NCBI GenBank assembly: GCA_041661385.1
Contig: JBAZUP010000001.1
Coordinates: 576,907-640,906 of the forward strand
Length of the DNA stretch: 64,000 bases
Source of the DNA: Patescibacteria group bacterium
Lineage (GTDB): Bacteria; Patescibacteriota; Patescibacteriia; Magasanikbacterales; GWA2-37-8
Direction of reading: 5' to 3'
The notes beneath the pieces were generated by a model that ran no database searches, was not told the DNA's origin, and saw nothing but the letters and a program-made list of their open reading frames with translations. Positions within the stretch are counted from its first letter, which is position 1; the number at the start of each line of letters is the position of its first letter. This document shows positions 1 through 64,000 of the stretch, piece after piece. A program made the position numbers and the translations under genes.

Positions 1-819
1 AGAAAATCCGATCTTGTGAGGAGCGATACCAAAAAAATCATAAAAACTACTGCTCGCAATTTTTGCAATTTTAATTGCTCGCCACTGAAGTAAGTACGGT
101 GCCATAAGGTGGCGGTGTTCGTAATCCGAAGCGCCGAATAAATAAGTAGTCGTATCACCAAAACTGATCAAGACCAGAACCGCAATTGGTTTTCCGTCCA
201 ACATCGCCGTCAGCTGTTTTACGCTCGGTGATTTTAAAATTTCTTCATAATGACGCTTGTCATGCAAGCGGAATCCGTCGCGTTTTCTGGTTTCATTAAT
301 TAGTTGCCAAAAAAATTCAAAATTTTTATCTTCAGAAATGAGAATATTCTTTTTTTCCGCGAGCCGCACATTATATCTGGTTTTTGAATGCATTTTTTCC
401 AGCAATTCTTGCTCGGTCTGCTTTAATTCCAAAATTGTCGTAGCGCGCGGGTTAATATCAATCGTTTTTTTATAAACGCTTTTATCTTCAATGCCGTTTT
501 TGCAGCATGGTTCAAATCTCAAAAAAGAAATACCCTTTTGTTTAAAATATTTTTCTAAGGCCGTAAACACTTCAACAAACCCTGCTTTTACAATTGGCCC
601 CTTTGGACAAAAAAAGTATTCAAATCCAAGTGCTTCATTAAAAATAAACTGGCCGGCACCGCAAACCTTTCCCCCTTCAATAAATTGCAGCCGTTCAATC
701 TTTTTTTCTTCAGAAATTAATATTTCTCCCCAACTCCAGCTTTGGGTAAAAGAACATTGAGACTGGTTTTTCAACCATCCATCCCATTCCGCTTGATTTG
801 TGACAACTTTTATTTCCAT
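1..819 (-). CDS. FemAB-family peptidoglycan interpeptide aminoacyltransferase (N-terminal about 273 aa; C-terminus beyond the window edge)
   Basis: Hand translation of the minus strand from the ATG at 819-817 runs open to position 1 (MEIKVVTNQAEWDGWL...YNVRLAEKK...LLQWRAIKIAK...YDFFGI), which is a FemAB/GNAT-fold signature. It is missing from the ORF track because it lacks an in-window stop. Confidence 0.6.
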   Translation of the reverse strand, partial: MEIKVVTNQAEWDGWLKNQSQCSFTQSWSWGEILISEEKKIERLQFIEGGKVCGAGQFIFNEALGFEYFFCPKGPIVKAGFVEVFTALEKYFKQKGISFLRFEPCCKNGIEDKSVYKKTIDINPRATTILELKQTEQELLEKMHSKTRYNVRLAEKKNILISEDKNFEFFWQLINETRKRDGFRLHDKRHYEEILKSPSVKQLTAMLDGKPIAVLVLISFGDTTTYLFGASDYEHRHLMAPYLLQWRAIKIAKIASSSFYDFFGIAPHKIGFS

Positions 820-822
820 GTT

Positions 823-1509
823 CTAGTTTACCGCTAAATAACTTGCTACCGTGGCAGCGGTTTCGGATCGCAAAACAGTTTTTCCAAGCGACATCGTTTC
901 ACAACCGGCTTTTTTTGCTTCTTCACGCTCACCTTCACTCCAACCACCCTCCGGTCCAACAAATAAAATTATCGAATCACTTTTTTTTGAAGTGCCAAAA
1001 CTTTTTCCTCCCATATCAAAAAAATATTTATTTTTTTCTTTGGAATTTGCCAATACATCCATAAATTCCTCCGGTTCACGAATCACCGGCACACTGCGTC
1101 GCCCGCACTGCTCGGCTGCCTCCTCGCTAATTTTTTGCAAACGATGAATTTGAACTCCAAATTTAATTGAGTGCTGAGTATGAAGAGGTATAATTTCGGT
1201 AACTCCGATTTCAGTCGCCTTTTGAACTATCCATTCAAAATTATCTCTTTTAACAATCGCAGCTGCGAGGATCACTTTTTTGGCCTCTGTTTCATTTTTT
1301 TCTTTTTCCAGCACAACAAAAAATACTTTATTGGGAGTAATTTCACTTATTAAAACCTTAGCTTCTTCACCAGTTTTATTAAATAATTCAACTTGTTCGC
1401 CCTTCTGTAAACGAAGAACTTTGGTCATTTGATGAACGATTTCATGGTCATTAAGCACCCCATCGGCGGCAGTCAGTGGAAAATCTATCAAAAAGCGGTG
1501 AATTCGCAT
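823..1509 (-). CDS. rsmE: 16S rRNA (uracil1498-N3)-methyltransferase RsmE
   Basis: 228 aa with an N-terminal PUA-like region and a C-terminal GPEGGW motif, consistent with the RsmE family. Confidence 0.75.
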   Translation of the reverse strand: MRIHRFLIDFPLTAADGVLNDHEIVHQMTKVLRLQKGEQVELFNKTGEEAKVLISEITPNKVFFVVLEKEKNETEAKKVILAAAIVKRDNFEWIVQKATEIGVTEIIPLHTQHSIKFGVQIHRLQKISEEAAEQCGRRSVPVIREPEEFMDVLANSKEKNKYFFDMGGKSFGTSKKSDSIILFVGPEGGWSEGEREEAKKAGCETMSLGKTVLRSETAATVASYLAVN

Positions 1510-1553
1510 ATTTATAGCTTAAAACACCTCTATTTTACCATTCCCGGCACCGA

Positions 1554-1582
1554 TTGACAAGAATCGGTTTTTAATGTAGAAT
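1554..1582 (+). promoter_or_regulatory. Sigma70-type promoter (TTGACA, 17-nt spacer, TAGAAT) for rpmF-nusB-rnc
   Basis: Reading 'ttgacaagaatcggtttttaatgtagaat' directly, about 50 nt upstream of the rpmF start. Confidence 0.5.
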
Positions 1583-1633
1583 ATTAAAACTTTCGGTAAT
1601 TTCATTACCTTTTTATACATAAATAACACCAAT

Positions 1634-1834
1634 ATGGGTCTTCCAGGACACCGTCGCACATCGGGCGACAAACGCCGCCGTCTCACTCACATCGCTCTCA
1701 CCGAACAAACCATTGGCAAATGCCCAAAATGTGAGAAGCCAATTTTACCGCATCGCGCTTGCGCTTTTTGTGGTACTTATCGTGGCCGCCAGGTTTTGAA
1801 AGTAGACAAAAGACTATCTAAGAAATCAAAGTAA
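1634..1834 (+). CDS. rpmF: 50S ribosomal protein L32
   Basis: 66 aa with a basic N-terminus and the CPKCxxxxxxHRACxxCG zinc-ribbon typical of bL32. Confidence 0.8.
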
Positions 1835-1839
1835 GCATT

Positions 1840-2277
1840 ATGGCGAATAGGCATCTCGCCCGTTCCATAGCCATGCAATCGCTCTTTGAGTGGGATTTCA
1901 AAGGAAACCCCACTGCGATTTTGCCTGCCATTGTGGACCACAATTTAGAAGAATTTGGACCCGGTCTTGAAGAACGGGAATTTGCGAAAAGCATTGTTGA
2001 CGGAGTTATTGATCACCTTGCCGAAATAGATAAACTTGTTTCCAAATTCGCTCCGAGCTGGCCAATCTCCCAGATTACTTTGGTTGACCGTAATATTTTG
2101 CGAATTGGAGTATTCGAACTTAAATTTGATAAAAACATTCCTCCCAAAGTCGCTATTAATGAAGCGATTGAACTGGCAAAAAGTTTTGGCGGTTCAGCTT
2201 CCGGTAAATTTGTTAATGGCGTACTCGGCTCCATGTTCAATGAGATGCAAAAAGAAAATCCTGAAGAAATAAAATAA
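1840..2277 (+). CDS. nusB: Transcription antitermination factor NusB
   Basis: 145 aa; the ARxxAxQxLF N-terminus and overall NusB fold signature are present. Confidence 0.8.
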
Positions 2278-2279
2278 TT

Positions 2280-3047
2280 ATGCCCGTAATCGAACTTCCT
2301 GAAGTTAAAGAAAAGAATTTTTCCAAATTGGAAAAGGATTTTGGCATTACTTTTAAAAACAAAGATTTGCTCGTGCAAGCATTCATTCATCGCTCTTACC
2401 TCAACGAGCACCACGACTTTCCGCTTCCTCACAATGAACGCCTTGAATTTCTTGGTGATGCCGTACTTGAATTGATTGTTACAGAATTTCTTTTTGAACA
2501 ATACGGTAACCCAGAAGGCGAACTCACCAACTGGCGCGCCGCTCTTGTAAACGCCAAAACTCTGGCTTCAATTGCTTATGAGCTTGGCCTTGAACCGTAT
2601 CTTTTTCTAAGCCACGGCGAAGCCAAAGACACTGGAACCAAAGCGCGCGACTATATCATGGCGAATACCATTGAAGCTTTTCTCGGTTCAATTTATCTTG
2701 ATCAGGGCTATACCATAGCTAAACAATTTATCACTCGCTGGGTAATAGTTAAATTACCGGAAATTTTAGAAAACGGTTTGTATTTGGATGCAAAAAGCCG
2801 CCTTCAAGAATCTTCACAAGAATTACTTGGCATAACTCCAACCTATAAAGTTCTGCATGAAGAAGGACCTGATCACAACAAAACTTTTCGAGTCGGGGTT
2901 TATTTTGAAAAAGAATTGATTGCGACCGGTGAAGGAACAAGCAAACAAGAAGCCCAAACTGATGCCGCGGAACAGGCAGTTAAAATAAAAGGATGGAAGG
3001 GTCCGAAAATTTCTATTATAAAAAGAAATAACGGTGATCCGTTATAA
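2280..3047 (+). CDS. rnc: Ribonuclease III
   Basis: The ERLEFLGDAVLELIVTEFLF catalytic signature is present, with a C-terminal dsRBD. Confidence 0.9.
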   Translation: MPVIELPEVKEKNFSKLEKDFGITFKNKDLLVQAFIHRSYLNEHHDFPLPHNERLEFLGDAVLELIVTEFLFEQYGNPEGELTNWRAALVNAKTLASIAYELGLEPYLFLSHGEAKDTGTKARDYIMANTIEAFLGSIYLDQGYTIAKQFITRWVIVKLPEILENGLYLDAKSRLQESSQELLGITPTYKVLHEEGPDHNKTFRVGVYFEKELIATGEGTSKQEAQTDAAEQAVKIKGWKGPKISIIKRNNGDPL

Positions 3048-3052
3048 AAAAC

Positions 3053-3125
3053 GGGTCGGTAGCTCAGCTGGTAGAGCAGAGGCCTCTTAAGCCTAAGGTC
3101 CCGGGTTCGATCCCCGGCCGACCCA
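3053..3125 (+). tRNA. tRNA-Lys (anticodon CTT)
   Basis: Cloverleaf: acceptor GGGTCGG/CCGACCC, T-arm CCGGG-TTCGATC-CCCGG, anticodon loop CTCTTAA. Confidence 0.8.
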
Positions 3126-3169
3126 CATAAAAGAAAACTCCACGTAAGTGGGGTTTTTCTTTTATGTAG

Positions 3170-3400
3170 TTTGTCTGGGAGCGAACAGAAGATGGAAAGA
3201 AACGGAGTTTCTTTCTTGCTGAGGAAAGCCCACGAAAACCCGAAGGTTTTCGTGAAGCGAACGAAGTGAGCGCGTGAGATCCCCAACGACCCACATATAT
3301 GGAAACCCTTTTGTGGGAGGACGAGCGAAGCGAGGACGACGGAGATCCCCGACTCACTCGTGAGATCCCCAATTACAAACATAGCAGATCACATATATTC
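3170..3400 (+). repeat. tRNA-linked conserved element, copy A (about 110-nt structured core plus duplicated tRNA-Lys 3' end and extra GAGATCCCC repeats)
   Basis: The core 'gatggaaagaaac...cccacgaaaacccgaaggttttcgtg...gtgagcgcgtgagatcc' is about 90% identical to copy B at 5861-5965. It is followed by 'gatccccaacgacccacata', a near-copy of the tRNA-Lys T-loop-to-3' end. Confidence 0.7.
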
Positions 3401-3445
3401 TTTTATCCTCTTTTCTCTGTTATAATATCCATTGCAAAGATACAT

Positions 3446-4537
3446 ATGAATAATTATAAAAATAAAATTTCAATTCTCGCTACGTTTATTGTTTTGCTTT
3501 CGTTCGGAAACAATGTAGCGGCAAAAACAATCATTAACCCCGCACCCAAAAAAATTACCAAAGAATTCGTCCGAATTTTTTATTGTCAAAACGGAAAAAA
3601 AGCCAGTGACTCACTCGCAAAAAATTATCGCTCGGTCGATATTATCGCCCCTCAGGCCTATTCAATCACTGCAACCGGCACCCTCATTGGCGGAGTTGAC
3701 CCTAAAATCACTGCCATAGCGACAAAACGCAAAATAAAAATAATGCCGCTTATCGTTAACAAAGGTTTTAGTAGCCGCGCCGCTGCAGATTTTTTTGATG
3801 ATATAGAACACCAACAGTCGGCTGTGAACGCCATGGTGGATGAGGGAATAAAAAATTCTTATTGGGGCTGGCAAGTAGATTTTGAACAAGTAAATATTTC
3901 TTATCAAAAACAATTTTCAGATTTTGTCGCAATACTCGGAGATGCATTGCATAAAAACGGCATGACGGTCAGCGTTGCGGTAATTGCTCAGACCTCTACT
4001 GAACCAACCGACTATAAAGGTGACTATTGGAATAAGTTCATCGGCGTTTATGATTACGCCGCGCTTGCCTCCAGTTCAGATTTCATTAGTCTAATGTCCT
4101 ACGATGACCCGGGTTCGACCGGCCCCGCAACCAGGTACACCTGGCTCAAACAAGTTTTAAATTTTTCTCTCAAATATATTCCTCCAGAAAAAATATCTAT
4201 TGGCATACCATTATACTACTGGCGATGGAATGATTCGACCGGCAAAAGAGTCGGTACTGGTACTTACACGCAGTTATTACAAAAAATGAATCAGTATAAT
4301 ATGAAACGCGGTTATGACCCGAAAGAAGCCGCCTCATATATGCGTTACCGTAGTAATAAAATGACTTACACGATTTGGTATGAAAATAGCAAAAGCGTCG
4401 CAAAAAAAATTGATTTAATCAAAGAAAATGGTTTGCATGGTTTTTCAGCGTGGGCACTTGGGCAAGAAGTGCCAAATTTTCACGAAGCGATTTTTTCAAA
4501 TAAATATTTGGTTGATCGCTCATTGGTGATGCGATAA
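3446..4537 (+). CDS. Secreted glycoside hydrolase family 18-like protein (start at the internal ATG before the signal peptide)
   Basis: Signal peptide MNNYKNKISILATFIVLLSF. A WGWQVDFE motif resembles the GH18 DxxDxDxE catalytic motif. The ORF-track start at 3299 is upstream of the signal peptide and unlikely. Confidence 0.55.
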   Translation: MNNYKNKISILATFIVLLSFGNNVAAKTIINPAPKKITKEFVRIFYCQNGKKASDSLAKNYRSVDIIAPQAYSITATGTLIGGVDPKITAIATKRKIKIMPLIVNKGFSSRAAADFFDDIEHQQSAVNAMVDEGIKNSYWGWQVDFEQVNISYQKQFSDFVAILGDALHKNGMTVSVAVIAQTSTEPTDYKGDYWNKFIGVYDYAALASSSDFISLMSYDDPGSTGPATRYTWLKQVLNFSLKYIPPEKISIGIPLYYWRWNDSTGKRVGTGTYTQLLQKMNQYNMKRGYDPKEAASYMRYRSNKMTYTIWYENSKSVAKKIDLIKENGLHGFSAWALGQEVPNFHEAIFSNKYLVDRSLVMR

Positions 4538-4593
4538 AAAATCACTAGTCTTAACTACTTGCGCGATATTTCTTTATACTGATCCTATTTAGA

Positions 4594-4628
4594 AATAAAA
4601 AAATACAACCTACATGAGGTTGTATTTT
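4594..4628. terminator. Bidirectional rho-independent terminator
   Basis: Hairpin 'aaaaatacaacctacatgaggttgtatttttt' flanked by A/T runs. Confidence 0.6.
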
Positions 4629-4745
4629 TTCAGGTCTCCATCATTATATCCGCAAAATATTGTGAACATAATGATAGTGTGGAGACCTGACAGTACGGTC
4701 TCCACACTTTTTTAGCGTGTGAAGCTATACTGCTAGGCTACTGCC

Positions 4746-5519
4746 CTAGTGACAGCCGAAACAGGCTGACTTGAAGGCCGGGCTCACGTCGATCACGCCG
4801 TTGCCGTGCAGAGACGGAACGGTGCTGGTCAAAACGCCCGTGCAGTAGGTGTAAGGAGCGCAACTGGTGACGAGGCCACCCGAGGTATTCACGAAGCTCG
4901 GATAGCCGCCGGAGACGTAGGCGCCGGTCACGCCAGGGTGACAGAGCTGGCAAGCGTTTCCGTTCGGAGTGAACGGGAAAGCATGCCGGCCGCTGTGCCA
5001 CGCGGGGATGGTACCATCGGCGAGCCTCGCCGGGATGCTGTGACAGGCCGAGCAGGTTGCAGAGCCGGTCGCGTACCACGAAGGCGAAACACCGCCAGAA
5101 GGACCGCCGTAAGCGACGGTATTCTGCACGGGCTCGCCGTCACCACCCTGCATCCAGTAGGAGAAGGTCCCCGCAGGAATGCTGTGGCAGCCCACGTTGG
5201 AGCAGGTCTTGTCGACCGCGTTGAACGTCGGCCGAGGCAGGCTCGGGTTGTAGGCGGTGCTGGTCGAATCGAAGACGAGACGGCCGGCGACCTTGTGGCA
5301 GACGGAGCAGCTGTACCGATCGTGCTTCTGGTGCGCGCCAGTGGGCAGGCACCCCGGATCGCCGTCGAAACAGTCGGCGTGATCGGCCATGAGGGCCTGG
5401 GGGCCGGCGATCGTCGCCGGAGTCGCAGAAGACGCCTCTTCCGCCGGGGCAGTCGCATCGACACCGCAGGCAGACAGCAGGAGCAATGCCATGAGTCCAA
5501 GCGCAGAAAGGAACTTCAT
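4746..5519 (-). CDS. Putative multiheme c-type cytochrome lipoprotein in a compositionally foreign island (about 65% GC)
   Basis: Lipoprotein signal MKFLSALGLMALLLLSAC. Motifs CSVCH, CSACH, CQLCH and CFGCH plus CSNVGCH are present. GC content is far above the flanks. Confidence 0.5.
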   Translation of the reverse strand: MKFLSALGLMALLLLSACGVDATAPAEEASSATPATIAGPQALMADHADCFDGDPGCLPTGAHQKHDRYSCSVCHKVAGRLVFDSTSTAYNPSLPRPTFNAVDKTCSNVGCHSIPAGTFSYWMQGGDGEPVQNTVAYGGPSGGVSPSWYATGSATCSACHSIPARLADGTIPAWHSGRHAFPFTPNGNACQLCHPGVTGAYVSGGYPSFVNTSGGLVTSCAPYTYCTGVLTSTVPSLHGNGVIDVSPAFKSACFGCH

Positions 5520-5524
5520 TCGAA

Positions 5525-5597
5525 CCTCCCAAAAGCGTGTACTTCAACCACCATGGTTGAAGCCGAGCATTATATCATTTTTAGGCCATTTTGTCAA
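5525..5597 (-). promoter_or_regulatory. Perfect consensus sigma70 promoter, palindromic operator and SD for the GC-rich gene
   Basis: On the minus strand: TTGACA (5597-5592), 17 nt, TATAAT (5574-5569), palindrome cttcaaccatggtggttgaag (5562-5542), GGGAGG (5530-5525), ATG at 5519. Confidence 0.55.
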
Positions 5598-5750
5598 TAG
5601 TTTCAAAAAAAGGCCACCTAATGCTATAATCTTGATTTTTCTCTTAAAACATGATAAAGTTGGCATATTCACCGCCCCTATTTTCAAGTGAAATGAGCGA
5701 AATGAATTTATTCATTTCCGAATGAACGAAGAAAATACGGCAGCGCAGCT

Positions 5751-5822
5751 GCCCCTATATTTCAATGGATAGAATAACAGGCTTCGAACCTGTAGATGGG
5801 AGTTCGATCCTCTCTGGGGGCA
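5751..5822 (+). tRNA. tRNA-Arg (anticodon TCG)
   Basis: Acceptor GCCCCTA/TGGGGGC, anticodon stem ACAGG/CCTGT with loop CTTCGAA, T-arm GGGAG-TTCGATC-CTCTC. Confidence 0.75.
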
Positions 5823-5860
5823 CAAAATAAAACTGACCTTTGTGGTCTGTTTTATTTTAT

Positions 5861-6022
5861 CTTGAGGATTGAACTGAAGATGGAAAGAAACGAAGTCTCT
5901 TTCTTGTTGAGGAAAGCCCACGAAAACCCGAAGGTCTTCGTGAAAGCGAACACAGTGAGCGCGTGAGATCCTCTCTGGGGGCACAAAATAAAACTGATCT
6001 TAATGGTCAGTTTTATTTTATT
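5861..6022 (+). repeat. tRNA-linked conserved element, copy B (core plus exact duplicate of tRNA-Arg T-stem 3' strand, acceptor 3' strand and trailer hairpin)
   Basis: 'gatcctctctgggggcacaaaataaaactga' at 5966-5996 repeats the tRNA 3' end and terminator seen at 5805-5838. The core is homologous to copies A and C. Confidence 0.75.
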
Positions 6023-6202
6023 CATATTTGGTAAATTGAGATTAAAAAAATGAAATTTTTTTGAAATATTTCATTAAAAATATTTTTTTATCTCCTTTCA
6101 TCAACAACTAATGATGCTGTGCATAACTTTACCTCTTACTATTTCAATATTTCGTCATTACATATATAATATTATCGAGGTCGAAAACTTTTACATCGAT
6201 GC

Positions 6203-6280
6203 TTGTCATGTAAAATTTTCTCTAATAATATTTCGCGTTAGCGAATTACAATTGTATCCGCTCGGATACAAATGAAGGGA
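6203..6280 (+). promoter_or_regulatory. Promoter (TTGTCA, 17 nt, TAATAT) plus 9-bp inverted-repeat operator (ttgtatccg ctc ggatacaa)
   Basis: Read directly upstream of the small ORF at 6293. The palindrome lies between the promoter and the RBS. Confidence 0.4.
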
Positions 6281-6292
6281 GGTGCCAACCAT

Positions 6293-6379
6293 ATGGCCAA
6301 AAAGAAAAAGAAGGTAGTAAAGCGTAAGAAAGTAGTCGCCAAGAAAAAGAAAAAAGGCGGCAAAAAGAAAAAACGTTAA
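6293..6379 (+). CDS. 28-aa lysine-rich peptide (MAKKKKKVVKRKKVVAKKKKKGGKKKKR)
   Basis: GGGAGG RBS 8 nt upstream, and a rho-independent terminator 'aaaaaatctcctgcaagggagatttttt' immediately after. It is too short for the ORF track. Confidence 0.5.
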   Translation: MAKKKKKVVKRKKVVAKKKKKGGKKKKR

Positions 6380-6427
6380 ATGAAAAAATCTCCTGCAAGG
6401 GAGATTTTTTATTATTGAAATATTACT

Positions 6428-7708
6428 TTAGTTGGTTTTTCTAACCTTTTTACCATTTTCGAGTACGCTAATCTTCCCATAAACTCCATCATACCCCGGA
6501 GTAACATTAACTAGGCCAGAACGCATATTTTTAATGCCTAAAGTAATGTTTTTATCACTTACAATTTTATCAATTTTAGCTAAATCTTCATAAAGTAAAA
6601 CCGAAAATTCGCTACCGAGCTTAAGCAACATATTTCGGTATTCGAGTTCAACTTTTTTACTGGCTTTGCCAACTTCAAACGCGTTGGCAATAATTTCACG
6701 AAGCGGAACAATATATCGATGTGAAATAAACTTGCCCAAAATTTTATTTTCTGACCGATCGGCAAGTTTTTCTATCCGATTTAGAACCCCGACGGTAAGT
6801 TTCTTTTTGCAAACCGGACAAATTTCTTTACAATGAATTGTTTCAGACGGTTTGAGTGATACGTTGCAGGTCTTATGACCATCATGATAATACATCCCCT
6901 CTTCGGGATAAAATTCTATTGTATAAAGAAATTGTTTTTTATCGCCGGATCTAATTTTTTTCCAAAGTGAGTCGTAAGAAACTTCATTTTCATTTTTAAA
7001 AGCGATAACATTTGCCTCTCGGCCTAAATTTTGTAAACTGTGCGCATCTGAATTTGATACTAGGGCAATTTTATCCAGCTTACTAATTCGGCGGTTCATG
7101 GTCGGATCACTAGATAATCCGGTTTCAATAGCAAAAATATTTGGCGTTAATTCTTCAAAACATTCCTCAAGAGAATCATACCCGGATTTTGATCCGAAAA
7201 CTGCATACCATGGCGTCCAAGCATGAGCGGGAATTACTACTATTCTTTTATCAATACCAAGACAAATTTCAACAATGTTTTTTGCGGTAAGTCCCATCAT
7301 CGGCCGCCCGTCAGAACGCAAATTTACCCCATGTTCTTCAAGCTTTTTGTTAAATCTTTCAGCAATTTCTAAGCTGGGCACAAAAATTAAAAGGTGTATT
7401 CGCCTTACCTTATCGCGGTGTTTATAAATACAAGATATTTCTGTGCCAATAATAAATTTAGTTCTACTTTCACTATTTTTTAAACTCAGTAATCCACCCC
7501 CATCTTCCTTTAGCTCTTTTTTTATCAATGAAAACCAACCCGGATGAGTAAAATCCCCGGTCGAAACAATATTGATTCCTTTTTCCTCACATACCTTCGC
7601 TATCTTTGGCAATTCTAAATCTTTAGAACAAGCCCGAGCAAACTTCGAATGTATATGAAGATCAATGATTTTTTCAATCATGCTATGTTTCTTTAACTGA
7701 CTTTGCAA
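6428..7708 (-). CDS. PHP-domain protein, endonuclease Q-like (TIGR00375-type)
   Basis: N-terminal DLHIHS PHP motif, internal CPVCKKK zinc-finger, C-terminal GYDGVYG. Confidence 0.45.
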   Translation of the reverse strand: MQSQLKKHSMIEKIIDLHIHSKFARACSKDLELPKIAKVCEEKGINIVSTGDFTHPGWFSLIKKELKEDGGGLLSLKNSESRTKFIIGTEISCIYKHRDKVRRIHLLIFVPSLEIAERFNKKLEEHGVNLRSDGRPMMGLTAKNIVEICLGIDKRIVVIPAHAWTPWYAVFGSKSGYDSLEECFEELTPNIFAIETGLSSDPTMNRRISKLDKIALVSNSDAHSLQNLGREANVIAFKNENEVSYDSLWKKIRSGDKKQFLYTIEFYPEEGMYYHDGHKTCNVSLKPSETIHCKEICPVCKKKLTVGVLNRIEKLADRSENKILGKFISHRYIVPLREIIANAFEVGKASKKVELEYRNMLLKLGSEFSVLLYEDLAKIDKIVSDKNITLGIKNMRSGLVNVTPGYDGVYGKISVLENGKKVRKTN

Positions 7709-8810
7709 TTACTTTACTTACTCCTTTTTCAAAAACATTTGGCAAAATATTTTCCGCACTGGGTTTTTTGACGAGACCAGCGAGGGCAATTGCGGCGGAA
7801 AGTTTCATTTTGGTAGTAACTTTTTTTATTCTACTATCTAATAAACCACGGAAGATACCCGGGAAGACTAAAACATTATTTATTTGATTTGGAAAATCGC
7901 TGCGCCCGGTTGCGACTACTGCCGCTCCGGCTTTTTTCGCTAGGTCCGGCATGATTTCCGGCGTCGGGTTTGCGAGAGCAAAAATTATTGCCTGTTCATT
8001 CATGGTTTTAATCATTTCAACTGTTAAAACAGCCGGCTTACTTACCCCCACAAACACGTCGGCTTTTACAACCGCCTCTTTCAACCCACCAATTAGATTT
8101 TCTTTATTGGTGACACTCGCTAAAAATACCTTTTCTTCCTCAAGGTCAGTGCGATCTTTTGAAATTATTCCTTTTGAATCTACCATGATTATATTTTTTA
8201 CGCCTCCGTCCAAAAATAATTTTGCGATGGCAGTACCGGCTGCCCCAGCGCCATTTATTGCAACTTTTATTTCATCAATATTTTTTCCAACTACCTTCAA
8301 AGCATTAATTAGCCCTGCGAGAACAACAATCGCGGTGCCGTGTTGGTCGTCGTGAAATACTGGAATATCAAGCATATCTCCAAGACGTTTTTCAATTTCA
8401 AAACAACGCGGCGCGGAAATATCTTCCAAATTAATACCCCCAAACATTGGTGAAATATTTACAATAGTTTTTATAATTTCTCCGGTATCCTGAGTTTTAA
8501 GTGCAATTGGAAAAGCATCGACTCCGGCAAACTCTTTGAGTAAGGCACATTTGCCTTCCATAACCGGTAAACTCGCTTCGGGACCAATATTACCAAGACC
8601 GAGTACGGCACTGCCGTCGGTAATCACTGCGACTAAATTATTCTTTCTGGTTAATTCATATACTTCATTCTTATTTTTTTCGATTACAAGACAAGCTTCG
8701 GCAACGCCCGGAGTATAAGCAAGACTTAAATCTTTTTTATTTTTAATTTTTGCTCTCGAAATTATTTCAATTTTGCCTTTTAATTTTCGGTGATAAGTTA
8801 TTGAGTCCAT
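7683..8810 (-). CDS. NAD(P)-dependent malic enzyme (short form)
   Basis: 375 aa with the malic-enzyme NAD-binding Rossmann region and N-terminal ACT-less core. Confidence 0.75.
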
Positions 8811-8824
8811 AATTGAAATATTTA

Positions 8825-9517
8825 TTATTTAATTATTTCCAACCATTGGTCAGGTATTTGTGACTCCAATTTAATACTTTCTTCACCGGTCGCAGTAACA
8901 AAAGCGAGTGAAGTGGCAGATAACGCCAAAGATTTATCCGGTAACGGTTCCGGCGCTCCATATTTAATATCTCCAACTATCGGATGGCCGATGGCCGAGA
9001 GCTGGGCGCGAATCTGGTGTGAACGGCCCGTGCCAAGCCATATTTTTAATAGTGAATATTTTGAATTACTTTTTACCACTTCATAAGTAAGTTCGGCATC
9101 TTTACTGTCTTTCGTTGGTGAATCGTAAATTTTGACTTTGTTTTTATTTTCGTCTTTTACAATATGATGAATAATAGTTTGCTTAGCCTTCTCCGGCTTC
9201 CCGCAAACTACCGCGTGATAGATTTTTTCCACCGTATGTTCACGAAACTGCTCAGAAAGACGCGCCGCACCTTTGCTGGTTTTACCAAAAATAATTATGC
9301 CGGAAACCGGACGGTCCAAACGATGAATGAGACCAAGAAAAACCTTTCCTGGCTTATGGTATTTATTTTTTAAATAATATCTTACCTGATCGAGCAATGA
9401 CGAATCGCCAGTTTTGTCTTCTTGAACCAAAATACCCGCCGGTTTATAAACGGCGATTAAGTGATTATCTTCGTAGAGTACTTTTAAATCCATGTTAAAC
9501 ACTGCTCCACCGTGCAA
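8825..9517 (-). CDS. RluA-family pseudouridine synthase
   Basis: Catalytic HRLDRPVSG motif. Confidence 0.8.
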   Translation of the reverse strand: MHGGAVFNMDLKVLYEDNHLIAVYKPAGILVQEDKTGDSSLLDQVRYYLKNKYHKPGKVFLGLIHRLDRPVSGIIIFGKTSKGAARLSEQFREHTVEKIYHAVVCGKPEKAKQTIIHHIVKDENKNKVKIYDSPTKDSKDAELTYEVVKSNSKYSLLKIWLGTGRSHQIRAQLSAIGHPIVGDIKYGAPEPLPDKSLALSATSLAFVTATGEESIKLESQIPDQWLEIIK

Positions 9518-10427
9518 AAATGCCGGCTGGCAGCAATCTTTCTCCCTCTTTTTCCTTAATAGTTAATTCCCCCACCTCTACCTTGCCGCCATATGCTTTG
9601 AACAAAGTTTCCAAATTATTTTTGTATGCCAAGGCTGAATAACCGGCCGCATAACCATTGATAAGAAAAAATAGCGGCTGTTTTGATAAGACCTTCTTAC
9701 ATTCTTCGACAAAAGGTAAAAAACTTTTTTCAATTTTCCAGAGCTCACCTTTTGGCCCATGCCCAAATGATGGCGGATCCATAATAATTCCATCGTACAA
9801 CTTCCCACGCTTCACTTCGCGCTGCACAAATCTAAAAGCATCATCTAATATCCAGCGAATCGGTTTATCTTTTAACCCGGAAATTTCCGCATTTTCTCTA
9901 CCCCAACCTATTGCCGCTTTTGAACCGTCGACATGACACACCTCGGCTCCGGCTTTGGCGCAGGCGAGAGTTGCCCCACCCGTATAGCCAAATAGATTCA
10001 AAACTGAAACCGGCCGTCCTGAATTTTTTATTTTTTCTTCCAGCCAAAGCCAATTACCGACTTGTTCCGGAAAAATTCCGGTATGTTTAAATGCCGAAAG
10101 CTTAACCCACATTTTCAATCCGCCAATTTCAACCTGCCACTTTTCCGCAATCTTGCCTTTAGTACTCCAATTGGCGCTTACACTGACACGCTTAAAAAAA
10201 GCATTAGCCTTTTCCCATTCCGCAACCGATAACTTTTTTGGCCACAAGGCCTGCGGGTCGGGCCTCGCAATCAAAACATCGGCATAGCGTTCCAGCTTTT
10301 CGCTTTCGCCGCTATCAACCAGTTCATAATCTTTTCCCGGCTCAGTAGTTATTATTTTATATTCACTCATATTATTTTCCGATATATTCAATATCGCTTT
10401 CATCTGCCCGGCGCAAACCTTCACCAC
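9495..10427 (-). CDS. Class I SAM-dependent rRNA methyltransferase (RlmI/RlmK-like)
   Basis: LNLFGYTGGATLA SAM-binding motif with a PUA-like N-terminus. Confidence 0.65.
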   Translation of the reverse strand: MVKVCAGQMKAILNISENNMSEYKIITTEPGKDYELVDSGESEKLERYADVLIARPDPQALWPKKLSVAEWEKANAFFKRVSVSANWSTKGKIAEKWQVEIGGLKMWVKLSAFKHTGIFPEQVGNWLWLEEKIKNSGRPVSVLNLFGYTGGATLACAKAGAEVCHVDGSKAAIGWGRENAEISGLKDKPIRWILDDAFRFVQREVKRGKLYDGIIMDPPSFGHGPKGELWKIEKSFLPFVEECKKVLSKQPLFFLINGYAAGYSALAYKNNLETLFKAYGGKVEVGELTIKEKEGERLLPAGIFARWSSV

Positions 10428-11100
10428 TATTCATTTCTTCAAACGCTTGGGCGACGAGACCTGGTGTACGGGCAATGATGAAAAAACCATCAATCAAATT
10501 TTGATCAAAACCCATATCAAGCAGTATTGCTGCATTTGCGCCGTCCATGTTCAAAGGCAGTTGTTTCGAAGAGGTTTTGTTTAATTCTTCCTTAATTTTT
10601 AAGGCAAATTTACAATATTTACCAAAAAATCCGTTTTCTTCGGCGATTTTTAAGAGCGCTTCGGCTCGGTTATCTACCTTTAATACTTTATGACCATACC
10701 CTGAAATATAAATCTTTCTTTTCTTAAAACTCGCAAGCAAGGTAGCTAAATCTTTTTCATCAATGTGCTCCACAAAAAATTTTGCGGCTGCGCCAAGCGC
10801 TCCTCCATGCCTTGAACCACCCAAAGCCAAAACACCGGCTGCAACCGAACTATAAAGCGAAGTATTCGTCGACGCAGTAATACGAGTAACTAGCGCCGAA
10901 GCTGAACCAGGCCCATGGTCAATCATCATGGCAACCATTGCGTTCATCATTTTTGTTTCCTTTGCGCTTGGTAATTCGCCTTTTAAGACCAACCAAATAA
11001 CTTCAGTAAAACTTTTCTCAAGCGCAAGTTTTTCCTGACTCTGTCCGCGAATTATCTCTTTACCATCATTGACGTTTGTTATCGCAGTTTTCCATTTCAT
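10372..11100 (-). CDS. Citrate synthase-like domain protein (citryl-CoA lyase / ATP-citrate lyase C-terminal domain-like)
   Basis: GGSRHGGALG resembles the citrate-synthase HGGA active-site motif. Only the small (C-terminal) CS domain is present. Confidence 0.55.
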   Translation of the reverse strand: MKWKTAITNVNDGKEIIRGQSQEKLALEKSFTEVIWLVLKGELPSAKETKMMNAMVAMMIDHGPGSASALVTRITASTNTSLYSSVAAGVLALGGSRHGGALGAAAKFFVEHIDEKDLATLLASFKKRKIYISGYGHKVLKVDNRAEALLKIAEENGFFGKYCKFALKIKEELNKTSSKQLPLNMDGANAAILLDMGFDQNLIDGFFIIARTPGLVAQAFEEMNSGEGLRRADESDIEYIGK

Positions 11101-11121
11101 ATTATTTATATTTAGTTCAAT

Positions 11122-12027
11122 TTATTTATTATAAGGCCTAACCAATTCTACCAAGTCTTCATACTTTTCCGCAATCATTACTCCAGCCGAACGCAGCGCC
11201 GCTTCCTTATCTTTGGCGCCCTGCCCACGCCCGACAATTGCTCCAGCATGACCAATATTCATTCCTTCCGGAAACAATGAGGCAAATTTACCGCCGATAT
11301 ATACAGCAAGCGGTTTAGTATATTCTTTATTTTCGATTAATTTTACAATTTCAAATTCATAACTTCCGCCGTGCTCTCCAAAAATTACAACCGCTTTTGT
11401 CTGTTCATCTTTCTCAAATAACCGAAGTAAATCGGCATAAATTGTACCGACTAATAAATCACCACCCACATGTACTGCCGCACTCTGACCCATGCCCGCT
11501 TGGCGAATTTGCCAGGATAGCTCGTTGGTCATACCACCTGAGCGAGAAATAACTCCAATACTGCCTGGCTTAAATATCTCTTCTACTAATGGACCTCCTA
11601 CCACTCCGATTCTGCCTACCCCTGGAACAATCAAACCAAGCGAACTCGGACCGACAACTTGAATATTTTTTTCTTTAGCGGCGGCAAGAAAATACGCGGT
11701 ATCTTTAATCGGAACGCGTTCAGCCATCACATTAATTAATTTAATATCATTTTTTATTGCTTCCAGCACCGCATCCTTCACCGCGAAAGGCGGAACATAT
11801 ACCGCCGATGTATTTAGTTCCGGAAATTTTTCTTTTGCTTCATCAATCGAATTAAAAATTGGTTTTCCCTCTACTTCTTGCCCGCCTTTTTTTGGTGTGA
11901 CACCACAAACAACTTCCGTATGATAATCAAGCATTGCTTTGGCAGCCTTGGCACCTTCCTTGCCAGTCATGCCTTGTACTATTACCTTAGTTTTTTTTGA
12001 AATTAAAATTGACATATTATTTACCAA
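11122..12027 (-). CDS. Succinyl-CoA synthetase alpha-like subunit (CoA-binding, phosphohistidine GHAGA)
   Basis: SucD-like Rossmann/CoA-ligase motifs; the active-site His is in NIGHAGAIV. Confidence 0.75.
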   Translation of the reverse strand: MVNNMSILISKKTKVIVQGMTGKEGAKAAKAMLDYHTEVVCGVTPKKGGQEVEGKPIFNSIDEAKEKFPELNTSAVYVPPFAVKDAVLEAIKNDIKLINVMAERVPIKDTAYFLAAAKEKNIQVVGPSSLGLIVPGVGRIGVVGGPLVEEIFKPGSIGVISRSGGMTNELSWQIRQAGMGQSAAVHVGGDLLVGTIYADLLRLFEKDEQTKAVVIFGEHGGSYEFEIVKLIENKEYTKPLAVYIGGKFASLFPEGMNIGHAGAIVGRGQGAKDKEAALRSAGVMIAEKYEDLVELVRPYNK

Positions 12028-13162
12028 TCATTTCCGCAAGTACTACCGCGGTCGCGCTCATTGGCGTGTCTTTATCAAAATATTTTAATTTTAAATTATT
12101 ACGCGCAGCACAATCTTCCATGATTTTTTTTCCTTCAGAATCAAATGGCCCGGCGCGGCGCACAACAATCGGATATTTCGGTTTCAGCTCATCGAGCGCA
12201 TCCACAATACCTTGAAATGTTTCTGCGATATTTGTAAAATTTGCAACACCGCCCGCAATCCACAAGCCCCTTAAGCCGGGTTTTGATAAAACAATTTTTA
12301 CCAGATTGTAAACTTTTTCCCGCGGTGGATTACCGGAATATTCCGTATAATTGGCAGGTTTACAACCGGCCTGAATCAAAGCATCCATGTTTGAAATACT
12401 GGCTCCGCCTCCTGAAAAAAGAATTGCCACATCTCCATCCATTTCAATATATTTTCCTGCCGTACCACGGTAATAATTGGCGCCTTCATCAATTTTTGTA
12501 ACCGCTATTTCTCGCTCGGTCGGCAATCGCCCCATCATTGTACGTGGCTCAAACTTTTGCCAGGCATCATGCCTAAAAAAAGCATCTTCATCAAGCGCAA
12601 CCTTGGCATCGGCTGCCACATATTTTCCTTCAGAAGTTAAAATAAGCGGATTAATTTCCATTAATCTTGCATCTTCCGATAAAAAACATTTCCAAAGCGG
12701 CTCTGCGAAAATAAAATTTTCAGTAACTTGCTCAGACCTAATATCTAATGGTATTTTTTTTATTTTTTCCGGCGTAACATCTTCTATATCAATTCCACCG
12801 ACAGCGCTAAATATCATTACCGGCTGTTTGATGTTTGTATCGTAAGTAATAGAAATATATTGTTCGGAAACAATTTGCAGTCGCTCTTCAATTAAAACCG
12901 CGGCTACATACTGACCCAAAATATTGATTCCAAACATTTCTTCAGTTATTTTTTTTGCTTCTTCTTTAGAAGAAGCAAACTTTATACCATTATTTTTTCC
13001 CCGTTTTCCAGATAAAATTTGCGCCTTTACTGCCACTTCTTTAACCCCCAATGATTCATAGGCTGCTTCAGCATTTTCACCACGCCGAACCACCACCCCT
13101 TTCGGGATAGTAATGCCATATTTTTCAAATATTTTTTTTCCTTCCCACTCGTAAAGATTCAT
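12017..13162 (-). CDS. Succinyl-CoA synthetase beta-like subunit (ATP-grasp)
   Basis: SucC-like ATP-grasp N-terminal half plus CoA-ligase C-terminal half; overlaps the alpha-like gene by 11 nt. Confidence 0.75.
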   Translation of the reverse strand: MNLYEWEGKKIFEKYGITIPKGVVVRRGENAEAAYESLGVKEVAVKAQILSGKRGKNNGIKFASSKEEAKKITEEMFGINILGQYVAAVLIEERLQIVSEQYISITYDTNIKQPVMIFSAVGGIDIEDVTPEKIKKIPLDIRSEQVTENFIFAEPLWKCFLSEDARLMEINPLILTSEGKYVAADAKVALDEDAFFRHDAWQKFEPRTMMGRLPTEREIAVTKIDEGANYYRGTAGKYIEMDGDVAILFSGGGASISNMDALIQAGCKPANYTEYSGNPPREKVYNLVKIVLSKPGLRGLWIAGGVANFTNIAETFQGIVDALDELKPKYPIVVRRAGPFDSEGKKIMEDCAARNNLKLKYFDKDTPMSATAVVLAEMIGK

Positions 13163-13177
13163 GCTATTTTGGAAATA

Positions 13178-13576
13178 CTATTTAAAATCCATCCGAAACC
13201 CGAGGCCCACATCTTTAAAACCAAGATTTCGATACCAATCGTGAAGTTCTTTTTTTTCACAACGGCAAGAAAAAACTAATTTATAACAATTTTGCTTTAT
13301 CGCTTCGGCTTTCACATTTTCTACCAGATTTTTTCCAAACCCCTGACCGCGGAATTTTTCATCTACAAATAAATCTTCCATATAACCGAACGGCTCGTCG
13401 TGAAGGTAGTTATACATAATATATAAAAAGACTCGCCCTATTTCTTGTCCGTCTTTTTCCGCGGTAAACTTTACCGCATAACTTCTCTTTTCAATTTCTT
13501 TTTTTATTATCATATTACAAATCTTAACAAAACCCAGACGCCAATTATACCCGTTACAACCACCGCTACCCGCCAC
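13178..13576 (-). CDS. GNAT family N-acetyltransferase
   Basis: RGQGFGKNL acetyl-CoA binding motif. Confidence 0.7.
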   Translation of the reverse strand: MAGSGGCNGYNWRLGFVKICNMIIKKEIEKRSYAVKFTAEKDGQEIGRVFLYIMYNYLHDEPFGYMEDLFVDEKFRGQGFGKNLVENVKAEAIKQNCYKLVFSCRCEKKELHDWYRNLGFKDVGLGFRMDFK

Positions 13577-13905
13577 GGTTCGCTGTTGTTAGTAAGCCAG
13601 TTCCAGACGTCGCCAATTTTATCGGCTATCTTTTTTAAATTTTCATAAACCGCTGAACCTCGTTTTACCACTTCCACCGTAGAACTTACTGCCTGTTCGG
13701 TTTTATTATACGCATCAACTGCAACTCCGGCGGTTGTAGTTGCTACCCTAATCAATTGCCTGGCTTTATTTAGGGTAGTGCTGGTTTGCTCGGCGACATT
13801 ATTCATCTGAGAATTTAGACTGTCGATTTCATCGGTTGGAGCAGCAAAAACTATTAAGGGAGAAAATAATATACTAAACATCGTAACTAACAACAATTTT
13901 TTCAT
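13510..13905 (-). CDS. Hypothetical secreted/membrane protein (signal peptide plus C-terminal TM)
   Basis: N-terminal MKKLLLVTMFSILFSPLIVFA signal and a C-terminal hydrophobic helix. Overlaps the GNAT ORF, so the true start is uncertain. Confidence 0.4.
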   Translation of the reverse strand: MKKLLLVTMFSILFSPLIVFAAPTDEIDSLNSQMNNVAEQTSTTLNKARQLIRVATTTAGVAVDAYNKTEQAVSSTVEVVKRGSAVYENLKKIADKIGDVWNWLTNNSEPWRVAVVVTGIIGVWVLLRFVI

Positions 13906-13908
13906 ATC

Positions 13909-14514
13909 TTATTTCTTTTGCAAAAAATATTCTAAAAAATACTTTTCCTTAACTACCACTTCGTAAAAACTTTTTAATTCAAAATGCTCTGAAAATAACT
14001 GCGCAAATTCATTCCTCTCCCAAAAAGCAAAAAATCTTTTTTCATCAACCCCGCCATCCGAAATATATCGTTGTCCGCGACCCTCTAAAGTACAGACATA
14101 CAAAATACCTTTTTCAGAAAGCAATTGATAAAGTTTTTCTATCACCTTTGGTAAGTCGGTTTTTTTAATATGGAGTAGCGAAGTAACCGCCCAAATTCCA
14201 TCAAACGAATTTGGGGGAAATTTTAAATCCTCAATGTCCATGACTTCGGCTTCAATTTGCTTACTCTTGGCAAGCGCTACCATGCGCTCCGAAAAATCAA
14301 TTGCTTTTACCTTATATCCAAGCTTTTTAAAATGCGCGGCGTGTTCCCCCGGTCCGCAACCTAAGTCCAAAACTCTTTTACCCGATAACAGATCGCTAAA
14401 ATGTTTTACTTCTTCTTTTTGCTCAGAAAATAATGCCCGGTGTTTTATTGCATAACGCTCGGCATTACGATTATAAAATTCTTTGGTAATCTTTTTATAA
14501 TCATCCATATTCAA
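13909..14514 (-). CDS. Class I SAM-dependent methyltransferase
   Basis: VLDLGCGPG motif I. Confidence 0.7.
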   Translation of the reverse strand: MNMDDYKKITKEFYNRNAERYAIKHRALFSEQKEEVKHFSDLLSGKRVLDLGCGPGEHAAHFKKLGYKVKAIDFSERMVALAKSKQIEAEVMDIEDLKFPPNSFDGIWAVTSLLHIKKTDLPKVIEKLYQLLSEKGILYVCTLEGRGQRYISDGGVDEKRFFAFWERNEFAQLFSEHFELKSFYEVVVKEKYFLEYFLQKK

Positions 14515-15500
14515 CTACAAATGATTTCGTACAATACTTTGCCGAGCTTTTGGCTGTCATGCCGAATCAGACTGCGTTTTAAACTATCCCCCTGATCTTT
14601 TTTCACTTCTCTCTGACTGACCAAATTTTTTCTTACTACTTTGTATTTATGTTCAACTAAATTATCTTCAATCGGATATTCTTTTTCCTTGGCGTAGTGC
14701 TGCAAAACTTTTTTTGAAAGATCACCGCGATGAACAACAACAAAATTTGGCGTCCGGCCCGAATAACGGTGCATTTCTGCTACTAAATCCGATGCCTTCA
14801 TGCCGTTCGTTTGACCGTATTTTGTCATTAAATTACTTACGAATATAAACTTAGCTTTACTGCTTGCGATTGCATCTGCAATGCCCGGTACGATAAGGCT
14901 GGCAAGTGTCGTAGTATACAAATCGCCTGGCCCAGCGATAATAAAATCTGCTTTTTTAATGGCATTTACCGCTTCTTTGTTTGCGGCTACTTTTTTTGAT
15001 AAAGTTAAGCGCTTAATTTTGCCATAATTTGTAGATAGCGATGGCTCGTCAATGAGATGCTCACCGCGAATTTTTTTTCCGCTTTCATACTCGGCAACTA
15101 AATGGGTATTTTCTAAAGTAACCGGAATTACCTTGCCCCTTACTCGAAACAATTTTTTTGCCGCTTCAATGGCCAAGAGCTCTGTTCCGGTAATATCCGA
15201 AAGAGCCATCATGATAAAATTTCCCAGCGTATGACCGGTAATACCCTTTCCCTTTCCAAACCGATACATAAATAATTTTCGCAAAATTCCATTTCCATTT
15301 TCAGAAAGAGCGATAATTGATTTTCTGAGATCGCTTAACGGAAGAAGGCCAAACTCATCGCGAATTACAGCGTTGCTGCCGCCATCATCAGTCATGCTGA
15401 CAATAATACTAATTTCAATTTCAGCGTAATCTTTTAGTTTATTTAAAACCACCGTGGTTCCAGTGCCACCACCGATAATTACAACTCTTTTCTTTTGCAT
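14511..15500 (-). CDS. YvcK/CofD-family (UPF0052, gluconeogenesis factor-like) protein
   Basis: N-terminal VVIIGGGTG motif typical of the YvcK/CofD family. Confidence 0.7.
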   Translation of the reverse strand: MQKKRVVIIGGGTGTTVVLNKLKDYAEIEISIIVSMTDDGGSNAVIRDEFGLLPLSDLRKSIIALSENGNGILRKLFMYRFGKGKGITGHTLGNFIMMALSDITGTELLAIEAAKKLFRVRGKVIPVTLENTHLVAEYESGKKIRGEHLIDEPSLSTNYGKIKRLTLSKKVAANKEAVNAIKKADFIIAGPGDLYTTTLASLIVPGIADAIASSKAKFIFVSNLMTKYGQTNGMKASDLVAEMHRYSGRTPNFVVVHRGDLSKKVLQHYAKEKEYPIEDNLVEHKYKVVRKNLVSQREVKKDQGDSLKRSLIRHDSQKLGKVLYEIICS

Positions 15501-15510
15501 ATTGAGAGAA

Positions 15511-16251
15511 TTATTTTTTTCTTTTATCCGCCTCTTCTAGTTCTTCGGGCGTGTTCACTCCAAACCATTCATCGGAATTTTCCAATTCTACAACCTGATG
15601 TTTGACGCCGGTGTCTCTTGCGACCGCGAGCGCCGTCGGTAAGCCATATTCGCCAAGCTTTCTCATTTTTGGCATGGTCGGAAAAATTTTCTCGAACCAG
15701 GCACGATCAAAAATAAAAGTGCCAGTGCTGATTTCTTTAATTTTTTTCTGCTCCTCGGTTAAATATTCCTTTTCAATTATTTCAACCCTGCCATCTTCGT
15801 GCCGTACGATTCTACCTAAATTTTCATAATTCTTCGGCTTGGTTGTAAGCAATGTTAATTTAGCACCGCTACTAAAATGTTTTTCAAAAAGCTTTATTAT
15901 TGTTTCTGGCTCATAAAACGCGCTATCATCTCCCCCCATGACCATGACATTTTTTATTTCCGGCCGCATTTTTTTCATACCGGTAAAAGCGGCATGAGCG
16001 GTTCCCTTTAATTCAACTTGTTCTGCATAACTAACATTACTCCCAAAATAATCCATGATTTTTTCCTTACAAAAACCCACCACCAGACAAATTTGTGAGG
16101 GTTCAAAACCGGCTTTTTTTAGAGTTTTGATACTATATTCAATTATTGGTTTACCGCCAATTTCTCTCATTACTTTCGGTATTTCTACCGATTTTAGCCT
16201 AGTACCTTTGCCAGCCGCAAGAAGTACTACCCCGCATGTTGAATCAATCAT
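15511..16251 (-). CDS. Sugar-phosphate nucleotidyltransferase (NTP_transferase family)
   Basis: LAAGKGTRL pyrophosphorylase signature. Confidence 0.7.
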   Translation of the reverse strand: MIDSTCGVVLLAAGKGTRLKSVEIPKVMREIGGKPIIEYSIKTLKKAGFEPSQICLVVGFCKEKIMDYFGSNVSYAEQVELKGTAHAAFTGMKKMRPEIKNVMVMGGDDSAFYEPETIIKLFEKHFSSGAKLTLLTTKPKNYENLGRIVRHEDGRVEIIEKEYLTEEQKKIKEISTGTFIFDRAWFEKIFPTMPKMRKLGEYGLPTALAVARDTGVKHQVVELENSDEWFGVNTPEELEEADKRKK

Positions 16252-16326
16252 AAATATGCTTAATTTGGCTTATTATAGCCCATAAATAAAAAAACCGCAA
16301 TTGTGATTGCGGTTATATTTTATGTT

Positions 16327-17364
16327 CTACTTTTCAAGTTTTGAGCTATATTTACCTTGTTGGGCAAGACTTGTAAGGTGAGCCCTTTTTTCAAATACCT
16401 TTTGTGCTCCCTTTGCCCTGCTCGCTATTCCCCGCCAATGTGCCAAAGTCGAATTTTGCAGCGCCCGACCAAATGAATAGGTAACTACCCAAGGCAATTT
16501 TTCGTGCAACGCTATCGCATTCATGTTTGCACAAGCTTCTTTTTCTGTTTGACCACCGGATAAAAATACGATTCCCGGCACAATTTTTGGCACTACTTCT
16601 TTTAGGCACGCAACTGTAAGATTTGCGACTTTTTCTACCTTAATTTTTTCCCTACTTTCGCTGCCCGGCACAATCATGTTGGGTTTTAAAAATATAAAAC
16701 GAAGATCAACACCGCGCTTAACTAATTCATCAAAAATACCCCTTAAAGTCCTTACGGTTGATTCATAGCATTCATCTGAATTATGATTTCCAGTTCCCAA
16801 AACTTCCGGCTCAACAATCGGAACAATACCGGCTTCCTGGGCAATTTTCGCATAAGTCGCGAGCAGTTCACCATTTTTTTGAATGCAACGATTGCTTGGC
16901 AAATTTTTCCCAACACTAAATACCGCGCGCCATTTTACAAAAGTCACGCCCAGATCCGCATAATCCTGCATTCTTTCCGCAAGGCCTTCGAGACCTTTGG
17001 TCTGCATTTCGCCGTGTTTGTTTCGCGGCATCGGAGCAAGCCCTTTATCGATTTTACAGCCAATCAAAACCCCTTGTTCTTTTAAAACTTTTCGAAGTAA
17101 CCGACCATCACTGGTGGTTTCGCGCAGTTGTTCATCAAATAAAATGACACCGCTAATGTAATTGGAAAATTTTGGTGAAGTAAAAAGCATTTCACGATAT
17201 GCTTCACGCATTTCTTCAACATTTCGAATATGGTACCGCTCAAAACGTTTTGCAATCGTTTCAATACTTTCATCGGCGGCTAAAATTCCCTTTCCGGCAA
17301 CGAGAATTTGTTTTACGATTTTATTGAGTTTTAGTTTGTCCATAGTTTGTATATTATACAACAT
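16327..17364 (-). CDS. Class I fructose-bisphosphate aldolase
   Basis: GILAADES signature with a Schiff-base lysine region. Confidence 0.8.
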   Translation of the reverse strand: MLYNIQTMDKLKLNKIVKQILVAGKGILAADESIETIAKRFERYHIRNVEEMREAYREMLFTSPKFSNYISGVILFDEQLRETTSDGRLLRKVLKEQGVLIGCKIDKGLAPMPRNKHGEMQTKGLEGLAERMQDYADLGVTFVKWRAVFSVGKNLPSNRCIQKNGELLATYAKIAQEAGIVPIVEPEVLGTGNHNSDECYESTVRTLRGIFDELVKRGVDLRFIFLKPNMIVPGSESREKIKVEKVANLTVACLKEVVPKIVPGIVFLSGGQTEKEACANMNAIALHEKLPWVVTYSFGRALQNSTLAHWRGIASRAKGAQKVFEKRAHLTSLAQQGKYSSKLEK

Positions 17365-17470
17365 TTTAGCGACAAAAAAAAGGAATAAAACAAATAAAGA
17401 AGAAAAGAACTTATATTTACAAAATAAAAAAAATCCCCAGACGGAGATTTTTTATTTAAATATAAATTTT

Positions 17471-20400
17471 TTAAGGTGCCATTGGCGTTCCGGCATCATA
17501 ACGAGCTTTCGCAGGTAGCGTCATGACACGAGTACCGGCTGTTGCGCCAGAAGAATCAATCCAAGGCCAGGTATTTGCGCCGAAGAAACTTGGTGTTGAA
17601 GTAAGGAAATACGATACGCCAACGTTGTGATTTGGGAAGCCTGCGTTCCAATCAAAAATACTTGTATTTACACTGTCCCAATTACCATGTCTCCATAGCT
17701 TATCTACCGCCTTTGTTGAAAAGGTAGCTTGGCGCGCATCCCATGTCGAACCGCCATAATTCATATAGTTTTGAGGTGGATATGGAACACCACCGACAAC
17801 CCGATTCTGCGTTCCGGCCGCAATATTTGCATCATAATCGTCTCCCGAACCCCACACCATCTGACCAATACTCCACACTGAATATCGACCACCTTGCGCT
17901 GGCCCGGTGGCTTCATATACTGCGCCAGCCGGAGGATTAAGTACATTACCAACGAATGCCATTTCCCTTTCCCAACCATCCGTGTTGGCAGCGCGAAGAT
18001 TATTACCGTTTGCGTAATTTGTAGATTTTCCAGGTGAATAATTGCGAAGAAAAGCCATGTACCCGGAATTACCATGTGTAGTATCACCACCAATATTGGC
18101 CGACCAATTTCCCTCAACCAAAAGCATATGTGAAAAAGATTGATGTGAGCCATTTATTGCTCCGTCCATCCAATCACCACCATTTGCCGAAGTATTGTCT
18201 ACGTAGTTATAGGCAAAAACATTTCCCGGACCACAGGCATTAGTCTGCATCGGTTTGTTCATAAATATTGCAATACTGTCGATAACCAAACTATCACTGG
18301 TCGCGGCATTCAAGTTAATACCATAATTTGCACCACCAGAAACCGGACCACCCGTTGTATGATGCGCATACAGCCGTCGAATTTCCGACCGGAATTGATG
18401 TTCCATACGAACATGATCGTCGGTAATACCACCATTTGCTGAACCGTCAGTTTCAACATTTTTAATCCAATCAAAAGCACCAGCATGATAAACGATTGCG
18501 CCGCTTTGCGGACCAGCAAGAGAAAAATCTTCAAGTCCAAAATACCAAATTCCATCTGTGTCACGGCGTGAAACTCGCCACACTTGTGGATACAGCCTAG
18601 TCGTTCCATCGGCCTGACTATAATATGTATAAGCCATTCTGGTCGGTGGATCAAAGGTTAAAGTTGTTCCATTCACCGCGGTAATCTGATGAACCGATGC
18701 GACAGAACGGAATCCATTCGTTGATATCGGACCATGATAAGGTCCATCCGTAAACGGGGCTCGTTTATTATAACCGGCATCAAGTATCGAAACGTAAGAT
18801 AAATCATCGAGTTGATCAAGCTGAATAAGATCGCCGACCGCAAAACCGGTAGCACTCGCCACGGTCACCGACGTCGAACCGACCGCGAGACTTCCTCCTG
18901 CGGCAAGCGTCATTGTAGTTATAGGTACTGTACTCCAATCAGTATCAACGGATGCAATTCCGCCGCCAGCTGTAAAATTAAGTCTGGTGCGACCAGCCCC
19001 AACTGGTCCAGCACCTCTCAAAATTACATAATTTTGTGGAGTTATGCCCCCGATACTGCCGAAAGTTCCAGCCGGCATCAAGACAACTCTAATATTCGTT
19101 GAACTGCCTCGAGCTGAAGCAGCCGCAATTGCTGAATTTATTCCATTAGTCGTCATTTGCCCTGAAGTAAGTGTCGTATCGAGTGTGCCAGTTGGTATTC
19201 CACCCGGAATACCCGGCATCCATTTGAGACCATTAGTAAGAGTCGGCATTGCTGTAATCCACGCCGGCACATCACCGAGCGCATCGCTTGGATTTATCAC
19301 CGCAACACTCGCTGTTCCAGTAACTCCCGAAGCAACAGCATTTATAATATCACTACCTGAACCAACTGCCGCCGGCGCAGTATATAAACCGCTGGTCGCA
19401 TTAATAGTTCCGCCCGCGCCGCCAGCAGTAACACTCCATGCAAAAGTGGTCGTACCGGGCATGCCAATACTAAATTGGTCAGTAGAAGTGGCGGTGAATT
19501 GAGTTGTGCTGTTAATATTTACGCTCACCGATGAAGGTGAAACGGTAACTAATGAAAGTCTTTGGGTGACAGTCGAAGTGACTGTTGAAGTAGCAGATAA
19601 AGAACCGCTGTCAGTCGCAATAATTTGGAATTGATAAACTCCTGACCGATTAAAGGTCGCAACGGTGGTTGAAGCAGCTGTTGAGGTGTTTGCACTAAAA
19701 GTCGGATTGCTTGCGCCGGCCGGTTTTGAAAGAGTGCTCCATGTGAAAGTAAGATTTGCTAGGCCGGCATCGTCAGCAGCAACAACATGAAGAGTTGCGG
19801 TGGTACCGGTCACTGTGGCCGGAGTTGAAGTGACCGAGGAAATAGTTGGAGCGCTGTTTGGCGCAGTAACTGTGACGGTAACTGATGAAGTAACACTAGT
19901 ACCAGCAGCGTTGGTAGCGGTTAAAGTATATGCGGTGGTGGAAATTGGGCTTACCGTGGTAGTTGTAGAACCAGTAACTGTGCCCACACTTTGATTAATA
20001 GAAAGGGCGGTTGCACCGGTCGTTGACCAAGATAAAATCGCCGAGTTGCCACTTGTGATTGATGAAGGCGTCGCTATAAAACTACTAATACTTGGCGCCG
20101 CAACGACAGTTACAGCCGTTGAAGTAGTAACACTTGATCCGGCGGCGTTGGTAGCGGTTAAAATATATGTTCTGGTAGTCGTTGGACTAGTTGAAGTTGT
20201 AGTTTGACCAGTAACTGAACCCACTCCTTGATTAATAGAAAGGCTGGTTGCCCCAGATGTTGTCCAAGAGAGCACAGTCGAATTGCCATTTGTTATTGTA
20301 GAAGAAGAAACCGTAAAACTACTAATACTTGGCGCCGCAACGACAGTAACTGCAACTGAAGAAGTAACGGAACCGGAACCGTTCGTAGCTGTAAGCGTAT

Positions 20401-22024
20401 AAGTTCTTGTTGAAGTTGGAATAGTTGAGGTTGTAATTTGACCAGTAACATCACCAATACTTTGATTAATTGATAATGATGTGGCACCAGTGGTGGTCCA
20501 AGATAAAATAGTTGGACTACTAGAAGTAATAGTTGAGCTTGAAACAGTAAAACTTTGAATAGTTGGTAAAGCCGTAAGAGTAACTGACGCGGTACCAGTA
20601 ACACTTCCCGCAACAGCATTTACCGTATCATTTCCCGGACCAACAGCCGCGGGTGCTAAATATAATCCGGAAGTCGCATTAATAGTTCCACCCGCTCCAC
20701 CAGCGCTAACACTCCAAGCAAAAGTGGTTGTACCCGGCATTGCAAAACCAAACTGATCGGTTGAGGTAACAGTAAACTGCTCATTGGCATTTAGCGAAAC
20801 AGCTGTAGTCGAAGGAGAAACAACAACTGAAGCAACCTGCTGATTTACAGTAAGTGCGACACTTGAAGTGACAGAGAGCGAACCGGCATCGGTGATAGTT
20901 ATTAAAAATTGATAATTTCCAGTCGAACTAAAAGTAGCAACTGTTGTTTTAGAAGCATTTGAATTATTTTGACTAAAAACCGGATTGGTCGAAGAAGCCG
21001 GCTTACTAAGTACGCTCCAGGCATAAGTCAGCGCGCCTTCTCCAGCATCATCCGCGCCAAGAACAGAAAGAGTCGAAGTTGTTCTGGTAACAATTGCCGA
21101 TGAAGAAGTTGCCGAAGTCGCAATTGTTGGAGCTTGGTTGGCTGGTGCTGGAGTGCTTCCGCCACCACCCCCGCCGCCGCCTCCTCCACCACCGCCACCA
21201 CCGCCAAGAATTGGGGTTGGAGTCGGAACGGTTGAAGTTGTGGTAGCAACTGGAACAACCGGAACAAAATCCGAAGTAACTGTAATGCTTAAAGTAGCCT
21301 TAAGCATTTTATTATTAAAAGAATGTACGGTCGCTTTAGCATGAAACGTACCGGTCGCGCTAGGCGCGGTATAAACATCTCCCACCAAACTGCCGGCATT
21401 ATCTTCCACTAAAGACCAAATCGCCGGAACGTCTGCGGCGCCATTAATATTCAACTTTAAAGTAGTAGTACGATTAGGATTAATAAAAATCGGATCGGCG
21501 GTTATCCAAGTCGCGGCGGCCGGAACCGCGTCGATCACATCATATGGCACTTTTTTAAATAACGCCGCAGTAACTTTTTTTACTCCTTTGAAATCGGGAT
21601 AATAGGTATGATAAGTTTCAGAATCAATAAAATGCTGCTTAGTACACTGGCCGGTTACATAATACACTGCCCGGTCTTTTATGCTATTTAATTTAAAAGT
21701 TGTATAAGCTGTAATCGGACAATTCGGCGGCATGACAATGTTTACATCATAGGGAATACTGTCGAGCTTCGCCGCCGCGGTTTTTTTAACGGTGGAAAAA
21801 GATTTAAAATATGAATAGTAAACCTTGGAAGAAGTAAAAAACCGCTTCGTACAGGAGGCGGTTACATAATATACGGCCGGGTCACCGGCTTTTTTATAGG
21901 CAAAATTTTTGGTAAGTGGGCAGGTGGCCGCGCTCGCAGAAAAAGAAAAGAAATATAGAAAAAAAGTACCTAAAAACAGGCTAAATACGACCCCCCATTT
22001 CAGTCGTTTGTTATTCTTTTGCAT
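17471..22024 (-). CDS. Giant secreted surface protein (1517 aa) with Ig-like tandem repeats, a 17-Gly linker and a beta-helix-like C-terminal region
   Basis: N-terminal signal peptide, then repeated 80-90-aa modules ('ATSLSINQ..VTGQ..TYTLTATN', three copies) and 'TFAWSV.AGGAGGTINATSGLY' (two copies). The C-terminus has Gly/Asn-rich beta-helix-like repeats. Confidence 0.6.
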   Translation of the reverse strand: MQKNNKRLKWGVVFSLFLGTFFLYFFSFSASAATCPLTKNFAYKKAGDPAVYYVTASCTKRFFTSSKVYYSYFKSFSTVKKTAAAKLDSIPYDVNIVMPPNCPITAYTTFKLNSIKDRAVYYVTGQCTKQHFIDSETYHTYYPDFKGVKKVTAALFKKVPYDVIDAVPAAATWITADPIFINPNRTTTLKLNINGAADVPAIWSLVEDNAGSLVGDVYTAPSATGTFHAKATVHSFNNKMLKATLSITVTSDFVPVVPVATTTSTVPTPTPILGGGGGGGGGGGGGGGGSTPAPANQAPTIATSATSSSAIVTRTTSTLSVLGADDAGEGALTYAWSVLSKPASSTNPVFSQNNSNASKTTVATFSSTGNYQFLITITDAGSLSVTSSVALTVNQQVASVVVSPSTTAVSLNANEQFTVTSTDQFGFAMPGTTTFAWSVSAGGAGGTINATSGLYLAPAAVGPGNDTVNAVAGSVTGTASVTLTALPTIQSFTVSSSTITSSSPTILSWTTTGATSLSINQSIGDVTGQITTSTIPTSTRTYTLTATNGSGSVTSSVAVTVVAAPSISSFTVSSSTITNGNSTVLSWTTSGATSLSINQGVGSVTGQTTTSTSPTTTRTYILTATNAAGSSVTTSTAVTVVAAPSISSFIATPSSITSGNSAILSWSTTGATALSINQSVGTVTGSTTTTVSPISTTAYTLTATNAAGTSVTSSVTVTVTAPNSAPTISSVTSTPATVTGTTATLHVVAADDAGLANLTFTWSTLSKPAGASNPTFSANTSTAASTTVATFNRSGVYQFQIIATDSGSLSATSTVTSTVTQRLSLVTVSPSSVSVNINSTTQFTATSTDQFSIGMPGTTTFAWSVTAGGAGGTINATSGLYTAPAAVGSGSDIINAVASGVTGTASVAVINPSDALGDVPAWITAMPTLTNGLKWMPGIPGGIPTGTLDTTLTSGQMTTNGINSAIAAASARGSSTNIRVVLMPAGTFGSIGGITPQNYVILRGAGPVGAGRTRLNFTAGGGIASVDTDWSTVPITTMTLAAGGSLAVGSTSVTVASATGFAVGDLIQLDQLDDLSYVSILDAGYNKRAPFTDGPYHGPISTNGFRSVASVHQITAVNGTTLTFDPPTRMAYTYYSQADGTTRLYPQVWRVSRRDTDGIWYFGLEDFSLAGPQSGAIVYHAGAFDWIKNVETDGSANGGITDDHVRMEHQFRSEIRRLYAHHTTGGPVSGGANYGINLNAATSDSLVIDSIAIFMNKPMQTNACGPGNVFAYNYVDNTSANGGDWMDGAINGSHQSFSHMLLVEGNWSANIGGDTTHGNSGYMAFLRNYSPGKSTNYANGNNLRAANTDGWEREMAFVGNVLNPPAGAVYEATGPAQGGRYSVWSIGQMVWGSGDDYDANIAAGTQNRVVGGVPYPPQNYMNYGGSTWDARQATFSTKAVDKLWRHGNWDSVNTSIFDWNAGFPNHNVGVSYFLTSTPSFFGANTWPWIDSSGATAGTRVMTLPAKARYDAGTPMAP

Positions 22025-22089
22025 AGCATTTTAAGGATACTATTATACAAAATAAATGAATTTTTTACAATATTTTGGACAAAAAAAAG

Positions 22090-22213
<124 letters not shown>

Positions 22214-22299
22214 CTTTTCAATTTTCAATATAGTTTTTTCCGTAACAATCAAATTCAAATAGGGTACTTTCGGTTGCATTCTACACCACTAAAAGTATA

Positions 22300-25825
<3,526 letters not shown>

Positions 25826-26109
25826 ACGAAAACATATAAATATGCTTTCATTGCAATTTTCTTTATTGTGCTTACTTACTTTTACTCGTTATTTATCATG
25901 TAACCGCTCTGCAAGCGAATTACATGTTTGACTTTTGTTAATTGCATTGTGTAGTCCGACATTTTTCTTACTACAGAAAAATTCGGTACCTACATACCCT
26001 ATTTGAATTTGATTGCTATATTGCTATTGAGTTGTCAACGTGCTTTCCGGAATCATCCAAACGAAGATGGTGAAAAATTTTCACTGCTATCGTCTGACTA
26101 ATTCATTTG

Positions 26110-26422
26110 AGAAAAAAAGAGAACCGCGCAAAGCGGCTCTCAGCAAAAAATTTGCTTGTCAACCGTTTGGATACTTCGAGTAAGAATTTGTAGTAATGTG
26201 TAACATTGCTGTTAAGTTACTGAACTTACCCAGAGGTCCAAATGGTTGCGATTGCACCAAATCGTTGGACGTGGTCCCTAATTTATTAGGGATAATCGTG
26301 AGCTAGATTTTATCAAAAAAAATTCACCCTGTCAAGGGCGATTATGTGGATAACTAAGAGAAAAAAACACGATTATTACTTTCGACAAAAAGCATTATAT
26401 CACAAATAGTCCTTTTTGTCAA
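26110..26422 (-). ncRNA. Candidate independent small-RNA transcription unit (promoter to terminator, no credible ORF)
   Basis: On the minus strand: TTGACA (26422-26417), 17 nt, TATAAT (26399-26394). A second TTGACA, 17 nt, TAAAAT lies about 90 nt downstream. The unit has nested stem-loops and ends at the terminator gagagccgctttgcgcggttctc + TTTTTTT (about 26140-26110). Confidence 0.35.
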
Positions 26423-26440
26423 GATATTTGGCTAATCTTA

Positions 26441-26470
26441 AACAAAATCCGGTCACCTGTTGGTGACCGG
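26441..26470. terminator. Bidirectional terminator hairpin (ccggtcacc tgtt ggtgaccgg) flanked by A/T runs
   Basis: Perfect 9-bp stem, with T-tracts on both strands. Confidence 0.55.
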
Positions 26471-26481
26471 AAAAAATTTAT

Positions 26482-26826
26482 TTAAACTTCATCTTCATCA
26501 TCGTCTTTGTATATATCATCATTATCTTTTAATACCACGCTCACTTCTTCCTTCTCAAGCTCCGCATCTTCGGAGTCGGCGAGGGTTTCGGTTTTGTAAG
26601 CAGTCCACCTGGCGCGCAAATCATCTTTCAAACCTTCAGAGTCTTCTTCCAAATCTATTTCACCAAGATCAAGATGGTCTTCTACCACATCATCTATTAA
26701 TTCGTCCCAAAGTTCTTTGGAGGCAATTCCCTGATCACGGGCAAGATCGGCGACTTCCGAATATAATTGTTCGACGGTAAGAGTTTTTATAGACATATTT
26801 TTTTGCGAAATCATTCCGCGCAACAT
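26482..26826 (-). CDS. Hypothetical highly acidic protein
   Basis: 114-aa ORF rich in D/E. No recognisable domain. Followed by the bidirectional terminator. Confidence 0.4.
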   Translation of the reverse strand: MLRGMISQKNMSIKTLTVEQLYSEVADLARDQGIASKELWDELIDDVVEDHLDLGEIDLEEDSEGLKDDLRARWTAYKTETLADSEDAELEKEEVSVVLKDNDDIYKDDDEDEV

Positions 26827-26858
26827 CCTTTGAAGCGCGGCGAATTTAAAAAATTAAT

Positions 26859-27128
26859 TTATTCACTTAATATTACAATGCAACTGCCACCCTTGTCTAT
26901 GGCTTTTTCCACAAGCGGATGGGTTTTTAGAAAATCTCGAGTAACTTTACTTAGCACTCCCCGGCCGATGCCATAAACAATTTCAACGCTTAATTCTTTT
27001 TTGAGATAATTCTCGTGCAAAAACTGATCAATCTGATTTTCTATTTCGTGCGGGTCGCGTCCGTGCAAATCCAGTTTTGGGGCGCCCTGCCTTATTTCAC
27101 CGGCAAATTTTCTTATTTCGGAAGTCAT
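26859..27128 (-). CDS. Smr-domain protein
   Basis: LDLHGRDPHEIENQ Smr signature. Confidence 0.7.
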   Translation of the reverse strand: MTSEIRKFAGEIRQGAPKLDLHGRDPHEIENQIDQFLHENYLKKELSVEIVYGIGRGVLSKVTRDFLKTHPLVEKAIDKGGSCIVILSE

Positions 27129-27130
27129 AT

Positions 27131-27727
27131 TTAAAAACCAATTTGAGCTAATATTTTATTAAACCAGCCCCGGGCGTAAACTTTTTTAAGCTCCTGATTT
27201 AATTCCGGGAAAGTTTTAACTCCGTCAAAATGATTGCGTTGAGAGAGGACAATTATTTTTGAACCTAATTCGTTGGAAAAAAATTCCCGATTTTTTAAAG
27301 GCACGAGCGGATCATTATCGGAAAAAAATGCCACAGAATTACGTAATTGCTTTTTGATCTTACCCGCATCAAGCGGCGTTTTAATCCACTGCTCCGCAGC
27401 TTTGGCTTCAAAGCCTTCCAGCTTTACAAACGGAGCTACTAAATATGCGCCTCCTGCGACTGTACTCTCCGGCAAGCTTTGCAAAAATCGCAAAATAGCC
27501 TGACAGCCCACGCTGTGACCAATAAAAAAAGTATTTTCGTCTACTGCCCCAATTGTCTTTTGCAAATATGGAATCCATTCTTCAATTTTGGGCTTGGTCG
27601 GATTTGGCAACTCCGGCGCGATTACTTCACAGCCGTTTTTTTCCAATTCCTTTTTCAGCCAAGGGAACCAGTACATTTGGGGGTGACTGGCCCAGCCGTG
27701 AACGATGATAAATTTTTTGGGAGACAT
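27131..27727 (-). CDS. Alpha/beta hydrolase, RBBP9/YdeN-family serine hydrolase
   Basis: IVHGW N-terminus and GHSVGC nucleophile elbow. Confidence 0.65.
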   Translation of the reverse strand: MSPKKFIIVHGWASHPQMYWFPWLKKELEKNGCEVIAPELPNPTKPKIEEWIPYLQKTIGAVDENTFFIGHSVGCQAILRFLQSLPESTVAGGAYLVAPFVKLEGFEAKAAEQWIKTPLDAGKIKKQLRNSVAFFSDNDPLVPLKNREFFSNELGSKIIVLSQRNHFDGVKTFPELNQELKKVYARGWFNKILAQIGF

Positions 27728-27728
27728 A

Positions 27729-28079
27729 TTAATGATTCGAAAACGCGAACAATATTAATGATACTACACCTAAGGCAATGCCAGCAATTTGAATATAATT
27801 AAAAGTTTCTTTAAAAATGAAGAAACCAATAATGAGAAAACCAATGATACTTAAAAAACTCCAAACTATTGAGGTAATAATAAGTTGCTCGCGTAAAAGA
27901 GTTGGTATATAGAAAACACCCGAACAAATATAACCAACGACAGACATTACAAACCGCCATGACTCCCGGTTCTCGGACCAAGATTTTGCAAAATAGTCAC
28001 CAGTAATAACTCCCGTTGCGCTAAGCAAAATTAAAATAAAAACGGGAAGACGCGAAGTTAGGCTGAGAAATAATTCCAT
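27729..28079 (-). CDS. Small four-TM membrane protein (SMR/DMT-like)
   Basis: 116 aa with four predicted helices and a charged residue in TM1. Weak resemblance to EmrE-type transporters. Confidence 0.4.
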   Translation of the reverse strand: MELFLSLTSRLPVFILILLSATGVITGDYFAKSWSENRESWRFVMSVVGYICSGVFYIPTLLREQLIITSIVWSFLSIIGFLIIGFFIFKETFNYIQIAGIALGVVSLILFAFSNH

Positions 28080-28083
28080 ATTG

Positions 28084-28167
28084 TGCCGTGGGAGAGACTC
28101 GAACTCTCAATCCCTTGCGGGAACCAGCTCCTAAGGCTGGCGTGTCTACCAATTTCACCACCACGGC
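28084..28167 (-). tRNA. tRNA-Leu (anticodon TAG), long variable arm
   Basis: Reverse complement GCCGTGGTGGTGAAATTGGTAGACACGCCAGCCTTAGGAGCTGGT...GAGTTCGAGTCTCTCCCACGGCA. Confidence 0.8.
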
Positions 28168-28734
28168 TTTATTGTCGCCCTATTTAATCACCTTATCAAC
28201 AAAAAATCAACCATTCCACTCTCGCTATCGCCCGCCTGCAACGCTTTGCGTAGCAATGCGGGCAGGCTCAATCAATTTATTCATTTCTTTTTATTCAATA
28301 TTCCCTAACCCTACGCGGGCGGCGGTTACTTTCATAATTGAAAGTAACCAAAGCTTTTGGGGAAACCGTCGATATAACCACTCGCTTGCGAAAGCTCGGG
28401 ATATCGACGTCCCCAACCCCCTTATTGGACGAACGTTGGCCAATTGCCAATTCGCGACCGAGCATTTGTGGAACGAGAGCGAAATGGCCGACGAAATTAG
28501 ATTTTTTCAATGCGAGTATGAACCTTTGAAAAAATCGTTTTATTTCGCCGTGACATTTGCCGAGTGGAACAACTGCGAGGCAATTTTGGGGGCACCCCTT
28601 TTGTTGCCAAAAGGGGTGTGAAAGAATTTTGTTTGAGCGACAGTGAGAAAGAGTCTGTATGATTGACAAATCGCTTAATTCCTGCTAGGTTGCAAGTAGC
28701 ACCTTCATAATTCAAACCCCACAAAGGAGTCGTT

Positions 28735-29064
28735 ATGTCTACTGCTGACAAACTGCTGAACGCGACCGATAATGAAGCAAGCGGCAAGCTGATAATTCCT
28801 AAGGCAGAGTTCCTGTGGCGATACGTTTCGGGATCAAAAGATCTTGAAAAAATCGGCTGGCATTACGAATATAGTGTTGCAATAAAAGATGGGCTGAAAA
28901 TCGGCCTGGGACCTAGGATTGTCAGAAACGCTTACCTGATATTCAGCATCTATTACGACAGAAAGGAGGTCTTTTACGGATCCTACGACCGGATAAATAC
29001 CTACCTACCCGGAGACTGGGAAAAGATTCTAGACAGACTATACCAAGAAGCTATTAACAACTAA
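28735..29064 (+). CDS. Hypothetical protein (109 aa)
   Basis: AAAGGAG RBS 7 nt upstream, a TTGACA-17-TAGGTT promoter, and a downstream bidirectional terminator. No recognisable domain. Confidence 0.5.
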   Translation: MSTADKLLNATDNEASGKLIIPKAEFLWRYVSGSKDLEKIGWHYEYSVAIKDGLKIGLGPRIVRNAYLIFSIYYDRKEVFYGSYDRINTYLPGDWEKILDRLYQEAINN

Positions 29065-29259
29065 TAGGGTGCACACGCCTTAACCTAATTCTGCCACGAC
29101 AATTGAGGCGACGGCAAAAGTTAATGAACGTGCCAAGTGGGGTCTGTAGGTGAGACTCGGCATATTGCCGCGAAGTGTTGAGTCTGCGGAGTTAGTATTA
29201 ATTCGCGGCCTCAACAAAAAAGCACTCTAGACGAGTGCTTTTTTGTTTTAAATTTTTAT

Positions 29260-31464
29260 TTATGGTCTGTGTCCACCGCGAAAGCCGCCGCCTGGGCCGC
29301 CGCGCCTTGGGGCGGGTCGGTCAAAGGCAGGCTGATCGACATAGCCGGCTGGCTTGTCGAGGAGCTGTCTAATGCTTAGATTAATGCGGCCAAGATTATC
29401 AATTTCTCTTACGAGAACTTTTACCTTGTCGCCAATTTTGAGCACGTCACTCGGGCGATTGGTTCTGGTCCAAGCAATTTCGGAAACATGTACCAGGCCG
29501 TCTTGTCCGGGAAGAATATTAATGAAAGCGCCGAAATCTTCAAGGCGAGCAACGGTACCGTCATAAATTTCTCCAGCCGTAACTTCATGAGTCAATTGTT
29601 TTACCCAAGCAACGGCTTTTTCCATACCTTCAGCATTAACCGAAGTAATAATTACTCGGCCGTCATCTTCGATATCCATTTGCACTCCGGTTTCAGCAAT
29701 AATCTTGTTAATCATCTTGCCGCCAGGACCAATGACATCGCGGATCTTATCTGGATTAATATTAACTGTAATAATGCGCGGAGCATATTGAGACATTTCC
29801 TTGCGCGGCTCAGCGATAACAGCATGCATAGCAGCCAATATCTTGAGACGAGCTTCTTTCGATTGAGCGAAAGTTTGATCAACAATATCCCAAGTTAAAC
29901 CGTGAGTTTTGGTATCCATTTGCATAGCAGTAATACCATCACGGGTACCGGTAATTTTGAAGTCCATGCCGCCTGGACCGTCTTCAATATCTTGTAAATC
30001 AGTAATAACTTTCCATTTGCTGCCGCTAGTTGCAAGACCCATCGCAACACCGGCGACCGCCTTTTTTAAAGGAACACCGGCATCCATAAGAGCGAGTGTG
30101 GAACCGCAAGTGGAAGCCATTGAGGAAGAACCATTTGAACCAAAAACCTCAGATACAACGCGAACCGCATATGGGAAAGATAAGGCATCAGGAAGAACCG
30201 GCTCGATAGCGCGTTCCGCAAGAGCACCGTGACCGATGGATCGATTGCCCGGACCGCGCAGTGGCCCCGTTTCGCCATAGGTGGCTGGGGTATCACTATA
30301 GTGGTGCATGTAGCGCTTGGTACCTTCTTCTTCCATGGTATCAAGAGTTTGCACATCGCCCGGAGAACCCAAAGTAACAACCGACAAAACCTGAGTGTCG
30401 CCACGCATAAAGAGTCCTGAACCATGAGTGCGAGGGAGTAAACTGGTTTCAATGTGTAAAGGACGAATTTCAGTGATTGATCGGCCATCTAGGCGCTTAT
30501 CACTATCAATGATTGCCTCGGAAATGTGTTCCTCGACATAAATTTTTACTCGGCCAAGCACAACCGATTTTATTGAATCTTCAACTTCTTTCGCTTCAAG
30601 CATTTCTTTTATTGCAACTTCAAATCTTTCAACGACTGCAATTCGCTCGGCGCGGCCTTTTTTAACCGTATCAAAAATCCAATCTTTAACATGGCTCGCT
30701 ACCAACTCTTTAGCAATTTTTTCAACTTCTCTAAGTTTGGTTTCGTGCTCAGTAAGATTAGCGTGAAGATCAACTTTCTTTTGTCCAACTTCACTCTGGA
30801 TTTTTTTAATGAATTCAATAACTTCCGCTAAATTTTCGGCACCAAATTTCATTGCTTTCAAAATTTCCGCTTCTGGAACATCTTTACAAGCCGCTTCTAC
30901 CATAATTAATTTTTCTGGAGTACCGGCAACTACGATATCAGCGTCACCTGCTCCACGTTCGGCGAAAGAAGGATTAATTTTCCATTCACCATTTACTCTG
31001 CCGACGCGCACTCCGCCAATTGGGCCGTTCCAAGGAATGGACGACATTGAGAGTACGATTGAAGCGGCAATGAGAGCAGGAATCTGTGGATCATTTTCAC
31101 CATCATATGAAAGAGCGGTTAAAATAACCTGCACTTCATTACGCATTGTTTCATCAAACAATGGGCGGATTGAACGGTCTACTAACCGACCCGACAAAAT
31201 CGCGTCTTCAGTTGGCCGACCTTCACGCTTAATAAATCGGCTGCCTTTGATTTTACCAGCAGCGTAGAGTTTTTCTTCAAAGTTCACCATGAGCGGAAAA
31301 AAATCTATCCCGTCGCGGGTTTTTTTACTTCGAACCACCGAAGCTAAAAGCACTGTGTCGCCATAGCGCACCGTGCATGAAGCGTTGGTTTGCAACGCAA
31401 ATTTCCCAGTCTCTACTGACAGGGTTCTTCCGGCCCATTGCATGGACCAATTCTTAACATCCAT
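29260..31464 (-). CDS. pnp: Polyribonucleotide nucleotidyltransferase (PNPase)
   Basis: Two RNase PH domains, KH and S1 domains, and a Gly/Arg-rich C-terminal tail. Confidence 0.9.
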   Translation of the reverse strand: MDVKNWSMQWAGRTLSVETGKFALQTNASCTVRYGDTVLLASVVRSKKTRDGIDFFPLMVNFEEKLYAAGKIKGSRFIKREGRPTEDAILSGRLVDRSIRPLFDETMRNEVQVILTALSYDGENDPQIPALIAASIVLSMSSIPWNGPIGGVRVGRVNGEWKINPSFAERGAGDADIVVAGTPEKLIMVEAACKDVPEAEILKAMKFGAENLAEVIEFIKKIQSEVGQKKVDLHANLTEHETKLREVEKIAKELVASHVKDWIFDTVKKGRAERIAVVERFEVAIKEMLEAKEVEDSIKSVVLGRVKIYVEEHISEAIIDSDKRLDGRSITEIRPLHIETSLLPRTHGSGLFMRGDTQVLSVVTLGSPGDVQTLDTMEEEGTKRYMHHYSDTPATYGETGPLRGPGNRSIGHGALAERAIEPVLPDALSFPYAVRVVSEVFGSNGSSSMASTCGSTLALMDAGVPLKKAVAGVAMGLATSGSKWKVITDLQDIEDGPGGMDFKITGTRDGITAMQMDTKTHGLTWDIVDQTFAQSKEARLKILAAMHAVIAEPRKEMSQYAPRIITVNINPDKIRDVIGPGGKMINKIIAETGVQMDIEDDGRVIITSVNAEGMEKAVAWVKQLTHEVTAGEIYDGTVARLEDFGAFINILPGQDGLVHVSEIAWTRTNRPSDVLKIGDKVKVLVREIDNLGRINLSIRQLLDKPAGYVDQPAFDRPAPRRGGPGGGFRGGHRP

Positions 31465-31564
31465 AGATGTTCCTTTCGCGAAGATGATGTGGGAGCTTCA
31501 GACCTCAAAAAAAGGTCTTTGTGTCCCCGCACCAACTTCATTAATATATTAAAAACCTAAAACA

Positions 31565-32134
31565 CTAAACGCGTGGCTTAATATTCTTGGGTTTTAATAC
31601 ATACCTCCGGTCTTGAATAAGAAACTTTCCTTTGTCCGATGAAAGATCCATAAAATCATCGGCCGCTTCAATAAGTTTGGCTGAGGCGGTGTTGCCAAAT
31701 GCGGCAACTTCTACCTGCTTACCTTGATTTTGTAAATATTCTACCAACGGCACATAATCGCCATCACCGCTCACGATAACAATCGCATCAAGACTTGGTG
31801 AAAGACGGATCGCATCGACAGTAATACCGACATCCCAATCGCCCTTTTTTTCACCGCCATAAAATATCTGCAATTGCTTTTCTTTGGTTTCAATACCGAG
31901 ATTATACAGAGCGTCAAAAAATGGCTGTTCTTCTTTGCCTTCAGTACTAATCACATAGGCAATGGCCCGGATTAATTTCCGGCCCGCCGTGACTTCTTCG
32001 ACAATATTGCCAAAATTTACCTTCTGGCCAAAAAGATTTTTGGCACTGTAATACATGTTCTGAACATCAATAAACACCCCGACCCGTTGATCGGAGTGTT
32101 TTAAAGGATGATTTTTATTAGGCTGCTGCTTCAT
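31565..32134 (-). CDS. NYN/LabA-like domain protein
   Basis: [10 protein letters not shown] ... DVGITVDAI ... [14 protein letters not shown] nuclease-fold motifs. Confidence 0.65.
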
Positions 32135-32486
32135 TTTCTTTGGCGAGGATAGCGGCCTCGTCTTCCATTATTTCGTCTTCTACCACACCGGCGTTTACAC
32201 CAGGTTTGGTGATAACACGGCTGGCTTTAATTTTGAGTTTTTTTACTAACGCATCGTAAGAGGTTGGATCTTCACGTTTAATAAAACGCATAAGACTGCG
32301 GCGGGAACTAACCTTGCGTAAGAGACCGCGGCGGGATGAGTGATCCTTTGGGTGCTCTTTAAGGTGGCCGCTGAGCTCTTCAATTTCGGCGGTGAGGATA
32401 GCGATTTGGACTTCAGACGAACCGGTATCTCCGGCGTGAGTCTGAAATTTTTTGATTATCGCCTGTTTTTTCTTTGTTTCCATCAT
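32118..32486 (-). CDS. rpsO: 30S ribosomal protein S15 (with an acidic C-terminal extension of about 35 aa)
   Basis: [17 protein letters not shown]...[23 protein letters not shown] matches the uS15 core. Shows the classical rpsO-pnp neighbourhood. Confidence 0.8.
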
Positions 32487-32640
32487 ACATGCATAGATGT
32501 TACCAAGCTAAGCAAGGGCATGTCCTTGGTAGTTTGGTCTCTATTTGCCCCCCGCTGAAAAGCGGAGATAGAGAAATATTATTGGTTGAGTATAGCAAAA
32601 GACTCTATTTTTGTCAATCTCCCAAGAGTCCCTTAGCCGA
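32487..32640 (-). promoter_or_regulatory. rpsO promoter (TTGACA, 17 nt, TATACT) and structured leader (nested hairpins), likely S15 autoregulatory element
   Basis: On the minus strand: ttgacaaaaatagagtcttttgctatact, then TCTCTATCT-CCGC-TTTTCA-GCGG-GGGGCAA-ATAGAGA and ACCAAG...CTTGGT stems before the ATG. Confidence 0.4.
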
Positions 32641-32657
32641 AGATACCTTGTGGCAAT

Positions 32658-33014
32658 TTATTTAGACAACTGACTGAATACATAATTAGTAATTGCGTAG
32701 GCGCCGATGGTAATAATAAGACCCCAGATTGCGGAACTCAATGTCTCTTTGGCTTTGGATACAAGTTCCTCATTTCCGCGAGCGGTCATCCAGCGGATGC
32801 CGGCCATTGTTATTAACCCAAAAAAAACAAACCCAATCAAGCCAAGTACTGCGCTTATTGAAGCCTCAACTATTGAATAGACACTACTACCCGCGCCGGT
32901 GTCATACTGCGCTTTATTTGCTGCCGGATTTAAACCGTAGCTAACTGCCAAAACCGGCTTAACGGAAATTAATAAAAATGATAGTACTCCCAATAATAAA
33001 ATTTTTCTTTTCAT
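32658..33014 (-). CDS. TrbC/VirB2-like pilin-family small membrane protein (dispersed paralog)
   Basis: Signal peptide, then TM - RWMTARGNEE - TM, the same architecture and motif as the array at 35.0-39.9 kb. Confidence 0.55.
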   Translation of the reverse strand: MKRKILLLGVLSFLLISVKPVLAVSYGLNPAANKAQYDTGAGSSVYSIVEASISAVLGLIGFVFFGLITMAGIRWMTARGNEELVSKAKETLSSAIWGLIITIGAYAITNYVFSQLSK

Positions 33015-33064
33015 ACCTTGCTTTTTCGGTAAAAATTAAGTAACATAGGTGTGTTTTTCAAAAT

Positions 33065-33136
33065 GACCTTGTAGTTCAATGGATAGAACAGCAGCCTTCT
33101 AAGCTGCGGATCTAGGTTCGATTCCTAGCAGGGTCA
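33065..33136 (+). tRNA. tRNA-Arg (anticodon TCT)
   Basis: Acceptor GACCTTG/CAGGGTC, anticodon stem GCAGC/GCTGC with loop CTTCTAA, T-arm CTAGG-TTCGATT-CCTAG, followed by a terminator hairpin. Confidence 0.75.
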
Positions 33137-33253
33137 CAATAAAATGCGTCTTTAAGACGCTTTTATTATAGCAAAGATTGTATTTGTTGTCATTCAGTGA
33201 ATCGCAGTAAAAAAATACCCTGATATAAATCAGGGTATTTTAAATTTTCAATA

Positions 33254-33634
33254 TTACTGCGCGGAAGCTGGTGTGCCAATATTAACCGGTGCCACCTCAA
33301 TAATCTTATTGGAAGTCGGATTATACATATAAGCTTTTCTCGCACTTGTATAAATAAGCACCTTATCTCCGACACTCGCGTTATTAAAAAATGGTTGCTC
33401 TTTTTTTAATTTTTCCGGATCAGTAACGGTGGCTACGGTTGGAGTTTCACCGGACGGCAAAACAATAAGCTTCGAAACCTTATCGATAAGTTGTTGAGTC
33501 GATTCTTGAGCCGCCCTTTGAGGATCCTGCTTTAAAGTTGCCGTCTGACGATAAAAATAGACTGTCGTTGCACCTAAAATCAGCACTAAAACAACAAGGG
33601 TCAGAAGAAAGATTTTATTTTTGCCCTGCTCCAT
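33254..33634 (-). CDS. Hypothetical membrane-anchored protein
   Basis: N-terminal TM (IFLLTLVVLVLILGATTVYF). No recognisable domain. Confidence 0.4.
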   Translation of the reverse strand: MEQGKNKIFLLTLVVLVLILGATTVYFYRQTATLKQDPQRAAQESTQQLIDKVSKLIVLPSGETPTVATVTDPEKLKKEQPFFNNASVGDKVLIYTSARKAYMYNPTSNKIIEVAPVNIGTPASAQ

Positions 33635-33794
33635 ATTTTTCTATTTAATAAATGAGAGGTAGAGCCATTATATCACACTTTTTTAATGCTTCAAACTCCG
33701 GAAAAATGATTTTGTTGAAGTATGATATGCAATTTTAATTTGCAGAAATCCGTTTTAAAGCTAAAAACTCGCTTACAAAAATAAAAATCAGAAC

Positions 33795-33870
33795 TGGGGT
33801 GGCCTACGGGAATCGAACCCGTACTGCGAGATCCACAATCTCGCGTGCTAACCGCTACACCAAGACCACC
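33795..33870 (-). tRNA. tRNA-His (anticodon GTG) with encoded G-1 and CCA
   Basis: Reverse complement G-GTGGTCT...GTGT-AGCGGTTA-GCAC...CGAGA-TTGTGGA-TCTCG...ACGGG-TTCGATT-CCCGT-AGGCCAC-C-CCA. Confidence 0.7.
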
Positions 33871-33916
33871 CCACTTCTGACTTTTTAGTTACGCCATTAT
33901 AAACTACTTTTTACAA

Positions 33917-35047
33917 TTAATCAAGCCTTTGCTCCGAAATTGACCGATAAAGGTAATTTACTATCTCTTCATTACCGGACCGGAATTTTATCTTTTCATT
34001 TGCCATCAATATTTTTTTGCCATCTTCACCATCAATTACATCTTTTACCTTTTTTATAATTAATTCTGAATCCGTAAAATACCAACCCAGACCATTTTTT
34101 ACCACAAATTCCATTGTACCTTTTTCTTGCCCAAAAATAAAATGCGTAATAAGCAAAGGTTTCTGTAATAATAACGACTCATAAATAACCCCCGCGCCGG
34201 CCTTTGTAATAACCAAATCTGCTGCTCCCATCAACTCTGAAAGATTATCTACCCATCCCATTATCTTTGCTTCACTGTTATATTTTTGTTTTATACTGTG
34301 AAAGTTCTTCGCTTGACGCTTGTTAGTTCCACATACCGCAACCACTTCAGCGTTAATTTTATTTTTCAAAATCAGTTCGAATATTTTTTCTCCTTTTGGC
34401 AAACCATTTGCCCCACCAATCATCAAAATTATTTTTTTTCTTTCATTAATTTGATATTTATTTTTTACTTTCGCAACTTCCTCTGCCAATAAAATTTTTG
34501 TCGGGTGATTTACAATTTGATGAAATACAACTACCTTCTCCGGACTTACACCATTTGCCAATGCGATTTGTTTGGCAGCATCTGAATAAACAATATAGTG
34601 AAGGTTTTTATTATAAAACCAGATCGGCGAAACACTAAACGGATCAGTCACGATAATATATATCGGAATATCCATTTTTAAATCTTTTAAGGCGGAGCTA
34701 ATCGGTGAAACTAAAAAGTGCGTAGAAACAACCCCGCTCGGTTTATCAACCACCAGCCTGGCTTTAATTAAGGATTTTAAAAATAAATTAGTTAAAAAAT
34801 TTTCTAATTTTACTACTAACCTGCTGTTGTTTATAGTATAAATTACAGCATAAATCCAGGTTAAATTTTGTACCAGGAGAACATAACCGTTTTCAATAAT
34901 TAACCGAAAAAAAACTGAGGCCTGGTCGGCCATGTCAATTAATTTAGTCTCAGTTCCCGGATAAAGCCTTTTTAAATCCGATGCTAAGGCCTCCGCTGGA
35001 GCCTTATGTCCCCCTCCGGATTTGGCATAATATAGCCAAATTTTCAT
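33917..35047 (-). CDS. GT28-family glycosyltransferase (MGDG synthase/UgtP-like diacylglycerol glycosyltransferase)
   Basis: N-terminal SGGGH motif and a C-terminal MurG-like GT-B domain (ITKAGAGVIYESL). Confidence 0.6.
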   Translation of the reverse strand: MKIWLYYAKSGGGHKAPAEALASDLKRLYPGTETKLIDMADQASVFFRLIIENGYVLLVQNLTWIYAVIYTINNSRLVVKLENFLTNLFLKSLIKARLVVDKPSGVVSTHFLVSPISSALKDLKMDIPIYIIVTDPFSVSPIWFYNKNLHYIVYSDAAKQIALANGVSPEKVVVFHQIVNHPTKILLAEEVAKVKNKYQINERKKIILMIGGANGLPKGEKIFELILKNKINAEVVAVCGTNKRQAKNFHSIKQKYNSEAKIMGWVDNLSELMGAADLVITKAGAGVIYESLLLQKPLLITHFIFGQEKGTMEFVVKNGLGWYFTDSELIIKKVKDVIDGEDGKKILMANEKIKFRSGNEEIVNYLYRSISEQRLD

Positions 35048-35048
35048 A

Positions 35049-35504
35049 CTATTTATTAAGTGCCCTGTTCACAACATCATCAAGTGTTTGTCCGCCGCTG
35101 CCGGCATTGGTACCTAAATTTCTGCCGAGCGCCAAATTGGTTATCAAAATAGTTATTCCGTAAGCACTAATAATAATTAACAGACCAATAGTAGAATTTG
35201 CAATAGTTTTTTTTGATGAAGCAATTTGCTCGTCATTTCCCTGCGCCGTCATCCATTTGAAACCCGCAAACGCAATTAGCACAAATAAAACGGTACCGAC
35301 CAGAGATAAAAGCAATCTAATCATTTGTGAGGCGATTAGTCTTGGGTCTTTTGGTTCACTAAATCCAGCTCCAGTAGTTCCACCGGCGTGTCCAAGCTGA
35401 TTAAAAGATTCTGTGAGCCATCCTTGAGCGCTGGCTTTTGGTACCAATAGGAACAATGCTAACCATAGAACGGTTGTTATTAGAATTGTTTTCTTAAAAT
35501 TCAT
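35049..35504 (-). CDS. TrbC/VirB2-like pilin paralog 1 (FKWMTAQGNDEQI)
   Basis: Signal peptide, hydrophilic spacer, TM1, WMTAQGN-E loop, TM2, and a Gly/Asn-rich tail. Confidence 0.55.
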   Translation of the reverse strand: MNFKKTILITTVLWLALFLLVPKASAQGWLTESFNQLGHAGGTTGAGFSEPKDPRLIASQMIRLLLSLVGTVLFVLIAFAGFKWMTAQGNDEQIASSKKTIANSTIGLLIIISAYGITILITNLALGRNLGTNAGSGGQTLDDVVNRALNK

Positions 35505-35510
35505 ATGATT

Positions 35511-35903
35511 TTAAAATGATGTCGCTTGAGCAGTGTAAATCATGACAAAAGCAGTGATGCTATAAGCTGCGACGACTACAACCATACCAATTGTAGCGGT
35601 AGTAATAATATTTTTGGCTTTAGCTACTTGTTCTTCATTGCCCTGCGCAGTCATCCAAAGAAAACCAGAATAAACCATTAGAGCAAAGAAGATTGTACCA
35701 ACAAATGTTAAAACTATTTTAATTATCCGTCCGATTGTTTCAGAAAGGGTATATTGAGTTGTGTTTATACTAAAACCAGCATATCTCGCAATATTTTGCG
35801 CCGTTCCATTGTATCCTACCCCGATGTCTGGCGCGGCGAAAACCGGCACAATAAAAAATAATGAAATCATTAATGACAGAAAAAGGAAAAATTTATTTTT
35901 CAT
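35511..35903 (-). CDS. TrbC/VirB2-like pilin paralog 2 (FLWMTAQGNEEQV)
   Basis: Same architecture as paralog 1; 130 aa. Confidence 0.55.
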   Translation of the reverse strand: MKNKFFLFLSLMISLFFIVPVFAAPDIGVGYNGTAQNIARYAGFSINTTQYTLSETIGRIIKIVLTFVGTIFFALMVYSGFLWMTAQGNEEQVAKAKNIITTATIGMVVVVAAYSITAFVMIYTAQATSF

Positions 35904-35915
35904 ATTACATTAATT

Positions 35916-36416
35916 CTATGGAGCTGTCATACAACAAATCAAACTACTTGGGCAATCTGTTCCGGGCGCTTCAATTTCGAAATTCAGAGTACAGGAAGAT
36001 TTACATGTTCCACCATATTGACCTGTACAAGAAACGGATGTGTCACCGGTTGAACTGCTAATTCTTCCAGTTACAAAAGCGGTTATTGCATAGGCCGCCA
36101 TAACAACAACTAAACCAATTACGGCCTGTTGTATCATGCTTTTTGCATGGGATACTTTTTCTTCATTACCCTGCGCAGTCATCCAGGTAATTCCCGCCCA
36201 GACCGTTAACACCAAAAAAATTGTTCCAACTAACGATAACAGTCCGCTTATTACTGTTCCGACCGACATACTAAGATCGCCAGACAGTCCAACTTTACTT
36301 CCTTCGCCAACGGCAGATTTTAAATTATTTAATCCGTTTGTTAAAGGCGCGGCCTCAACAAAATTTTGAACTAGAAACAAACTACCGAGAGCCGCAATTA
36401 TTAAAACTTTTTTCAT
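35916..36416 (-). CDS. TrbC/VirB2-like pilin paralog 3 with a Cys-rich C-terminal tail (probable start at the internal MKKVLIIAAL)
   Basis: ITWMTAQGNEEKV motif and tail ...SCTGQYGGTCKSSCTLNFEIEAPGTDCPSSLICC. The ORF-track start at 36614 overlaps the upstream paralog. Confidence 0.5.
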   Translation of the reverse strand: MKKVLIIAALGSLFLVQNFVEAAPLTNGLNNLKSAVGEGSKVGLSGDLSMSVGTVISGLLSLVGTIFLVLTVWAGITWMTAQGNEEKVSHAKSMIQQAVIGLVVVMAAYAITAFVTGRISSSTGDTSVSCTGQYGGTCKSSCTLNFEIEAPGTDCPSSLICCMTAP

Positions 36417-36423
36417 ATAAAAA

Positions 36424-36975
36424 TTATTGACAAACACAAGTTGCAGAACCGTCTGCATCAACACAACTACCCGCTGTGTTGGACGCTGTAGTACAACTGC
36501 TATTAGTAACTCTGTTCGCACAAACCGCCTCACTACCGGAATTACAAACTGCCTGACTTGAGTTTCCCGTTTGTAAATTTGAAAAAATGAAATTTGTAAT
36601 TGCGTACGCAGCAAGAATCACAATAATTCCAATTGCTGCTGACTCGATGGTTTCTTTTGACTTGTCAATTTTTTCACTATTACCTCGCGCCGTCATCCAA
36701 TTAAAACCCGCATACAAAATCAAAAGGAAAAATACGATTCCAATTATCGACAAGACAATTTGAACAACCGAGCCAACCAACTCTGGTATAGCGTTTGGTC
36801 CGGCCTCAACTTCAGCAACCTTGGATGGCAAATAACAATCTTTTTTCCCCGAATCATTACAAGTCGCTTCTTGAGTCGCTTTCGTGCCATAATCAACGGC
36901 ATAACTATCTAAAGCCAATGAAAACCCGCCAAGCAAGACCAGAGCTAATAAGATTTTTCCAAAATTCTTTTTCAT
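36424..36975 (-). CDS. TrbC/VirB2-like pilin paralog 4 with a Cys-rich C-terminal tail (probable start at the internal MKKNFGKILL)
   Basis: FNWMTARGNSEKI motif and tail CNSGSEAVCANRVTNSSCTTASNTAGSCVDADGSATCVCQ. Confidence 0.5.
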   Translation of the reverse strand: MKKNFGKILLALVLLGGFSLALDSYAVDYGTKATQEATCNDSGKKDCYLPSKVAEVEAGPNAIPELVGSVVQIVLSIIGIVFFLLILYAGFNWMTARGNSEKIDKSKETIESAAIGIIVILAAYAITNFIFSNLQTGNSSQAVCNSGSEAVCANRVTNSSCTTASNTAGSCVDADGSATCVCQ

Positions 36976-37033
36976 ATATATTTTATCGAAATCGCGTCGT
37001 GAATCATTGATTGCTGCATTTTCAAACCCGCTT

Positions 37034-37435
37034 CTAATATGTTGCATTAACCAAATTCGTAATCACAAAATATGTAATCGAATATGAAACTAAAATTACC
37101 GCGAGTCCGATTACCCCGGTATATATTCGTCTTTTCGCTTGACTTACTTTTTCGTCGTTACCGGCCGAAGTCATCCATTCATATCCACCATACAACATTA
37201 TAACCAAAAAAATAATACCCACCATGCTGAGTGCAAGGCGGATCGTTTTGGCGGTAGTTATGCGAACATCCGTATCGGCAAAACCTGCAGTGCGCGGATA
37301 ACCAACACCAAGCGGATCAGCGCTGCCGGTCAGTAAAGATTGAGCAGAAACCGGCTGAAGATATACAGCTGCTCCGAATACAACCAAAAAAAGACCGATA
37401 ATTAGTCCCGTTATATTTTTATTTCGTAAATTCAT
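37034..37435 (-). CDS. TrbC/VirB2-like pilin paralog 5 (YEWMTSAGNDEKV)
   Basis: Same architecture; 133 aa. Confidence 0.55.
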   Translation of the reverse strand: MNLRNKNITGLIIGLFLVVFGAAVYLQPVSAQSLLTGSADPLGVGYPRTAGFADTDVRITTAKTIRLALSMVGIIFLVIMLYGGYEWMTSAGNDEKVSQAKRRIYTGVIGLAVILVSYSITYFVITNLVNATY

Positions 37436-37514
37436 AGCAGTTGTGTTTTCTATCTGCTAAAAGACACAATCCACTACCCAATCCGCGCAATTGCGCGGAT
37501 TGGGAGTTGATCTA

Positions 37515-37895
37515 CTAAGCTGTAGCTGTAACCAATTGATTGACGACAAAGTTTGCAAGACCGTAAGCTGATAGAATTATAGCGAGACCGATAACGGCCG
37601 CGATCATAATTTTCTTAGCTGTACCGACTTGTTCGTCGTTACCACCTGCAGTCATCCAAAGGAAGCCTGCGTAAAGCATCAATACTACTGTTACGATACC
37701 AAGGAACGCCATGGCGGCGCGAATGATTCTGGCGACAGTCGTACGGATGTCGGTTGTTGATAATCCGAGAGCCGGAGTAAGTTCACTGGTATTCAATAGC
37801 TCTGTTGGTGTGAGAGATTGAGCTAAAGCTGGGGTGAAAGTGAACAAGTTCAAACCGACCGCGAATATTGTTGCTAGTTTCTGAAAAGTTTTCAC
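37515..37895 (-). CDS. TrbC/VirB2-like pilin paralog 6 (FLWMTAGGNDEQV); probable GTG start after a GGAGG RBS
   Basis: The signal peptide begins at VKTFQKLATIFAVG. The upstream part of the 166-aa ORF-track frame has no signal-peptide character. Confidence 0.5.
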   Translation of the reverse strand: MKTFQKLATIFAVGLNLFTFTPALAQSLTPTELLNTSELTPALGLSTTDIRTTVARIIRAAMAFLGIVTVVLMLYAGFLWMTAGGNDEQVGTAKKIMIAAVIGLAIILSAYGLANFVVNQLVTATA

Positions 37896-38052
37896 AATTT
37901 CACCTCCCTTCCAAAATAGTTTTCTGACATATTTTATATTTTGACTCCTTCTCTGTCCATCACAAGCAGTTATACTTTTTAGTGAACTAAAACGTATAAT
38001 CCGCTTCCCAACCATGGTTTTATCAAAGGTTGGGAGCAGTTTAATTTTATTT

Positions 38053-38439
38053 TTATGGAGCAGTCGTGGCTGTCACTAATGAATTAATGACAAAATTCGC
38101 AATACCATACGCGGACAAAATAATTGCGAGACCGATGATGCCGGAGAAGATCCATTTTTTGGCTTCGCCGACTTTTTCATCGTTACCGCCAGCAGTCATC
38201 CAGGTGAAACCTCCGATAAGAATGATTACTACAGCGATTATACCAAGCATTCCCATGGCAACGCGAATTATGCGAGCAATGGTAATACGGATATCTGAGT
38301 CAGAAAGACCGGTAGCTGTTTGAATTCCTGTTGGCATTAATTCTGAACTTTGCAAAACAGTTTGCGCGAGTACTGGACTTGCTGCCAGCATGGTGGAACC
38401 CATTGCAATTACCGTGACAAATTTTTGTATTTTATTCAT
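38053..38439 (-). CDS. TrbC/VirB2-like pilin paralog 7 (FTWMTAGGNDEKV)
   Basis: Same architecture; 128 aa. Confidence 0.55.
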   Translation of the reverse strand: MNKIQKFVTVIAMGSTMLAASPVLAQTVLQSSELMPTGIQTATGLSDSDIRITIARIIRVAMGMLGIIAVVIILIGGFTWMTAGGNDEKVGEAKKWIFSGIIGLAIILSAYGIANFVINSLVTATTAP

Positions 38440-38534
38440 AGTTTCACCCCCTTTCGACTTTGAAATTTCGACATACTATATAAATCGACTGCGTATATTA
38501 TATCACACCTCGTTTTCAGGTGCAATTTATTAGC

Positions 38535-38924
38535 CTAAACCGATCCAGTAGACAATACTGTGGTCAATGTATTTACCAAAATATAGCTAGAAAGCACTAA
38601 TACTACACCAATTATTGCCCACAACATCGTGCTAGTACCTTTCTCAACTTTCTCAGTATTCCCAGCCGATGTCATCCATTGAAAACCACCCCAAATCAGC
38701 ATTAAAAGCGCGAGCGACCCCAAGATTCCAAGCGCTCCTTTAATGATTGTTCCGATGATAACAGTTGCATCAACTTTACTGCCAAGTGGATTATCAAGGC
38801 AAACATCCCCCACTTTTGGTACATAACCGGTTTTAGGATTTGCCACACAGGTTGCTGCTGAAACTGAAGAAAAATTCATAAACAGAACAAGTCCCGACAT
38901 TAATAACAATAAAGCTTTTTTCAT
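38535..38924 (-). CDS. TrbC/VirB2-like pilin paralog 8 (FQWMTSAGNTEKV)
   Basis: Same architecture; 129 aa. Confidence 0.55.
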   Translation of the reverse strand: MKKALLLLMSGLVLFMNFSSVSAATCVANPKTGYVPKVGDVCLDNPLGSKVDATVIIGTIIKGALGILGSLALLMLIWGGFQWMTSAGNTEKVEKGTSTMLWAIIGVVLVLSSYILVNTLTTVLSTGSV

Positions 38925-38934
38925 ATTAAACTTA

Positions 38935-39333
38935 CTACTTCAATTTCAAAAACACAAAATCAATTGCCATATAACTTACAGACATTACCGAAACCCCTAG
39001 CGCCGCCCAAATAATTATATTCTTGGCTGTCGTAATTTTTTCAGAATTTCCACTGGCTGTCATCCAAATTACACCGCCATAAACTACGAGCAAAAACATT
39101 ATCGCCCCCATAAACATCATGAGAGCTTTAATTGCAAGACCGATTATCTCTTGCCCGCTTAAAATTTTATTTTCTTTATTTTTTGGAAGTTGATTTAATG
39201 CTTGCGCATCAGCTTTTATTTTAGTCATCACTTTTTCGGCATCTTGATTTGAAGTGGCAGCCCCCGCAAATGCCGGTGAAAAAATCGCCAGCGAACAAAT
39301 AAACAATAAAATAATTTTTTTTAATTTATTCAT
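38935..39333 (-). CDS. TrbC/VirB2-like pilin paralog 9 (VIWMTASGNSEKI)
   Basis: Same architecture; 132 aa. Confidence 0.55.
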   Translation of the reverse strand: MNKLKKIILLFICSLAIFSPAFAGAATSNQDAEKVMTKIKADAQALNQLPKNKENKILSGQEIIGLAIKALMMFMGAIMFLLVVYGGVIWMTASGNSEKITTAKNIIIWAALGVSVMSVSYMAIDFVFLKLK

Positions 39334-39337
39334 ACAA

Positions 39338-39943
39338 CTACTGATTTAATTTAAACTGCGTTTCAATACCTACCGCATTACCGACAAAAATTACAATTGC
39401 ATAACCGCCGAAAGCGATGATTAGACCCAGCACTGCCGCGACAATAATACCCTTACCCTGCGCGACTTTTTCGGCATTTCCTTGCGAAAGGATCAATACA
39501 AAACCACCATAAACAAAATACAATAAAGTAACACCGCCAATAATACCAAATAAATAACGAATGATGTTAAACATTAAAATTAAAAAAACCGTTATGTCTC
39601 TGCATTCACCAACTACATTTGTTTCGTTTACACACGCCGGAAGAAATGCCCCCCATTTTTGTCCTACGGTTTTATCGGGCGCTGTAGCTGTAGTGTTAGC
39701 TAAATTATTTTTTGCACTTACGCAATCATTTACTGTCGTCATCCAAGCACAACTGGTGTATTTTGCATTTTGAGAATTGTTAAAATCACAAACGTCTTGA
39801 GTTGCCACATCTAAACAGGTGGTGTCAACTGCATTTTTTCCAACACAGAAACATTGGGCAGCTGCATTTGCTTCTTTTTTGAAAATAAAAACAGAAACAA
39901 GAATTAGCGCTCCAAATATAAATATCTGTGTATTTTTTTTCAC
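39338..39943 (-). CDS. TrbC/VirB2-like pilin paralog 10 with a Cys-rich N-terminal domain (divergent loop LSQGNAEKV)
   Basis: Signal peptide, an 8-Cys region of about 100 aa, then the TM - SQGNAEKV - TM core. Confidence 0.45.
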   Translation of the reverse strand: MKKNTQIFIFGALILVSVFIFKKEANAAAQCFCVGKNAVDTTCLDVATQDVCDFNNSQNAKYTSCAWMTTVNDCVSAKNNLANTTATAPDKTVGQKWGAFLPACVNETNVVGECRDITVFLILMFNIIRYLFGIIGGVTLLYFVYGGFVLILSQGNAEKVAQGKGIIVAAVLGLIIAFGGYAIVIFVGNAVGIETQFKLNQ

Positions 39944-39947
39944 AAAA

Positions 39948-41372
39948 TTATTTTGCTTTTATGTAAGTCTGATTTACTTTTGAGGCGGCGCGATGCAATA
40001 TTTCTTCTCGTGTTTTTGCCAAATCTTTATCATCAGGAACAGGCTGAAGCCACTCTGTGAACATTGTTTGTATCGCCTTATCGGCAGCTTCAAAATCTCT
40101 TCCTTGATACCAGTTCTCTGCCGTTAACACCTGCGAAACAAAAGGAGCAAGATCGGGATTTTGTTTTTGTTCAGCTAAATAAATACGCAAAGCAGTCGGA
40201 CGTTTTGTCAGTTCTAAATATTGTTTTGCGGCCGGTGAATGAGCAATAAAATCAATAAAACCCCACGCTTCATTTGAATGTTTAGATTTGGCTGTTACCG
40301 TTTGCAACCAATAATTTGCAGTATTAACAGCGGCACCTTCGGAAAGCTGGAGCATCGGAATAACTGAAAAATTTAGCTGTGGCGCACGGCTTTTAATAAT
40401 CGGAAACTCATAACTATACCCGAAGAAAAATGCCGTTTGTCCATTTACAAAACTATCAAGCGCGTTCGGCATTGAATCATTCCAAGTGTAAGTATCACGA
40501 AGCGGATTAGCAAAATCGGTATAAAAATTCATTATTTGGGTTGATGGCAATTCATCACCGGAAAAAGCCTGAGGCTTTGAATCAAAAACTGCAAAATTGT
40601 TCTGAACAAATGGTATTTTGCTTTGCGCGAATAATATGTACAACAAATCACTGCTCGCCGGAATATTTTTTCCGGTACCAAATGCCGCTCCGGCCTGTAA
40701 AATTTTTCCACTCGCCTTATCAAATTTAGTCAGTATTTTCACATCTGCTTGAAATTCTTCCCAAGTTTTTGGGGCCTCTGGAATTCCAGCCCGATCTAGT
40801 AAATCTTTGTTATAATAAATTCCCATGACATCTAGGGATAGTGGCAAGCCATAAATATTTTCTTTTACTTTGTCCTTTCTTATTGCATCTTTATAAACCG
40901 TCTGAACATATTCAGATTTAAGTTTAATAACATTAATCATTGCTTTCGGATTTGAAAACACATTTACGGTAGTACTAAAATTATTTTTTGTTTCAACCAG
41001 TGTCGTATCAGTTATTGTCGGTGGCATCGGTTGGAGCCGATCGATATATTTTCCAAGCGACCGCGCGTTTACAGAAATAATATCTGGCCCCTTATCATCC
41101 GCCAAGGCTTCAACAAAACGATTATAAATTTCATCGGACCGAAGCTGACGAACATTAATGGTGATAAATTTGCGATTGGCAGTATAAGCGCTAGCAAGGG
41201 CTTGAATTTTTTCAACATCATCAAATACCGTCCAATACTCCAAGACAAATGGCTTGGTGGCGGCCTGTTGCTGAAGAGAAAGCCCCTTACAACCAAAACC
41301 AGTCAAGATTAAAAGCGAACCGGCGGCCGTGAGGCCAAGGATTTTAATGAATTTTTTAGAAAAATTTTTCAC
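39948..41372 (-). CDS. Extracellular solute-binding lipoprotein (ABC transporter SBP family 1-like)
   Basis: Lipobox LTGFGC and a periplasmic binding-protein fold of about 450 aa. Confidence 0.55.
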   Translation of the reverse strand: MKNFSKKFIKILGLTAAGSLLILTGFGCKGLSLQQQAATKPFVLEYWTVFDDVEKIQALASAYTANRKFITINVRQLRSDEIYNRFVEALADDKGPDIISVNARSLGKYIDRLQPMPPTITDTTLVETKNNFSTTVNVFSNPKAMINVIKLKSEYVQTVYKDAIRKDKVKENIYGLPLSLDVMGIYYNKDLLDRAGIPEAPKTWEEFQADVKILTKFDKASGKILQAGAAFGTGKNIPASSDLLYILFAQSKIPFVQNNFAVFDSKPQAFSGDELPSTQIMNFYTDFANPLRDTYTWNDSMPNALDSFVNGQTAFFFGYSYEFPIIKSRAPQLNFSVIPMLQLSEGAAVNTANYWLQTVTAKSKHSNEAWGFIDFIAHSPAAKQYLELTKRPTALRIYLAEQKQNPDLAPFVSQVLTAENWYQGRDFEAADKAIQTMFTEWLQPVPDDKDLAKTREEILHRAASKVNQTYIKAK

Positions 41373-41378
41373 AATTTT

Positions 41379-42299
41379 CTAAATTACGCTTTTTAAAAAT
41401 TTTCTAAACTCAGCAGAAAGATTTTTATCACGCAGTGCGAAATCTACATTTGCTTTCAAATACCCAAGTTTGGAGCCGGTATCATAATAAACACCCTCTA
41501 CTTTACGCGCGTAAACATTTCTTTTTTGTAAAAGTTTAAAAATCGCATCAACCAGCCATAATTCGCCGCCTTTTCCTAATTTGGTTGTTTCAAGCGCTTC
41601 AAAAATATCCGGAGTTAACACATACCCGCCAAGACTCGCGAGGCGTGACGGAGCTTTTTCCGGACCCGGCTTTTCAACAATCCCCTTAACTTTCAAAACT
41701 CCATCTTCAACTTCTTTCCCATCAATAATACCATATTTACCGGTTCCTTCATCATTTACTTCGTACGCAGTTAAAACCGGATCACCGTACTTTTCAAAAG
41801 TTTCGATCAGTTGCGCCAATTGCGGTTTTTTGGGAGTGTAAAAAAATTCATCGCCCCACATCACCGCGAAAGGTTCATCTCCCACGATATCTTTGGCGCA
41901 CAATACCGGGGTTCCATTACCGTACGGACCTCGCTGACGGATAAAAATAAAATTCGCGAGATCGGCAATTTTCTTTACCTCTTCGGCCATTTCTTCCTTT
42001 CCTTGTTTTTTAAGTAAATTTACTAATTCGTAATTTGGACTAAAATGATCTTCCACGGCGCGCTTGCTGGGACCCGTTACCAAAATAATATCGGTTATTC
42101 CCGACCGCACCGCGTCTTCTACTACATATTGAATAATAGGTTTATCTACTACCGGCAGCATTTCTTTGGGCTGGGCTTTGGTGGCGGGTAAAAAACGAGT
42201 TCCAAGGCCGGCAACTGGAATTACTAACTTCTTAACTTTCGACATATTTTTCAGGGTCTTAACTCCTTTTACTTTGCTTTCAGTATAACAAATTACCAA
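41379..42299 (-). CDS. galU: UTP--glucose-1-phosphate uridylyltransferase
   Basis: VIPVAGLGTRFLPATKAQPKEMLPVVDKP signature. Confidence 0.85.
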   Translation of the reverse strand: MVICYTESKVKGVKTLKNMSKVKKLVIPVAGLGTRFLPATKAQPKEMLPVVDKPIIQYVVEDAVRSGITDIILVTGPSKRAVEDHFSPNYELVNLLKKQGKEEMAEEVKKIADLANFIFIRQRGPYGNGTPVLCAKDIVGDEPFAVMWGDEFFYTPKKPQLAQLIETFEKYGDPVLTAYEVNDEGTGKYGIIDGKEVEDGVLKVKGIVEKPGPEKAPSRLASLGGYVLTPDIFEALETTKLGKGGELWLVDAIFKLLQKRNVYARKVEGVYYDTGSKLGYLKANVDFALRDKNLSAEFRKFLKSVI

Positions 42300-42317
42300 G
42301 ACTATTTCAATTTAAAA

Positions 42318-45300
42318 CTACAAAACCGGACCGTTCAGCTTACAATCAACAGTACAAGATTCTCCGGGCTGTCCATTTCTTGCAGAGCCCAGATCACACT
42401 CTTCGGTCGGCGCTACGAGTCCGTCTCCGCAAACCGATACGCAATGGGTTGTTGCTTTTACAAAGCCATTCAAAGTAAGTTTGAAATTTGATTGAGTAGT
42501 ATGGCGTTCCGCGTGATAAAACGCGATTTCATAAGCGCCGTTCACAGTCAAACCAAGAGTTGTTGCCATTGCGGCATTCAGGGTTACACTTCCATTTACG
42601 CGCGGGTGTAAACCACCGATATCTAATGCAAGCTTTCCATTGATAAAGACCCATACATCATCATCGCCTGAAAAACTTAAAACCTCACCACCCTTATATG
42701 TAAACCAATAATGAATTTCTGTCGTGAAAGCGAAGTTGTGATTTAAGCCACCGCCTACTGGCGACATACCCCAAGAAGCAGGGGTTGGAATTGGATCTAA
42801 AGGAAAGAAGCCAAGTTGGGTAGTATTTGTTGTATTGCCAAGCGGAGTCAAACTACTGTCATATTCATATGTTACCGGGCTACTGTTAATCAAATTTAGG
42901 GTTATTGAATCATTAATAGTTTTATTTACACCCGGGGTATCAACATACCACTGCGCAAATTGTGAAGCTCCAGTTAACTGGGTTCCACAACCGTTGGATG
43001 GGTTCGCTGTAGAGCGTAAAAATACCGGATTACCACTTACAAGCTGATTTTGAATCAACCCGAGTGACGCCTGGCCGCAACCATAACTTTCAAAATCTGC
43101 ATGACCACCAGTTTCCCCGGCACCCTTAAAATCACGTAAAGTCATCGGTACGTTTAAAGTGCTCGGTGGAGTTTCTGTTATGTTTGTACAAGTTATACCG
43201 GTAATAGTTTCCGAAGTACAAGTTGCCGAACAACCGTCATTTGAAATTAAATTTCCGTCGTCACACTGTTCACCGGGTTCAATAATTCCATCGCCACAAA
43301 TCGCAATACAGGTACCACTGGTACAATTTGGACCACCACCACCCGACGAAGAAATTGTGACATTGGTGGCCCCGGTTACCGATCCAGAAACAGCTGATAC
43401 AACTGCGGTGCCCACCGACCCTGGCGGGGTATAAAGTCCAGCGGCAGAAATTGTGCCGTTAGTACTTGACCAAGTAAAGACTGGTGGCGGAACCATGCCA
43501 TTCCCAAATTGATCAGTTGAAGTTGCGGTGAATTGCTGAGGTGAACCACCCGCAACAACCGTAGGCGAAATCGGCATCACATCGATCACCGACAAAATCC
43601 GATCAACTGTTATTGATACAGCTGGTGAAGTTACGGTATTTCCGCTTTGATCCCGAATTACTACCTGGAATTGATAGGAACCGGCCGCATAAAAAGTAAC
43701 TCCATTATTTTTTGCCGCGTTGGTATTGTTGGTAACACTAAAAGTTGGATCGGGCGCCCCACTAGGTTTAGAAGTGATATTCCATGTATAGGTGAGACTT
43801 GTTTCGCCGCCGTCATCAGCTCCTAAAACTGAAAGGGTACTCGTTGTTTTTGTTACCGTCGAAGGATTTGCAGCTGCCGGAGTCGCGATAGTTGGCGCTT
43901 GAGAGCCTGGTCCGGCACTTTTAATTTCTACTCCGGCCATATTATAACCACCGGTAGCCGGCGCAGTTCTTGAAAAAACTACATTGCCTGAACTGGCAGT
44001 CGGACTTGTAATTTCTTGAACCCAAACTTGCTCGCTATTGCCGGTATTCCAATTATCAAGAAGTGTTTGAGTAAAAGTTGTAGCACTGCCGTTATAATTA
44101 ATATCCCAACCAGCGGCAAAAACTAATGACTTGGCGCTCGACGCGTTAATCGTCAAAGAAGCTGTTGAACCACTTGAGCCGTTAGACCTGTTAAACGTAC
44201 CCTGGGTTGTTGCGGCACCATCTAAAATCATAATTTTCAGAAAATCACGAGTCGCAGATGTAGAAAGTCGCGTTCGCACATTAGTCAAATTAGCACTTGG
44301 CACACCTTTATAAATAGCCACCGAACTCCCGCTCTGAACATTTGCAACCGAGCCAATTCTGGTCCATGTCAGTGTTCCGCCGCTTATTGTTGTATTGCTA
44401 AGACTAATACTTGCTGAGGTTCTGCTGGCGCCTATAAAAGCTAATACCAACTGATTGGCATTAACACTATAAACATCACTGGTCGGATTATCGCCAGTTA
44501 CTTTGGTTAAAGTTGTCGCAACAGTTGGTGCGGTCGCCGCGGCAGTAACTGACACCGTGACAGTTCCAGTAATACCACCCGAAGTAGCGCTAACTATTTT
44601 TGTTCCGATATCATTTGGCGTATAAAGACCGCCGGAAGTAATTGAACCTAAGTCCGCAGACCAGCTATAAGTAATGGGCGATGTTATCGGCTGGCCAAAC
44701 TGATCCATGGCTGTTGCGGCAAATTGTTGCGTTAAATCGACTCCCATTGTTACTGGAGACGGCGATACTGTCACTCCCGTTAAAGTCTGATTAACTGTTA
44801 CCGATAGTACTGGTGAAACAACTGAAAGCGAGTTTGCATCAGTGATTGTAACTTGAAATTGATAAGTCCCGGCCATTGAATATGTGACTGTAGTATTTTT
44901 TGCGGCATTAGAATTATTGAGATTAAAAACTGGATCAGCTGCTCCGCCGGGTTTTGAAATAATACTCCAGGTATATCGAAGATTCGCTTCACCGCCATCA
45001 TCATGTCCCAAAACTGAAAGAGCGCCCGTGGTACCACTTACAGACGCAGGAGTTGATATTGGCAATGAAGCAATCGTTGGTAAGGCGTTACCGTTACTGG
45101 TAATTGTAACAGACGCGAGAGCTATTACGCCGCCACTCACCGCGAGTACCGTTGCCGAACCGGCGGAATCTGGCGCGGTATAAAGCCCATTGGCGGAAAT
45201 TTTTCCATTTACGTCTCCACCGAGTACGCTCCAAACGATATTTTTTATGGTCGCATTCGCCGGCAATGCCGTTGCCGTAAATTGCTGAGAAGTATTCGCC

Positions 45301-46667
45301 GGAATTGTCGCGCTAGCCGGAGTAATATCAATACTTAAAACCGGAACAAAATCATCCGTTGTGCTAGTTGAACGAACTTCCTCCCAGCTAATTAAATTAT
45401 ATGATGACCCGACTGGAAAACCGGCCGGCGGACGGTAGGTAAGATTAGCATCGTAAAAATAATTAGTATTCTCAAAACCAGAACACACTGAACCACATCC
45501 TAAATATTTCATTCCACCGGCATAACTACCCACTCTTGATCCGTAAAAATTTTGAGTACTAATAATATTTTTTGTGCTGGCACCGACCTCTAAATATTTT
45601 GGTCTAAATATTGAACCGTTTACCGTAACCATCGCGGCATTAACTTCCATCGGATCAGGAATGTTGTAAGGAAAAACTATATTCTGATTAGTCATAAGAC
45701 CAATCACATTAGTTCCATCTTTGGCCAAATATACTAAGTTCCCATTTACAATCATGTCGTTATTAATTGTCGCAACCGTCGCCCGACCCTTCACCACGCC
45801 ATTTACCCAAACTGTGTCATCAACAAAAATATAACTACTGGTTGGAATTTGATAATTTGTTACTGGACCAAAATCTACCGCATCATAACAGGCATCGGAA
45901 TAACAAGTCGGCGCAGAAATAACTTTTGATACATCAACCGTACCATCATTTTTAAATGATAATTGATAACCATAAGCTCCGGAAGCCGGCAGATATGGCC
46001 AAACCAATCCGTTTGCCTGAGATTTAGTTTTTATTTCCTCCAATTTTACCTGCACACTAGCCAAATCTTTTACTGGCACTGGGTATAGCCAATAACTTCT
46101 CGGACCACCCGTTCCGGAAATTTCTATCGCGCTTGAAAGCGGCGCGTCACTTACCCCATCAAAATATATTCTCCCATTAGAGTGAGTCTTGCCATGGATA
46201 TAAGCAGTTGAGGAAAAAATTATATCGCTATCTATCAAAAATGCGTAATCGGATATTGCCGGAAAACCCAGACGAATTTTTAACGTGCGCTTCGAGTCCG
46301 GCTGACTTGCGAGCCAGCCAGTTGAATACATTGTTACAATTGTCGAACCTCCTTCTGGCGGAACAATTGTTAAGGTGTAATAACCAATTGTTTTACCTTC
46401 TTTATTTTTATATTCATGCGTATATGGCCCGGGCACCCCAGTTCCGTCCTGATAATCCTCTTTGTTGTGCGCAAGATGCCAACGATAATAAGCAATTCCT
46501 GACTCAGCAATTTGCAAAGCTTGCTCACGATTTTTCTTATATATCGAAGCGCGATTTTCAGAAACCGCATAAGAAATTAACCCAAGAATCGCAAAAAGAC
46601 TTGCTCCTCCGAGCACAATGACAATAATTAGAACGTTTCCTTTAATACCTAATTTTGATTTAAACAT
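42318..46667 (-). CDS. Giant cell-surface protein (1449 aa): N-terminal TM anchor, Ig-like repeats, Myxococcus-type Cys-rich repeats, C-terminal fibro-slime domain
   Basis: CGDGIIEPGEQCDDGNLISNDGCSATC and CGDGLVAPTEECDLG match the myxo Cys-repeat pattern. GDDDVWVFINGKLALDIGGLH matches the fibro-slime/PA14-like motif. Shares Ig-like repeats (TSTLSVLGADDGGE..LTYTW) with the 17471-22024 protein. Confidence 0.65.
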   Translation of the reverse strand: MFKSKLGIKGNVLIIVIVLGGASLFAILGLISYAVSENRASIYKKNREQALQIAESGIAYYRWHLAHNKEDYQDGTGVPGPYTHEYKNKEGKTIGYYTLTIVPPEGGSTIVTMYSTGWLASQPDSKRTLKIRLGFPAISDYAFLIDSDIIFSSTAYIHGKTHSNGRIYFDGVSDAPLSSAIEISGTGGPRSYWLYPVPVKDLASVQVKLEEIKTKSQANGLVWPYLPASGAYGYQLSFKNDGTVDVSKVISAPTCYSDACYDAVDFGPVTNYQIPTSSYIFVDDTVWVNGVVKGRATVATINNDMIVNGNLVYLAKDGTNVIGLMTNQNIVFPYNIPDPMEVNAAMVTVNGSIFRPKYLEVGASTKNIISTQNFYGSRVGSYAGGMKYLGCGSVCSGFENTNYFYDANLTYRPPAGFPVGSSYNLISWEEVRSTSTTDDFVPVLSIDITPASATIPANTSQQFTATALPANATIKNIVWSVLGGDVNGKISANGLYTAPDSAGSATVLAVSGGVIALASVTITSNGNALPTIASLPISTPASVSGTTGALSVLGHDDGGEANLRYTWSIISKPGGAADPVFNLNNSNAAKNTTVTYSMAGTYQFQVTITDANSLSVVSPVLSVTVNQTLTGVTVSPSPVTMGVDLTQQFAATAMDQFGQPITSPITYSWSADLGSITSGGLYTPNDIGTKIVSATSGGITGTVTVSVTAAATAPTVATTLTKVTGDNPTSDVYSVNANQLVLAFIGASRTSASISLSNTTISGGTLTWTRIGSVANVQSGSSVAIYKGVPSANLTNVRTRLSTSATRDFLKIMILDGAATTQGTFNRSNGSSGSTASLTINASSAKSLVFAAGWDINYNGSATTFTQTLLDNWNTGNSEQVWVQEITSPTASSGNVVFSRTAPATGGYNMAGVEIKSAGPGSQAPTIATPAAANPSTVTKTTSTLSVLGADDGGETSLTYTWNITSKPSGAPDPTFSVTNNTNAAKNNGVTFYAAGSYQFQVVIRDQSGNTVTSPAVSITVDRILSVIDVMPISPTVVAGGSPQQFTATSTDQFGNGMVPPPVFTWSSTNGTISAAGLYTPPGSVGTAVVSAVSGSVTGATNVTISSSGGGGPNCTSGTCIAICGDGIIEPGEQCDDGNLISNDGCSATCTSETITGITCTNITETPPSTLNVPMTLRDFKGAGETGGHADFESYGCGQASLGLIQNQLVSGNPVFLRSTANPSNGCGTQLTGASQFAQWYVDTPGVNKTINDSITLNLINSSPVTYEYDSSLTPLGNTTNTTQLGFFPLDPIPTPASWGMSPVGGGLNHNFAFTTEIHYWFTYKGGEVLSFSGDDDVWVFINGKLALDIGGLHPRVNGSVTLNAAMATTLGLTVNGAYEIAFYHAERHTTQSNFKLTLNGFVKATTHCVSVCGDGLVAPTEECDLGSARNGQPGESCTVDCKLNGPVL

Positions 46668-46685
46668 ATTAATTTTTTATTACGT

Positions 46686-47291
46686 TCAATTATCCTTTAA
46701 ATTTCTAATAACCGCTTTCGATTCGGTCGTAAAAGAATTCGGTGAGTTTAACGGATTTTTATCAATCGTAACTTTAATGCCAACCATTTTTATATTACCA
46801 AGTTCAACCGGCTGAACAAGCGGACTTTCGCTTCCTGTGTAAGCCGCATCATAATAAGTAAATATTGTTGTAGTCGGAACTACGCTGTGTAACATTTCCG
46901 TTATTACTTCCGTGCCCACATCGTAAACTAACGGATTGCCGCTTGGTTCAATAGTACCTTTTTTTAATAATGTTCCATCTAAAAAATATCTGACCCGATC
47001 GCGGGTTGCTTTGGCACCAGGATTTGAAAAAAAGATTATTTCCGTACTGCTCGCTTCCGCGATTGGATATGAGCCGATGCTCGAATAAGTAGCCCCGCGA
47101 ATTTCATTTACAAAATCATCCAAAACCTTACGGGTCTCACTTTGAGTCGACAGCTGTTCGGTAATTACATCCCCTTTTCTTGGAAACATGAATATAAACA
47201 ACTCCACCGCTGCTCCGGAAATTAACGTAAAAATAGCGATTGAAACAACTATCTCAATTAAAGTAACTCCTTTGTAGTTTACTCGAACCAT
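46686..47291 (-). CDS. Type IV pilin / pseudopilin (prepilin N-terminal GVTLIEIVV)
   Basis: Class III signal: basic leader, G, VTLIE, then a hydrophobic helix. Confidence 0.7.
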   Translation of the reverse strand: MVRVNYKGVTLIEIVVSIAIFTLISGAAVELFIFMFPRKGDVITEQLSTQSETRKVLDDFVNEIRGATYSSIGSYPIAEASSTEIIFFSNPGAKATRDRVRYFLDGTLLKKGTIEPSGNPLVYDVGTEVITEMLHSVVPTTTIFTYYDAAYTGSESPLVQPVELGNIKMVGIKVTIDKNPLNSPNSFTTESKAVIRNLKDN

Positions 47292-47293
47292 AT

Positions 47294-49108
47294 TTATATA
47301 CTTCTATACAGAACCACTGTTGAACTTGATTGGCCGCTAACATCGACAGAGGAAGACGTCGTATCATAACCAACTGCCGAAACATCTAAGGTATAAGTTC
47401 CGGAAGATATTCCGCTATAAAATACCTGTCCGGGCGGGGTACAACCACTTGTAAAGGTCATAGCAAAATCGGAAAAAATCGGCGTAAAATTCTGATCAGC
47501 AGTGCTAAGAAAAACCTTATACCTAAAATATCGATAGGTTTGTCCGCCAGTATTAACGGTCGTAGTTACACTCGAATAATAAGTAGACGCTGTGCCGTCT
47601 GGACCGACAAAATTATTTATCGCCGGGTCAGTACTGCTGTTACTCATCGCTAATTGCAACAATATCGAATCGCTTCCGGTTTCGATCGGCTGAGATTCTG
47701 AAGTATATAAAACATTTAACAAATTAACTTTTTTACCAATATCAAAAATAGCGGATTCAAGATAACCGCCCCCTACATATTGACCCGCGAACTTAGCTAA
47801 AGAAATATTTCCGGGTGAAGTAAGAGTGTCAATCATTGAGTCGCCCGCATATATATTTGGAAATGATTCGGAATAATTTTCTGAACTAATCCCTCCTGAC
47901 CAATCAGTTTGTGACAAATTTCCATAATTTGTTTTTAAAGTTCCATTAAATCCGGCTTTACTCAATTTAACAGTCGCATCTGATAGCGGTAAATTATTAC
48001 TATTATCTAATACTTTTACTAAAAGTGAGTTTGAAACATGCGGCGACAAAACCAACGTTAAATCTTGGTGGCCGCCCGCAACAATTTCAATTGGCGTAAT
48101 TGGAATCGAGCCGGCCAAATCGTGGCCTCCTAAAACTGAAAAATTATATAAATCAAACTCCAAATCATTTACGTTCAAACTTCCATCCGCTCCGGTTTGT
48201 AAATTTTGCGAATATTTATACACTCCCGGTGTTCCAATTAATTTATTTCCATTCATTACAAAAGATGTGCTCCCGACCGGTTCACAAGATTCATTAATGG
48301 TATGAACGGTTAAAGAACTTAGTTGATCAATTGAAAAAAAAGTATCAGAAATTTGTTGAGTTGAAACCGTTATTGGCAGCTTGGTGGGGTTTGGATTAAG
48401 AGTACTTGTAGCGGAAGTATAATCGCTTGAAAAGCCTTGTTTATCCACAGTAATACTGTAAGCCATCGTACCAGTTGGAGTATCAATAACGCGCAAATAC
48501 CCATCTTTATCCGTGACATCATCAATAACGATATTCGGATCCGTCTTGGTGTTAACGAGGTGAACTTTAGCATCGGCCACCGGATTATTATGAGAATCAG
48601 TTACATAAATAAATATCGCGCCATTTACAGAATTACCTTCCAAATCTTTTGGTGGAATTATTGTGCTTACAGTTGCCTCAGTCGGGTGCTGGCAACTTAT
48701 GCAAGCAGCCGTAATTTCAACCAACTTATAGTCGGCCGGCGCGAGGTCGTTTGGAGTCCCGCCGAGCGTTCCGTCAAATGGATCATCAATACTTCTAACC
48801 ACGATAGTTACTAAAAATGGAATACCGTTTCGATAAGTTGTTGTAGTGTGAGGAAGCACGCCAACCGGCAATCCATTTATAATACCAACATTATTAAAAG
48901 AAAGATTGCGAGCAACCTCTAAATATTCATCAAGCAAGGCGGTTTCAATAATATTGATACGCGATTTATAAACCGCTTTTATTACCATTTGAAAGGCGCC
49001 ATAAACTCCAACTGCAAACAACGCAAAAACAGCGGTCGATACAATGACTTCAATTAGAGTAAAGCCTGCGCTCCCTTTTAAATTTTTCATGGCGGTATTA
49101 TACCACAA
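47294..49108 (-). CDS. Large type IV pilin-like protein (604 aa; prepilin N-terminal GFTLIEVIV)
   Basis: Class III signal peptide, then a large beta-rich globular region. Confidence 0.65.
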   Translation of the reverse strand: MWYNTAMKNLKGSAGFTLIEVIVSTAVFALFAVGVYGAFQMVIKAVYKSRINIIETALLDEYLEVARNLSFNNVGIINGLPVGVLPHTTTTYRNGIPFLVTIVVRSIDDPFDGTLGGTPNDLAPADYKLVEITAACISCQHPTEATVSTIIPPKDLEGNSVNGAIFIYVTDSHNNPVADAKVHLVNTKTDPNIVIDDVTDKDGYLRVIDTPTGTMAYSITVDKQGFSSDYTSATSTLNPNPTKLPITVSTQQISDTFFSIDQLSSLTVHTINESCEPVGSTSFVMNGNKLIGTPGVYKYSQNLQTGADGSLNVNDLEFDLYNFSVLGGHDLAGSIPITPIEIVAGGHQDLTLVLSPHVSNSLLVKVLDNSNNLPLSDATVKLSKAGFNGTLKTNYGNLSQTDWSGGISSENYSESFPNIYAGDSMIDTLTSPGNISLAKFAGQYVGGGYLESAIFDIGKKVNLLNVLYTSESQPIETGSDSILLQLAMSNSSTDPAINNFVGPDGTASTYYSSVTTTVNTGGQTYRYFRYKVFLSTADQNFTPIFSDFAMTFTSGCTPPGQVFYSGISSGTYTLDVSAVGYDTTSSSVDVSGQSSSTVVLYRSI

Positions 49109-49178
49109 ATTACTTTCCCCTTACACCTCGTGACCCTTGATTTAGGTTGTTTTTCGTGCTATCATGCTTGTACTTTTC

Positions 49179-49260
49179 GCCCGGGTGGTGAAATTGGTAG
49201 ACACAAGAGACTTAAAATCTCTCGCCGCAAGGCATACCGGTTCGATTCCGGTCCCGGGCA
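49179..49260 (+). tRNA. tRNA-Leu (anticodon TAA), long variable arm
   Basis: GCCCGGGTGGTGAAATTGGTAGACAC-AAGAGA-CTTAAAA-TCTCT...ACCGG-TTCGATT-CCGGT-CCCGGGC-A, followed by a perfect terminator hairpin at 49265-49300. Confidence 0.8.
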
Positions 49261-49300
49261 CATAATAAACACGGCCAGCATATGAAGCTGGCCGTGTTTA

Positions 49301-49450
49301 TTACATATTGGTCGGAATCGAACGGAAAGGGTTTGGGAAAACTGCTCGGCAGTTTACCCGCTATTGCCGGGGTGAGCCCACGAGAGGGCGGAAGTCATTT
49401 CGTGGGAGCGAGTGAAACGAGCGACGTTTGATTCCTCCCGGGCTAACTCA
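49301..49450 (+). repeat. tRNA-linked conserved element, copy C (diverged core plus partial duplicate of the tRNA-Leu T-loop and 3' end)
   Basis: 'gcccacgagagggcggaagtcatttcgtgggagcgagtgaaacgagcgacgtttgattcctcccgggc' parallels the cores and junctions of copies A and B. The T-loop GATTCC and acceptor strand CCCGGGC are repeated. Confidence 0.55.
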
Positions 49451-50269
49451 CTAAGTCTCAATTTCCAAAACGAGAGGTAAATGGTCGGAAATATTAAGGT
49501 TCGGCGCCTCAAAGCTTTTCACGGTTATTTCCGGTGAAACGAAGACAAAATCCGCATAATATTGTTTCACCCGATTCGGATATTGAGAGTGATTAAGAGC
49601 GCTTCTAGTGCTCTTAATTTTGTAATCTGTTATTAAATTTTTTAAACCTGACTCTTCAATAATTTTTACACTTTTTGTTCCCGGCATCAGATTAAAATCT
49701 CCTCCCAATATTTTCAACCCAGGTTGATTTTTTAAAACTTTACAGATATTTTTAGACTGACTAAGCCGGTCCTTAGTATCAAGTTTTTCTCCCGGATGGC
49801 TAATACCGTGGAAATTGTTCATCCAGATTTTTTTACCATTTATATTTACACAAAAAAATTGGATGATTCTTTCATATTCTTCCGGGTCGTCAGCGGCACC
49901 CTTATTTACATCCGCAACACCTGCTTTTTCTACCGTAATTCCTTTTTTTACAAAATAAGCGAGCCCCATCGGAAAAATTTTTCCGTCTTCTGTTTTTAAA
50001 TAGCTTGATCCGTCAAATTTTCCTTCAAAGCCAGGCAACATTGTTTTTAATTGTGAAAATGAATTCGAAGAACCTTCACCAACCAATTGTTCGAATTCTT
50101 TTCCTACTGGTCTTAAACCCTCGAGCCCGCCAAAACTTAAGTTGGCCTCCCCATCGGAAACCTCAGAAAAACAAAAAATATCCGTGCTAACCGAATTCTC
50201 GATTACGTATTCGCGGAAAAGTTTTTCTACCTTTCCAAACCAGGTATTTAGGTAAATTATTTTTAACAT
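49451..50269 (-). CDS. Endonuclease/exonuclease/phosphatase (EEP) family protein
   Basis: ILGGDFNLMP and SDHLPL motifs. Confidence 0.6.
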   Translation of the reverse strand: MLKIIYLNTWFGKVEKLFREYVIENSVSTDIFCFSEVSDGEANLSFGGLEGLRPVGKEFEQLVGEGSSNSFSQLKTMLPGFEGKFDGSSYLKTEDGKIFPMGLAYFVKKGITVEKAGVADVNKGAADDPEEYERIIQFFCVNINGKKIWMNNFHGISHPGEKLDTKDRLSQSKNICKVLKNQPGLKILGGDFNLMPGTKSVKIIEESGLKNLITDYKIKSTRSALNHSQYPNRVKQYYADFVFVSPEITVKSFEAPNLNISDHLPLVLEIET

Positions 50270-50338
50270 AAATTTTTACACCTGGACTAGTATATAGAAT
50301 ATTGAGAAAAATATCAAAACCTGCTAGAATCCCCGCAT

Positions 50339-51370
50339 ATGATAGAAGAAAAAATGGATGAAGACCGACTCGTTGAACCTCACGCTGAAAAGGATGAAGT
50401 GGTTTTAGATTTAACCTTGCGCCCCCAGCATTTGGCCGATTTTGTTGGCCAAGAACAACTTAAACAAAATCTGCTTATTTCTATTCAAGCGGCTAAAAAG
50501 CGCAATGAAACCCTAGAACATGTGATGCTTGCCGGTAACCCCGGGCTCGGTAAAACCACTCTCGCAAATATCATTGCCCGTGAAATGGGATCCTCCATTA
50601 AAACCACTTCGGGCCCGGCTCTCGAAAAAGTTGGAGACCTTGCCGCTATTCTTTCCAATCTGCAAACTGGCGAAGTTTTATTTATCGATGAAATTCATCG
50701 AATGAATAAATCGATTGAAGAAGTACTTTATCCGGCTCTCGAAGATTACTCACTTGATATTATTCTCGGCAAAGGTCCGGCCGCTCGCACTATTCGATTA
50801 CCTTTAAATAAATTTACTTTGATTGGAGCTACCACTAAACTTGGTATGATTTCTAATCCGCTTCGCGATCGCTTCGGCCACACTTTCCACCTCAATTTTT
50901 ATGAACCTTCCGATATTGAAAAAATTATCAAACGCAATGCCGCGATTCTTGGAGTTTCTATTGATGAAGAATCTACCAAACTAATTTCTTCCCGCGCCCG
51001 CCGTACCCCCCGCATCGCCAACCGTCTTCTAAAACGCATCCGCGATGTTGCCGAAGTAAATGGCGATGGAAAAATTGATACCAAAATAACCAATACTTCT
51101 TTTGCCATGCTTGGCATTGATGAGTTTGGCTTAGACGATATCGATCGCCGTTTGCTTACGGCCGTAATCGAAAAGTTTTCGGGCGGACCGGTCGGACTAA
51201 ACACCATTGCCGCCTCGATTGCCGAGGAAATGGATGCGATTGAAACTATTTACGAACCCTACCTAATGCAAATGGGATTTTTAGAACGCACTCCGCGCGG
51301 TCGAAAAGCCACCACCCTCGCCTACACCCATCTCGGTTTCCCAACTCCCAAAGTTCAAACCTTATTATAA
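50339..51370 (+). CDS. ruvB: Holliday junction branch migration helicase RuvB
   Basis: Walker A GNPGLGKTTLA, sensor motifs and a winged-helix C-terminus. Confidence 0.9.
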   Translation: MIEEKMDEDRLVEPHAEKDEVVLDLTLRPQHLADFVGQEQLKQNLLISIQAAKKRNETLEHVMLAGNPGLGKTTLANIIAREMGSSIKTTSGPALEKVGDLAAILSNLQTGEVLFIDEIHRMNKSIEEVLYPALEDYSLDIILGKGPAARTIRLPLNKFTLIGATTKLGMISNPLRDRFGHTFHLNFYEPSDIEKIIKRNAAILGVSIDEESTKLISSRARRTPRIANRLLKRIRDVAEVNGDGKIDTKITNTSFAMLGIDEFGLDDIDRRLLTAVIEKFSGGPVGLNTIAASIAEEMDAIETIYEPYLMQMGFLERTPRGRKATTLAYTHLGFPTPKVQTLL

Positions 51371-51399
51371 ACTAAAACCCCGACTTTACGTCGGGGTTT

Positions 51400-54234
51400 T
51401 TATTTTACAATTACTTGCAAAGTACGCTCTTCAACTCTTCCATCCTTATCCTTCATCAGTCCGCGCAACCGATAGTTGCCGGCACTCGGAACTTTTTTCC
51501 AAATGAAGAATGTTTTTCCGTCCGCGTATGGATCATTATGATTAATAGTATAAATTAGTCTTTCATTTTGTCCGTCGGTACTTAAATAAACCTGAATATT
51601 TTCAATCATATCCCAGCGATACGGAGTCACACTAAACGGCCGCGGAAACTCGGCAACAGTAAGAGAAAGCGGTGTTGCGTCCGTCCATTCAAAACTAGCC
51701 GGATCAGGCGCTACATTAAGTAAAAATATAACCTCCTGCGATGTACTGTTTCCTTGGTCGTCAGAAACAATAACCTTAAGCTTGTGTTCTCCAGCACGAT
51801 AATTTGTAAGTTGAAGTGTAGTATCAAACGGATACGAATTTATTGTAGCAAGCGTAGTACCATCTACCATGTAAGCCACCTCCGACACCCCCCGCGGAGC
51901 GCTTACCTTAATTACGACCGGCATTTCTCGCGATGAAATCGCCTGCGATGGCAAAGGATTATAAATAGATAGGGTCGGAGCAAATTCATTAGTTTGAATA
52001 TTGTCATATTCGGTCGGTGGTTCTGAAAAAGAAATTGCCGTACCCGATGTTGATTGTCGCATGGCCCATTCTTGAACACCTTGTTCCCAAGCTTCATACT
52101 GCGGATCATCAGCTGGATTTGTCGGTGCCGGCCCTCTCGGATCATCTTTGTTTACATAATGCAAAATATCGTGCGGCAAAACAAATGTTTTCATGACGAT
52201 TAAATTTTCCGGTGTTGTTGATACGGCGATGCGACCGGTCATACTATCAATTGGCAAAGTCACTCCACCATCACTGCCTCGAAGTACCGGTTTGGTCGCG
52301 TCATTAATTGGCGGTTCTGGAAACCTTTCGGGAGTTGTTGATGCCAAAGCTTTTTTCATAAATTGATTCCAAATTGTACCGGCAAGCAAACTTCCACCGC
52401 CAAGCATCGGCGAAGGTTTTGTGTTTCCAACCCAAACACCGACCGCGAGTGTCGGCACATAGCCCATTGTCCAGGCATCTTTATTATCTTGAGTCGTACC
52501 AGTTTTTGCAGCGACCGGCCGGTCTCCCAAAACTAAAGTGCTGTTCGCGCCAAAAACATATTTCCTAGCTTCATTGTCAGAGAGAACACTACTAATCAAA
52601 GCGGCAAGTTCCGGCTTTACAGCCTCGGTACCCGGATCTTCTGTCCATTTATATAAAGTATTATTTTGATAATCAGTTACCTCTAAAATACTAACCGGCG
52701 CATGATAGACACCATTGTCGGCAAGGGTGGCATAAGCATTCGTGTGCTCAAGCGGACTGACTTCAGCACCACCTAAAACCAAACTTAAACCATAATCGCC
52801 GGTAAAAGTCGTATAACCGAAACGCTTCGCAAAATCAATTGTTTCCATTGAACCAACAAGATACATTGTTTTCACCGCCGGAATATTTAATGAACCCTGC
52901 AAGGCCTTTCTGAGTGTTACTAAACCGCGTTCTTTTCCGTCATAATCTTTTGGCGTATAAGTTTTGCCGTCGCGAGAATCAAAATTTGTTTTTACATCAT
53001 ATAAAACAGTTTCCGGAGTGAACCCTTTTTCAAATGCCGCCGTATAAACAAATGGCTTAAATGATGAGCCGGGTTGGCGCCGGCCAAGTACTGCAACATT
53101 AAACTGACCGTCAATTTCTTCATTATTAAAATCACGCGATCCGACCATGGTCAGAATCTGCGACGTCTTGGGGTCGATAGCAATCAGCGCGGCATTATTC
53201 GCTTTGGCAGTTTTTACATATTTATCACCTTGCTCTTTAACAATTTTTTCCGCCATGATTTGCTTATCATAATCAAGGGTTGTAATTACCTTTAACCCGC
53301 CCGTATCAATAGTATTTTCACCAAACTGATCGGCCAATAATTTTTTTACATACAAAACAAAATGCGGCGCGTCAAAAATACCGTTATTGCGATAAATGCG
53401 GAGCGCCTGTTCTTGAGCGGCTTTTTTTTGTTCTTCATTTATATAACCCTGTTCATTCATCAGCCGCAACACCAAATCTCGGCGGTTGCGAAGTGAATTT
53501 ACATCACTAAGATAACGGCTCGGCGCTTGTATCAGCGCGGCCAAAGTCGCGGACTCCGCCAAATTTAAATCTTTAGAGCTTTTATGAAAATAACTTTGTG
53601 AAGCCGCTTCAATACCATAATTTGTAGAGCCATAGGGAATATCGTTCAAATACAATTTAATAATCTCTTCTTTGGAATATTTCTTTTCGAGCTGTAATGC
53701 CAAAATCGCTTCTTTAATTTTACGGAAGTAGCTGTGCTCATTGCCAATGATGGTATTTTTAATTAATTGCTGGGTAAGCGTTGAAGCTCCGCCGCCGCCG
53801 CTTTTTCGGCCCAAAAAATTATTAACCGCCGCCCGGATAATACTCATGATTTTTACTCCGCTATGATTGTAAAAATCTTTATCTTCAATAGCAACTGTAG
53901 CCTGAACCGCGGCCGGAGCGATTTGGTCTAACTCTACGACTGTTCGTTTTTGATTTTGGTAAACCTCATATAACAAATGCTCACCGGTGCGGTCATAAAT
54001 CTTAGTACTTTGAATTACTTGCCGGTCCTTCAAATTATTCGGGTCGGGCAAATCACGACTAACCCAAATTACGACTCCGGTACCGACGATAAAACAAATT
54101 GCTACTCCCAATAACCCAAACTTTAATAAAGTAGACAACGAAAAAACGCGCGGTTTTTTGGGCCGCTCAGGTTTACCATCCTTTACATCGCCATAGACGC
54201 GAGTATTCCGGATTTTCAATTGGGAGATCGGCAT
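51400..54234 (-). CDS. Class A penicillin-binding protein (GT51 transglycosylase + transpeptidase) with a C-terminal extension of about 300 aa
   Basis: N-terminal TM, GT51 motifs, and SxxK/SxN/KTG-type transpeptidase motifs (KTGTTQD). Confidence 0.8.
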   Translation of the reverse strand: MPISQLKIRNTRVYGDVKDGKPERPKKPRVFSLSTLLKFGLLGVAICFIVGTGVVIWVSRDLPDPNNLKDRQVIQSTKIYDRTGEHLLYEVYQNQKRTVVELDQIAPAAVQATVAIEDKDFYNHSGVKIMSIIRAAVNNFLGRKSGGGGASTLTQQLIKNTIIGNEHSYFRKIKEAILALQLEKKYSKEEIIKLYLNDIPYGSTNYGIEAASQSYFHKSSKDLNLAESATLAALIQAPSRYLSDVNSLRNRRDLVLRLMNEQGYINEEQKKAAQEQALRIYRNNGIFDAPHFVLYVKKLLADQFGENTIDTGGLKVITTLDYDKQIMAEKIVKEQGDKYVKTAKANNAALIAIDPKTSQILTMVGSRDFNNEEIDGQFNVAVLGRRQPGSSFKPFVYTAAFEKGFTPETVLYDVKTNFDSRDGKTYTPKDYDGKERGLVTLRKALQGSLNIPAVKTMYLVGSMETIDFAKRFGYTTFTGDYGLSLVLGGAEVSPLEHTNAYATLADNGVYHAPVSILEVTDYQNNTLYKWTEDPGTEAVKPELAALISSVLSDNEARKYVFGANSTLVLGDRPVAAKTGTTQDNKDAWTMGYVPTLAVGVWVGNTKPSPMLGGGSLLAGTIWNQFMKKALASTTPERFPEPPINDATKPVLRGSDGGVTLPIDSMTGRIAVSTTPENLIVMKTFVLPHDILHYVNKDDPRGPAPTNPADDPQYEAWEQGVQEWAMRQSTSGTAISFSEPPTEYDNIQTNEFAPTLSIYNPLPSQAISSREMPVVIKVSAPRGVSEVAYMVDGTTLATINSYPFDTTLQLTNYRAGEHKLKVIVSDDQGNSTSQEVIFLLNVAPDPASFEWTDATPLSLTVAEFPRPFSVTPYRWDMIENIQVYLSTDGQNERLIYTINHNDPYADGKTFFIWKKVPSAGNYRLRGLMKDKDGRVEERTLQVIVK

Positions 54235-54239
54235 AAATT

Positions 54240-54320
54240 AAAATTTCCAAACCCCAATTTCCAATTACCAATTATTCGATTGACTTTGGTTATTGGGGAT
54301 TGGGGATTGGTCATTGGGAT
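54240..54320. repeat. Large imperfect palindrome (ccccaatttccaattaccaatta ... tggttattggggattggggattgg) in the divergent promoter region
   Basis: Read directly. Lies between the PBP1A start (minus strand) and the 3D-domain gene (plus strand). Confidence 0.6.
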
Positions 54321-54476
54321 TTAACATTTCATAAGTATACTCTACCCTTTTTGTCTTGACAATTCCACCCCTCCTTGATATACTCAGCCAGTTCAAATAC
54401 CCCATCAGGTATTTTTTCATTCCGGTGGAAAACGTAAATTTTTGGCTAATTTCAGCCAAACGTTAAAAATTAAATT

Positions 54477-54989
54477 GTGAATCCAAATCTAACTCAAAAC
54501 AATTATTCTCGCTTAAAAAATACCCTCAATTTAATCGCCGGGGCGATGTTGGTGTTCAATTTTTTGAATCCACACCTTGCTACCGCCCAAATTACTCAAG
54601 CTTCCGAAGTTCTTGAACCAACTATTAGCATAGAACCGGGCAGCCGTCTAAATCGACAAGCTGTGAAACCGAGAATTATTAAGGGCGTGATTACCGCTTA
54701 TACTTCTACCGCCGACCAAACCGATTCCAACCCTTTAATTACCGCTTCCGGAAAAAAAGTAAATGAATATACTATTGCGGGAAATGGCTTGCCGTTTGGT
54801 ACCGTCATAAAAATCCCTTCTTTATTTGGAGATAAGAAATTTATCGTAACCGATCGCATGAACAGTCGCTATGGATTCGGCCGGTTCGATATCTGGCTCA
54901 ACGCTTCCCGGGCTGAAGCACTAAAATTTGGCGTTAAAAAAGTCACCATAGAAATTTATTATCAAGAAACAGAACTAGCAGTAAAATAA
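54477..54989 (+). CDS. 3D-domain protein (MltA/YuiC-like cell-wall-binding/lytic domain) with N-terminal TM
   Basis: VITAYTS.ADQTDSNP...FIVTDRMNSRYGFGRFDIWL matches the 3D domain pattern. Confidence 0.6.
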   Translation: MNPNLTQNNYSRLKNTLNLIAGAMLVFNFLNPHLATAQITQASEVLEPTISIEPGSRLNRQAVKPRIIKGVITAYTSTADQTDSNPLITASGKKVNEYTIAGNGLPFGTVIKIPSLFGDKKFIVTDRMNSRYGFGRFDIWLNASRAEALKFGVKKVTIEIYYQETELAVK

Positions 54990-55030
54990 TTATTAGAAAA
55001 ACCGCCTTAAATGGCGGTTTTTTATTTAAA

Positions 55031-55381
55031 TTATTGAGGAAGAAACGCCCTAATCACTGTTTGAACAATACTATAAGAAAGAAATATTACGATCAATCCA
55101 ATAATTCCGTTCAACAACGTCTTTTTCGCTTTTTGAATATTTTCTTCCTTGCCGCCGGAAAATAAAAATGCTGCGCCGGCCTGAAGAATCACGAGCAAAA
55201 AAATTATTCCCACAAACCCAAGTGCGGTGCGGATTAATCTCGCGACGGTCATAATAATATCCGTATTAGCGAGACCGATAATATCCGCGGCATTATTCGC
55301 GCCTTTTTGTATAGCTGTCGCCCCATGGGCGGCATTTATTTTTTCCGTTGCCGTTACTACTGTTGAAGTTGTATCAATCAT
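55031..55381 (-). CDS. Divergent TrbC/VirB2-like small membrane protein (dispersed paralog without the WMTA motif)
   Basis: Two hydrophobic helices flanking FLFSGGKEENIQKAKK. Resembles the array members but has no obvious signal peptide. Confidence 0.35.
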   Translation of the reverse strand: MIDTTSTVVTATEKINAAHGATAIQKGANNAADIIGLANTDIIMTVARLIRTALGFVGIIFLLVILQAGAAFLFSGGKEENIQKAKKTLLNGIIGLIVIFLSYSIVQTVIRAFLPQ

Positions 55382-55485
55382 ATCTACTCACCTTAGCGCA
55401 TAACTAAGAATTATTCAAGACTTAATAATTATTAAAAAAATAAGGGCGCGACCTAATATCGGTCGCGCCCGGGTGCTGAATGTCT

Positions 55486-55656
55486 TCAGCGCTGTGCGGC
55501 GTTGCCTTGCGGCAACAGACAGTGGTTGTAAACTTCCAGGAATTCGAAGCCGTTCCGATTGAACACCCGCCCGCAAATCGGACACTGCATGTGGTTGCCT
55601 CCCGGATCACGGAAGGTGTGATTGCACGGAAGACTGATCAAACGCCGCTCCTCCAT
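55486..55656 (-). CDS. Small GC-rich Cys/His-containing (possible zinc-ribbon) protein, 56 aa (MEERRLISLPCNHTFRDPGGNHMQCPICGRVFNRNGFEFLEVYNHCLLPQGNAAQR)
   Basis: GGAGAGG RBS 5 nt upstream and a strong terminator hairpin GGGCGCGACC/GGTCGCGCCC + T-tract downstream. Local GC is about 57%. Below the ORF-track size cutoff. Confidence 0.4.
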   Translation of the reverse strand: MEERRLISLPCNHTFRDPGGNHMQCPICGRVFNRNGFEFLEVYNHCLLPQGNAAQR

Positions 55657-55733
55657 TTACCTCTCCTTTCGGGACCGGCATGGTCCAGACATTTCAACAC
55701 CCTAGCATTATTTTGAAGATATTTCAAGTCTTA

Positions 55734-57245
55734 TTAATCCGCCTTCGCCCTAAACTGCAAAGCCTCGGCTAGATGTTCAATTTTTATATCTTGTGAACCA
55801 GCGAGGTCCGCAATCGTCCGGCTTAATTTCAAAACCCGGTTATATCCGCGCGCCGACAAATGTAATTTCTCAACCGCCCCCCGAAGCAATTCAATCGATG
55901 CCTCGTCTAATTTACAAAATTCTTTTATTTCCTTATTCCCCATTTCACTATTGGTCCTCACATCTTTTCCTTTAAATCTTCCGTTTTGAATTTCTCGCGC
56001 CGCCTCTACTCTTTCCCGTACCTTGGCCGAGCCTTCTGCCAAATTTTCAGTTGAAAGTTTTTCAAACTGCACCCGCGGTACTTCTACATGCAAATCAATC
56101 CGGTCTAAGAGTGGCCCGCTAATTTTTTTCTGGTAACGGTCGAGCTGGCTCTGTGAACAAACGCACGGCTGGGTCGGATCGCTTTTGAATCCGCACGGAC
56201 AAGGGTTTTGGCTCGCAACCAAAATAAATCGCGCCGGAAAAGTCCAAGTGCCATTCGCACGCGACACCGTCACAATCCCGTCTTCCAGCGGTTGGCGCAA
56301 ACTTTCAATTACAAATCTTGGAAACTCGGGGAACTCATCGAGAAACAAAACGCCACGATGTGCCATAGAAATTTCTCCCGGCCTGGGAATCCGTCCCCCA
56401 CCGACCAAAGCCACTCCCGATGCCGTGTGGTGCGGAGCGCGAAAAGGCCGCTCGCTCACATATGATGATTCCAAAAGTCCGGCAACGGAATATATTTTAG
56501 TTACTTCCAAAATTTCCTCATTAGTCAAACGAGGAAGGATAGACGGCAAGGTTCTAGCAAGTAATGTTTTTCCAGATCCCGGCGGCCCGCTCATCAAAAT
56601 ATTATGACTGCCGCTCGCCGCAATTTCGAGCGCGCGCTTTGCGAACTCCTGTCCTTTTACATAGGCAAGATCAGCGGCATATTCTTCGTTCGAAAAAAGA
56701 ATTTTCGTTTCCGGAGTATAAGGAACAATCTGTTCAACACCGGATAAATGATTCATCAGTTGTCGTAAATTTTTTACCGGATAAATCGTGAGTTCACCGA
56801 CCAGGGCTGCTTCTGGCGCATCCTGTTCCGGAACAAAAAAATGTATAAACCCGCTTTCACGAGCGTACAATGCAAGTGATAACACCCCGGAAACATGCCG
56901 CACTTGCCCGTCCAATGATAACTCACCCACAATCATTGTTTCCTCAAGATTAAGCTTGATTTCTTCGGCGAGCGACACAATGCCGGCCGCCATTGCCAAG
57001 TCATAAATCGCACCTACCTTTGGCGTATCGGCAGGCGCGAGGTTAACCAAAATTCGAAAATTAAACGGATAAGAATAGTCCGAATTTTTCAAAGCAGCAT
57101 AAAGCCGGTCCTTTGCTTCTTTTATCGACGGGTCCGGCAGTCCGACTATATTAAAATTTGTTTGCCCCTTATGGATATCCACTTCCACCGTTACCGGCAC
57201 GCAATTCAAACCGATCACTGTCGCGGAAGCAAATTTAATAAACAT
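55734..57245 (-). CDS. YifB/ComM-family Mg-chelatase-like AAA+ ATPase
   Basis: Walker A SGPPGSGKT, an N-terminal Lon-like domain and a C-terminal ChlI domain. Confidence 0.85.
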   Translation of the reverse strand: MFIKFASATVIGLNCVPVTVEVDIHKGQTNFNIVGLPDPSIKEAKDRLYAALKNSDYSYPFNFRILVNLAPADTPKVGAIYDLAMAAGIVSLAEEIKLNLEETMIVGELSLDGQVRHVSGVLSLALYARESGFIHFFVPEQDAPEAALVGELTIYPVKNLRQLMNHLSGVEQIVPYTPETKILFSNEEYAADLAYVKGQEFAKRALEIAASGSHNILMSGPPGSGKTLLARTLPSILPRLTNEEILEVTKIYSVAGLLESSYVSERPFRAPHHTASGVALVGGGRIPRPGEISMAHRGVLFLDEFPEFPRFVIESLRQPLEDGIVTVSRANGTWTFPARFILVASQNPCPCGFKSDPTQPCVCSQSQLDRYQKKISGPLLDRIDLHVEVPRVQFEKLSTENLAEGSAKVRERVEAAREIQNGRFKGKDVRTNSEMGNKEIKEFCKLDEASIELLRGAVEKLHLSARGYNRVLKLSRTIADLAGSQDIKIEHLAEALQFRAKAD

Positions 57246-57305
57246 AAATCTATTAATTAAAAAACGAGAACATTTCAGCTCTCGTTTAGTTCAAAGTATT
57301 ATTTT

Positions 57306-57785
57306 TCATGTTTTTGTATTTTCCTGTTTCAATGAAGAAAAGTATAACACAAAACCAACAACAATGAAAATATCCGCGAGGTTGATAACACCGTTAAAGA
57401 TCCGAATGTAATCAATTGTATGGTTATAAACCAATCGATCTGCTAAATTTGAAAATGCGCCCACCAAAATTAAAACCAAACCAAATTTTAAACGTCTATC
57501 TTTGCCATCCGATGGCGTTTTTTCATTTAAGTAAAAAAAGTACAAAACTGCGGCAATAATAAATACCGTAAGCGCTACCACAACAAATTTCGGCATCACA
57601 ATACCAAACGCAATTCCTTTATTATAAAAAGGCTCCCAACCAAAATTCTTCCCAATAAGCAGCGGCTGAATCCAGTTGTGCGCCGCTTGCCATTTTAAAA
57701 ATCGGTCAGAAATTAAAAAAACCCCGCCAAGCAGTACATACCTGAACAGGGTTTTAAAATACATATTTTTATACTTCCTGAACAA
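57306..57785 (-). CDS. lspA: Lipoprotein signal peptidase II
   Basis: NKGIAFG and FNLADIFI aspartyl-peptidase motifs, with four TM helices. Confidence 0.75.
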   Translation of the reverse strand: MFRKYKNMYFKTLFRYVLLGGVFLISDRFLKWQAAHNWIQPLLIGKNFGWEPFYNKGIAFGIVMPKFVVVALTVFIIAAVLYFFYLNEKTPSDGKDRRLKFGLVLILVGAFSNLADRLVYNHTIDYIRIFNGVINLADIFIVVGFVLYFSSLKQENTKT

Positions 57786-58194
57786 TCGTCTTCTTACAGC
57801 TGATACAGGCGCTTGAAGTTGGCCTGGCCATCAATCTTTTCTCTTCAATCGTTTTTTTGCAGTATTTACAAACTCCATATTCACCTTCTTCAATCCGATC
57901 TAATGACGCTTCTACATCGCGAAATGATTTTTGCAAATCACTTTCGATTGAAAGGTTTGCTTCATAGTCCGCAACTTCAAGTGCGTTGTCTTCTTCACTG
58001 TTACCATAGTCAGGAAACTTCGCTTCTTTATCTTCTGAATCTTCACTGGTGCTATATTTAGCAAGTTCTTTTTCAAGGCGCGCTTTATCAGCGATCAAAA
58101 TGGCTTTCATCTTTTCAATGAACCCCTCGCTAAATTTACTATTGGCCGTTTTGGTCATAAAATCTTTAAATATACGAACCCTATTTAATAGCAA
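57769..58194 (-). CDS. DksA/TraR-family C4 zinc-finger regulator
   Basis: CKYCKKTIEEKRLMARPTSSACISCK C4 finger preceded by a coiled-coil. Confidence 0.7.
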   Translation of the reverse strand: MLLNRVRIFKDFMTKTANSKFSEGFIEKMKAILIADKARLEKELAKYSTSEDSEDKEAKFPDYGNSEEDNALEVADYEANLSIESDLQKSFRDVEASLDRIEEGEYGVCKYCKKTIEEKRLMARPTSSACISCKKTIVQEV

Positions 58195-58659
58195 GTATTC
58201 TACTCTTTAATTAATACAGTGTCAATCTTCAGCCTAAAATTAAAAAAAGATCTTAAGCAAAAAAAAACGGCGATAAAGCCATAGTTTTTAATTTATGCTC
58301 TCGCCGTTAATAGTTCTGTCGGGCGAGATGCATCCACCCGGAGGTGAATACTGTCATACACCGTGACAGCGTTAATATCTCCAACCGCTTGAAGGCATTT
58401 CCTCGGGGGTTCTAGAAAGCAAGCTTTCAGGACCCAAAATTTGAGGTTGCCACACAAGGAGATGGATTTGCCGCTGCTTTTCTCTATATTTGAGAGCAAC
58501 TGTAAATCCAGCTTTTATCCCTGAAACAAGGTAGTTGAATGAAATGTCCAAGTTGTCTATCAAAGAACAACATATTTAGTATAGCATATTTAAACGGTTT
58601 TGTCAAGACCCGAGGTTTTACGCTAAGATTAGCTTAAATATGCCCAAAAACGACCTTAA

Positions 58660-58870
58660 ATCTTAAATTCTTTGTCTATACTAGCCTATACAAACAGTAT
58701 TTAGGCTAAGATTAAATAAAAAGCTAACTACTGCTAAATAATTTATCCCCACATATGGTGACTTTTCCACACCTTTATCCACAGTTTGTCTATAATAGTG
58801 TATACAAACAAAACTATATGGCTAAATTCAGCCATTTAAAGTTTGTATAGACTATCTTGTACTTTTGATA
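58660..58870. repeat. Three copies (two direct, one inverted) of a 25-bp TTGTCTATA..TATACAAAC motif, plus smaller repeats, upstream of the LTD protein gene
   Basis: ttgtctatactagcctatacaaaca (about 58673), ttgtctataatagtgtatacaaaca (about 58786), and the inverted tttgtatagactatcttgtac (about 58841). Confidence 0.55.
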
Positions 58871-58901
58871 AACGGCCATATGTTGGCAGGAATGAGCATT
58901 T

Positions 58902-61457
58902 TTGCTATACTTCTGCACATATTTACTATACACAAAAATTATGAGGAGGGTACAAGCTTTACTGCCGGCTATTATTATACTTGGCGGTTTTTTATTTATC
59001 TCGCCTATCTCGGCCAAAGTCTTGATAAGTAAGATTCAGGTCTCGGGGGTTTCAACTACTGATGAATTTATTGAGCTATATAATTATGCTAGTTCCAGCG
59101 CCAATCTTACCAACTGGAGCCTGACCAAACAGACGGCAGGCGGAACTCAAAGCAAGCTTATTTCTAGCTTTCCGTCTTCCGCTATAATTAGCCCTTTTTC
59201 ATATTTTTTGGTAGCTCACCGCGACTATTCACCAATAAACAGCGTTCTTTCCGATCTTTCTTACTCAAATGCTTCATATAGCCTCGCCGCCAACAATAGC
59301 CTACTTTTGGCAAATTCCGACGGCGAGATGATAGATGAGGTTAGCTGGGGATCTGTTTCAACCACAATAGGAAGCCCAACCCCAAACCCAGAGAGCAGTA
59401 AAAGTCTGGTCCGTCTGCCGAACGACGTTACTGGAAATTACTTGGATACCGACAACAGCCTGAATGACTTCACTGAACTTGATAGTCAACCGTTCAATCT
59501 GACATCCCCTTCCCGACCATTTTTCGAAATTTCTGATCCATCTCAACTCACTACTCCGGAAACCCCGACATCGTCTTCAGCAGAAAATATTATAACGACG
59601 ACAACCACAGATTGGTCGGTGTTACGACTAAACGAAATAATGCCAAACCCAACTGACGGCGATGAGTGGGTTGAAATTTATAATCCATCTTTAAATGAAA
59701 TTAATTTAGACGGTGGAACTTTGTGCGACAATCGAGCAAGTGACACTTGTACAATATTAAATTTGAATGGAATAATTTCTGGACAAACATGGAAAACTTT
59801 TCTTTTGTCAGGAAGCAAACTAAATAATGACGGCGACACCGTAATTTTAAAAAATGCTGCCGGCGAAATTATTGATGAGATAAAATATTCTGAAACAAAT
59901 ATTCCCGCCAAAGGAAATTCCTTAGCTCGAAGTATTAGTGGCGGCGGAGTTTGGGAAATTTCTACAACTCCAACCCAAAATTTTGAAAACATAATTACCT
60001 TACCATTTTTGCCAACCACTATTTTATCAACTGGTGGCTCAAATGGTTCTTACTTATGGAACGCGCCTCTTCTTAATATCAAAAAAACCAGTCCCTCAAC
60101 GACCCAAATTGATAAAATTTTCTTACTTTGGAATGTTAGCTACCCAAAAAACATTTATATTAATTCTACAACTTTATTTTCATCGAATTTGTCTGCTGAT
60201 CCAAGGGGTGGAGAAATTATGTATTCATGGAATTTCGGTGATGGAACGTCTTCAGACGGTTCCATGGTCTACCATGCCTTTACCAGTTCCGGCATTTTTA
60301 CAGTTACTATTCATGGTACTAGCACCCAGGGCACAATTGGAACAAAAACTTTAAATATAAAGGTTAACAACAATTTAGCCAATAATAATGCCGTCTACAT
60401 AAGCGGTGTTTCTCCGAGACCAGATAGTGAAAATGATGAGTGGATTAGTATTGGGGGTTTTGCAACGAGCGCTGTCGATTTAGGGAATTGGAAAATAGGT
60501 ACGGAAAATGAAAAGTGGTATTCTTTGCCAATAAAAACTGTGCTCAAACCATTTGGCATACTTAAATTTTACAAATCTGTCACAAAACTTGCCCTAAATA
60601 ACGCCGGTGGCAGCGTGCTACTAGCAAATTCCCTGGGAGAGATCGTAGATATTTTGAATTTTGGCAAAGGAAAAATTGGTGAAGTGTATACTCACGATGC
60701 AACAGATATTGTTTCTTCAACTTTTTTTACATCGGTGGCGCCGGAAGTTAAAACAACCAGTACCTTTGGTTCAAATAAATATTATTCTAACCTTGTTTTA
60801 GCTGACGCCCGCAGCTTACCGATCAAATCAAAAACAACTCTAACCGGAACAGTAGTTTCTTTGCCGAATCATCCTTACGTAAATTATTTTTATATCAATG
60901 ATGAATCCGGCGGAATGCAAATATATTCTTACAAGAAATCATTTCCGATATTGAAGCTTGGCGACCAGATAAAAGTTTACGGAGAAATTAGTTCTCTGCA
61001 AGGTCGGCCACGCTTGCGCATTTCTTCGGCCAGCGCAATTACTAAATTACCTTCGAAAATAATTTTGCAACCAGAACAAAAAAATATTATTGATGTTGAT
61101 GAAAATGATTTTGGTCGATTGCTTTCACTTACCGGAGAAATTACGGATTTAAATAATGCTTCGTTTTTTTTAGACGACACTTCGGCGGAAGCAAAAGTTA
61201 ATTTGCCATTAAAATCTAATATAAACAAAAAAGATTTAAGCTTAAAAACAAAAATTCGGGTAACTGGTATTGTCGAACAAAGCGCAAGCGGTTGGAATAT
61301 TACCCCGCGCACCAGCGAAGACATTTCTCAGCTAGATGTCGATCAAAAACCGATTTCGGCTACAACCCCGACTACCAAAGTAGCGGTCGGAACCGGGGGC
61401 GGCCTATTTCTTGTGGGTCTTGCCGCCGCAATTAAAAAATGGATATTAAAAAAATAG
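58902..61457 (+). CDS. Surface protein with lamin-tail domains (LTD), a PKD domain and a C-terminal TM anchor
   Basis: LTD motifs (FIELYN, LNEIMPNPTDGDEWVEIYN, SPRPDSENDEWISI), PKD YSWNFGDGTSSDG, signal peptide and a C-terminal hydrophobic segment. Confidence 0.65.
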   Translation: MLYFCTYLLYTKIMRRVQALLPAIIILGGFLFISPISAKVLISKIQVSGVSTTDEFIELYNYASSSANLTNWSLTKQTAGGTQSKLISSFPSSAIISPFSYFLVAHRDYSPINSVLSDLSYSNASYSLAANNSLLLANSDGEMIDEVSWGSVSTTIGSPTPNPESSKSLVRLPNDVTGNYLDTDNSLNDFTELDSQPFNLTSPSRPFFEISDPSQLTTPETPTSSSAENIITTTTTDWSVLRLNEIMPNPTDGDEWVEIYNPSLNEINLDGGTLCDNRASDTCTILNLNGIISGQTWKTFLLSGSKLNNDGDTVILKNAAGEIIDEIKYSETNIPAKGNSLARSISGGGVWEISTTPTQNFENIITLPFLPTTILSTGGSNGSYLWNAPLLNIKKTSPSTTQIDKIFLLWNVSYPKNIYINSTTLFSSNLSADPRGGEIMYSWNFGDGTSSDGSMVYHAFTSSGIFTVTIHGTSTQGTIGTKTLNIKVNNNLANNNAVYISGVSPRPDSENDEWISIGGFATSAVDLGNWKIGTENEKWYSLPIKTVLKPFGILKFYKSVTKLALNNAGGSVLLANSLGEIVDILNFGKGKIGEVYTHDATDIVSSTFFTSVAPEVKTTSTFGSNKYYSNLVLADARSLPIKSKTTLTGTVVSLPNHPYVNYFYINDESGGMQIYSYKKSFPILKLGDQIKVYGEISSLQGRPRLRISSASAITKLPSKIILQPEQKNIIDVDENDFGRLLSLTGEITDLNNASFFLDDTSAEAKVNLPLKSNINKKDLSLKTKIRVTGIVEQSASGWNITPRTSEDISQLDVDQKPISATTPTTKVAVGTGGGLFLVGLAAAIKKWILKK

Positions 61458-61486
61458 GCTAAAACAAGCCTATTTTGAGCGAATCT

Positions 61487-61909
61487 TTATTTAATACTCA
61501 TAAATATTGCTCCCGTGGTAATAAGTACGGCACCAAGCCCGCTTTTCCAGGTAAGTTGTTCACCGAGAAACAAAATCGCTAAAATAAGCACAAATACCAC
61601 ACTTAATCGATCGAGGGCGGCAACACCAGAAGCTGGACCGGTTCTCAGGGCGAAAAAATAAAAAAGCCACGAAATTGCCCCAGAAATACCGGAAAAAACA
61701 ATAAAAAGCAGGGCTTTATTATCAATTGTATTTAAAAGCTTTGCTTTTCCAAGCGACAAGGAAACAATTACCAGAAATGTCGCCATAATTACAGCCCGTA
61801 CCGTTGTTGCAAGCGTAGAATCAAGCTTACTGATGCCAATTTTGCCAAAAATTCCTACTGCAGCTGCGGCTACCGCCGAAAGCAATGCATATAATATCCA
61901 GGTAGGCAT
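61487..61909 (-). CDS. EamA-domain small transporter
   Basis: Four TM helices, 140 aa, single EamA-like repeat. Confidence 0.55.
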   Translation of the reverse strand: MPTWILYALLSAVAAAAVGIFGKIGISKLDSTLATTVRAVIMATFLVIVSLSLGKAKLLNTIDNKALLFIVFSGISGAISWLFYFFALRTGPASGVAALDRLSVVFVLILAILFLGEQLTWKSGLGAVLITTGAIFMSIK

Positions 61910-61912
61910 ATT

Positions 61913-62512
61913 TTAATAATCAATTATGACTTTTGCCTCTACCATCGCCCGATAGTGTTCGGGCCTGATACGCTTCAAATATTCAATAACTTTTCCCCTA
62001 ACCGGCGCAAACTTTATGCCGTTCGCCTTCGCAAAAGCGATAATTTTTTGTGACGCTTCTTCCATTTCAGTTTTGTCTTTTACCAGCAATTCTATTTCTC
62101 CGACCTTATAAACAAATTCCGGATATCTTACTTCATCGAGGTCAATAATAAAACCATCTTTAGTATATTTTTGCCGAGTGGTTGTACAAACACAAAATTT
62201 CGCAAAGCCATTTTCATTTAACACCTGTTCAAACCTGCCTTCTTCCGGTAAATTCAATAACTTTCTAATTTGGCTTTCATCTTCCATTTCTTCATACTGT
62301 TCAGCCGATCTGGTAATCACTTCACTCATCGGCACCTTTAGCTCCGGCCGCCCATCGCGAAATCGCAACCAATGATCGCGGGCGGTAAGCAAATAATCTG
62401 TGGTATCATAATAAACATCGGTAAAAGTTTTTTTGCCGACAAACTCCGCACCTTCAGCAAGGAGAGCGATATCACTTTCATCAATTATGAATTTTTTCTC
62501 AACTTCAATCAT
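61913..62512 (-). CDS. CYTH-domain (triphosphate tunnel metalloenzyme) protein
   Basis: N-terminal EVEKKF (ExExK) signature. Confidence 0.65.
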   Translation of the reverse strand: MIEVEKKFIIDESDIALLAEGAEFVGKKTFTDVYYDTTDYLLTARDHWLRFRDGRPELKVPMSEVITRSAEQYEEMEDESQIRKLLNLPEEGRFEQVLNENGFAKFCVCTTTRQKYTKDGFIIDLDEVRYPEFVYKVGEIELLVKDKTEMEEASQKIIAFAKANGIKFAPVRGKVIEYLKRIRPEHYRAMVEAKVIIDY

Positions 62513-62635
62513 TTTATTTTGCTTTTCTTAATCTTATAACAAAATCGTTCGATTGTATAGTATTTATATTTGTTTACCAATATTGACCAACTTTCAATTT
62601 TTTGCTATACTGAAGCCTCGTTGAAATATTTATTT

Positions 62636-64000
62636 ATGGCGACAACTTCCGGCAACGTCATTGTCCGTTTTGACAAAACATCATTTAAATACGATCATGC
62701 TCGGCCCATTCTAGATGAGGCGTCTTTTTCAGTTCGTGAAAATACCAAAGTCACCATCATGGGACAAAATGGCGCCGGCAAAAGCACAATTTTTAAACTT
62801 ATCACCGGCGAACTAAAACCTGACAACGGCGGAATTCATCTTGGCCTTGGCGCTTCAATCGCAATCGCGACCCAGGTAATGAAGCGTGAAAATTTGGAAA
62901 AAACCGTGGAAGAATTTTTTGCGCAAACCTTCAGTGAAAAAAAATACGATCTCCCGAAACGGATAAATAATATTCTGGAAGTAGTTCATCTCAAAGCTCC
63001 GCTCACAAAAAAAATAAAACAATTTTCCGGTGGCCAACAAGCTCGACTTTTGCTCGCTTATGCCCTCATTCAGCAGCCGGACATACTACTCCTTGATGAA
63101 CCAACAAATAATCTTGATGCTGATGGCATTGAGCATTTAACCCGGTTTTTGATGGATTATCCAAAGACCTGCCTAGTTATTTCTCACGACGCCAACTTTT
63201 TAAATGCATTCACTGAAGGCGTTTTATACCTAGATTCCTACACTCACAAAATGGAACAGTATGTCGGTGACTACTACGAAGCACTTGGCGAAATTGAAGC
63301 TCAAATTGAGCGTGAACGCGCGAAGAATGCTCAGCTGAAAAAAAGCATTCAGGATCGCAAGGATAAAATCAACTTTTTCGCTCACAAAGGCGGCAAGATG
63401 CGAAAACTTGCGAGCAAACTAAAAGACCAGGTAGAAGAAGCTGAAGAAAATATGGTTGATGAGCGTCAAGAAGATAAAACTATAAATGATTTTATTATTC
63501 CGGCACAGACCGATACGGTGGGTGCGGTAGTTGAAATAAAATCCGTCGGAATTATGGTTGATCATGAGCCGGTCCGGAAAAAACTTATTGCCCCGATTGA
63601 AGTCCGCAAAAAACAAAAACTTTTAATAAAAGGACCAAACGGTATTGGTAAAAGTACCTTCCTCGCCGCCCTCGCCACCCACGAAGAAAAAGGGGCGATA
63701 ATGAGTAAAGATGTTCGGGTCGGTTATTACCGCCAGGATTTTTCCGGTCTTAATTTTGACCAAACCGCTTATCAAGCGCTTGAAGAAATGATGCCGGAAC
63801 CCTGGAACCAAGAAATTTATGCAACTGCCGCCCAGTTTTTGCTTTCTTCGGAAATATTAAAAAATAAAGTCGGATCATTGTCCGAGGGCCAAAAGGGTTT
63901 ACTATGTTATGCCCGCTTTGTTTTACAAAAACCGGGATTATTAATTCTCGACGAACCAACCAACCATATAAACTTCCGCCATCTGCCAATTATCGGCAAG
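62636..64000 (+). CDS. ABC-F family ATPase (two ABC domains; C-terminus beyond the window edge)
   Basis: Walker A GQNGAGKST and GPNGIGKST, and signatures FSGGQQARL and LSEGQKG. Open to the window end and absent from the ORF track. Confidence 0.8.
   Translation, partial: MATTSGNVIVRFDKTSFKYDHARPILDEASFSVRENTKVTIMGQNGAGKSTIFKLITGELKPDNGGIHLGLGASIAIATQVMKRENLEKTVEEFFAQTFSEKKYDLPKRINNILEVVHLKAPLTKKIKQFSGGQQARLLLAYALIQQPDILLLDEPTNNLDADGIEHLTRFLMDYPKTCLVISHDANFLNAFTEGVLYLDSYTHKMEQYVGDYYEALGEIEAQIERERAKNAQLKKSIQDRKDKINFFAHKGGKMRKLASKLKDQVEEAEENMVDERQEDKTINDFIIPAQTDTVGAVVEIKSVGIMVDHEPVRKKLIAPIEVRKKQKLLIKGPNGIGKSTFLAALATHEEKGAIMSKDVRVGYYRQDFSGLNFDQTAYQALEEMMPEPWNQEIYATAAQFLLSSEILKNKVGSLSEGQKGLLCYARFVLQKPGLLILDEPTNHINFRHLPIIGK

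What the first reader, a model, noticed from the sequence alone, without database searches (positions are those of the whole stretch)
3126..3400. Copy A of the tRNA-linked element after tRNA-Lys, with three tandem GAGATCCCC junction repeats
The core (about 3186-3277) is about 90% identical to copy B. It is followed by gatccccaacgacccacata, a diverged duplicate of the tRNA-Lys T-loop, acceptor strand and trailer. The junction motif GAGATCCCC then recurs at about 3342 and 3362, with a second CACATATAT at about 3390. This pattern suggests repeated insertion/excision cycles or nested att sites. It overlaps the implausible upstream extension of the ORF-track call 3299-4537.
Basis: seen in the sequence. 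Interest (0 to 1): 0.55.

Follow-up and report, generated by a model that had tools for sequence, protein, structure and literature searches.

The report
Small structured element parked behind tRNA genes
Copy A belongs to an apparently undescribed, multi-copy family of about 200-base structured modules that sit directly behind tRNA genes in tiny-genome (CPR/Patescibacteria) bacteria. Each module is closed by a stem built from copies of its own tRNA's 3' end, and copy A is followed by the wrecks of two further copies.

Summary
GAGATCCCC occurs only at 3276, 3342 and 3362. 3278-3298 copies the tRNA-Lys 3' end (18/21). Core A matches core B at about 91%.

- A third, diverged copy follows tRNA-Leu (49305-49445).
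- Two public scans gave 48 distinct units, almost all in Patescibacteria MAGs, behind at least 14 tRNA isotypes and always on the tRNA's strand.

Each module has four parts:
- a terminator-like hairpin;
- a 5' arm that is the reverse complement of the host tRNA's T-loop and T-stem;
- a conserved multi-helix core (P2 and P3 covary; G.U pairs on the + strand);
- a 3' arm copying the tRNA from the T-loop to the discriminator.

Close relatives differ in whether a unit is present. One identical module sits at several loci that share a tRNA-Ser-like end. Arrays with truncated members occur. The two extra GAGATCCCC junctions are such wrecks; one is 45/49 identical to the 3' half of a different subtype.

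Best reading: a non-autonomous mobile module that integrates at tRNA 3' ends and accretes in tandem. The enzyme and the intermediate are unknown. A host RNA function is not excluded. No Rfam, phage, plasmid or literature match was found.

The parts
3053..3126 (+). tRNA-Lys(ctt), host gene of copy A. It is intact.
   Evidence: ARAGORN; Rfam tRNA 69.3 bits.
3127..3167 (+). A-tract / GC hairpin / T-tract: a terminator-like hairpin between the tRNA and the unit.
   Evidence: Terminator scan stem 3133-3158. 29 of 32 family members have such a hairpin at this place.
3168..3186 (+). 5' arm: a degenerate reverse complement of the tRNA-Lys T-loop, T-stem 3' strand and acceptor, ending in CGAAC.
   Evidence: Inverted repeat I21. 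The fold of the tRNA 3' third + hairpin + arm has -42.8 kcal/mol. Family-wide, the arm matches its own tRNA with a mean longest Watson-Crick run of 10.4 against 6.9 for other tRNAs; 0 of 10000 permutations reached this.
3187..3275 (+). Conserved core of copy A: J1/2 3187-3194, P2 3195-3215, J2/3 (TTGCTGAGGAAAGCC) 3216-3230, P3 3231-3254, P4 region 3255-3274.
   Evidence: Covariance model R1 scores 75.9 bits, E 4e-21. P2 and P3 are 99.2% paired across 63 distinct sequences, and all 8 P2 pairs show compensatory changes.
3276..3300 (+). Junction GAGAT plus the 3' arm: a decayed copy of tRNA-Lys from the T-loop to the discriminator and trailer (CCCCAACGACCCACATATAT).
   Evidence: 18/21 match to 3109-3129; 0 of 2000 shuffles. 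In the family, 19 of 32 units carry at least 15 of the last 17 nt of their own tRNA here; the control mean is 6.3.
3301..3357 (+). Remnant 1: the 3' half (P3 loop and 3' strand, P4, GAGAT junction, short decayed 3' arm) of a second unit of the diverged 'type C' subtype.
   Evidence: 45/49 identical to L060 5971-6019, the unit behind tRNA-Lys in a relative whose RNase III is 88% identical.
3358..3398 (+). Remnant 2: the last ~9 nt of a third unit (TCGTGAGAT), followed by a sequence read as a strongly decayed, AT-shifted tRNA-Lys 3' end and a second CACATATAT.
   Evidence: Alignment A5; motif positions. The tRNA similarity alone is not significant.
5751..5823 (+). tRNA-Arg(tcg), host gene of copy B.
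5806..5860 (+). Copy B, left direct repeat: tRNA-Arg from T-loop GAT to its end, plus trailer and terminator hairpin.
   Evidence: Repeat family D14, 55 nt, 93% identical.
5861..5966 (+). Copy B insert: 5' arm and core.
   Evidence: R1 scores 65.7 bits; alignment to copy A.
5967..6021 (+). Copy B, right direct repeat: 3' arm identical to the tRNA-Arg 3' end (17/17), plus a second terminator.
49179..49261 (+). tRNA-Leu(taa), host gene of copy C.
49262..49445 (+). Copy C, not in the finding: hairpin 49262-49304, 5' arm GGTCGGAATCGAAC, a diverged 'type C' core, and a 3' arm GATTCC--TCCCGGGC.
   Evidence: R1 scores 25.1 bits, E 5e-6 with filters off; sequence. It is the same subtype as L060 5888-5986 and L002 7885-7983.

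Best explanation
Copy A is one of three copies in this window. They belong to a family of about 200-nt non-autonomous modules that live immediately 3' of tRNA genes in Patescibacteria.

A module has four parts:
1. a terminator-like hairpin;
2. a 5' arm that is the reverse complement of the host tRNA's T-loop and T-stem 3' strand;
3. a conserved core of helices P2, P3 and P4 joined by purine-rich strands;
4. a 3' arm that copies the host tRNA from about position 58 to the discriminator.

The two arms pair with each other (P1) on the tRNA-sense strand. The 5' arm can alternatively pair with the real tRNA's T-arm across the hairpin.

Shown:
- the anatomy;
- the covariation;
- the link to tRNAs;
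- the multi-copy state;
- differences in presence between close relatives;
- spread of one identical module to several sites that share a tRNA-like end;
- tandem arrays with truncated members.

Inferred: the module moves as a unit, as a small circle or single strand of DNA or by way of RNA. It recombines with the 3' end of a tRNA gene that matches its arms. The crossover lies somewhere between the T-loop and the base after the discriminator. The tRNA therefore stays intact and a second copy of its 3' end is left distal to the module. This is the topology of integrase-type insertion at tRNA genes. Repeated insertion at the same tRNA, followed by internal deletion and AT-biased decay, gives the three GAGATCCCC junctions behind tRNA-Lys.

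The catalyst is encoded elsewhere and is unknown.
For: Family and tRNA link:
- There are 48 distinct units in 59 public loci.
- 33 units have a same-strand tRNA ending directly upstream, from at least 14 isotypes. The others follow a tRNA-like 3' fragment or reach a contig end.

Arms come from the host tRNA:
- 3' arm: at least 15/17 identical to the unit's own tRNA in 19 of 32 units, against a control mean of 6.3.
- 5' arm: mean longest complementary run of 10.4 with its own tRNA against 6.9 with others; 0 of 10000 permutations reached this. The arm tracks unusual T-loops, such as TGCGATT in L003 and TTCGACT in L029.

Fold:
- P2 and P3 are 99.2% paired, against 86.3% in shuffles. 16 of 18 pairs show double changes. 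There are 23 G.U cells on the + strand against 8 non-pairs.
- In L062 both arms have drifted from the tRNA but remain complementary to each other.

Mobility:
- Behind tRNA-Lys(ctt) a unit is present in the window and in L062/L063. A different subtype is there in L060. None is there in L061, whose RNase III protein is identical to L060's, nor in L064 or L045/46/50/58.
- Behind tRNA-Arg(tcg) the pattern is the reverse.
- An identical module, including its hairpin and arms, is found behind tRNA-Ser(gga), behind tRNA-Ser(cga) and behind two tRNA-Ser-like 3' fragments. Its borders fall exactly at ...CTCTCCGC.
- Direct repeats of about 52-62 nt, perfect or 93% identical and running from T-loop GAT to the end of the terminator, flank an insert of about 100 nt in L028, L046, L058 and window copy B.
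- Arrays with truncated members occur in L004, L014, L039, L046 and window A.
Against: - No recombinase, transposase or reverse transcriptase lies next to A, B or C, and none recurs next to units. The exception is a large serine recombinase in about 5 independent loci, which may only share the tRNA-end target.
- No circular or empty-site junction for the same flanks was recovered.
- The P2-P3 core is at least 94% identical across genera and tRNA hosts, while hairpins and P4 differ. That fits purifying selection on a host function as well as it fits recognition by a mobilising enzyme.
- In 28 of 32 units the hairpins before and after the unit are unrelated although the 3' arm is often 17/17. 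In 4 units they are duplicated. One mechanism does not obviously give both patterns.
- The same core types sit on many different tRNAs with matching arms. How the arms become matched to a new tRNA is not explained. Possibilities are copying at insertion, gene conversion or selection.
Confidence: 0.55

Rival explanations
1. The module is a host-beneficial non-coding RNA gene family. It is co-transcribed by read-through from the tRNA promoter. The 5' arm toggles between pairing with the tRNA's T-arm and pairing with the 3' arm. This would control or report tRNA 3' maturation or termination, or yield a stable four-helix RNA. Copies arise by ordinary recombination and are kept by selection.
For: - G.U pairs favour the tRNA-sense strand, and P2/P3 covariation is strong.
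- Junction strands are nearly invariant across genera.
- The unit behind tRNA-Lys seems orthologous in the window and in L062 (rnc 85% identical), with a conserved core but diverged hairpin and arms.
- In L062 and L039 the arms stay complementary to each other.
- L027 keeps the pairing between tRNA and 5' arm through G.U pairs.
- Units have the tRNA's orientation in every case, and 21 of 32 are followed by their own terminator.
Against: - Presence is patchy among close relatives, and only 3 of the 6 tRNAs in the window carry a unit.
- Truncated and decayed copies are common.
- A terminator-like hairpin lies between the tRNA and the unit in 29 of 32 cases, so expression would depend on read-through.
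- No expression data are available.
- Identical modules behind non-tRNA fragments look selfish rather than functional.
Confidence: 0.25
2. The module is a retro-element-like insertion. The unit RNA is made by read-through. It is copied into the tRNA gene by target-primed reverse transcription, from a nick in the T-loop on the bottom strand. A second nick after the terminator gives a long target-site duplication, which becomes the 3' arm plus terminator. The 5' arm is made by snap-back synthesis from the terminator hairpin.
For: - Long duplications of about 52-62 nt start at T-loop GAT and end just after the terminator in L028, L046, L058 and window B.
- The tRNA 3' third, hairpin and 5' arm form one long imperfect palindrome centred on the hairpin loop in nearly all units.
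- This mechanism would match both arms to any new tRNA automatically, which fits the same core types sitting on many isotypes.
- Orientation is fixed and no promoter of its own was seen.
Against: - No reverse transcriptase was found near any unit.
- Most units have unrelated hairpins on the two sides.
- The tRNA-Ser-type modules and unit 1 of L039 carry arms inherited from elsewhere rather than copied from the local target.
- In young copy B the complement of the acceptor strand is missing from the 5' arm, which simple snap-back copying does not predict.
Confidence: 0.12
3. The units are inert scars: conserved end pieces (attL side) of larger integrase-borne genomic islands that were later deleted, with the duplicated tRNA ends as leftover att cores.
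For: - Direct repeats of the tRNA 3' end starting in the T-loop are the classic signature of integrase-type islands (established knowledge).
- Cargo genes lie behind units: GH18 and a lipoprotein after copy A, and variable genes in L060-L062.
- In L040 a 6-kb island carrying a large serine recombinase is flanked by two identical units.
Against: - The same borders recur in about 48 units, with a covarying fold and near-invariant junctions. Independent deletions would not give this.
- Most units have no island next to them.
- No tyrosine integrase was seen in any locus.
- Serine recombinases do not create long direct repeats (established knowledge).
Confidence: 0.08

Closest known systems
Integrase-type genomic islands at tRNA genes and their integrase-less derivatives (cis-mobilisable elements, tandem accretion)
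   Same: - Insertion at the 3' part of a tRNA gene that leaves the tRNA intact.
- A direct repeat that begins in the T-loop and runs to or past the tRNA's end.
- A distal copy that decays.
- Tandem arrays at one tRNA.
- No recombinase in the small element.
   Different: - The module is only about 200 nt and has no genes.
- It has a covarying multi-helix core.
- It carries an extra arm that is the reverse complement of the T-arm.
- One core family serves at least 14 tRNA isotypes, whereas an integrase family normally keeps to one or a few targets.
- No tyrosine integrase was found in any locus.
Integron attC sites and gene cassettes
   Same: - A strand-specific fold closed by inverted repeats, ending in ...AAC at the 5' side and, in one subtype, starting GTT... 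at the 3' side.
- Structure is conserved through sequence change.
- Arrays occur in one orientation at a fixed entry point.
- Cargo genes lie between units in some loci.
   Different: - attC sites are simple hairpins with little internal sequence conservation, whereas here the internal core is nearly invariant.
- The entry point is a tRNA gene, not attI.
- The arms are copies of the target.
- No IntI-type integrase was seen.
- No attC model was available, so this was not tested.
IS200/IS605 miniature derivatives (PATEs) and TnpB omega-RNA
   Same: - For the tRNA-Ser-type modules, insertion is immediately 3' of a specific sequence with no short target duplication.
- There are hairpins near both ends.
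- A segment next to a hairpin base-pairs with the target or cleavage region.
- A scaffold is followed at its 3' end by 16-18 nt identical to the flank, which is the layout of a guide RNA.
   Different: - No TnpA or TnpB gene was found.
- The pairing segment is 10-16 nt rather than 4 nt.
- Some copies have direct repeats of about 52-62 nt.
- The element's right end repeats the target.
- There is no Rfam omega-RNA match.
Group IIC introns
   Same: They insert just after intrinsic terminator hairpins, in one orientation.
   Different: The unit is far too small, and there is no match to intron domains (Rfam). The tRNA end is duplicated, which retrohoming does not do.

Membership tests
Any Rfam 15 RNA family | A covariance-model match at or near the gathering score | tested here: not met
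   Only tRNA and rRNA reach the gathering score in the window. With permissive E-values, the units in the window and in 10 loci give only sub-threshold noise. The sX4 match in L042 (38.5 bits against a cutoff of 70) comes from its tRNA-Ser part.
Integrase-type tRNA-targeting island or cis-mobilisable element | Direct repeats of the tRNA 3' part flanking the element, with the tRNA left intact | tested here: met
   Copy B has a 55-nt repeat at 93% identity. Copy A's repeat matches at 18/21. 19 of 32 units have at least 15/17.
Integrase-type tRNA-targeting island or cis-mobilisable element | A tyrosine integrase in the element, or a related autonomous element able to act in trans | tested here: not met
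   The neighbours of A, B and C are GH18, a Cys-rich lipoprotein and an Exo_endo_phos protein. The only recurrent recombinase in 59 loci is a large serine recombinase, in about 5 independent contexts. Whole genomes could not be searched.
[quoted passage not shown] | Element-specific terminal inverted repeats and a short (2-10 bp) target-site duplication | tested here: not met
   The inverted arms are copies of the host tRNA and differ from locus to locus. The repeats are 17-62 nt.
IS200/IS605 miniature element or omega-RNA | A TnpA or TnpB gene in the genome, and insertion 3' of a fixed 4-5-nt target without duplication | tested here: inconclusive
   The borders of the tRNA-Ser-type modules fit insertion right after ...CTCTCCGC, but window copy B, L028, L046 and L058 have long repeats. 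No TnpA or TnpB was seen in the loci.
Integron attC site | R''/R' boxes (RYYYAAC...GTTRRRY), a simple bulged hairpin and a nearby IntI integrase | not tested
   There is only a visual resemblance...TCGAAC at the 5' side and GTTCGAAT in the L001 subtype. No attC model is available, and no IntI-like ORF was seen in the loci.
Small protein gene (MERNGVSFLLRKAHENPKVF...) | A start codon and reading frame conserved across copies | tested here: not met
   The ATG is present only in the GATGG subtype. 30 of the 46 units parsed have AAGGG-type sequence there. The stretch forms covarying hairpins. A and B differ by a frameshift.
Self-cleaving ribozymes (hammerhead and others) | A match to the conserved catalytic core | tested here: not met
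   There are no Rfam ribozyme matches at E up to 10. CUGAGGA is present, but the GAAA strand required after stem II is not conserved in the family (GAGAG, GGGAG; reading).

The most novel reading that the evidence does not exclude
The module is a nucleic-acid-programmed mobile element. Its arms would act as guides that select the target, so that any tRNA 3' end matching them can be entered. The conserved P2-P3-P4 core would be the scaffold bound by a recombinase or nuclease encoded elsewhere, or would itself be catalytic. That would make it a tRNA-directed analogue of bridge-RNA or omega-RNA systems, reduced to the RNA/DNA part alone. It would also need a way of rewriting both arms when it colonises a new tRNA.
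Probability: 0.2. Interest if true: 0.9.

Novelty: new variant of a known kind. Interest (0 to 1): 0.66.

Why it matters
- **Genome burden.** CPR bacteria have genomes under 1 Mb with little room for passengers, yet 3 of the 6 tRNA genes in this window carry such a module.
- **A compact, new-looking system.** If the arms really set the target, this is a very small system for site-specific insertion next to essential genes without harming them. It would also be a new source of structured RNA or DNA scaffolds.
- **Annotation and assembly.** The family explains assembly breaks at tRNA loci: two short public contigs carrying the window's own RNase III gene end about 35 nt past its stop codon. It also explains false ORF extensions such as 3299-4537, and the variable gene cargo behind tRNAs in these genomes.

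Tried and rejected
- **Small ORF in the core.** Three of the four A/B substitutions before an indel are synonymous. The idea was rejected because most units lack the ATG, the stretch is two covarying hairpins, and A and B differ by a frameshift.
- **Known RNA families, including ribozymes, group I/II introns, Y RNA and tmRNA.** No Rfam match. The hammerhead-like CUGAGGA was rejected because the rest of the catalytic core is absent.
- **RNase P.** The resemblance of GAGGAAAGC to the P4 strand of RNase P RNA was noted from memory only and treated as chance.
- **Phage or plasmid origin.** No matches in IMG/VR with two patterns, in INPHARED phages or in PLSDB plasmids.
- **Literature.** Four word searches and one sequence-string search gave nothing relevant.
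- **Large serine recombinase as the mobilising enzyme.** Many apparent hits were antisense translations of the unit itself. The real genes lie 0-6 kb away in about 5 contexts. They also sit at a tRNA end without any unit (L030), so the link may only be a shared target.
- **One mechanism for all copies.** Neither target-site duplication nor a module carrying its own hairpin explains all copies. The data contain both patterns, so this is left open.
- **A clean empty/filled pair with identical flanks.** None was found for A or B, because the DNA after these tRNAs is hypervariable among relatives. Contigs carrying the window's own RNase III are too short to help.

Full report
**1. What is at 3126-3400**

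tRNA-Lys(ctt) occupies 3053-3126. The sequence after it reads as follows:
- 3127-3167: an A-tract / GC-stem / T-tract hairpin.
- 3168-3186: a stretch ending in CGAAC.
- 3187-3275: a core that is 91% identical to 5866-5944 behind tRNA-Arg(tcg).
- 3276-3300: GAGAT plus CCCCAACGACCCACATATAT. This matches the tRNA-Lys T-loop-to-trailer segment at 18 of 21 columns, and no shuffle out of 2000 scored as high.

GAGATCCCC occurs only three times in the window, at 3276, 3342 and 3362, against 0.2 expected. CACATATAT is at 3292 and 3390. ORF 3299-4537 runs through these repeats. Its GH18 domain lies well downstream, and a Met followed by a hydrophobic, signal-peptide-like stretch starts at 3446, so the upstream extension is probably false.

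**2. The second and third junctions are wrecks of further units**

- 3301-3349 is 45/49 identical to the 3' half (P3 loop and 3' strand, P4, junction) of the unit behind tRNA-Lys in L060. L060 is a relative whose RNase III is 88% identical to the window's. That unit belongs to a diverged subtype, here called type C.
- 3358-3366 is the last 9 nt of a unit. I read the sequence after it as an AT-shifted, decayed tRNA-Lys end. That similarity alone is not significant.

So tRNA-Lys is followed by one whole unit and two truncated ones.

**3. More copies in the window**

- Copy B: a 55-nt direct repeat (5806-5860 and 5967-6021, 93% identical) flanks a 106-nt insert. The repeat runs from T-loop GAT through the tRNA-Arg end, trailer and terminator.
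- Copy C: a covariance model built from family members (R1) found a third, type C copy at 49306-49404, directly behind tRNA-Leu(taa) (25 bits, E 5e-6).
- The other three tRNAs of the window have no unit.

**4. The family**

A codon-degenerate pattern in GTDB species genomes gave 29 loci, and an exact pattern in JGI metagenomes gave 30. Together they hold 48 distinct units. By record title, nearly all are in Magasanikbacteria, Uhrbacteria or other Patescibacteria MAGs. A few are labelled Gammaproteobacteria, or simply 'bacterium', in the record title, and one WWE3 MAG contig matches a Magasanikbacteria locus in the stretch compared. One MAG has up to 7 units.

- 33 units have a same-strand tRNA ending directly upstream, from at least 14 isotypes.
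- The rest follow a tRNA-like 3' fragment or reach a contig end.
- Nothing was found in IMG/VR, in phage records or in plasmid records. Rfam had no match at permissive thresholds. The literature had nothing, either by words or by sequence string.

**5. Anatomy**

Reading 5' to 3' on the tRNA's strand:
- a hairpin, present in 29 of 32 units;
- a 5' arm;
- J1/2 (GGRAAGRGG);
- P2, 8-10 bp, often with a GNRA loop;
- J2/3 (YUGYNGAGGAAAGCN);
- P3 (CACGAAAACC-CGAA-GGUUUUCGUG in the main subtype);
- a variable P4;
- (G)UGAGAU, or GUUCGAAU plus an extra hairpin in one subtype;
- the 3' arm;
- in 21 of 32 units, another terminator-like hairpin.

Evidence on the parts:
- The 3' arm equals the last 17 nt of the unit's own tRNA at 15 or more positions in 19 of 32 units. 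The control mean with other tRNAs is 6.3.
- The 5' arm is the reverse complement of the unit's own tRNA T-loop and T-stem 3' strand. The mean longest Watson-Crick run is 10.4 with its own tRNA against 6.9 with others, and 0 of 10000 permutations reached this. It follows unusual T-loops.
- The arms can pair with each other (P1, including a tandem G.A motif, CGAAC/GUGAG). Alternatively, the 5' arm pairs with the real tRNA across the hairpin, giving one long imperfect palindrome.
- P2 and P3 are 99.2% paired in 63 distinct sequences, against 86.3% in shuffles and at most 62% when slid. 16 of 18 pairs have double changes. Diverged members show that P3 covaries too.
- G.U cells on the + strand (23) outnumber all non-pairs (8). 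The fold therefore belongs to the tRNA-sense strand, as RNA or as single-stranded DNA.
- A small ORF suggested by the A/B comparison is rejected.

**6. Evidence for gain, loss and movement**

*Relatives found through RNase III.*

| Locus | Unit behind tRNA-Lys(ctt) |
|---|---|
| window, L062/L063 | main type |
| L060 | type C |
| L061 (RNase III protein identical to L060's) | none |
| L064 | none |
| L045/46/50/58 | none; tRNA-Lys and tRNA-Arg lie only 12-17 nt apart |

tRNA-Arg(tcg) shows the opposite pattern. Homology between L060 and L061 breaks right at the end of tRNA-Lys.

*In one Magasanikbacteria MAG,* an identical module of about 195 nt (hairpin, arms, core) lies behind tRNA-Ser(gga) and behind two tRNA-Ser-like 3' fragments. 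It also lies behind tRNA-Ser(cga) in a metagenome contig. Its borders fall exactly after ...CTCTCCGC on both sides. Here the arms travelled with the module, and the targets share the arm sequence.

*In L039,* the proximal unit has arms that agree with each other but not fully with the resident tRNA.

*By contrast,* window B, L028, L046 and L058 have repeats of about 52-62 nt that include the terminator. In the other 28 units the two hairpins are unrelated, although the 3' arm is often 17/17.

The same core types occur on many isotypes. Either the arms are rewritten when a new tRNA is entered, or cores are exchanged among resident modules by gene conversion. I could not decide between these.

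**7. Proteins**

- No integrase, transposase or reverse transcriptase lies near A, B or C. The neighbours are GH18, a Cys-rich lipoprotein and an Exo_endo_phos protein.
- Clustering all ORFs of the 59 loci gave one recurrent recombinase, a large serine recombinase with Resolvase, Recombinase and Zn_ribbon domains. It occurs in about 5 independent contexts.
- In L040 it belongs to a 6-kb island flanked by two identical units. In L030 it abuts a tRNA-Gly that has no unit. I treat it as another tRNA-end-seeking element, not as the shown mobiliser.

**8. Interpretation**

The best-supported reading (0.55) is a non-autonomous mobile module that recombines with the 3' end of a matching tRNA gene. 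The tRNA stays intact and a distal copy of its end is left behind. Repeated entry and decay give arrays such as the one behind tRNA-Lys. The topology is that of integrase-type islands and their integrase-less derivatives. The small size, the covarying core, the reverse-complement arm and the breadth of tRNA targets are not.

Rivals:
- A host RNA gene family with a pairing switch at the tRNA's T-arm (0.25). This does not exclude mobility.
- A target-primed retro-element with snap-back copying (0.12).
- Inert island scars (0.08).

The most novel reading still open is that the arms act as guides for an enzyme encoded elsewhere (0.2).

**9.

The idea of repeated insertion at a tRNA-linked site is supported in outline. 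Excision and att/integrase chemistry remain unshown.

Noticed in passing
window 49262-49445: A third, diverged copy of the element ('type C') lies directly behind tRNA-Leu(taa). An Exo_endo_phos-family gene (49451-50269, minus strand) abuts it.
   Followed up: partly
window 3127-5750: In several relatives (L045, L046, L050, L058) tRNA-Lys(ctt) and tRNA-Arg(tcg) are 12-17 nt apart. Here 2.6 kb lies between them: units, a GH18 gene and a Cys-rich lipoprotein gene. L060, L061 and L062 each carry different genes in the same gap. It is a hypervariable cargo site between two tRNAs.
   Followed up: partly
window 5668-5753: A conserved leader of about 85 nt lies in front of tRNA-Arg(tcg). It begins with a near copy of the tRNA's own 5' end (GCCCCTATTTTCAAGTG against GCCCCTATATTTCAATGG). 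It contains GAGCGAA/GAACGAAG words like the unit's P4, and it ends in a hairpin overlapping the tRNA start. The same arrangement is in L060 and L062. It may be an old unit remnant or a second, 5'-linked element.
   Followed up: no
L040 (reverse strand) about 2600-8960; also L030 11167-12684: Islands carrying a large serine recombinase sit at tRNA 3' ends. In L040 a 6-kb island is flanked by two identical units and ends in a tRNA-Ser-like 3' fragment (GTTCCAACATCGTCCCAGCCTCTCCGCAC).
   Followed up: partly
L064 5848-6025: tRNA-Lys (+) and tRNA-Arg(tcg) (-) are convergent and share one bidirectional hairpin. In this relative the tRNA-Arg gene is inverted compared with the window.
   Followed up: no
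window 22309-25821 (minus strand): The 23S rRNA match spans 3513 nt for a 2925-position model, so there is an insertion of about 590 nt. Insertions in rRNA genes have been reported for CPR bacteria (from memory).
   Followed up: no
window 32746-39505 (minus strand): Eleven copies of a 56-nt repeat are spaced about 400-540 nt apart, within a run of small paralogous genes for secreted or membrane proteins.
   Followed up: no
L042 221-388: There is a sub-threshold Rfam match to the Xanthomonas sRNA sX4 (38.5 bits; gathering score 70). The sX4 model itself consists of a tRNA-Ser-like part plus a 3' extension that pairs back onto the T-stem/acceptor strand. That is a loosely similar layout in Proteobacteria.
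   Followed up: partly
L066, L067 (contigs carrying the window's own RNase III): Short-read assemblies of this organism break about 35 nt after the RNase III stop codon, inside tRNA-Lys. This fits the repeated units fragmenting assemblies.
   Followed up: no

Follow-up and report, generated by a model that had tools for sequence, protein, structure and literature searches.

The window analysed here, a 64-kb stretch of DNA from the genome of a Patescibacterium resembling the Magasanikbacteria of the CPR, contains a gene for a five-haem lipoprotein of the 'CxxxxCH/CxxCH' cytochrome family of Geobacter and Anaeromyxobacter. The reading favoured here, at a probability of roughly 75%, is that the gene is genuine and represents an old horizontal acquisition that has been kept by selection. 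The CPR bacteria, or Patescibacteria, are regarded as fermentative and host-dependent. An ancestral lack of electron transport chains has been reported for them (PMC7507113), and multihaem cytochromes have been reported among them only exceptionally (PMC5220378). A search of the literature found no report of the CxxxxCH/CxxCH family in CPR bacteria. The coordinates of the gene and its surroundings are collected in Table 1.

The coding sequence forms the sole strongly GC-rich island of the window, at 64-66% GC against 41%. GC content lies between 0.57 and 0.66 in the 300-bp windows spanning 4651-5550, while the DNA outside the island has a mean of 0.412 (sd 0.047, maximum 0.54); the island thus stands at z = 5.2, bearing out the jump in GC that the earlier note had remarked on over ORF 4746-5519(-). 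The comparison of GC3 with flanking genes that was suggested there gives 0.78 for this ORF and 0.35 ± 0.04 (range 0.29-0.45) for the 32 other genes of the window (z = 11.4). By group, GC3 is 0.78 and 0.69 in the two CPR copies of the gene, while donor-type genes have 0.87-0.92 and host genes 0.35. When third-position changes are polarised, 57 run from GC to AT and only three from AT to GC. Collectively, these values indicate that the codon usage of the cytochrome gene has been partly ameliorated, with third positions drifting slowly to A/T. Active upkeep of high GC3 was considered as well and rejected, the polarised substitutions amounting to ordinary AT-ward decay. The GC-rich part consists of exactly one coding sequence with host-type, AT-rich signals on either side. 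The plus-strand ORF 4806-5600 is present and matches no Pfam family, consistent with its earlier description as an antisense artefact.

Table 1. Features of the cytochrome gene, its expression signals and the surrounding tRNA slot (positions in the window).
Feature	Coordinates	Strand	Observations
tRNA-Lys(CTT), slot boundary	3053..3126	+	Also a slot boundary in L002, L079 and L081
Intrinsic terminator (A-tract, 14-pair stem, T-tract)	4597..4630	-	Conserved in L002
Structured 3'UTR	4631..4745	-	Hairpin 4707-4677 and long hairpin 4689-4631, competing for GGUCUCC
CDS, pentahaem c-type cytochrome lipoprotein, 257 aa	4746..5519	-	GC 65%, GC3 0.78; TIGR01904; 154 homologues
Haem motif 5, CFGCH (C253, C256, H257), C-terminus	4749..4763	-	Invariant; coordinates checked on the sequence
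Haem motif 4, CQLCH (C190, C193, H194)	4938..4952	-	Invariant in the 43- and 73-sequence alignments
Haem motif 3, CSACH (C156, C159, H160)	5040..5054	-	Invariant in the 43- and 73-sequence alignments
Haem motif 2, CSNVGCH (C106, C111, H112), CxxxxCH	5184..5204	-	Invariant; inside the TIGR01904 / PF09698 match
Haem motif 1, CSVCH (C71, C74, H75)	5295..5309	-	Invariant in the 43- and 73-sequence alignments
Signal peptide and lipobox, MKFLSALGLMALLLLSA|C, Cys18 the predicted lipidated residue	5466..5519	-	Read from the translation
Shine-Dalgarno GGGAGG, 5 nt before ATG	5525..5530	-	Sequence and spacing same in L002
Inverted repeat 9-3-9 (9-bp arms, 3-nt centre)	5542..5562	-	Unique in the window; 6 nt past the -10 hexamer
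Sigma-70-type promoter, TTGACA-17 nt-TATAAT, extended -10 TG	5569..5597	-	12/12 match; hexamers TTGACA 5597-5592, TATAAT 5574-5569
tRNA-Arg(TCG), other slot boundary	5751..5823	+	5627-5720 upstream kept in cassette-free sister lineages
Lipoprotein signal peptidase LspA (Peptidase_A8), host function for lipobox processing	57306..57785	-	PF01252, E = 4.8e-21

The product combines four CxxCH motifs with one CxxxxCH motif, the latter being the source of the family's name. The lipobox and the five motifs listed in the earlier note are all present in the translation, and its call of a putative multihaem c-type cytochrome is borne out by a TIGR01904 match that just reaches the NCBIfam cut-off (27.5 bits against 27) and by the invariance of the five motifs among homologues; the Pfam match to PF09698 scores 19.5, below the gathering threshold of 21.7. 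A homology search recovered 154 relatives, many of the full-length ones carrying the TIGR01904 / PF09698 family name at JGI. The lipobox reads LLLSAC in the window protein and FLLTAC in the orthologue from a second CPR lineage (L002), and homologues have the cysteine at the same column. Family alignments of 43 and 73 sequences contain 28-30 invariant columns. Five additional histidines are conserved, of which H63, H66, H175 and H179 are invariant and H238 is invariant in alignment A1 and at least 90% conserved in alignment A2. They suffice for one distal axial ligand per haem, any pairing of a given histidine with a given haem being putative. Neither a sequence search nor a fold search found a relative in the PDB, the latter being conducted with an AlphaFold2 model of low confidence (pLDDT 67). 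The sole PDB sequence matches of the single protein were designed 'Bagel' repeat proteins, which were set aside as spurious, and the best PDB match with the family profile was NapB, which was rejected as not significant (E = 0.25).

Turning to the origin of the gene, the homologues fall where the earlier note expected them, among Deltaproteobacteria- and Myxococcota-like bacteria. Across 185,579 species-representative genomes, the only carriers are Geobacterales, Desulfuromonadales, Anaeromyxobacteraceae, Myxococcales and Nitrospirota, and the contigs that carry the closest non-CPR homologues have 67-77% GC. In trees built by neighbour-joining only, with genome loci entered as motif-anchored ORFs, the CPR pair has 94% bootstrap support and is nested among non-CPR relatives. 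The gene has further marks of a horizontally acquired islet, namely a composition and codon usage unlike those of the host, a phylogeny at odds with that of the host and a patchy presence in close relatives. No integrase and no flanking or terminal repeats of the cassette were found as signs of mobility machinery or att-type boundaries. The earlier note's view that the gene is foreign to the CPR genome is upheld, all non-CPR relatives being of Desulfuromonadota, Myxococcota or Nitrospirota type. These observations point to a high-GC 'deltaproteobacterial' donor of Myxococcota or Desulfuromonadota type and to entry in the ancestor of at least two CPR lineages. Since GC3 is partly ameliorated and the gene has diverged like its neighbours, the transfer was an old one. 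Of the recent horizontal acquisition proposed earlier, transfer survives as the sole origin, whereas its recency does not, the event predating the split of the two CPR lineages.

The signals that flank the coding sequence are those of the host. The promoter has the hexamers and 17-nt spacing given in the earlier note, now with the extended -10 TG. Only two exact matches to it occur in the 64 kb, against 0.075 expected, and the second, at 26422, lies upstream of the 23S rRNA gene. The two promoters are nearly the same and have TTGACA-17-TGaTATAAT-GCT as their common form. The cytochrome gene carries strong expression signals and is apparently expressed at a high level. The L002 promoter reads TTGACT-17-TAAAAT and also has the TG. 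The strong Shine-Dalgarno sequence noted earlier is present, although it lies one nucleotide closer to the start codon than the 6 nt given then.

Between promoter and Shine-Dalgarno site lies an inverted repeat that reads CTTCAACCA-TGG-TGGTTGAAG. The earlier note called it a perfect palindrome and an operator; an inverted repeat is indeed present, but its three central bases differ from their reverse complement, and the part of an operator is unproven. Together with a flanking T, the repeat is the same at 23/23 nucleotides in L002, while the adjacent UTR differs. When folded as RNA, it forms a 10-pair stem. It may be either a putative operator, which would bind a repressor, or a stem-loop that would stabilise the 5' end of the mRNA; its invariance between the two lineages, in place of covariation, favours sequence-specific recognition without proving it. 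No regulator gene is found beside the repeat in the window. The L002 locus has a divergent ECF sigma operon. An exact metagenome-wide search for the repeat gave 11 matches, all of them in coding sequence on unrelated contigs of 45-52% GC, and thus no further copies of the cassette, in a collection that did not return the L002 contig either. The layout is like the lac-type promoter with a downstream operator, in that a 21-bp inverted repeat comes after a strong consensus promoter, from about +1, and unlike it in that the repeat has no known or adjoining regulator and that the start here is predicted. The 5'-terminal stabilising stem-loops of bacterial mRNAs offer the other parallel.

Downstream of the coding sequence, the 3'UTR is predicted to fold at -69.2 kcal/mol (z = -10.3). 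A stretch of 107 nt within it is 85% identical to L002, as against 70% for the coding sequence. Relative to L002, the stem at 4707-4677 has two compensatory pairs and one G-U change when the alignment is read directly, whereas the RNAalifold consensus structure pairs this segment differently. An Rfam search of 2900-6500 (E ≤ 1) returned the two tRNAs only and no described family for the UTR elements. The terminator that follows is shared with the convergent GH18 gene and could work in both directions; L002, which is without the GH18 gene, keeps the terminator. Promoter, inverted repeat, Shine-Dalgarno site, coding sequence, structured 3'UTR and terminator together make up a conserved cassette of about 1 kb.

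The cassette resides in a variable slot between two tRNA genes. An identical protein is encoded on three assemblies (on contigs of 20 kb from NCBI, 217 kb from ENA and 778 kb), and locus L001 matches the window at 99.96%. In L002, the orthologue (67-72% amino acid identity by alignment) occupies the same tRNA-Lys…tRNA-Arg slot, and flanking synteny extends between the genes for RNase III and the malic enzyme; the immediate neighbours of the cassette differ between the two genomes. The flanking proteins of L002 are 70-73% identical to those of the window for the PHP-like and malic-enzyme proteins and 89% for RNase III. In L079 and in L081/L082, this slot has other cargo and no cytochrome gene, and the absence of the gene from these two sister lineages implies that it is dispensable.

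How the cassette came to be in only two of these lineages bears on a somewhat unlikely alternative, in which it moved laterally between CPR lineages soon after their split, by recombination in the tRNA-flanked slot, in place of descent from a common ancestor with two losses. Flanking proteins put the window lineage outside (L081,(L002,L079)), yet the gene occurs only in the window lineage and L002, and a self-contained 1-kb cassette with different neighbours in the two genomes would fit such a move. Against it, the dN of 0.26 for the cassette equals the 0.22-0.25 of the flanks, so that any transfer would be about as old as the split. Neither an integrase nor terminal repeats were found, and viral contigs searched for the repeat, the cytochrome family and a tRNA-linked mini-element gave no match and no viral carrier.

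Retention of the gene by selection is indicated by the comparison of the window with L002, in which the coding sequence has a dS of about 1.3, near saturation, and a dN/dS of about 0.2. The two CPR copies, at 67% overall identity, have all 15 motif residues and all five extra histidines in common. Collectively these values indicate that the gene has been under purifying selection while diverging at its neighbours' rate.

As a functional proposal, the product would be exported by Sec, lipidated at Cys18 and anchored on the outside of the cell membrane. Covalent attachment of five haems would follow, each probably bis-His-ligated with the help of the extra histidines. The protein may in turn carry out extracytoplasmic electron transfer, exchanging electrons with an acceptor, whether soluble or mineral, or with the cytochromes of a partner or host cell. 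As to haem supply and attachment, no Ccm, CcsBA/ResBC, CcdA or haem synthesis or uptake genes were found in about 100 kb of CPR DNA from the lineage of this genome (about 0.8 Mb) and its relatives, the scan covering the 64-kb window, a further 10 kb past its end and loci L002, L004, L079 and L081. The gene also stands alone, whereas donor-type genomes place it beside other multihaem cytochromes. One rather doubtful extension is that the CPR cell lives as an episymbiont on a metal-reducing 'deltaproteobacterium' and that a cytochrome taken from the lineage of that host, displayed abundantly on the cell surface and supplied with haem scavenged from the host, plugs into the host's extracellular electron-transfer network. 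If so, electrons could be drawn or dumped without a respiratory chain of its own, and the phylogeny of the donor would point to the host.

A role other than electron transfer is improbable. The protein would serve in the capture or storage of host-derived haem or metal, or as an adhesin for the host's cytochrome filaments, a proposal that accords with a lone gene whose redox partners are absent nearby, with a probably episymbiotic lifestyle and many pilin genes, and with an origin in lineages rich in extracellular cytochromes, as would befit a host-derived surface protein. The conserved residues nevertheless match exactly the pattern of a multihaem cytochrome with bis-His ligation and are shared with donor-type homologues, with no sign of changed function. 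It is quite improbable that the gene is an orphan whose product cannot be matured, yielding no working haem protein and drifting to loss. The empty scan for maturation and haem genes, the absence of the gene from two sister lineages and the usual lack of such systems in CPR bacteria (PMC7507113) would all suit an orphan. Such a gene is hard to reconcile with a low dN/dS over a divergence at which dS nears saturation, with the keeping of 20/20 haem-ligand positions at 67% identity (0.67^20, or about 3e-4, by the present calculation) or with a promoter, inverted repeat, Shine-Dalgarno site and 3'UTR that are better conserved than the coding sequence.

Two artefactual origins raised in the earlier note have next to no probability left. 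An assembly chimera or contamination, in which DNA from a high-GC organism was wrongly joined to a CPR contig, would account for the sharp GC step and for the high-GC or 'deltaproteobacterial' genomes of all other relatives, but is refuted by identical junctions in the three assemblies and by the L002 orthologue, which comes from other samples, occupies the syntenic position and has the AT-rich promoter, the inverted repeat and the 3'UTR as well; the confinement of high GC to one coding sequence between host-type signals and the intermediate GC3, decaying to A/T, also speak against it. A designed or synthetic insert, with a consensus promoter, operator and Shine-Dalgarno driving a codon-foreign ORF, would explain the textbook-construct layout of 12/12 promoter and GGGAGG, but the 23S rRNA promoter native to the window is of the same form and the natural L002 orthologue, about 30% diverged in nucleotides and, by direct reading of the alignment, with compensatory changes in a 3' hairpin, refutes it.

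With an old acquisition kept by selection as the preferred reading, the gene offers a clean example of a foreign coding sequence with native expression signals, caught mid-amelioration. That purifying selection has retained it over so deep a split, under a promoter of rRNA grade, implies either that these cells obtain haem and attach it covalently or that the protein has an unrecognised use, and both outcomes would broaden the view of CPR cell-surface activities. The donor lineage could, in addition, hint at the identity of the host.

Among known systems, the closest are the CxxxxCH/CxxCH multihaem cytochromes of Geobacter, Geomonas and Anaeromyxobacter (TIGR01904; PF09698, GSu_C4xC__C2xCH), which likewise have a CxxxxCH motif followed by CxxCH motifs. 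The CPR protein is 40-56% identical to many members over nearly its full length and has in common with them a lipoprotein-type N-terminus, the invariant Cys/His pattern and the C-terminal CFGCH; it is a short form without the N-terminal domain of the Geobacter forms of about 300 aa. No functional annotation more specific than 'cytochrome c' or the name of the family was attached to the members that the searches returned. Unlike them, the present gene belongs to an AT-rich CPR bacterium and not to a metal-reducing 'deltaproteobacterium', stands alone and not in a cytochrome cluster, and has part-ameliorated codon usage. The NapB dihaem cytochrome c (PDB 1jni, 3ml1) bears a weak likeness in how its last two haem motifs are spaced, which at the E value given above is no evidence of membership. 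Within the Patescibacteria, oxygen reductases have been gained sporadically by horizontal transfer (PMC7507113) and are similar to the present case as redox proteins nested among non-CPR phyla; they differ as membrane oxidases, in contrast to an extracytoplasmic multihaem cytochrome, and in their donor group. A precedent for multihaem c-type cytochromes in a CPR genome is 'Candidatus Parcunitrobacter nitroensis' of the Parcubacteria, in which they form part of a respiratory set encoded together (HAO, PetAB, SDH and others) and were judged by the authors not to be recent transfers (PMC5220378), whereas the gene described here is single and isolated, bears a clearly foreign signature and has no respiratory partners within view.

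The GC-rich reading frame of the window can be assigned by homology to the TIGR01904-type family, and the analysis shows a gene that is foreign to its host, kept by selection, served by native expression signals of high strength and coding for a protein that has all the sequence hallmarks expected in a pentahaem c-type cytochrome lipoprotein. An earlier note had read it as a putative multihaem cytochrome lipoprotein foreign to CPR bacteria, and the family score, the invariant motifs and the GC-rich relatives all bear this out. The translated frame begins MKFLSALGLMALLLLSAC and contains all five haem motifs listed there (CSVCH, CSNVGCH, CSACH, CQLCH and a C-terminal CFGCH). It scores 27.5 bits against NCBIfam TIGR01904 (CxxxxCH/CxxCH-domain c-type cytochrome; cut-off 27), while its Pfam PF09698 score of 19.5 lies under the threshold of 21.7. 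A search of 5.8 billion proteins returned 154 homologues, mostly full length and 40-56% identical; in GC-rich genomes they adjoin other multihaem cytochromes as well as NHL or paired-CxxCH proteins. Alignments of 43 and 73 family members show no variation at any Cys or His of the five motifs, nor at H63, H66, H175 and H179; H238 is invariant in the smaller set and kept in 90% or more of the larger one. The family also shares a cysteine at the lipobox position. Since these five further histidines could each serve one haem as distal ligand, the alignments suggest five bis-His haems. A sequence search found no relative among solved structures, and a fold search with a weak AlphaFold2 model (pLDDT 66.9) matched nothing.

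Coordinates of features (window positions unless a locus is named)
Feature	Position	Strand	Remark
Cytochrome CDS	4746-5519	minus	257-aa ORF
Signal peptidase II	57306-57785		within window
Block conserved with L002	~5603 to ~4594		-35 region to terminator T-tract
94-nt stretch next upstream	5627-5720
Inverted repeat	5562-5542
Candidate RNA switch (3'UTR)	4631-4707	minus
Short stem	4707-4677
Longer hairpin	4689-4631
GGUCUCC	4687-4681	minus
GGAGACC, two copies	4703-4697; 4639-4633
Promoters upstream of 23S rRNA	26394-26422; 26304-26334	minus	tandem
23S rRNA	22309-25821	minus
5S rRNA	22098-22204
Pilin-like array	35049-39943	minus
Citrate-related gene trio	10372-13162	minus
Repeat element, two copies	3168-3299; 5861-6021
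tRNA-Arg 3' end and its duplicate	5806-5860; 5967-6021
ECF sigma operon, L002	8243-9656	minus
P0024-type locus, L074	6515-10666		also L075, L076
Tandem copies, L007	6001-7700

Base composition sets the gene apart from its surroundings, as the earlier note had observed. In 300-bp windows, GC across the frame is 0.57-0.66 (z = 5.2) versus a mean of 0.412 elsewhere (sd 0.047, maximum 0.54). The contrast is located mostly at codon position 3, where GC3 reaches 0.78 versus 0.35±0.04 (range 0.29-0.45) in 32 other window genes (z = 11.4), a foreign-like codon usage. The long plus-strand frame fits its description as an antisense artefact: stop-poor frames are usual in GC-rich DNA, and neither this frame nor the out-of-frame minus-strand ORFs matched any Pfam family.

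Acquisition from a high-GC donor accounts for this composition well. In a survey of 185,579 species, with one genome for each, family carriers were confined to Geobacterales, Desulfuromonadales, Anaeromyxobacteraceae, Myxococcales, unclassified 'delta proteobacterium' MAGs and a few Nitrospirota, and no CPR representative carried the family. Outside the CPR, the closest relatives are P0003 and P0024, ~52% identical and located on contigs of 67-77% GC. The window protein and its orthologue from a second CPR lineage (L002) form a pair in 94% of neighbour-joining bootstraps; P0003 is their closest neighbour in this tree, which lacks resolution at deeper branches. Because GC1 and GC2 are equal in donor-type and CPR genes (0.54-0.63), amino-acid composition sets part of the GC excess. 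GC3 descends from 0.87-0.92 in donor-type genes through 0.78 in the window to 0.69 in L002, with host genes at ~0.35. When third-position changes were polarised by three GC-rich outgroups, which bias the count somewhat, GC→AT exceeded AT→GC by 17 to 1 on the window branch and 40 to 2 on the L002 branch; despite that bias, the direction is as predicted for amelioration of a GC-rich import. The P0024 homologue in L074 (genome GC 73-77%) stands two genes away from a phage-type integrase and adjoins a run of small unannotated genes, which suggests that the family sits at the edges of integrated elements in donor-type bacteria. A 'delta proteobacterium' MAG (L007) holds two tandem copies of the insert-bearing subfamily shared with the CPR genes.

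Two other origins had been considered, assembly chimerism or contamination and a designed insert. The exact protein is recorded on a 20-kb NCBI contig (GCA_041666005.1), a 217-kb ENA contig and a 778-kb contig under a second NCBI accession, and the window matches the NCBI locus at 99.96% identity over 13.3 kb with both junctions covered. The orthologue, from JGI samples (L002, L003), is 67% identical when aligned globally, and BLASTP and the family alignment give 70-72%. It occupies the same slot between tRNA-Lys(CTT), adjoined by RNase III, NusB and L32, and tRNA-Arg(TCG), adjoined by a PHP-like protein and malic enzyme, and its gene has a GC of 0.60 versus 0.37-0.42 in the flanks. Because several assemblies carry the gene and a GC-rich orthologue stands at the same place, both of these alternatives are excluded.

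The orthologue also dates the transfer, and here the word 'recent' in the earlier note does not hold. The cytochromes differ by a dN of 0.26 and a dS of ~1.3; for the PHP-like protein and malic enzyme next to them, dN is 0.25 and 0.22 with dS saturated. Since these dN values match, the gene is about as old as the split of the two lineages, and a dN/dS of ~0.2 points to purifying selection. Two sister lineages keep the flanking synteny but carry different genes in or next to the space between the tRNAs, namely a PMT_2 glycosyltransferase in L079 and a small ORF with an M15 peptidase in L081/L082, and their slots hold no cassette remnants. A GH18 gene adjoins the cassette in the window and an ECF sigma operon in L002. 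The slot is an accessory-gene hot spot. Judged by identities of the flanking proteins, the window lineage branches outside (L081,(L002,L079)). Two histories are simplest: a single old gain and then two or more losses, or transfer from one CPR lineage to another at an early stage. The L002 operon, divergent from the cassette and absent in the window lineage, joins the ECF sigma factor to two small unannotated genes that may encode an anti-sigma factor and a secreted protein.

Turning to expression, the -35 region and the terminator delimit the block that the window and L002 have in common. Upstream of this block the two are unrelated, and the next 94 nt in the window match sequence preceding tRNA-Arg in the cassette-free sisters; the cassette flanks are AT-rich, a composition seen in no donor-type DNA. 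The textbook promoter described earlier is present, with a 12/12 match to TTGACA-N17-TATAAT plus an extended -10 TG. Since the only other exact match in the window, which shares the TGa extension and following GCT, precedes 23S rRNA by ~570 nt, this is a host promoter of the strongest class. That rRNA promoter (TTGACA-17-TGaTATAAT), a near match to the cytochrome promoter, stands in tandem with another ~480 nt upstream of the gene (TTGACA-17-TGaTAAAAT), similar to the L002 version of the cytochrome promoter. The 'perfect palindrome' is actually an inverted repeat with 9-bp arms and a 3-nt centre, and the GGGAGG Shine-Dalgarno sequence is present with a spacing of 5 rather than 6 nt to the ATG. 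The repeat starts 6 nt past the -10 hexamer and is identical in L002 at 23/23 positions amid differing UTR bases. Such invariance without covariation favours sequence-specific recognition, for example of a putative operator or RNA-binding site; alternatively, a predicted stem-loop of 10 pairs may stabilise the 5' end of the mRNA.

The 3'UTR includes 107 nt that match L002 at 85% identity, versus 70% for the CDS, and its predicted fold is far more stable than those of shuffled sequence (z = -10.3). On direct inspection of the alignment, the short stem shows two compensatory pairs and one G-U change; the RNAalifold consensus pairs this segment differently. The stem and a longer hairpin compete for GGUCUCC, whose rival GGAGACC partners are both kept in L002. 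In this comparison of only two sequences, the region could be a candidate RNA switch between stop codon and terminator. Rfam matched neither UTR.

The host is CPR by several marks. Among named RNase III homologues, those of Candidatus Magasanikbacteria come closest (73-76% identity), and the window carries an enlarged 23S rRNA, a pilin-like array and several very large surface proteins. The 23S gene spans 3,513 nt versus a 2,925-nt model (~590 nt of insertions) and adjoins 5S, with no 16S gene near them in the window; two ENA contigs end inside it. The array of more than ten pilin-like genes includes at least ten small members of the T4SS_pilin family in tandem; next come a solute-binding protein and large surface proteins that have PKD, Big_2, PA14 and LTD domains. 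Elsewhere, three adjacent genes with ATP-grasp_2/Citrate_bind, CoA-ligase and Citrate_synt domains, alongside malic enzyme, resemble an ATP-citrate lyase or citryl-CoA synthetase/lyase set, an unusual metabolism for CPR.

A ~110-bp element occurs twice in the window (92% identity), once past tRNA-Lys and once past tRNA-Arg, each time beyond the tRNA's terminator hairpin and followed by a duplicate of that tRNA's 3' end. The Arg duplicate covers 55 bp at 92.7%, and the Lys end gatccccggccgacccacata recurs as gatccccaacgacccacata. The copies flank GH18, the cytochrome and tRNA-Arg, and each holds a mini-ORF (MERNEVSFLLRKAHENPKVFVKANTVSA or MERNGVSFLLRKAHENPKVFVKRTK) with 3/4 substitutions synonymous in the shared part. 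The arrangement looks as if a very small insert had duplicated its target in att-type fashion; L002 and the viral contigs searched lack the element.

The cytochrome would be exported by Sec, lipidated at Cys18 and fitted with five covalently attached haems, and would transfer electrons at the membrane's outer face. Maturation is the weak link of this mechanism. The earlier note had proposed a search for ccm and haem-biosynthesis genes; no Ccm, Ccs, CcdA or haem genes were found in the window, 10 kb beyond it or four related loci, a total of ~100 kb or roughly a tenth of such a genome. Because the evidence of selection argues that the protein probably works, one would expect the genome to encode a synthase at another locus, or the cell to obtain haem from a partner. 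That the gene is a host-derived surface cytochrome by which an episymbiont taps its host's extracellular electron network seems improbable.

What is new is the host and setting of a TIGR01904-type cytochrome, not the family. Patescibacteria have gained redox enzymes sporadically by horizontal transfer (PMC7507113), and Parcunitrobacter offers one clear precedent for multihaem cytochromes in a CPR genome (PMC5220378). Its cytochromes differ in lying within a respiratory gene set and were judged not recently transferred (PMC5220378).

What the first reader, a model, noticed from the sequence alone, without database searches (positions are those of the whole stretch)
5823..6022. Conserved structured mini-element inserted after tRNA-Arg(TCG) with exact duplication of the tRNA T-loop-to-3' end and trailer hairpin
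The order is tRNA-Arg, its terminator hairpin (5823-5860), an element core of about 105 nt (5861-5965), then a second copy of gatcctctctgggggcac plus a second copy of the trailer hairpin. The core carries two strong hairpins (gaaaga..tctttc and cacgaaaacc-cgaa-ggtcttcgtg) and the internal direct repeats gaagatggaaag / gcgaacacagtgagcg. The duplication starts exactly in the T-loop (GATCC), the classical crossover site of T-loop-class tyrosine integrases. Homologous copies occur after tRNA-Lys (3170-3400) and tRNA-Leu(TAA) (49301-49450). Each is fused to the 3' end of its own local tRNA, so the element is generated by insertion, not by copying one locus. Candidate interpretations: a miniature non-autonomous integrative element (attP arms plus core) mobilised in trans; scars of excised islands; or a tRNA-linked structured ncRNA.
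Basis: seen in the sequence. Interest (0 to 1): 0.75.

Follow-up and report, generated by a model that had tools for sequence, protein, structure and literature searches.

The report
Small structured mobile element trailing tRNAs
Behind several tRNA genes of this tiny-genome (CPR) bacterium sits a protein-less, about 110-base folded element that ends in a copy of the tRNA's own tail, comes and goes between near-identical genomes, and matches no described RNA family or mobile element.

Summary
tRNA-Arg(TCG) (5751-5823) is followed by a hairpin, a ~105-nt core and an exact 18-nt copy of the tRNA's T-loop-to-3' end. Homologous copies follow tRNA-Lys and tRNA-Leu(TAA).

With related Magasanikbacteria-type contigs I collected 14 distinct copies. 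All lie 6-54 nt behind a same-strand tRNA, across six isoacceptors, and none lies elsewhere in about 290 kb.

The tRNA-sense strand folds into four helices with strong covariation (26 of 36 pairs changed on both sides; 0/500 shuffles). The closing helix pairs an antisense T-loop/T-stem segment with the T-loop-like start of the tRNA-tail copy. The element's right end therefore imitates the 3' half of a tRNA.

Two near-identical genomes differ by exactly one unit. The tRNA-Lys locus holds one full copy plus two stubs. Different core subtypes occupy the same tRNA in related genomes. So it is mobile and non-autonomous.

Two copies do not fit the proposed T-loop integrase crossover. Their brackets differ from the local tRNA yet still pair with each other.

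The enzyme is unknown, and so is whether the moving form is single-stranded DNA or RNA. There is no Rfam hit, no phage or plasmid copy, and no paper. Interest is high; the mechanism is unresolved.

The parts
5751..5823 (+). tRNA-Arg(TCG), the host or target gene. It is intact.
   Evidence: ARAGORN; Rfam tRNA 62.3 bits.
5824..5858 (+). A-tract / stem / T-tract hairpin at the 5' end of the inserted unit (leader).
   Evidence: Sequence. The equivalent hairpin is absent from the empty tRNA-Arg(TCG) sites of L022 and L024. In the L025/L024 pair the hairpin is part of the inserted DNA.
5864..5874 (+). 5' bracket GAGGATTGAAC. It is antisense to the T-loop plus the first T-stem-3' bases and forms the 5' strand of closing helix P1.
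   Evidence: 11/12 match to the reverse complement of the local T-arm. It pairs with 5963-5973. P1 columns covary (helix 1).
5882..5904 (+). Helix H1 (10 bp, GAA loop) with a G.U pair at its base.
   Evidence: Covariation in 7 of 10 pairs. The base pair is G.U in 10 of 13 copies (helices 2 and 3).
5905..5918 (+). Conserved joiner UGYUGAGGAAAGCC.
   Evidence: Nearly invariant across copies.
5919..5942 (+). Helix H2 (10 bp, CGAA loop).
   Evidence: 8 of 10 pairs changed on both sides; 97.7% paired (helix 4).
5946..5960 (+). Helix H3 GCGAAC-aca-GUGAGC with a tandem G.A. It is a small replica of the inner part of P1.
   Evidence: 6 of 6 pairs vary on both sides, and the tandem G.A is kept (helix 5).
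5963..5984 (+). 3' bracket. It consists of the T-loop-like GUGAGAU, then T-stem-3' (the 3' strand of P1), then a single-stranded copy of the acceptor 3' strand plus AC. Positions 5967-5984 equal tRNA 5806-5823.
5985..6019 (+). Second hairpin, terminator-like. With 5967-5984 it forms a 55-nt repeat of 5806-5860 (4 mismatches).
3127..3294 (+). Full unit behind tRNA-Lys(CTT) (3053-3126): hairpin 3133-3158, core 3174-3273, 3' bracket 3274-3294.
   Evidence: Covariance model 130 bits; sequence.
3301..3357 (+). Stub of an older unit of another subtype. It is the 3' half, running from the H2 loop to its own GAGATCCCC bracket.
   Evidence: Matches the 3' half of the L022 tRNA-Lys copy.
3358..3372 (+). 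Third and oldest stub, TCGTGAGATCCCCAA. Only the last core bases plus the bracket remain.
   Evidence: Matches the right end of the L024 copy.
49262..49445 (+). Full unit behind tRNA-Leu(TAA) (49179-49261), a divergent subtype: core 49311-49425, 3' bracket 49426-49445 with a 2-nt deletion.
   Evidence: Covariance model 35.7 bits, E 2e-8; sequence. L047 has the same defective bracket with a different core.

Best explanation
This is a family of small, protein-less mobile insertion elements specialised on the 3' end of tRNA genes in Magasanikbacteria-type CPR bacteria. One unit is about 115-190 bp and the conserved core is about 105 nt.

Shown:
- Every copy lies directly behind a tRNA, in the tRNA's orientation.
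- The tRNA-sense strand folds into four helices (P1, H1, H2, H3), kept by compensatory changes.
- P1 pairs an antisense T-loop/T-stem segment at the left edge with a T-loop-like plus T-stem-3' segment at the right edge. A single-stranded copy of the acceptor 3' strand follows.
- The right end of the element is therefore a look-alike of the 3' half of a tRNA gene: a hairpin plus a tail of about 10 nt.
- Units are gained or lost between near-identical genomes, stack up behind one tRNA, and are replaced by other subtypes at the same tRNA.

Inferred:
- An enzyme encoded elsewhere recognises 'T-arm hairpin plus acceptor tail' both on the tRNA gene and on the element's end.
- It joins the element within or just after the last 10-20 nt of the tRNA gene, by exchange inside the shared segment.
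- This leaves the tRNA intact and leaves a second copy of its tail at the far junction.
- The acting form is a folded single strand. I judge ssDNA (as with integron attC sites and the CTX-phage attP) slightly more likely than RNA.
- Because the T-loop part of P1 fits all tRNAs and only 4-6 bracket bases are tRNA-specific, a few changes could retarget the element to another tRNA.
For: - Linkage: 14 distinct copies, all 6-54 nt downstream of a same-strand tRNA. The hosts are Lys-CTT, Arg-TCG, Arg-CCG, Leu-TAA, Ser-GGA and Gln-TTG. There are no other hits in about 290 kb.
- tRNA-tail copies occur only where the element is present: 8 of the 43 tRNAs checked have one, all 8 carry the element, and none occurs at tRNAs without the element.
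- Fold: 86% of cells paired. 26 of 36 pairs changed on both sides, against 12.2+-1.9 in shuffles (0/500) and 4-10 in slid controls.
- Strand: G.T 20 against A.C 3, and G.A 46 against T.C 4.
- Mobility:
  - L025 is filled and L024 empty at tRNA-Arg(CCG), with identical flanks.
  - There are empty Lys, Arg and Leu sites in L023, L026, L028, L030, L034 and L048.
  - The window's Lys locus holds three generations of the element.
  - L011 has a tandem unit.
  - Related genomes carry different cores on the same tRNA.
- Element-borne, co-varying brackets are seen in L025 and L003.
- No coding capacity, and no recombinase or reverse transcriptase among 27 window ORFs scanned in Pfam.
- Many C(GNA)G triloops, one GCGAAGC mini-hairpin and tandem G.A pairs. 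From my own knowledge these are hallmarks of stable DNA hairpins.
Against: - No enzyme is identified, and no excised form or junction has been seen.
- A unit of 115-190 bp is too small for an ordinary double-stranded circle.
- The direct repeat varies from 10 to 55 nt and sometimes runs into the trailer. A fixed crossover does not predict this by itself.
- Orientation follows the tRNA, not the replication direction. This does not favour a replication-fork ssDNA route.
- GNRA tetraloops in H1 and a conserved G.U pair fit RNA at least as well.
- How both brackets come to match a new tRNA is not explained by any observed step.
- The covariance-model alignment is fitted to the structure, so pair counts lean towards it.
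Confidence: 0.5

Rival explanations
1. RNA-mediated, SINE/R2-like retro-insertion. The element is read through from the tRNA promoter and released by tRNA 3' processing. Its 3' tail (the tRNA-tail copy) anneals to a nicked tRNA gene and primes reverse transcription by an RT encoded elsewhere. Variable second-strand cleavage gives a target repeat of variable length.
For: - The fold is specific to the sense strand, with GNRA tetraloops (GUGA, GAUA, GGGA, GGUA) and a conserved G.U pair.
- The element has no promoter of its own and is always co-oriented just behind a highly transcribed gene.
- In L022 (Arg-CCG), L028, L029 and L031 no terminator separates the tRNA from the element, and the resident terminator follows the element.
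- The unit starts exactly at the tRNA's processed 3' end in the L025/L024 pair.
- Repeat length varies from 10 to 55 nt.
- Two stubs at the Lys locus keep their 3' ends and lack 5' parts.
Against: - About half of the copies carry a canonical terminator between the tRNA and the core.
- No RT was found.
- No CCA or A-tail is present at the junctions.
- Truncations are not only 5'. L011 has an internal deletion, and the window's Arg locus may keep only the 5' hairpin of an older unit.
- From my own knowledge, target-primed reverse transcription in bacteria is known only for group II introns.
Confidence: 0.2
2. An accessory structured non-coding RNA gene (or cis element of tRNA operons) with a cellular role. 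It spreads between strains only by DNA uptake and homologous recombination, using the tRNA on its left and the tRNA-tail copy on its right as homology arms. It has no transposition machinery of its own.
For: - Strong structural conservation, including invariant single-stranded motifs.
- The flanks are tRNA sequence on both sides.
- In L025 the exchange point lies inside the last 10 nt, and in several loci the two trailers are diverged versions of one another. This is what introgression from a related strain would produce.
- A joiner-H2-H3 module recurs in GC-rich Myxococcota-like contigs without tRNAs.
Against: - Copies decay, stack and are deleted, so they are dispensable.
- Nearly identical cores sit on different tRNAs in one genome. 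That needs real transposition.
- An 18-nt right arm is very short for RecA-type exchange.
- Several copies lie behind a terminator.
Confidence: 0.17
3. Classical integrase product. These would be miniature cis-mobilisable elements, or scars left by larger tRNA-integrating islands or phages whose tyrosine integrase crosses over in the T-loop. The core would be the arm of attP.
For: - A direct repeat of the tRNA's T-loop-to-3' segment, tandem accretion and orientation specificity are the textbook signature of tRNA-integrating elements.
- The region between tRNA-Lys and tRNA-Arg carries different cargo genes in every genome.
Against: - The core is conserved as structure rather than sequence.
- In L025 and L003 the distal T-stem copy is element-borne and not the resident's.
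- GTGA replaces TTC at the presumed crossover, while the downstream sequence is exact.
- The element boundaries are identical at six tRNAs.
- No integrase in the window and no copy in phage, plasmid or viral collections.
Confidence: 0.1

Closest known systems
Integron gene-cassette attC sites (and the folded attP of CTX phage)
   Same: - The site is conserved in structure rather than sequence and folds on one specific strand.
- Units stack, apparently with the newest next to the fixed target.
- Units can be very small and lack promoters.
- The ends of the closing helix (ATCGAAC ... GTTCGAT) resemble the RYYYAAC ... GTTRRRY boxes.
   Different: - The target is a tRNA gene tail, not attI or dif.
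- No IntI or Xer link is shown.
- A G|TT crossover is contradicted by the junctions (GTGA kept, downstream sequence exact).
- The fold is a four-way junction with tandem G.A pairs, not a simple bulged hairpin.
tRNA-integrating genomic islands and their integrase-less derivatives (cis-mobilisable elements)
   Same: - Insertion at the tRNA 3' end keeps the tRNA intact.
- There is a partial tRNA copy at the far junction.
- Tandem accretion and non-autonomy.
   Different: - The element is 100 times smaller.
- It has a structured core with covariation.
- Its brackets are carried by the element and pair with each other.
- The exchange point is not in the T-loop in the one resolved case.
- No integrase is seen.
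REPINs and IS200/IS605-derived palindrome-associated elements
   Same: - Protein-less, hairpin-based and strand-specific.
- About 100-200 nt long.
- Mobilised in trans.
   Different: - Those elements carry constant ends and make no target repeat.
- This element is confined to tRNA tails, and its outer helix varies with the tRNA.
SINEs and R2-type site-specific retroelements
   Same: - Non-autonomous, with tRNA-related sequence.
- Depends on a host gene's transcription.
- Variable-length target repeats and truncated copies.
   Different: - Bacterial host with no RT partner known.
- The tRNA-like part is only the 3' half and lies at the 3' end.
- No A-rich tail.

Membership tests
Any Rfam 15 RNA family (including ribozymes, group II intron domains, tmRNA, IS605-orfB and HEARO motifs) | Match to a curated covariance model | tested here: not met
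   At gathering thresholds the window gives only rRNA and tRNA. At E<=10 on 5650-6050 there are only chance microRNA-type hits. Nothing was found for L002, L009, L013 or L014.
tRNA-integrating tyrosine-integrase elements, T-loop sublocation | Direct repeat of the tRNA 3' segment at both junctions | tested here: met
   18/18 at the window's Arg locus, and 8 copies with <=2 mismatches in the last 14 nt.
tRNA-integrating tyrosine-integrase elements, T-loop sublocation | Crossover in the T-loop, so that the distal copy is the resident's original 3' end | tested here: not met
   In L025 against L024 the distal copy has CTAAC where the resident tRNA has CGCAC, and only the last 10 nt are shared. In L003 the distal copy is unrelated to tRNA-Ser beyond the T-loop.
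tRNA-integrating tyrosine-integrase elements, T-loop sublocation | Integrase gene in or beside the element (or a full-length relative) | tested here: not met
   No recombinase domain in 27 window ORFs, nor in the gene tables of the 20-kb related loci. The rest of the genome could not be searched.
Integron cassette / attC | Single-strand fold with paired RYYYAAC / GTTRRRY boxes | tested here: inconclusive
   The P1 ends are ATCGAAC / GTTCGAT or GTGAGAT. Each differs from the consensus at one or two positions. The resemblance may simply reflect the T-loop sequence.
Integron cassette / attC | Exchange at G|TT, with intI and attI nearby | tested here: not met
   The junction keeps GTGA followed by an exact tRNA copy. 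No integrase was found.
MITE (DDE-transposon derivative) | Constant terminal inverted repeats and a fixed-length target duplication | tested here: not met
   The outer part of the bracket differs with each tRNA, and the repeat length is 10-55 nt.
IS200/IS605-type palindrome-associated element / REPIN | Subterminal hairpins, no target repeat, and a TnpA/RAYT partner | tested here: inconclusive
   Hairpins are present at both ends in most copies. However, a target repeat is present and no partner gene was seen. The whole genome is not available.
SINE / non-LTR retroelement | Variable target repeats and an RT partner | not testable with these tools
   Variable repeats are seen. No RT lies in the sequence held. 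Transcripts cannot be assessed.

The most novel reading that the evidence does not exclude
The element is a guide-bearing mobile RNA or single strand. Its 5' bracket (antisense to the T-loop and T-stem 3') and its 3' tail (a sense copy of the acceptor strand) would read the two strands of the tRNA gene's tail and direct a trans-acting enzyme to insert the element there. That would make it a protein-less, retargetable, nucleic-acid-guided insertion element (or a bacterial SINE-like retroelement) that parasitises tRNA genes.
Probability: 0.2. Interest if true: 0.9.

Novelty: new variant of a known kind. Interest (0 to 1): 0.7.

Why it matters
tRNA gene tails are the commonest landing sites for mobile DNA, but the known users are kilobase-sized elements with their own integrase.

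Here a unit of roughly 115-190 bp with no gene, held together by a conserved four-helix fold that imitates the tRNA's own T-arm and acceptor tail, repeatedly enters, stacks behind and leaves tRNA genes in bacteria with minimal genomes.

If its partner enzyme reads a folded strand or a guide, it offers three things:
- a very compact, naturally retargetable insertion module;
- a new marker of genome dynamics in uncultured CPR bacteria;
- a new structured nucleic-acid family to add to the catalogues.

It also warns annotators that partial tRNA copies behind tRNAs in these genomes are not necessarily integrase scars.

Tried and rejected
- Rfam at gathering and permissive thresholds gave no family.
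- Hammerhead, group II domain 5, RNase P CR-I (GAGGAAAG) and K-turn readings were checked by eye against the copies and dropped. The motifs are not conserved or lack defining features, and these checks rest on my recollection of those families.
- Minus-strand RNA was rejected by the wobble and G.A asymmetry.
- A pseudo-acceptor stem (a 5' partner for the tail) is present in L025 only and not in the other copies, so it was dropped.
- Phage, plasmid and viral collections gave no copy. Seven viral pattern hits were chance matches, since the model did not confirm them.
- The endonuclease/exonuclease/phosphatase-family gene next to the Leu copy looked like a possible partner. It is a syntenic neighbour of ruvB even where the tRNA site is empty, so it was rejected.
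- An integron-type G|TT exchange and a T-loop integrase crossover were rejected on the junction sequences.
- A link to the replication-fork strand is not supported. The window copies lie on the leading-strand template by GC skew, and copies occur on both strands.
- Alignment A4 contained a row I had altered by mistake. It was not used for anything, and the model was built from A5.
- The genome and metagenome scans used a strict pattern, so divergent subtypes were certainly missed.

Full report
**What is in the window**

ARAGORN finds six tRNAs. Three lie on the + strand and are followed by homologous DNA: Lys-CTT (3053-3126), Arg-TCG (5751-5823) and Leu-TAA (49179-49261).

At the Arg locus the order after the tRNA is:
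- an A-tract/stem/T-tract hairpin (5824-5858)
- five bases of spacer
- GAGGATTGAAC (5864-5874)
- a core with three hairpins
- GTGA
- GATCCTCTCTGGGGGCAC (5967-5984)
- a second hairpin (5985-6019, terminator-like)

The 18-mer is identical to tRNA positions 5806-5823 and occurs only there. The repeat continues to 55 nt with four mismatches. A motif from the core occurs three times in the window against none in 100 shuffles. A covariance-model search with filters off finds only these three copies in 64 kb. The other three tRNAs (Leu-TAG, Arg-TCT, His) have plain trailers.

The left edge of each core is an inverted copy of the local T-loop and T-stem:
- Arg: GAGGATTGAACT against the reverse complement GAGGATCGAACT.
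- Leu: CGGAATCGAAC, which matches exactly.
- Gln in L013: 16 of 17.

This segment pairs with the T-loop-like start of the distal tRNA copy, so the core is closed by a helix (P1). Only the acceptor 3' strand copy is left single-stranded.

**Relatives elsewhere**

- One scan of species genomes gave two Candidatus Magasanikbacteria MAGs.
- One metagenome scan gave copies behind tRNA-Arg(TCG) and tRNA-Gln, a partial copy, and two GC-rich Myxococcota-like contigs that share only part of the core and have no tRNA.
- The RNase III gene upstream of tRNA-Lys has many homologues at 73-91% identity. The window's own contig is a 779-kb 'Patescibacteria group bacterium' MAG.
- Fetching the RNase III homologues' loci gave a syntenic series, rpmF-nusB-rnc-tRNA-Lys...tRNA-Arg(TCG), with tRNA-Arg(CCG) nearby.
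- A second series covers tRNA-Leu(TAA).

In all there are 14 distinct full copies behind six isoacceptors. Every one lies 6-54 nt downstream of a tRNA on the same strand, and nothing else scores in about 290 kb. Copies of a tRNA's last 14 nt occur downstream only at tRNAs that carry the element, 113-159 nt away.

**Structure**

I built a model from four unaltered copies with a hand-drawn four-helix structure. It aligned all copies full length (E from 1e-38 to 2e-8). On that alignment:
- 86% of cells are standard pairs, against 72% in shuffles.
- 26 of 36 pairs show changes on both sides, against 12.2+-1.9 in shuffles (0 of 500 reach it) and 4-10 when partners are slid.

The alignment is fitted to the model, which inflates pairing. 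However, hairpin sequences are wholly different between subtypes, for example:
- GGAAAGAAAC/GTTTCTTTC, GGTAGGAAAA/TTTTCCTACC and GGGAACC/GGTTCCC in H1;
- CACGAAAACC/GGTTTTCGTG, TTGAGGAACC/GGGTCCTCAA and CGCGGAAACC/GGTGTCCGCG in H2.

The cells that do not pair are almost all a conserved tandem G.A in P1 (AUCGAAC/GUGAGAU) and in H3 (GCGAAC..GUGAGC). Wobble and G.A counts are strongly one-sided: G.T 20 against A.C 3, and G.A 46 against T.C 4. The folded strand is therefore the tRNA-sense strand.

The loops do not settle RNA against DNA. H1 tetraloops are mostly GNRA, which suits RNA. There are also many C(GNA)G triloops and a GCGAAGC mini-hairpin, which to my knowledge are classic stable DNA hairpins.

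**Mobility**

- L024 and L025 encode the same RNase III protein. At tRNA-Arg(CCG), L024 reads tRNA|GCCACAAGTTTTT. L025 reads tRNA|hairpin-spacer-bracket-core-GTGAGATTCTAACCGAGGGCAC|GCCACAAGTTTTT.
- Empty sites for Lys, Arg(TCG), Arg(CCG) and Leu(TAA) occur in several relatives.
- Behind the window's tRNA-Lys lie three layers:
  - a full copy;
  - the 3' half of a copy of the subtype that occupies tRNA-Lys in L022;
  - a 15-nt right-end stub like that of L024.
- L011 has two tandem units, the second with its core deleted.
- The same tRNA carries different core subtypes in related genomes. At tRNA-Leu(TAA) the window and L047 have different cores but share the same defective distal copy (GATTCC-TCCCGGGC), so cores are replaced upstream of an older bracket.
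- Cores do not group by tRNA. The window's Lys and Arg copies, L003 (Ser) and L024 (Lys) are, by my eye on the aligned rows, about 8-10% apart. Movement between tRNAs is therefore frequent.

**Where the joint lies**

Three observations bear on this:
- In L025 the distal copy has CTAAC where the tRNA (and the empty allele) has CGCAC. The element's 5' bracket (TTtGAAT) pairs with that altered version. Only CCGAGGGCAC is shared.
- In L003 the distal copy (GTTCGAATAACCCCTAGAGGGCT) is unrelated to tRNA-Ser beyond the T-loop, but its CCCC pairs with GGGG of the 5' bracket.
- In L028, L029 and the window's Arg locus the repeat runs 7-37 nt past the tRNA end into the trailer.

The brackets are therefore carried by the element and kept complementary. 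The exchange lies in or after the acceptor strand. The leader, often a hairpin, travels with the element: L003 and L024 share the outer stem ATAACAAAAC..GTTTTGTTAT on different tRNAs.

**What moves it**

- The core has no ORF.
- 27 window ORFs scanned in Pfam, and the gene tables of the related loci, show no recombinase, transposase or reverse transcriptase.
- There is no promoter-like site between tRNA and core.
- About half of the copies have a canonical terminator before the core, and most have one after it.
- Orientation follows the tRNA and not the replication direction.
- No copy occurs in phage, plasmid or viral collections.

I therefore commit to the following, at about 50% confidence. 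This is a non-autonomous insertion element. Its folded single strand imitates 'T-arm hairpin plus acceptor tail'. It is joined to tRNA gene tails by an enzyme encoded elsewhere, through exchange within the shared tail.

Within that statement I rate an ssDNA form (integron attC or CTX attP logic) slightly above an RNA form. The three separately scored rivals are:
- a retro-insertion route, at 20%;
- an accessory RNA gene spread by homologous exchange, at 17%;
- the classical integrase reading, at 10%.

**Comparison with the known**

It works like integron cassettes and like integrase-less derivatives of tRNA-integrating islands. It fails defining tests for each: the exchange point, the partner gene, its size, and fixed ends. 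It is in no Rfam family. Five full-text searches found no description.

I class it as a new variant of a known kind, namely small non-autonomous site-specific elements. There is a 20% chance that it is something more unusual: a guide-bearing or retro-mobile element.

Noticed in passing
window 5673-5750; L024 11548-11623; L022 12793-12872: Upstream of tRNA-Arg(TCG) lies a partial copy of the tRNA's first ~15 nt (GCCCCTATTTTCAA). It is followed by a ~60-nt conserved segment, GAGCGAA-hairpin-TTCCGAA, whose hairpin shows compensatory changes (ATGAAT..ATTCAT against GTAAAT..ATTTAC). The segment is absent upstream of the same tRNA in L023 and L029. It may be a second kind of small element, at the 5' side of the tRNA.
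   Followed up: partly
L002 6860-6968 (+); L014 690-830 (-); L009 1-85: GC-rich, Myxococcota-like or soil contigs carry the joiner-H2-H3 part of the core, up to 15 identical bases with the window's Leu copy. Their H1-like hairpin shows compensatory changes. No tRNA is nearby in L002 or L014. L009 ends in a tRNA-tail-like GATCCCCAACAGAGGCGCA.
   Followed up: partly
window 22309-25821 (-): The 23S rRNA match spans 3513 nt against a 2925-position model, so about 590 nt of insertion(s) are present. To my knowledge such insertions are common in CPR rRNA genes.
   Followed up: no
window 3299-5600, and the same interval in L022, L024, L028-L031, L034, L011: The interval between tRNA-Lys(CTT) and tRNA-Arg(TCG) is a hot spot. 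It is 7-17 nt long in L034 and L011. Elsewhere it holds different genes: a GH18 glycosidase here, a PMT_2 protein in L022 and an M15 peptidase in L024. In L026 tRNA-Arg is inverted and converges on tRNA-Lys.
   Followed up: partly
L026 7935-8013 (-): Behind tRNA-Arg(CCG) lies a second, partial tRNA-Arg(CCG) running from the anticodon loop to the 3' end, with a ~30-nt GC-rich insert in the anticodon loop. It looks like the displaced part of an anticodon-loop insertion event.
   Followed up: no
L029 10924-11050: A ~125-nt long-palindrome insert (GTAGTTAGTAATTTG ... CAAATTACTAACTAC) sits directly behind tRNA-Lys, where L028 carries the structured element. It is a different small element using the same site.
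   Followed up: no
window 49451-50269 (-): An endonuclease/exonuclease/phosphatase-family gene ends 6 nt after the Leu copy. Its closest database relative is only 56% identical, whereas RNase III reaches 91%. It keeps its place next to ruvB in relatives whose tRNA-Leu site is empty.
   Followed up: yes
window 1-64000: GC skew is negative in every 8-kb window and most ORFs lie on the minus strand. The whole window therefore lies on one replichore, with the plus strand as leading-strand template.
   Followed up: partly

Follow-up and report, generated by a model that had tools for sequence, protein, structure and literature searches.

Gene layout at the locus

The window analysed here is a 64,000-nucleotide stretch of a Patescibacteria contig, in which three adjacent genes, predicted to encode the two subunits of a citryl-CoA synthetase (CCS) and a citryl-CoA lyase (CCL), are preceded by genes related to amino-sugar synthesis and followed at some distance by a malic enzyme gene (Table 1). 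The ORFs for ccsA, ccsB, ccl and the malic enzyme were all found on the minus strand, exactly where the original prediction had placed them, and the E-values of their domain matches are well past chance level. The three ccs/ccl genes had been described as overlapping or adjacent; they do form a tight set on one strand, but the overlap of ccsA and ccsB was not retained. The start of ccsB is most likely ATG 12015 rather than the TTG at 12027 that opens the 301-aa ORF, because the 297-aa protein is on record exactly at both NCBI and JGI and its N-terminus matches that of E. coli SucD, and a gap of 1 nt therefore separates the two genes.

Table 1. Genes in and around the predicted citryl-CoA synthetase/lyase set, in window coordinates
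Gene or product	Positions	Strand	Description	Basis
Malic enzyme	7683-8810	-	Short NAD(P) type, 375 aa	Pfam malic and Malic_M domains
Pseudouridine synthase	8825-9517	-	RluA type	Pfam PseudoU_synth_2
rRNA methyltransferase	9495-10370	-	RlmI/RlmK-like	Pfam Methyltrans_SAM; NCBIfam rRNA methyltransferase families
ccl	10372-11100	-	Predicted citryl-CoA lyase, short citrate-synthase-fold protein, 242 aa	
ccsB	11122-12015	-	Predicted citryl-CoA synthetase small subunit (alpha, SucD-like), 297 aa from ATG 12015	
ccsA	12017-13162	-	Predicted citryl-CoA synthetase large subunit (beta, SucC/AclB-like), 381 aa	
Mini-GNAT	13178-13510	-	Acetyltransferase, 111 aa from an internal ATG	Pfam Acetyltransf_1/7/10
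YvcK/GlmR	14511-15500	-	UDP-GlcNAc-binding protein type, CofD-related	TIGR01826, 274.7 (cut-off 196)
GlmU-like	15511-16251	-	Uridyltransferase, N-terminal half only, 246 aa	GlmU models, 157 bits
Aldolase	16327-17364	-	Class-I fructose-bisphosphate aldolase, head of the gene string	PF00274, 3.3e-113

The gene string is headed by the aldolase, after which comes a terminator-like hairpin (16314-16293). The malic enzyme, the N-terminal part of which is matched by NCBIfam NF009501 (3.3e-109), lies downstream, 1.56 kb separating its start from the end of ccl, and the two RNA-modification genes in between (8825-10370) are probably passengers, as in related loci they occur either upstream or downstream of the three ccs/ccl genes. 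The original premise of a genome lacking the TCA cycle and respiration was checked within the 64-kb window: no other TCA cycle genes were found among its scanned ORFs of at least 150 aa, but a high-GC, multihaem cytochrome-like ORF is present at 4746-5519. No citrate transporter was identified in the window.

Identity of the three proteins

The large subunit, CcsA, contains an ATP-grasp_2 domain (1e-43) and the ATP citrate lyase citrate-binding domain PF16114 (1.6e-27; 96.6 bits against a cut-off of 26.8), with no Pfam match to PF00549, and its best PDB match is CcsA of Hydrogenobacter (6hxq_B, 5.8e-66). The four citrate-contacting residues of human ACLY (G309, N346, T348 and R379) align with G277, N308, T310 and R336 of CcsA, all four conserved, within the motifs YSG277NPP, A307-N308-F-T310 and R335-R336-AGP; at these positions, succinyl-CoA synthetase (SCS) sequences have GGG, GGITRCD and VRLxGTN. 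The original prediction had left the phylogenetic placement of the subunits to be checked, and in a neighbor-joining tree the beta subunit falls with the CcsA/AclB (ACL/CCS) clade, apart from SCS, in 195 of 200 bootstraps. It does not branch as sister to CcsA of the Aquificae, and the tree gives no resolution inside the ACL/CCS clade. The exact CcsA protein is named "citryl-CoA synthetase large subunit" at JGI.

The lyase, Ccl, matches PF00285 (1.5e-42) and scores 237.1 with the NCBIfam model NF004869 for citryl-CoA lyase, above its cut-off of 212, and the best PDB match is Hydrogenobacter CCL (6hxp_A, 2.2e-52), followed by citrate synthase (5.8e-22). Residues H62, H98, H137, R145, D186 and R211 align with H229, H264, H305, R314, D362 and R387 of E. 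coli GltA, so that the His/His/Asp catalytic triad of citrate synthase and two arginines are kept in this 242-aa protein, which the original prediction had proposed to check for ACL/Ccl catalytic residues. The HGGA motif occupies residues 98-101, and its histidine is of the CCL/citrate-synthase type, the position being Phe in ATP-citrate lyase (ACL). NCBI holds the exact protein under the name "citryl-CoA lyase".

The small subunit is more generic. CcsB has CoA_binding and Ligase_CoA/Succ_CoA_lig domains, and in the numbering of the 301-aa ORF, its GHAGA motif spans residues 259-263, with His260, the conserved phosphohistidine, and Glu218 aligning with His246 and Glu208 of E. coli SucD. In the PDB search, it is a little nearer to archaeal SCS-alpha (2yv2, 4.7e-74, 252 bits) than to CcsB (6hxq_A, 1.1e-63, 218 bits), and its JGI name is "succinyl-CoA synthetase alpha subunit." These matches, together with the fact that SCS models score best for both subunits in NCBIfam, would fit an ordinary SucCD next to an unrelated citrate-synthase fragment. 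However, both subunits remain far under the SCS cut-offs (285.8 against 336 for alpha, 250 against 375 for beta), and the beta subunit has the citrate-binding domain and motifs in place of the SCS motifs, apart from its position in a separate clade. In addition, in a sample of 80 related metagenome loci, all from one lineage, so that synteny may be partly inherited rather than selected, CcsB follows CcsA in 44 of 44 cases and Ccl is present in 38 of 39. Among the ORFs scanned around the set in the window, there is no other TCA gene. An ordinary SucCD is thus largely refuted, and we regard it as highly improbable.

Taken together, the missed SCS cut-offs, the lyase score, the citrate-binding and catalytic residues and the tree bear out the earlier view that these genes are of the CcsA-CcsB-Ccl type (a split ACL) and not a TCA cycle succinyl-CoA synthetase, an assignment that, as judged from sequence, is very probably correct. 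The enzyme type is not new and is picked up by automatic annotation: the exact proteins were already named by NCBI and JGI, and CCS/CCL homologues in CPR and DPANN were noted in a 2022 preprint.

CcsA/CcsB and Ccl of Hydrogenobacter thermophilus (6HXQ, 6HXP) likewise comprise three unfused polypeptides of matching domain content, and they are the best solved relatives of the beta subunit and Ccl; the HGGA histidine of Ccl and the phosphohistidine loop are common to both systems. By contrast, the proteins described here are shorter (381, 297, and 242 aa, compared to 429, 353, and 268 residues for the chains of the solved structures), and the beta subunit shares ANFT with ACL instead of the ANNT of Hydrogenobacter and does not group as sister to the Aquificae. 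The surrounding genes also differ, as they relate to amino-sugar synthesis and not to the rTCA cycle. In the two-subunit prokaryotic ACL, a group that comprises AclB/AclA of Chlorobium and the putative ACL of a CPR Gracilibacterium (PMC6851277), the overall chemistry and the citrate-binding residues (ANFT, RRxGP) are identical to those here, whereas the alpha and lyase domains are fused rather than encoded by separate genes, and the (H/F)GGA motif has Phe instead of His. Eukaryotic ACLY has domains homologous to CcsA, CcsB and Ccl in a single fused polypeptide. SucC/SucD share the fold and the phosphohistidine mechanism, and the alpha subunit shares 43% identity with E. coli SucD, but the beta subunit differs from SucC in its citrate-binding C-terminal domain.

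It is improbable, though conceivable, that the pair activates and cleaves the CoA ester of a different hydroxy acid (2-methylcitrate-like, malate-like or other). The clade is known from sequence alone and does not branch as sister to the characterised CcsA of the Aquificae, and the alpha subunit has generic, SCS-like features, all of which would leave room for another substrate. On the other hand, the conservation of every ACLY citrate-contacting position in the beta subunit, its strong PF16114 match and the presence in Ccl of the His and Arg residues with which citrate synthase binds oxaloacetate/citrate all argue for citrate.

Gene context in related loci

The conserved context upstream of ccsA is a UDP-GlcNAc/amino-sugar cluster, which the original prediction had overlooked. 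Among the related loci, the genes found upstream on the same strand are GlmS (31 of 31), the N-terminal half of GlmU (28 of 29), YvcK/GlmR (34 of 37) and the mini-GNAT (35 of 41). Passengers, including the rRNA methyltransferase, RluA, the aldolase type and a HAD protein, shift position or are swapped; the aldolase slot, for example, is occupied in other loci by a DhnA-type class-I FBA (NF006707, 584 bits). A second, independent architecture was found in a second lineage, in two loci (L097 and L099) with beta subunits 47-49% identical, where genes for a GFO/IDH/MocA oxidoreductase, an LbH sugar N-acetyltransferase, a GT4 protein, CcsA, CcsB, Ccl and a DegT aminotransferase form an operon with overlapping stops and starts. 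Sugar-nucleotide or glycan clusters also surround a Sungbacteria locus (L014) and locus L098, while the sugar context is absent in some relatives, namely L100 and the DPANN loci L096 and L101.

In the window, the GlmU-like protein aligns with no more than positions 3-234 of the GlmU models, which are 447 aa long, and lacks the LbH acetyltransferase domain, and a separate acetyl-CoA-dependent enzyme is therefore needed. The mini-GNAT, 15 nt upstream of ccsA and on record as an exact 111-aa protein, is a candidate acetyl-CoA consumer. Its AlphaFold model (pLDDT 95.8) has the GNAT fold, and its top Foldseek/phmmer matches include the GlcN-6-P N-acetyltransferases 3t90, 1i12 and 3fb3, with other GNATs matching equally well; it could also acetylate proteins or be an enzyme of some unrelated kind.

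The amino-sugar context points to an anabolic supply of acetyl-CoA and not to the citrate-to-malate/pyruvate shunt that the original prediction had suggested. In such a shunt, scavenged citrate would yield acetyl-CoA (to acetate and ATP) and oxaloacetate (to malate or pyruvate via the malic enzyme), with no special link to sugar acetylation, and a comparable scheme was published for a Gracilibacterium (PMC6851277). The malic enzyme is present at about the 1.6 kb originally reported, on the same strand and with no strong terminator in between, and the arrangement recurs in the two closest relatives of the window (L008 and L017). However, the linkage is local, as it occurs in only 1 of the 35 related metagenome loci with enough downstream sequence, compared to about 85-100% for the amino-sugar genes. 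Furthermore, when acetate kinase acts after an ATP-dependent cleavage, the acetyl moiety yields zero net ATP, and no acetate-forming genes were seen within the window. We therefore consider the shunt unlikely. The malic enzyme is a possible sink for oxaloacetate or malate.

The same context bears on two further possibilities. ACL runs in reverse, making citrate and conserving ATP, in Desulfobacter, and Ccl and CcsAB might similarly build citrate from acetyl-CoA and oxaloacetate, with the thioester energy kept as ATP; the overall reaction is near equilibrium, and each acetyl-CoA would bring a fermentative organism one ATP. This is very improbable, as aconitase, IDH and any other gene for citrate consumption are absent from the window, which would leave citrate as a dead-end product, and the neighboring genes would consume acetyl-CoA rather than produce it. 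CO2 fixation by the reductive TCA cycle, known from Hydrogenobacter and Leptospirillum, is the sole role of CCS/CCL established by experiment, but here it is the least probable of all the readings: the host is a Patescibacterium with a 0.78-Mb contig, non-autotrophic and ultra-small unlike Hydrogenobacter, the window is without 2-oxoglutarate:ferredoxin oxidoreductase, fumarate reductase, aconitase and IDH, and the gene context is one of cell-envelope sugar synthesis.

Proposed role of citrate cleavage

Anabolic citrate cleavage supplying acetyl-CoA is the reading we moderately favor. CcsA/CcsB, SCS-like and working through a phosphohistidine intermediate, would convert citrate, ATP and CoA to citryl-CoA, ADP and Pi, and Ccl would split citryl-CoA into acetyl-CoA and oxaloacetate, with cleavage the most likely direction in this Magasanikbacteria-like patescibacterium. 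Organisms that ferment citrate rely on CitDEF, a citrate lyase that needs no ATP; cleavage at the cost of ATP occurs where acetyl-CoA is the product required. The citrate may come from a host organism or the surroundings. For such scavenging of host citrate, a precedent from a different CPR lineage is in print: a 2019 paper proposed that a putative ATP-citrate lyase in a Gracilibacterium serves citrate scavenging (PMC6851277). The oxaloacetate would enter further reactions, such as decarboxylation by the nearby malic enzyme. Elsewhere in the 0.78-Mb genome, there may be other sources of acetyl-CoA (PFOR, ACS or Pta-AckA) or aconitase/IDH.

More tentatively, the main sink for the acetyl-CoA may be the N-acetylation of amino sugars, giving UDP-GlcNAc and further acetamido sugars of the cell envelope. 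Such a role would be analogous to that of the cytosolic ACLY of eukaryotes, which provides acetyl-CoA for biosynthesis and acetylation outside the TCA cycle, the analogy being drawn from gene context only. The amino-sugar neighborhood, both here and in relatives, thus hints at the purpose that a known type of enzyme may serve in these bacteria.

Assignment of the three genes to the citryl-CoA synthetase and lyase families

The four open reading frames named in the original prediction, for a beta subunit, an alpha subunit, a 242-aa protein and a malic enzyme, are all present on the minus strand as placed. The alpha subunit most likely starts at the ATG at 12015 and not at 12027, because the resulting 297-aa sequence is identical to the NCBI and JGI records. 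With this start, ccsA, ccsB and ccl abut with spacers of 1 and 21 nt, so the genes are adjacent, as had been described, and do not overlap.

Coordinates of features in the window and in related metagenome loci
Locus	Feature	Coordinates	Strand	Description
Window	ccsA (beta)	12017-13162	-	381 aa; ATP-grasp_2 then PF16114
Window	ccsB (alpha)	11122-12015	-	297 aa from ATG 12015; CoA_binding + Ligase_CoA, GHAGA loop
Window	ccl	10372-11100	-	242 aa; C-terminal part of citrate-synthase fold, HGGA
Window	malic enzyme, short	7683-8810	-	domain and family profile matches
Window	TIGR00375-family (PHP-like) gene	6428-7708	-	overlaps malic enzyme gene end
Window	mini-GNAT	13178-13510	-	111 aa
Window	YvcK/GlmR	14511-15500	-	
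Window	GlmU-like gene	15511-16251	-	246 aa
Window	aldolase	16327-17364	-	PF00274 class-I FBA
Window	plausible terminator hairpins	17453-17428; 16314-16293; 6271-6252	-	terminator scan; only three in window
Window	cytochrome-like ORF	4746-5519	-	257 aa, lipoprotein-like; island ~4700-5520
Window	tRNA-Arg	5751-5823		
Window	5S rRNA	22098-22204		after 23S rRNA
Window	23S rRNA	22309-25821	-	match spans 3513 nt
Window	surface protein, predicted	17471-22024	-	1517 aa
Window	surface protein, predicted	42318-46667	-	1449 aa
Window	T4SS_pilin family	35049-39943	-	four consecutive small proteins
Window	solute-binding protein and second sugar-nucleotidyltransferase	39948-42299		near T4SS_pilin genes
Window	N_methyl proteins	46686-49108		type-IV-pilin-like
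L008	aldolase	774-1847		DhnA/PF01791-type class-I FBA
L096	ccsA, HAD, ccsB	10001-12879		HAD between ccsA and ccsB
L097	operon	7561-13809		overlapping stops/starts
L099	operon	7561-13804		overlapping stops/starts

The beta subunit matches PF08442 (1.2e-43) and, downstream of ATP-grasp_2, the 'ATP citrate lyase citrate-binding' domain PF16114 (1.6e-27; 96.6 vs. a cut-off of 26.8 bits), while the Pfam profile search found no PF00549 in it. The residues of human ATP-citrate lyase (ACLY) that we take, from the literature on the ACLY-citrate structure, to contact citrate are G309, N346, T348 and R379, and their aligned equivalents in the beta subunit are G277, N308, T310 and R336. Its C-terminal motifs read YSGNPP, GGVANFTN and VVRRAGP, whereas SucC of E. 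coli and Thermus and all representatives of the succinyl-CoA synthetase (SCS) type carry GGG, GGI(T/V)RCD and VRLxGTN, which the beta subunit lacks. Among solved structures it matches Hydrogenobacter CcsA (6hxq_B, 5.8e-66) ahead of Thermus SucC (1.4e-50) and Chlorobium AclB (2.5e-43), and it scores below the NCBIfam cut-offs for SCS (TIGR01016, 250.2 vs. 375.55; NF001913, 249.1 vs. 370). Phylogenetic placement, suggested in the original prediction as a check, separated the beta subunit from SCS and grouped it with CcsA of Hydrogenobacter and AclB of Chlorobium in 195 of 200 neighbour-joining bootstraps, with three of the four reference sequences partial. The inner ACL/CCS branches of this tree are without resolution, and the beta subunit is not specifically sister to Aquificae CcsA. 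When 1.84 billion cluster representatives were searched exhaustively, the relatives formed a continuum. Proteins on record at 65-72% identity to the beta subunit are mostly from Candidatus Magasanikbacteria. Labelled members of the clade come from Sungbacteria (CPR) and from Woesearchaeota, Diapherotrites and Aenigmarchaeota (DPANN).

The alpha subunit contains PF02629 and PF00549/PF13607 (Pfam). In the numbering of the 301-aa frame that opens at 12027, its phosphohistidine, His260 of the GHAGA loop, aligns with His246 of E. coli SucD, and Glu218 aligns with Glu208. Solved structures of an archaeal SCS-alpha (4.7e-74) and of CcsB (1.1e-63) match it about equally, and it also falls below the NCBIfam cut-offs for SCS (NF004230, 285.8 vs. 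336; TIGR01019, 276.9 vs. 353.2). The 242-aa protein exceeds the NCBIfam cut-off for citryl-CoA lyase (CCL; NF004869, 237.1 vs. 212), and its best solved relative is Hydrogenobacter CCL (6hxp, 2.2e-52), followed by citrate synthase (5.8e-22). Its catalytic residues, which had also been proposed for inspection, are all those of citrate synthase: H98, H137 and D186 align with GltA H264, H305 and D362, and R145, R211 and H62 are likewise kept. With His as the first residue of HGGA it resembles CCL and citrate synthase, whereas ACL has Phe at that place in (H/F)GGA. Scanning genome contigs with back-translated Ccl patterns, which were too specific, returned only distant citrate-synthase-like genes (Burkholderiales, Clostridia).

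A reading of the two subunits as SucCD is rejected on the scores under the SCS cut-offs, the SCS motifs missing from the beta subunit and its separate clade. In the two-subunit ACL, AclAB, the SucD-like part is fused to the lyase domain, whereas alpha and Ccl are separate genes here and in 38 of 39 related loci. The family scores, the citrate-binding and catalytic residues and the tree thus bear out the core of the original prediction, namely that the genes form a CcsA-CcsB-Ccl set and not a SCS of the TCA cycle. Given the assigned families and the residues kept in them, citrate, ATP and CoA are predicted to give citryl-CoA and then acetyl-CoA and oxaloacetate. Because the enzyme system is known and is already auto-annotated in this genome (beta as 'citryl-CoA synthetase large subunit' by JGI, the 242-aa protein as 'citryl-CoA lyase' by NCBI), finding CCS/CCL here is not a discovery. 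Scavenging of citrate has also been proposed before in CPR.

Gene neighbourhood in the window and in close relatives

We annotated 80 metagenome loci, all of one lineage and with beta subunits 57-73% identical to that of the window, by phmmer with the proteins of the window and of one relative as queries. Each count has as its denominator the loci with enough sequence on the relevant side of ccsA. Downstream of ccsA lie CcsB (44/44) and Ccl (38/39), and upstream on the same strand lie GlmS (31/31), the GlmU-like gene (28 of 29 loci), YvcK/GlmR (34 of 37) and the mini-GNAT (35 of 41). GlmS is bona fide (818 bits), and YvcK exceeds its cut-off (TIGR01826, 274.7 vs. 196). Genes for an rRNA methyltransferase and RluA occur on either side of ccsABL, varying among loci, and despite this rearrangement the unit glmS - yvcK - GNAT - ccsA - ccsB - ccl persists. 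Since all 80 loci belong to one lineage, some of this shared gene order may reflect common descent. The slot that heads the cluster holds the PF00274 aldolase in some loci and the DhnA/PF01791-type enzyme (NF006707, 584 bits) in others, including L008, L015 and L040; judged by sequence, this is a non-orthologous displacement at a fixed position, with the function kept and the gene replaced. In one locus (L009), FBPase additionally lies just upstream.

The GlmU-like protein of the window consists of the uridyltransferase half only, covering positions 3-234 of 447-aa models, and the LbH acetyltransferase domain is absent from it, as in its counterparts at the same place in 28 of 29 related loci. 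Therefore, acetylation of GlcN-phosphate must fall to another protein. The mini-GNAT next to ccsA is shorter than GNA1 (~150-160 aa); its E46, D47 and Y94, conserved in its family, align with the 'IED' and 'FY' of yeast GNA1, whose Glu-Asp pair and Tyr are catalytic. The structure model (pLDDT 95.8) has a GNAT fold, and GNA1 structures rank 6th-10th in a Foldseek search with it, many other GNATs scoring alike. GNA1 is among the best matches by sequence and structure, equalled by many other GNATs, and the model and the Foldseek search were set aside as a guide to the substrate because the fold does not single one out.

The malic enzyme was found downstream of ccsA in 1 of 35 loci, a lineage-local link. 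As the linkage is not conserved, we have downgraded the enzyme as a functional partner, and the citrate shunt that had been proposed around it gains little from the comparison. Malic enzymes decarboxylate oxaloacetate, and this one may dispose of that product. The TIGR00375-family gene directly follows ccl in 15 of 39 related loci. Among the scanned window ORFs of at least 150 aa, there is no 2-oxoglutarate:ferredoxin oxidoreductase, fumarate reductase, aconitase or IDH, and a role in the rTCA cycle was set aside as improbable for want of a partner enzyme in the 64-kb window. Elsewhere in the 0.78-Mb genome there may be other sources of acetyl-CoA, a citrate transporter or a remnant of the TCA cycle. 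The cytochrome-like ORF, which adjoins tRNA-Arg, has four CxxCH motifs and one CxxxxCH, and a GC content of 64.7% against a window mean of 41.5%. Its homologues belong to the 'CxxxxCH...CXXCH cytochrome family' of Anaeromyxobacter, Geomonas and Deltaproteobacteria, and the exact protein was found only on a 217-kb ENA contig. It could be a multihaem cytochrome gene that a Patescibacterium acquired on its own by horizontal transfer, or an assembly artefact, and it sits uneasily with the earlier claim of a genome without respiration genes.

Promoter-like sites in the window occur at background level in the promoter scan. No terminator of the same quality as the three hairpins lies between 16251 and 6428, and the hairpin-flanked gene string so delimited might be co-transcribed, within tentative operon limits. 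The window is bacterial, with bacterial 23S and 5S rRNA genes and six tRNAs; no 16S rRNA gene lies within it. The 23S rRNA match exceeds the 2925-nt model by ~590 nt of insertions, and insertions in rRNA genes are common in CPR. The two large predicted surface proteins carry PKD, Big_2, PA14 and DUF4215 repeats.

Citryl-CoA genes in distant relatives

Two loci, L097 and L099, apparently from a high-GC bacterium, encode beta subunits 47-49% identical to that of the window. Their operon runs in the order GFO/IDH/MocA oxidoreductase, LbH sugar N-acetyltransferase (NeuD/PglB/VioB-like), GT4, CcsA, CcsB, Ccl (NF004869, 225 vs. the cut-off of 212) and DegT aminotransferase, and is surrounded by glycosyltransferases, Wzy, MurB and a Mur ligase. 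This gene set is what acetamido-sugar synthesis would be expected to need, and the predicted citrate-cleavage genes are embedded in it. In a Sungbacteria locus (L014) and in L098, ccsA-ccsB-ccl lies after or amid genes for a sugar-nucleotide epimerase, glycosyltransferase and CMP-sugars.

Three loci are exceptions. In L100 the ccs genes have a housekeeping context, and in the DPANN locus L101 they lie near a 2-oxoacid:ferredoxin oxidoreductase. In L096 (DPANN, Woesearchaeota-like) the intervening HAD is of the beta-phosphoglucomutase type, and no ccl was found near ccsA/ccsB. The HAD family of L096 (HAD_b) also recurs in the Magasanikbacteria cluster.

Proposed role in amino-sugar N-acetylation

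CcsAB and Ccl would run in the cleavage direction and yield acetyl-CoA, since citrate would be a dead end without aconitase or IDH in the window and the neighbouring genes use acetyl-CoA. Citrate fermenters employ the ATP-independent CitDEF lyase, and an anabolic use is suggested because, by established biochemistry, the ATP outlay pays only when the thioester itself is the compound wanted. Gene context suggests that this acetyl-CoA would feed amino-sugar N-acetylation, because GlmU lacks its acetyltransferase half and two unrelated operon designs each have a transferase that uses acetyl-CoA as direct neighbour, the GNAT in one and the LbH enzyme in the other. In addition, each design includes an enzyme that installs the amino group, GlmS and the DegT aminotransferase, respectively.

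We tentatively propose, as a reading we hold to be somewhat less than probable, that in several Patescibacteria lineages CCS/CCL serves as a dedicated generator of acetyl-CoA for amino-sugar N-acetylation, fed by imported citrate, with the mini-GNAT or the LbH enzyme carrying out the acetylation. Cells without a TCA cycle, and perhaps without a route from pyruvate to acetyl-CoA, would import citrate to acetylate glucosamine phosphate; the mini-GNAT would stand in for the missing half of GlmU, and in the diacetamido-sugar operons the LbH N-acetyltransferase would carry out the step. Eukaryotic ACLY feeds the hexosamine pathway, and the CCS/CCL of these lineages would, going by its neighbours, be a bacterial counterpart. 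We found no paper linking citryl-CoA enzymes to Magasanikbacteria, or to GlmU or amino-sugar genes in Patescibacteria; what is new here is the conserved coupling of CCS/CCL to genes of amino-sugar N-acetylation, which we offer as a testable hypothesis.

Patescibacteria are thought to be nearly without central metabolism, yet they need acetyl-CoA for peptidoglycan precursors, and a putative citrate-cleaving module that regularly lies beside GlmS, YvcK, a truncated GlmU, a GNAT and further genes of sugar N-acetylation offers a concrete and testable answer to where it may come from. The system would exemplify CCS/CCL at work outside carbon fixation. If the proposal is true, cell-wall synthesis would depend on host-derived citrate. 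Citrate would then be a metabolite for which the symbionts may rely on their hosts, and this could guide attempts to cultivate them.
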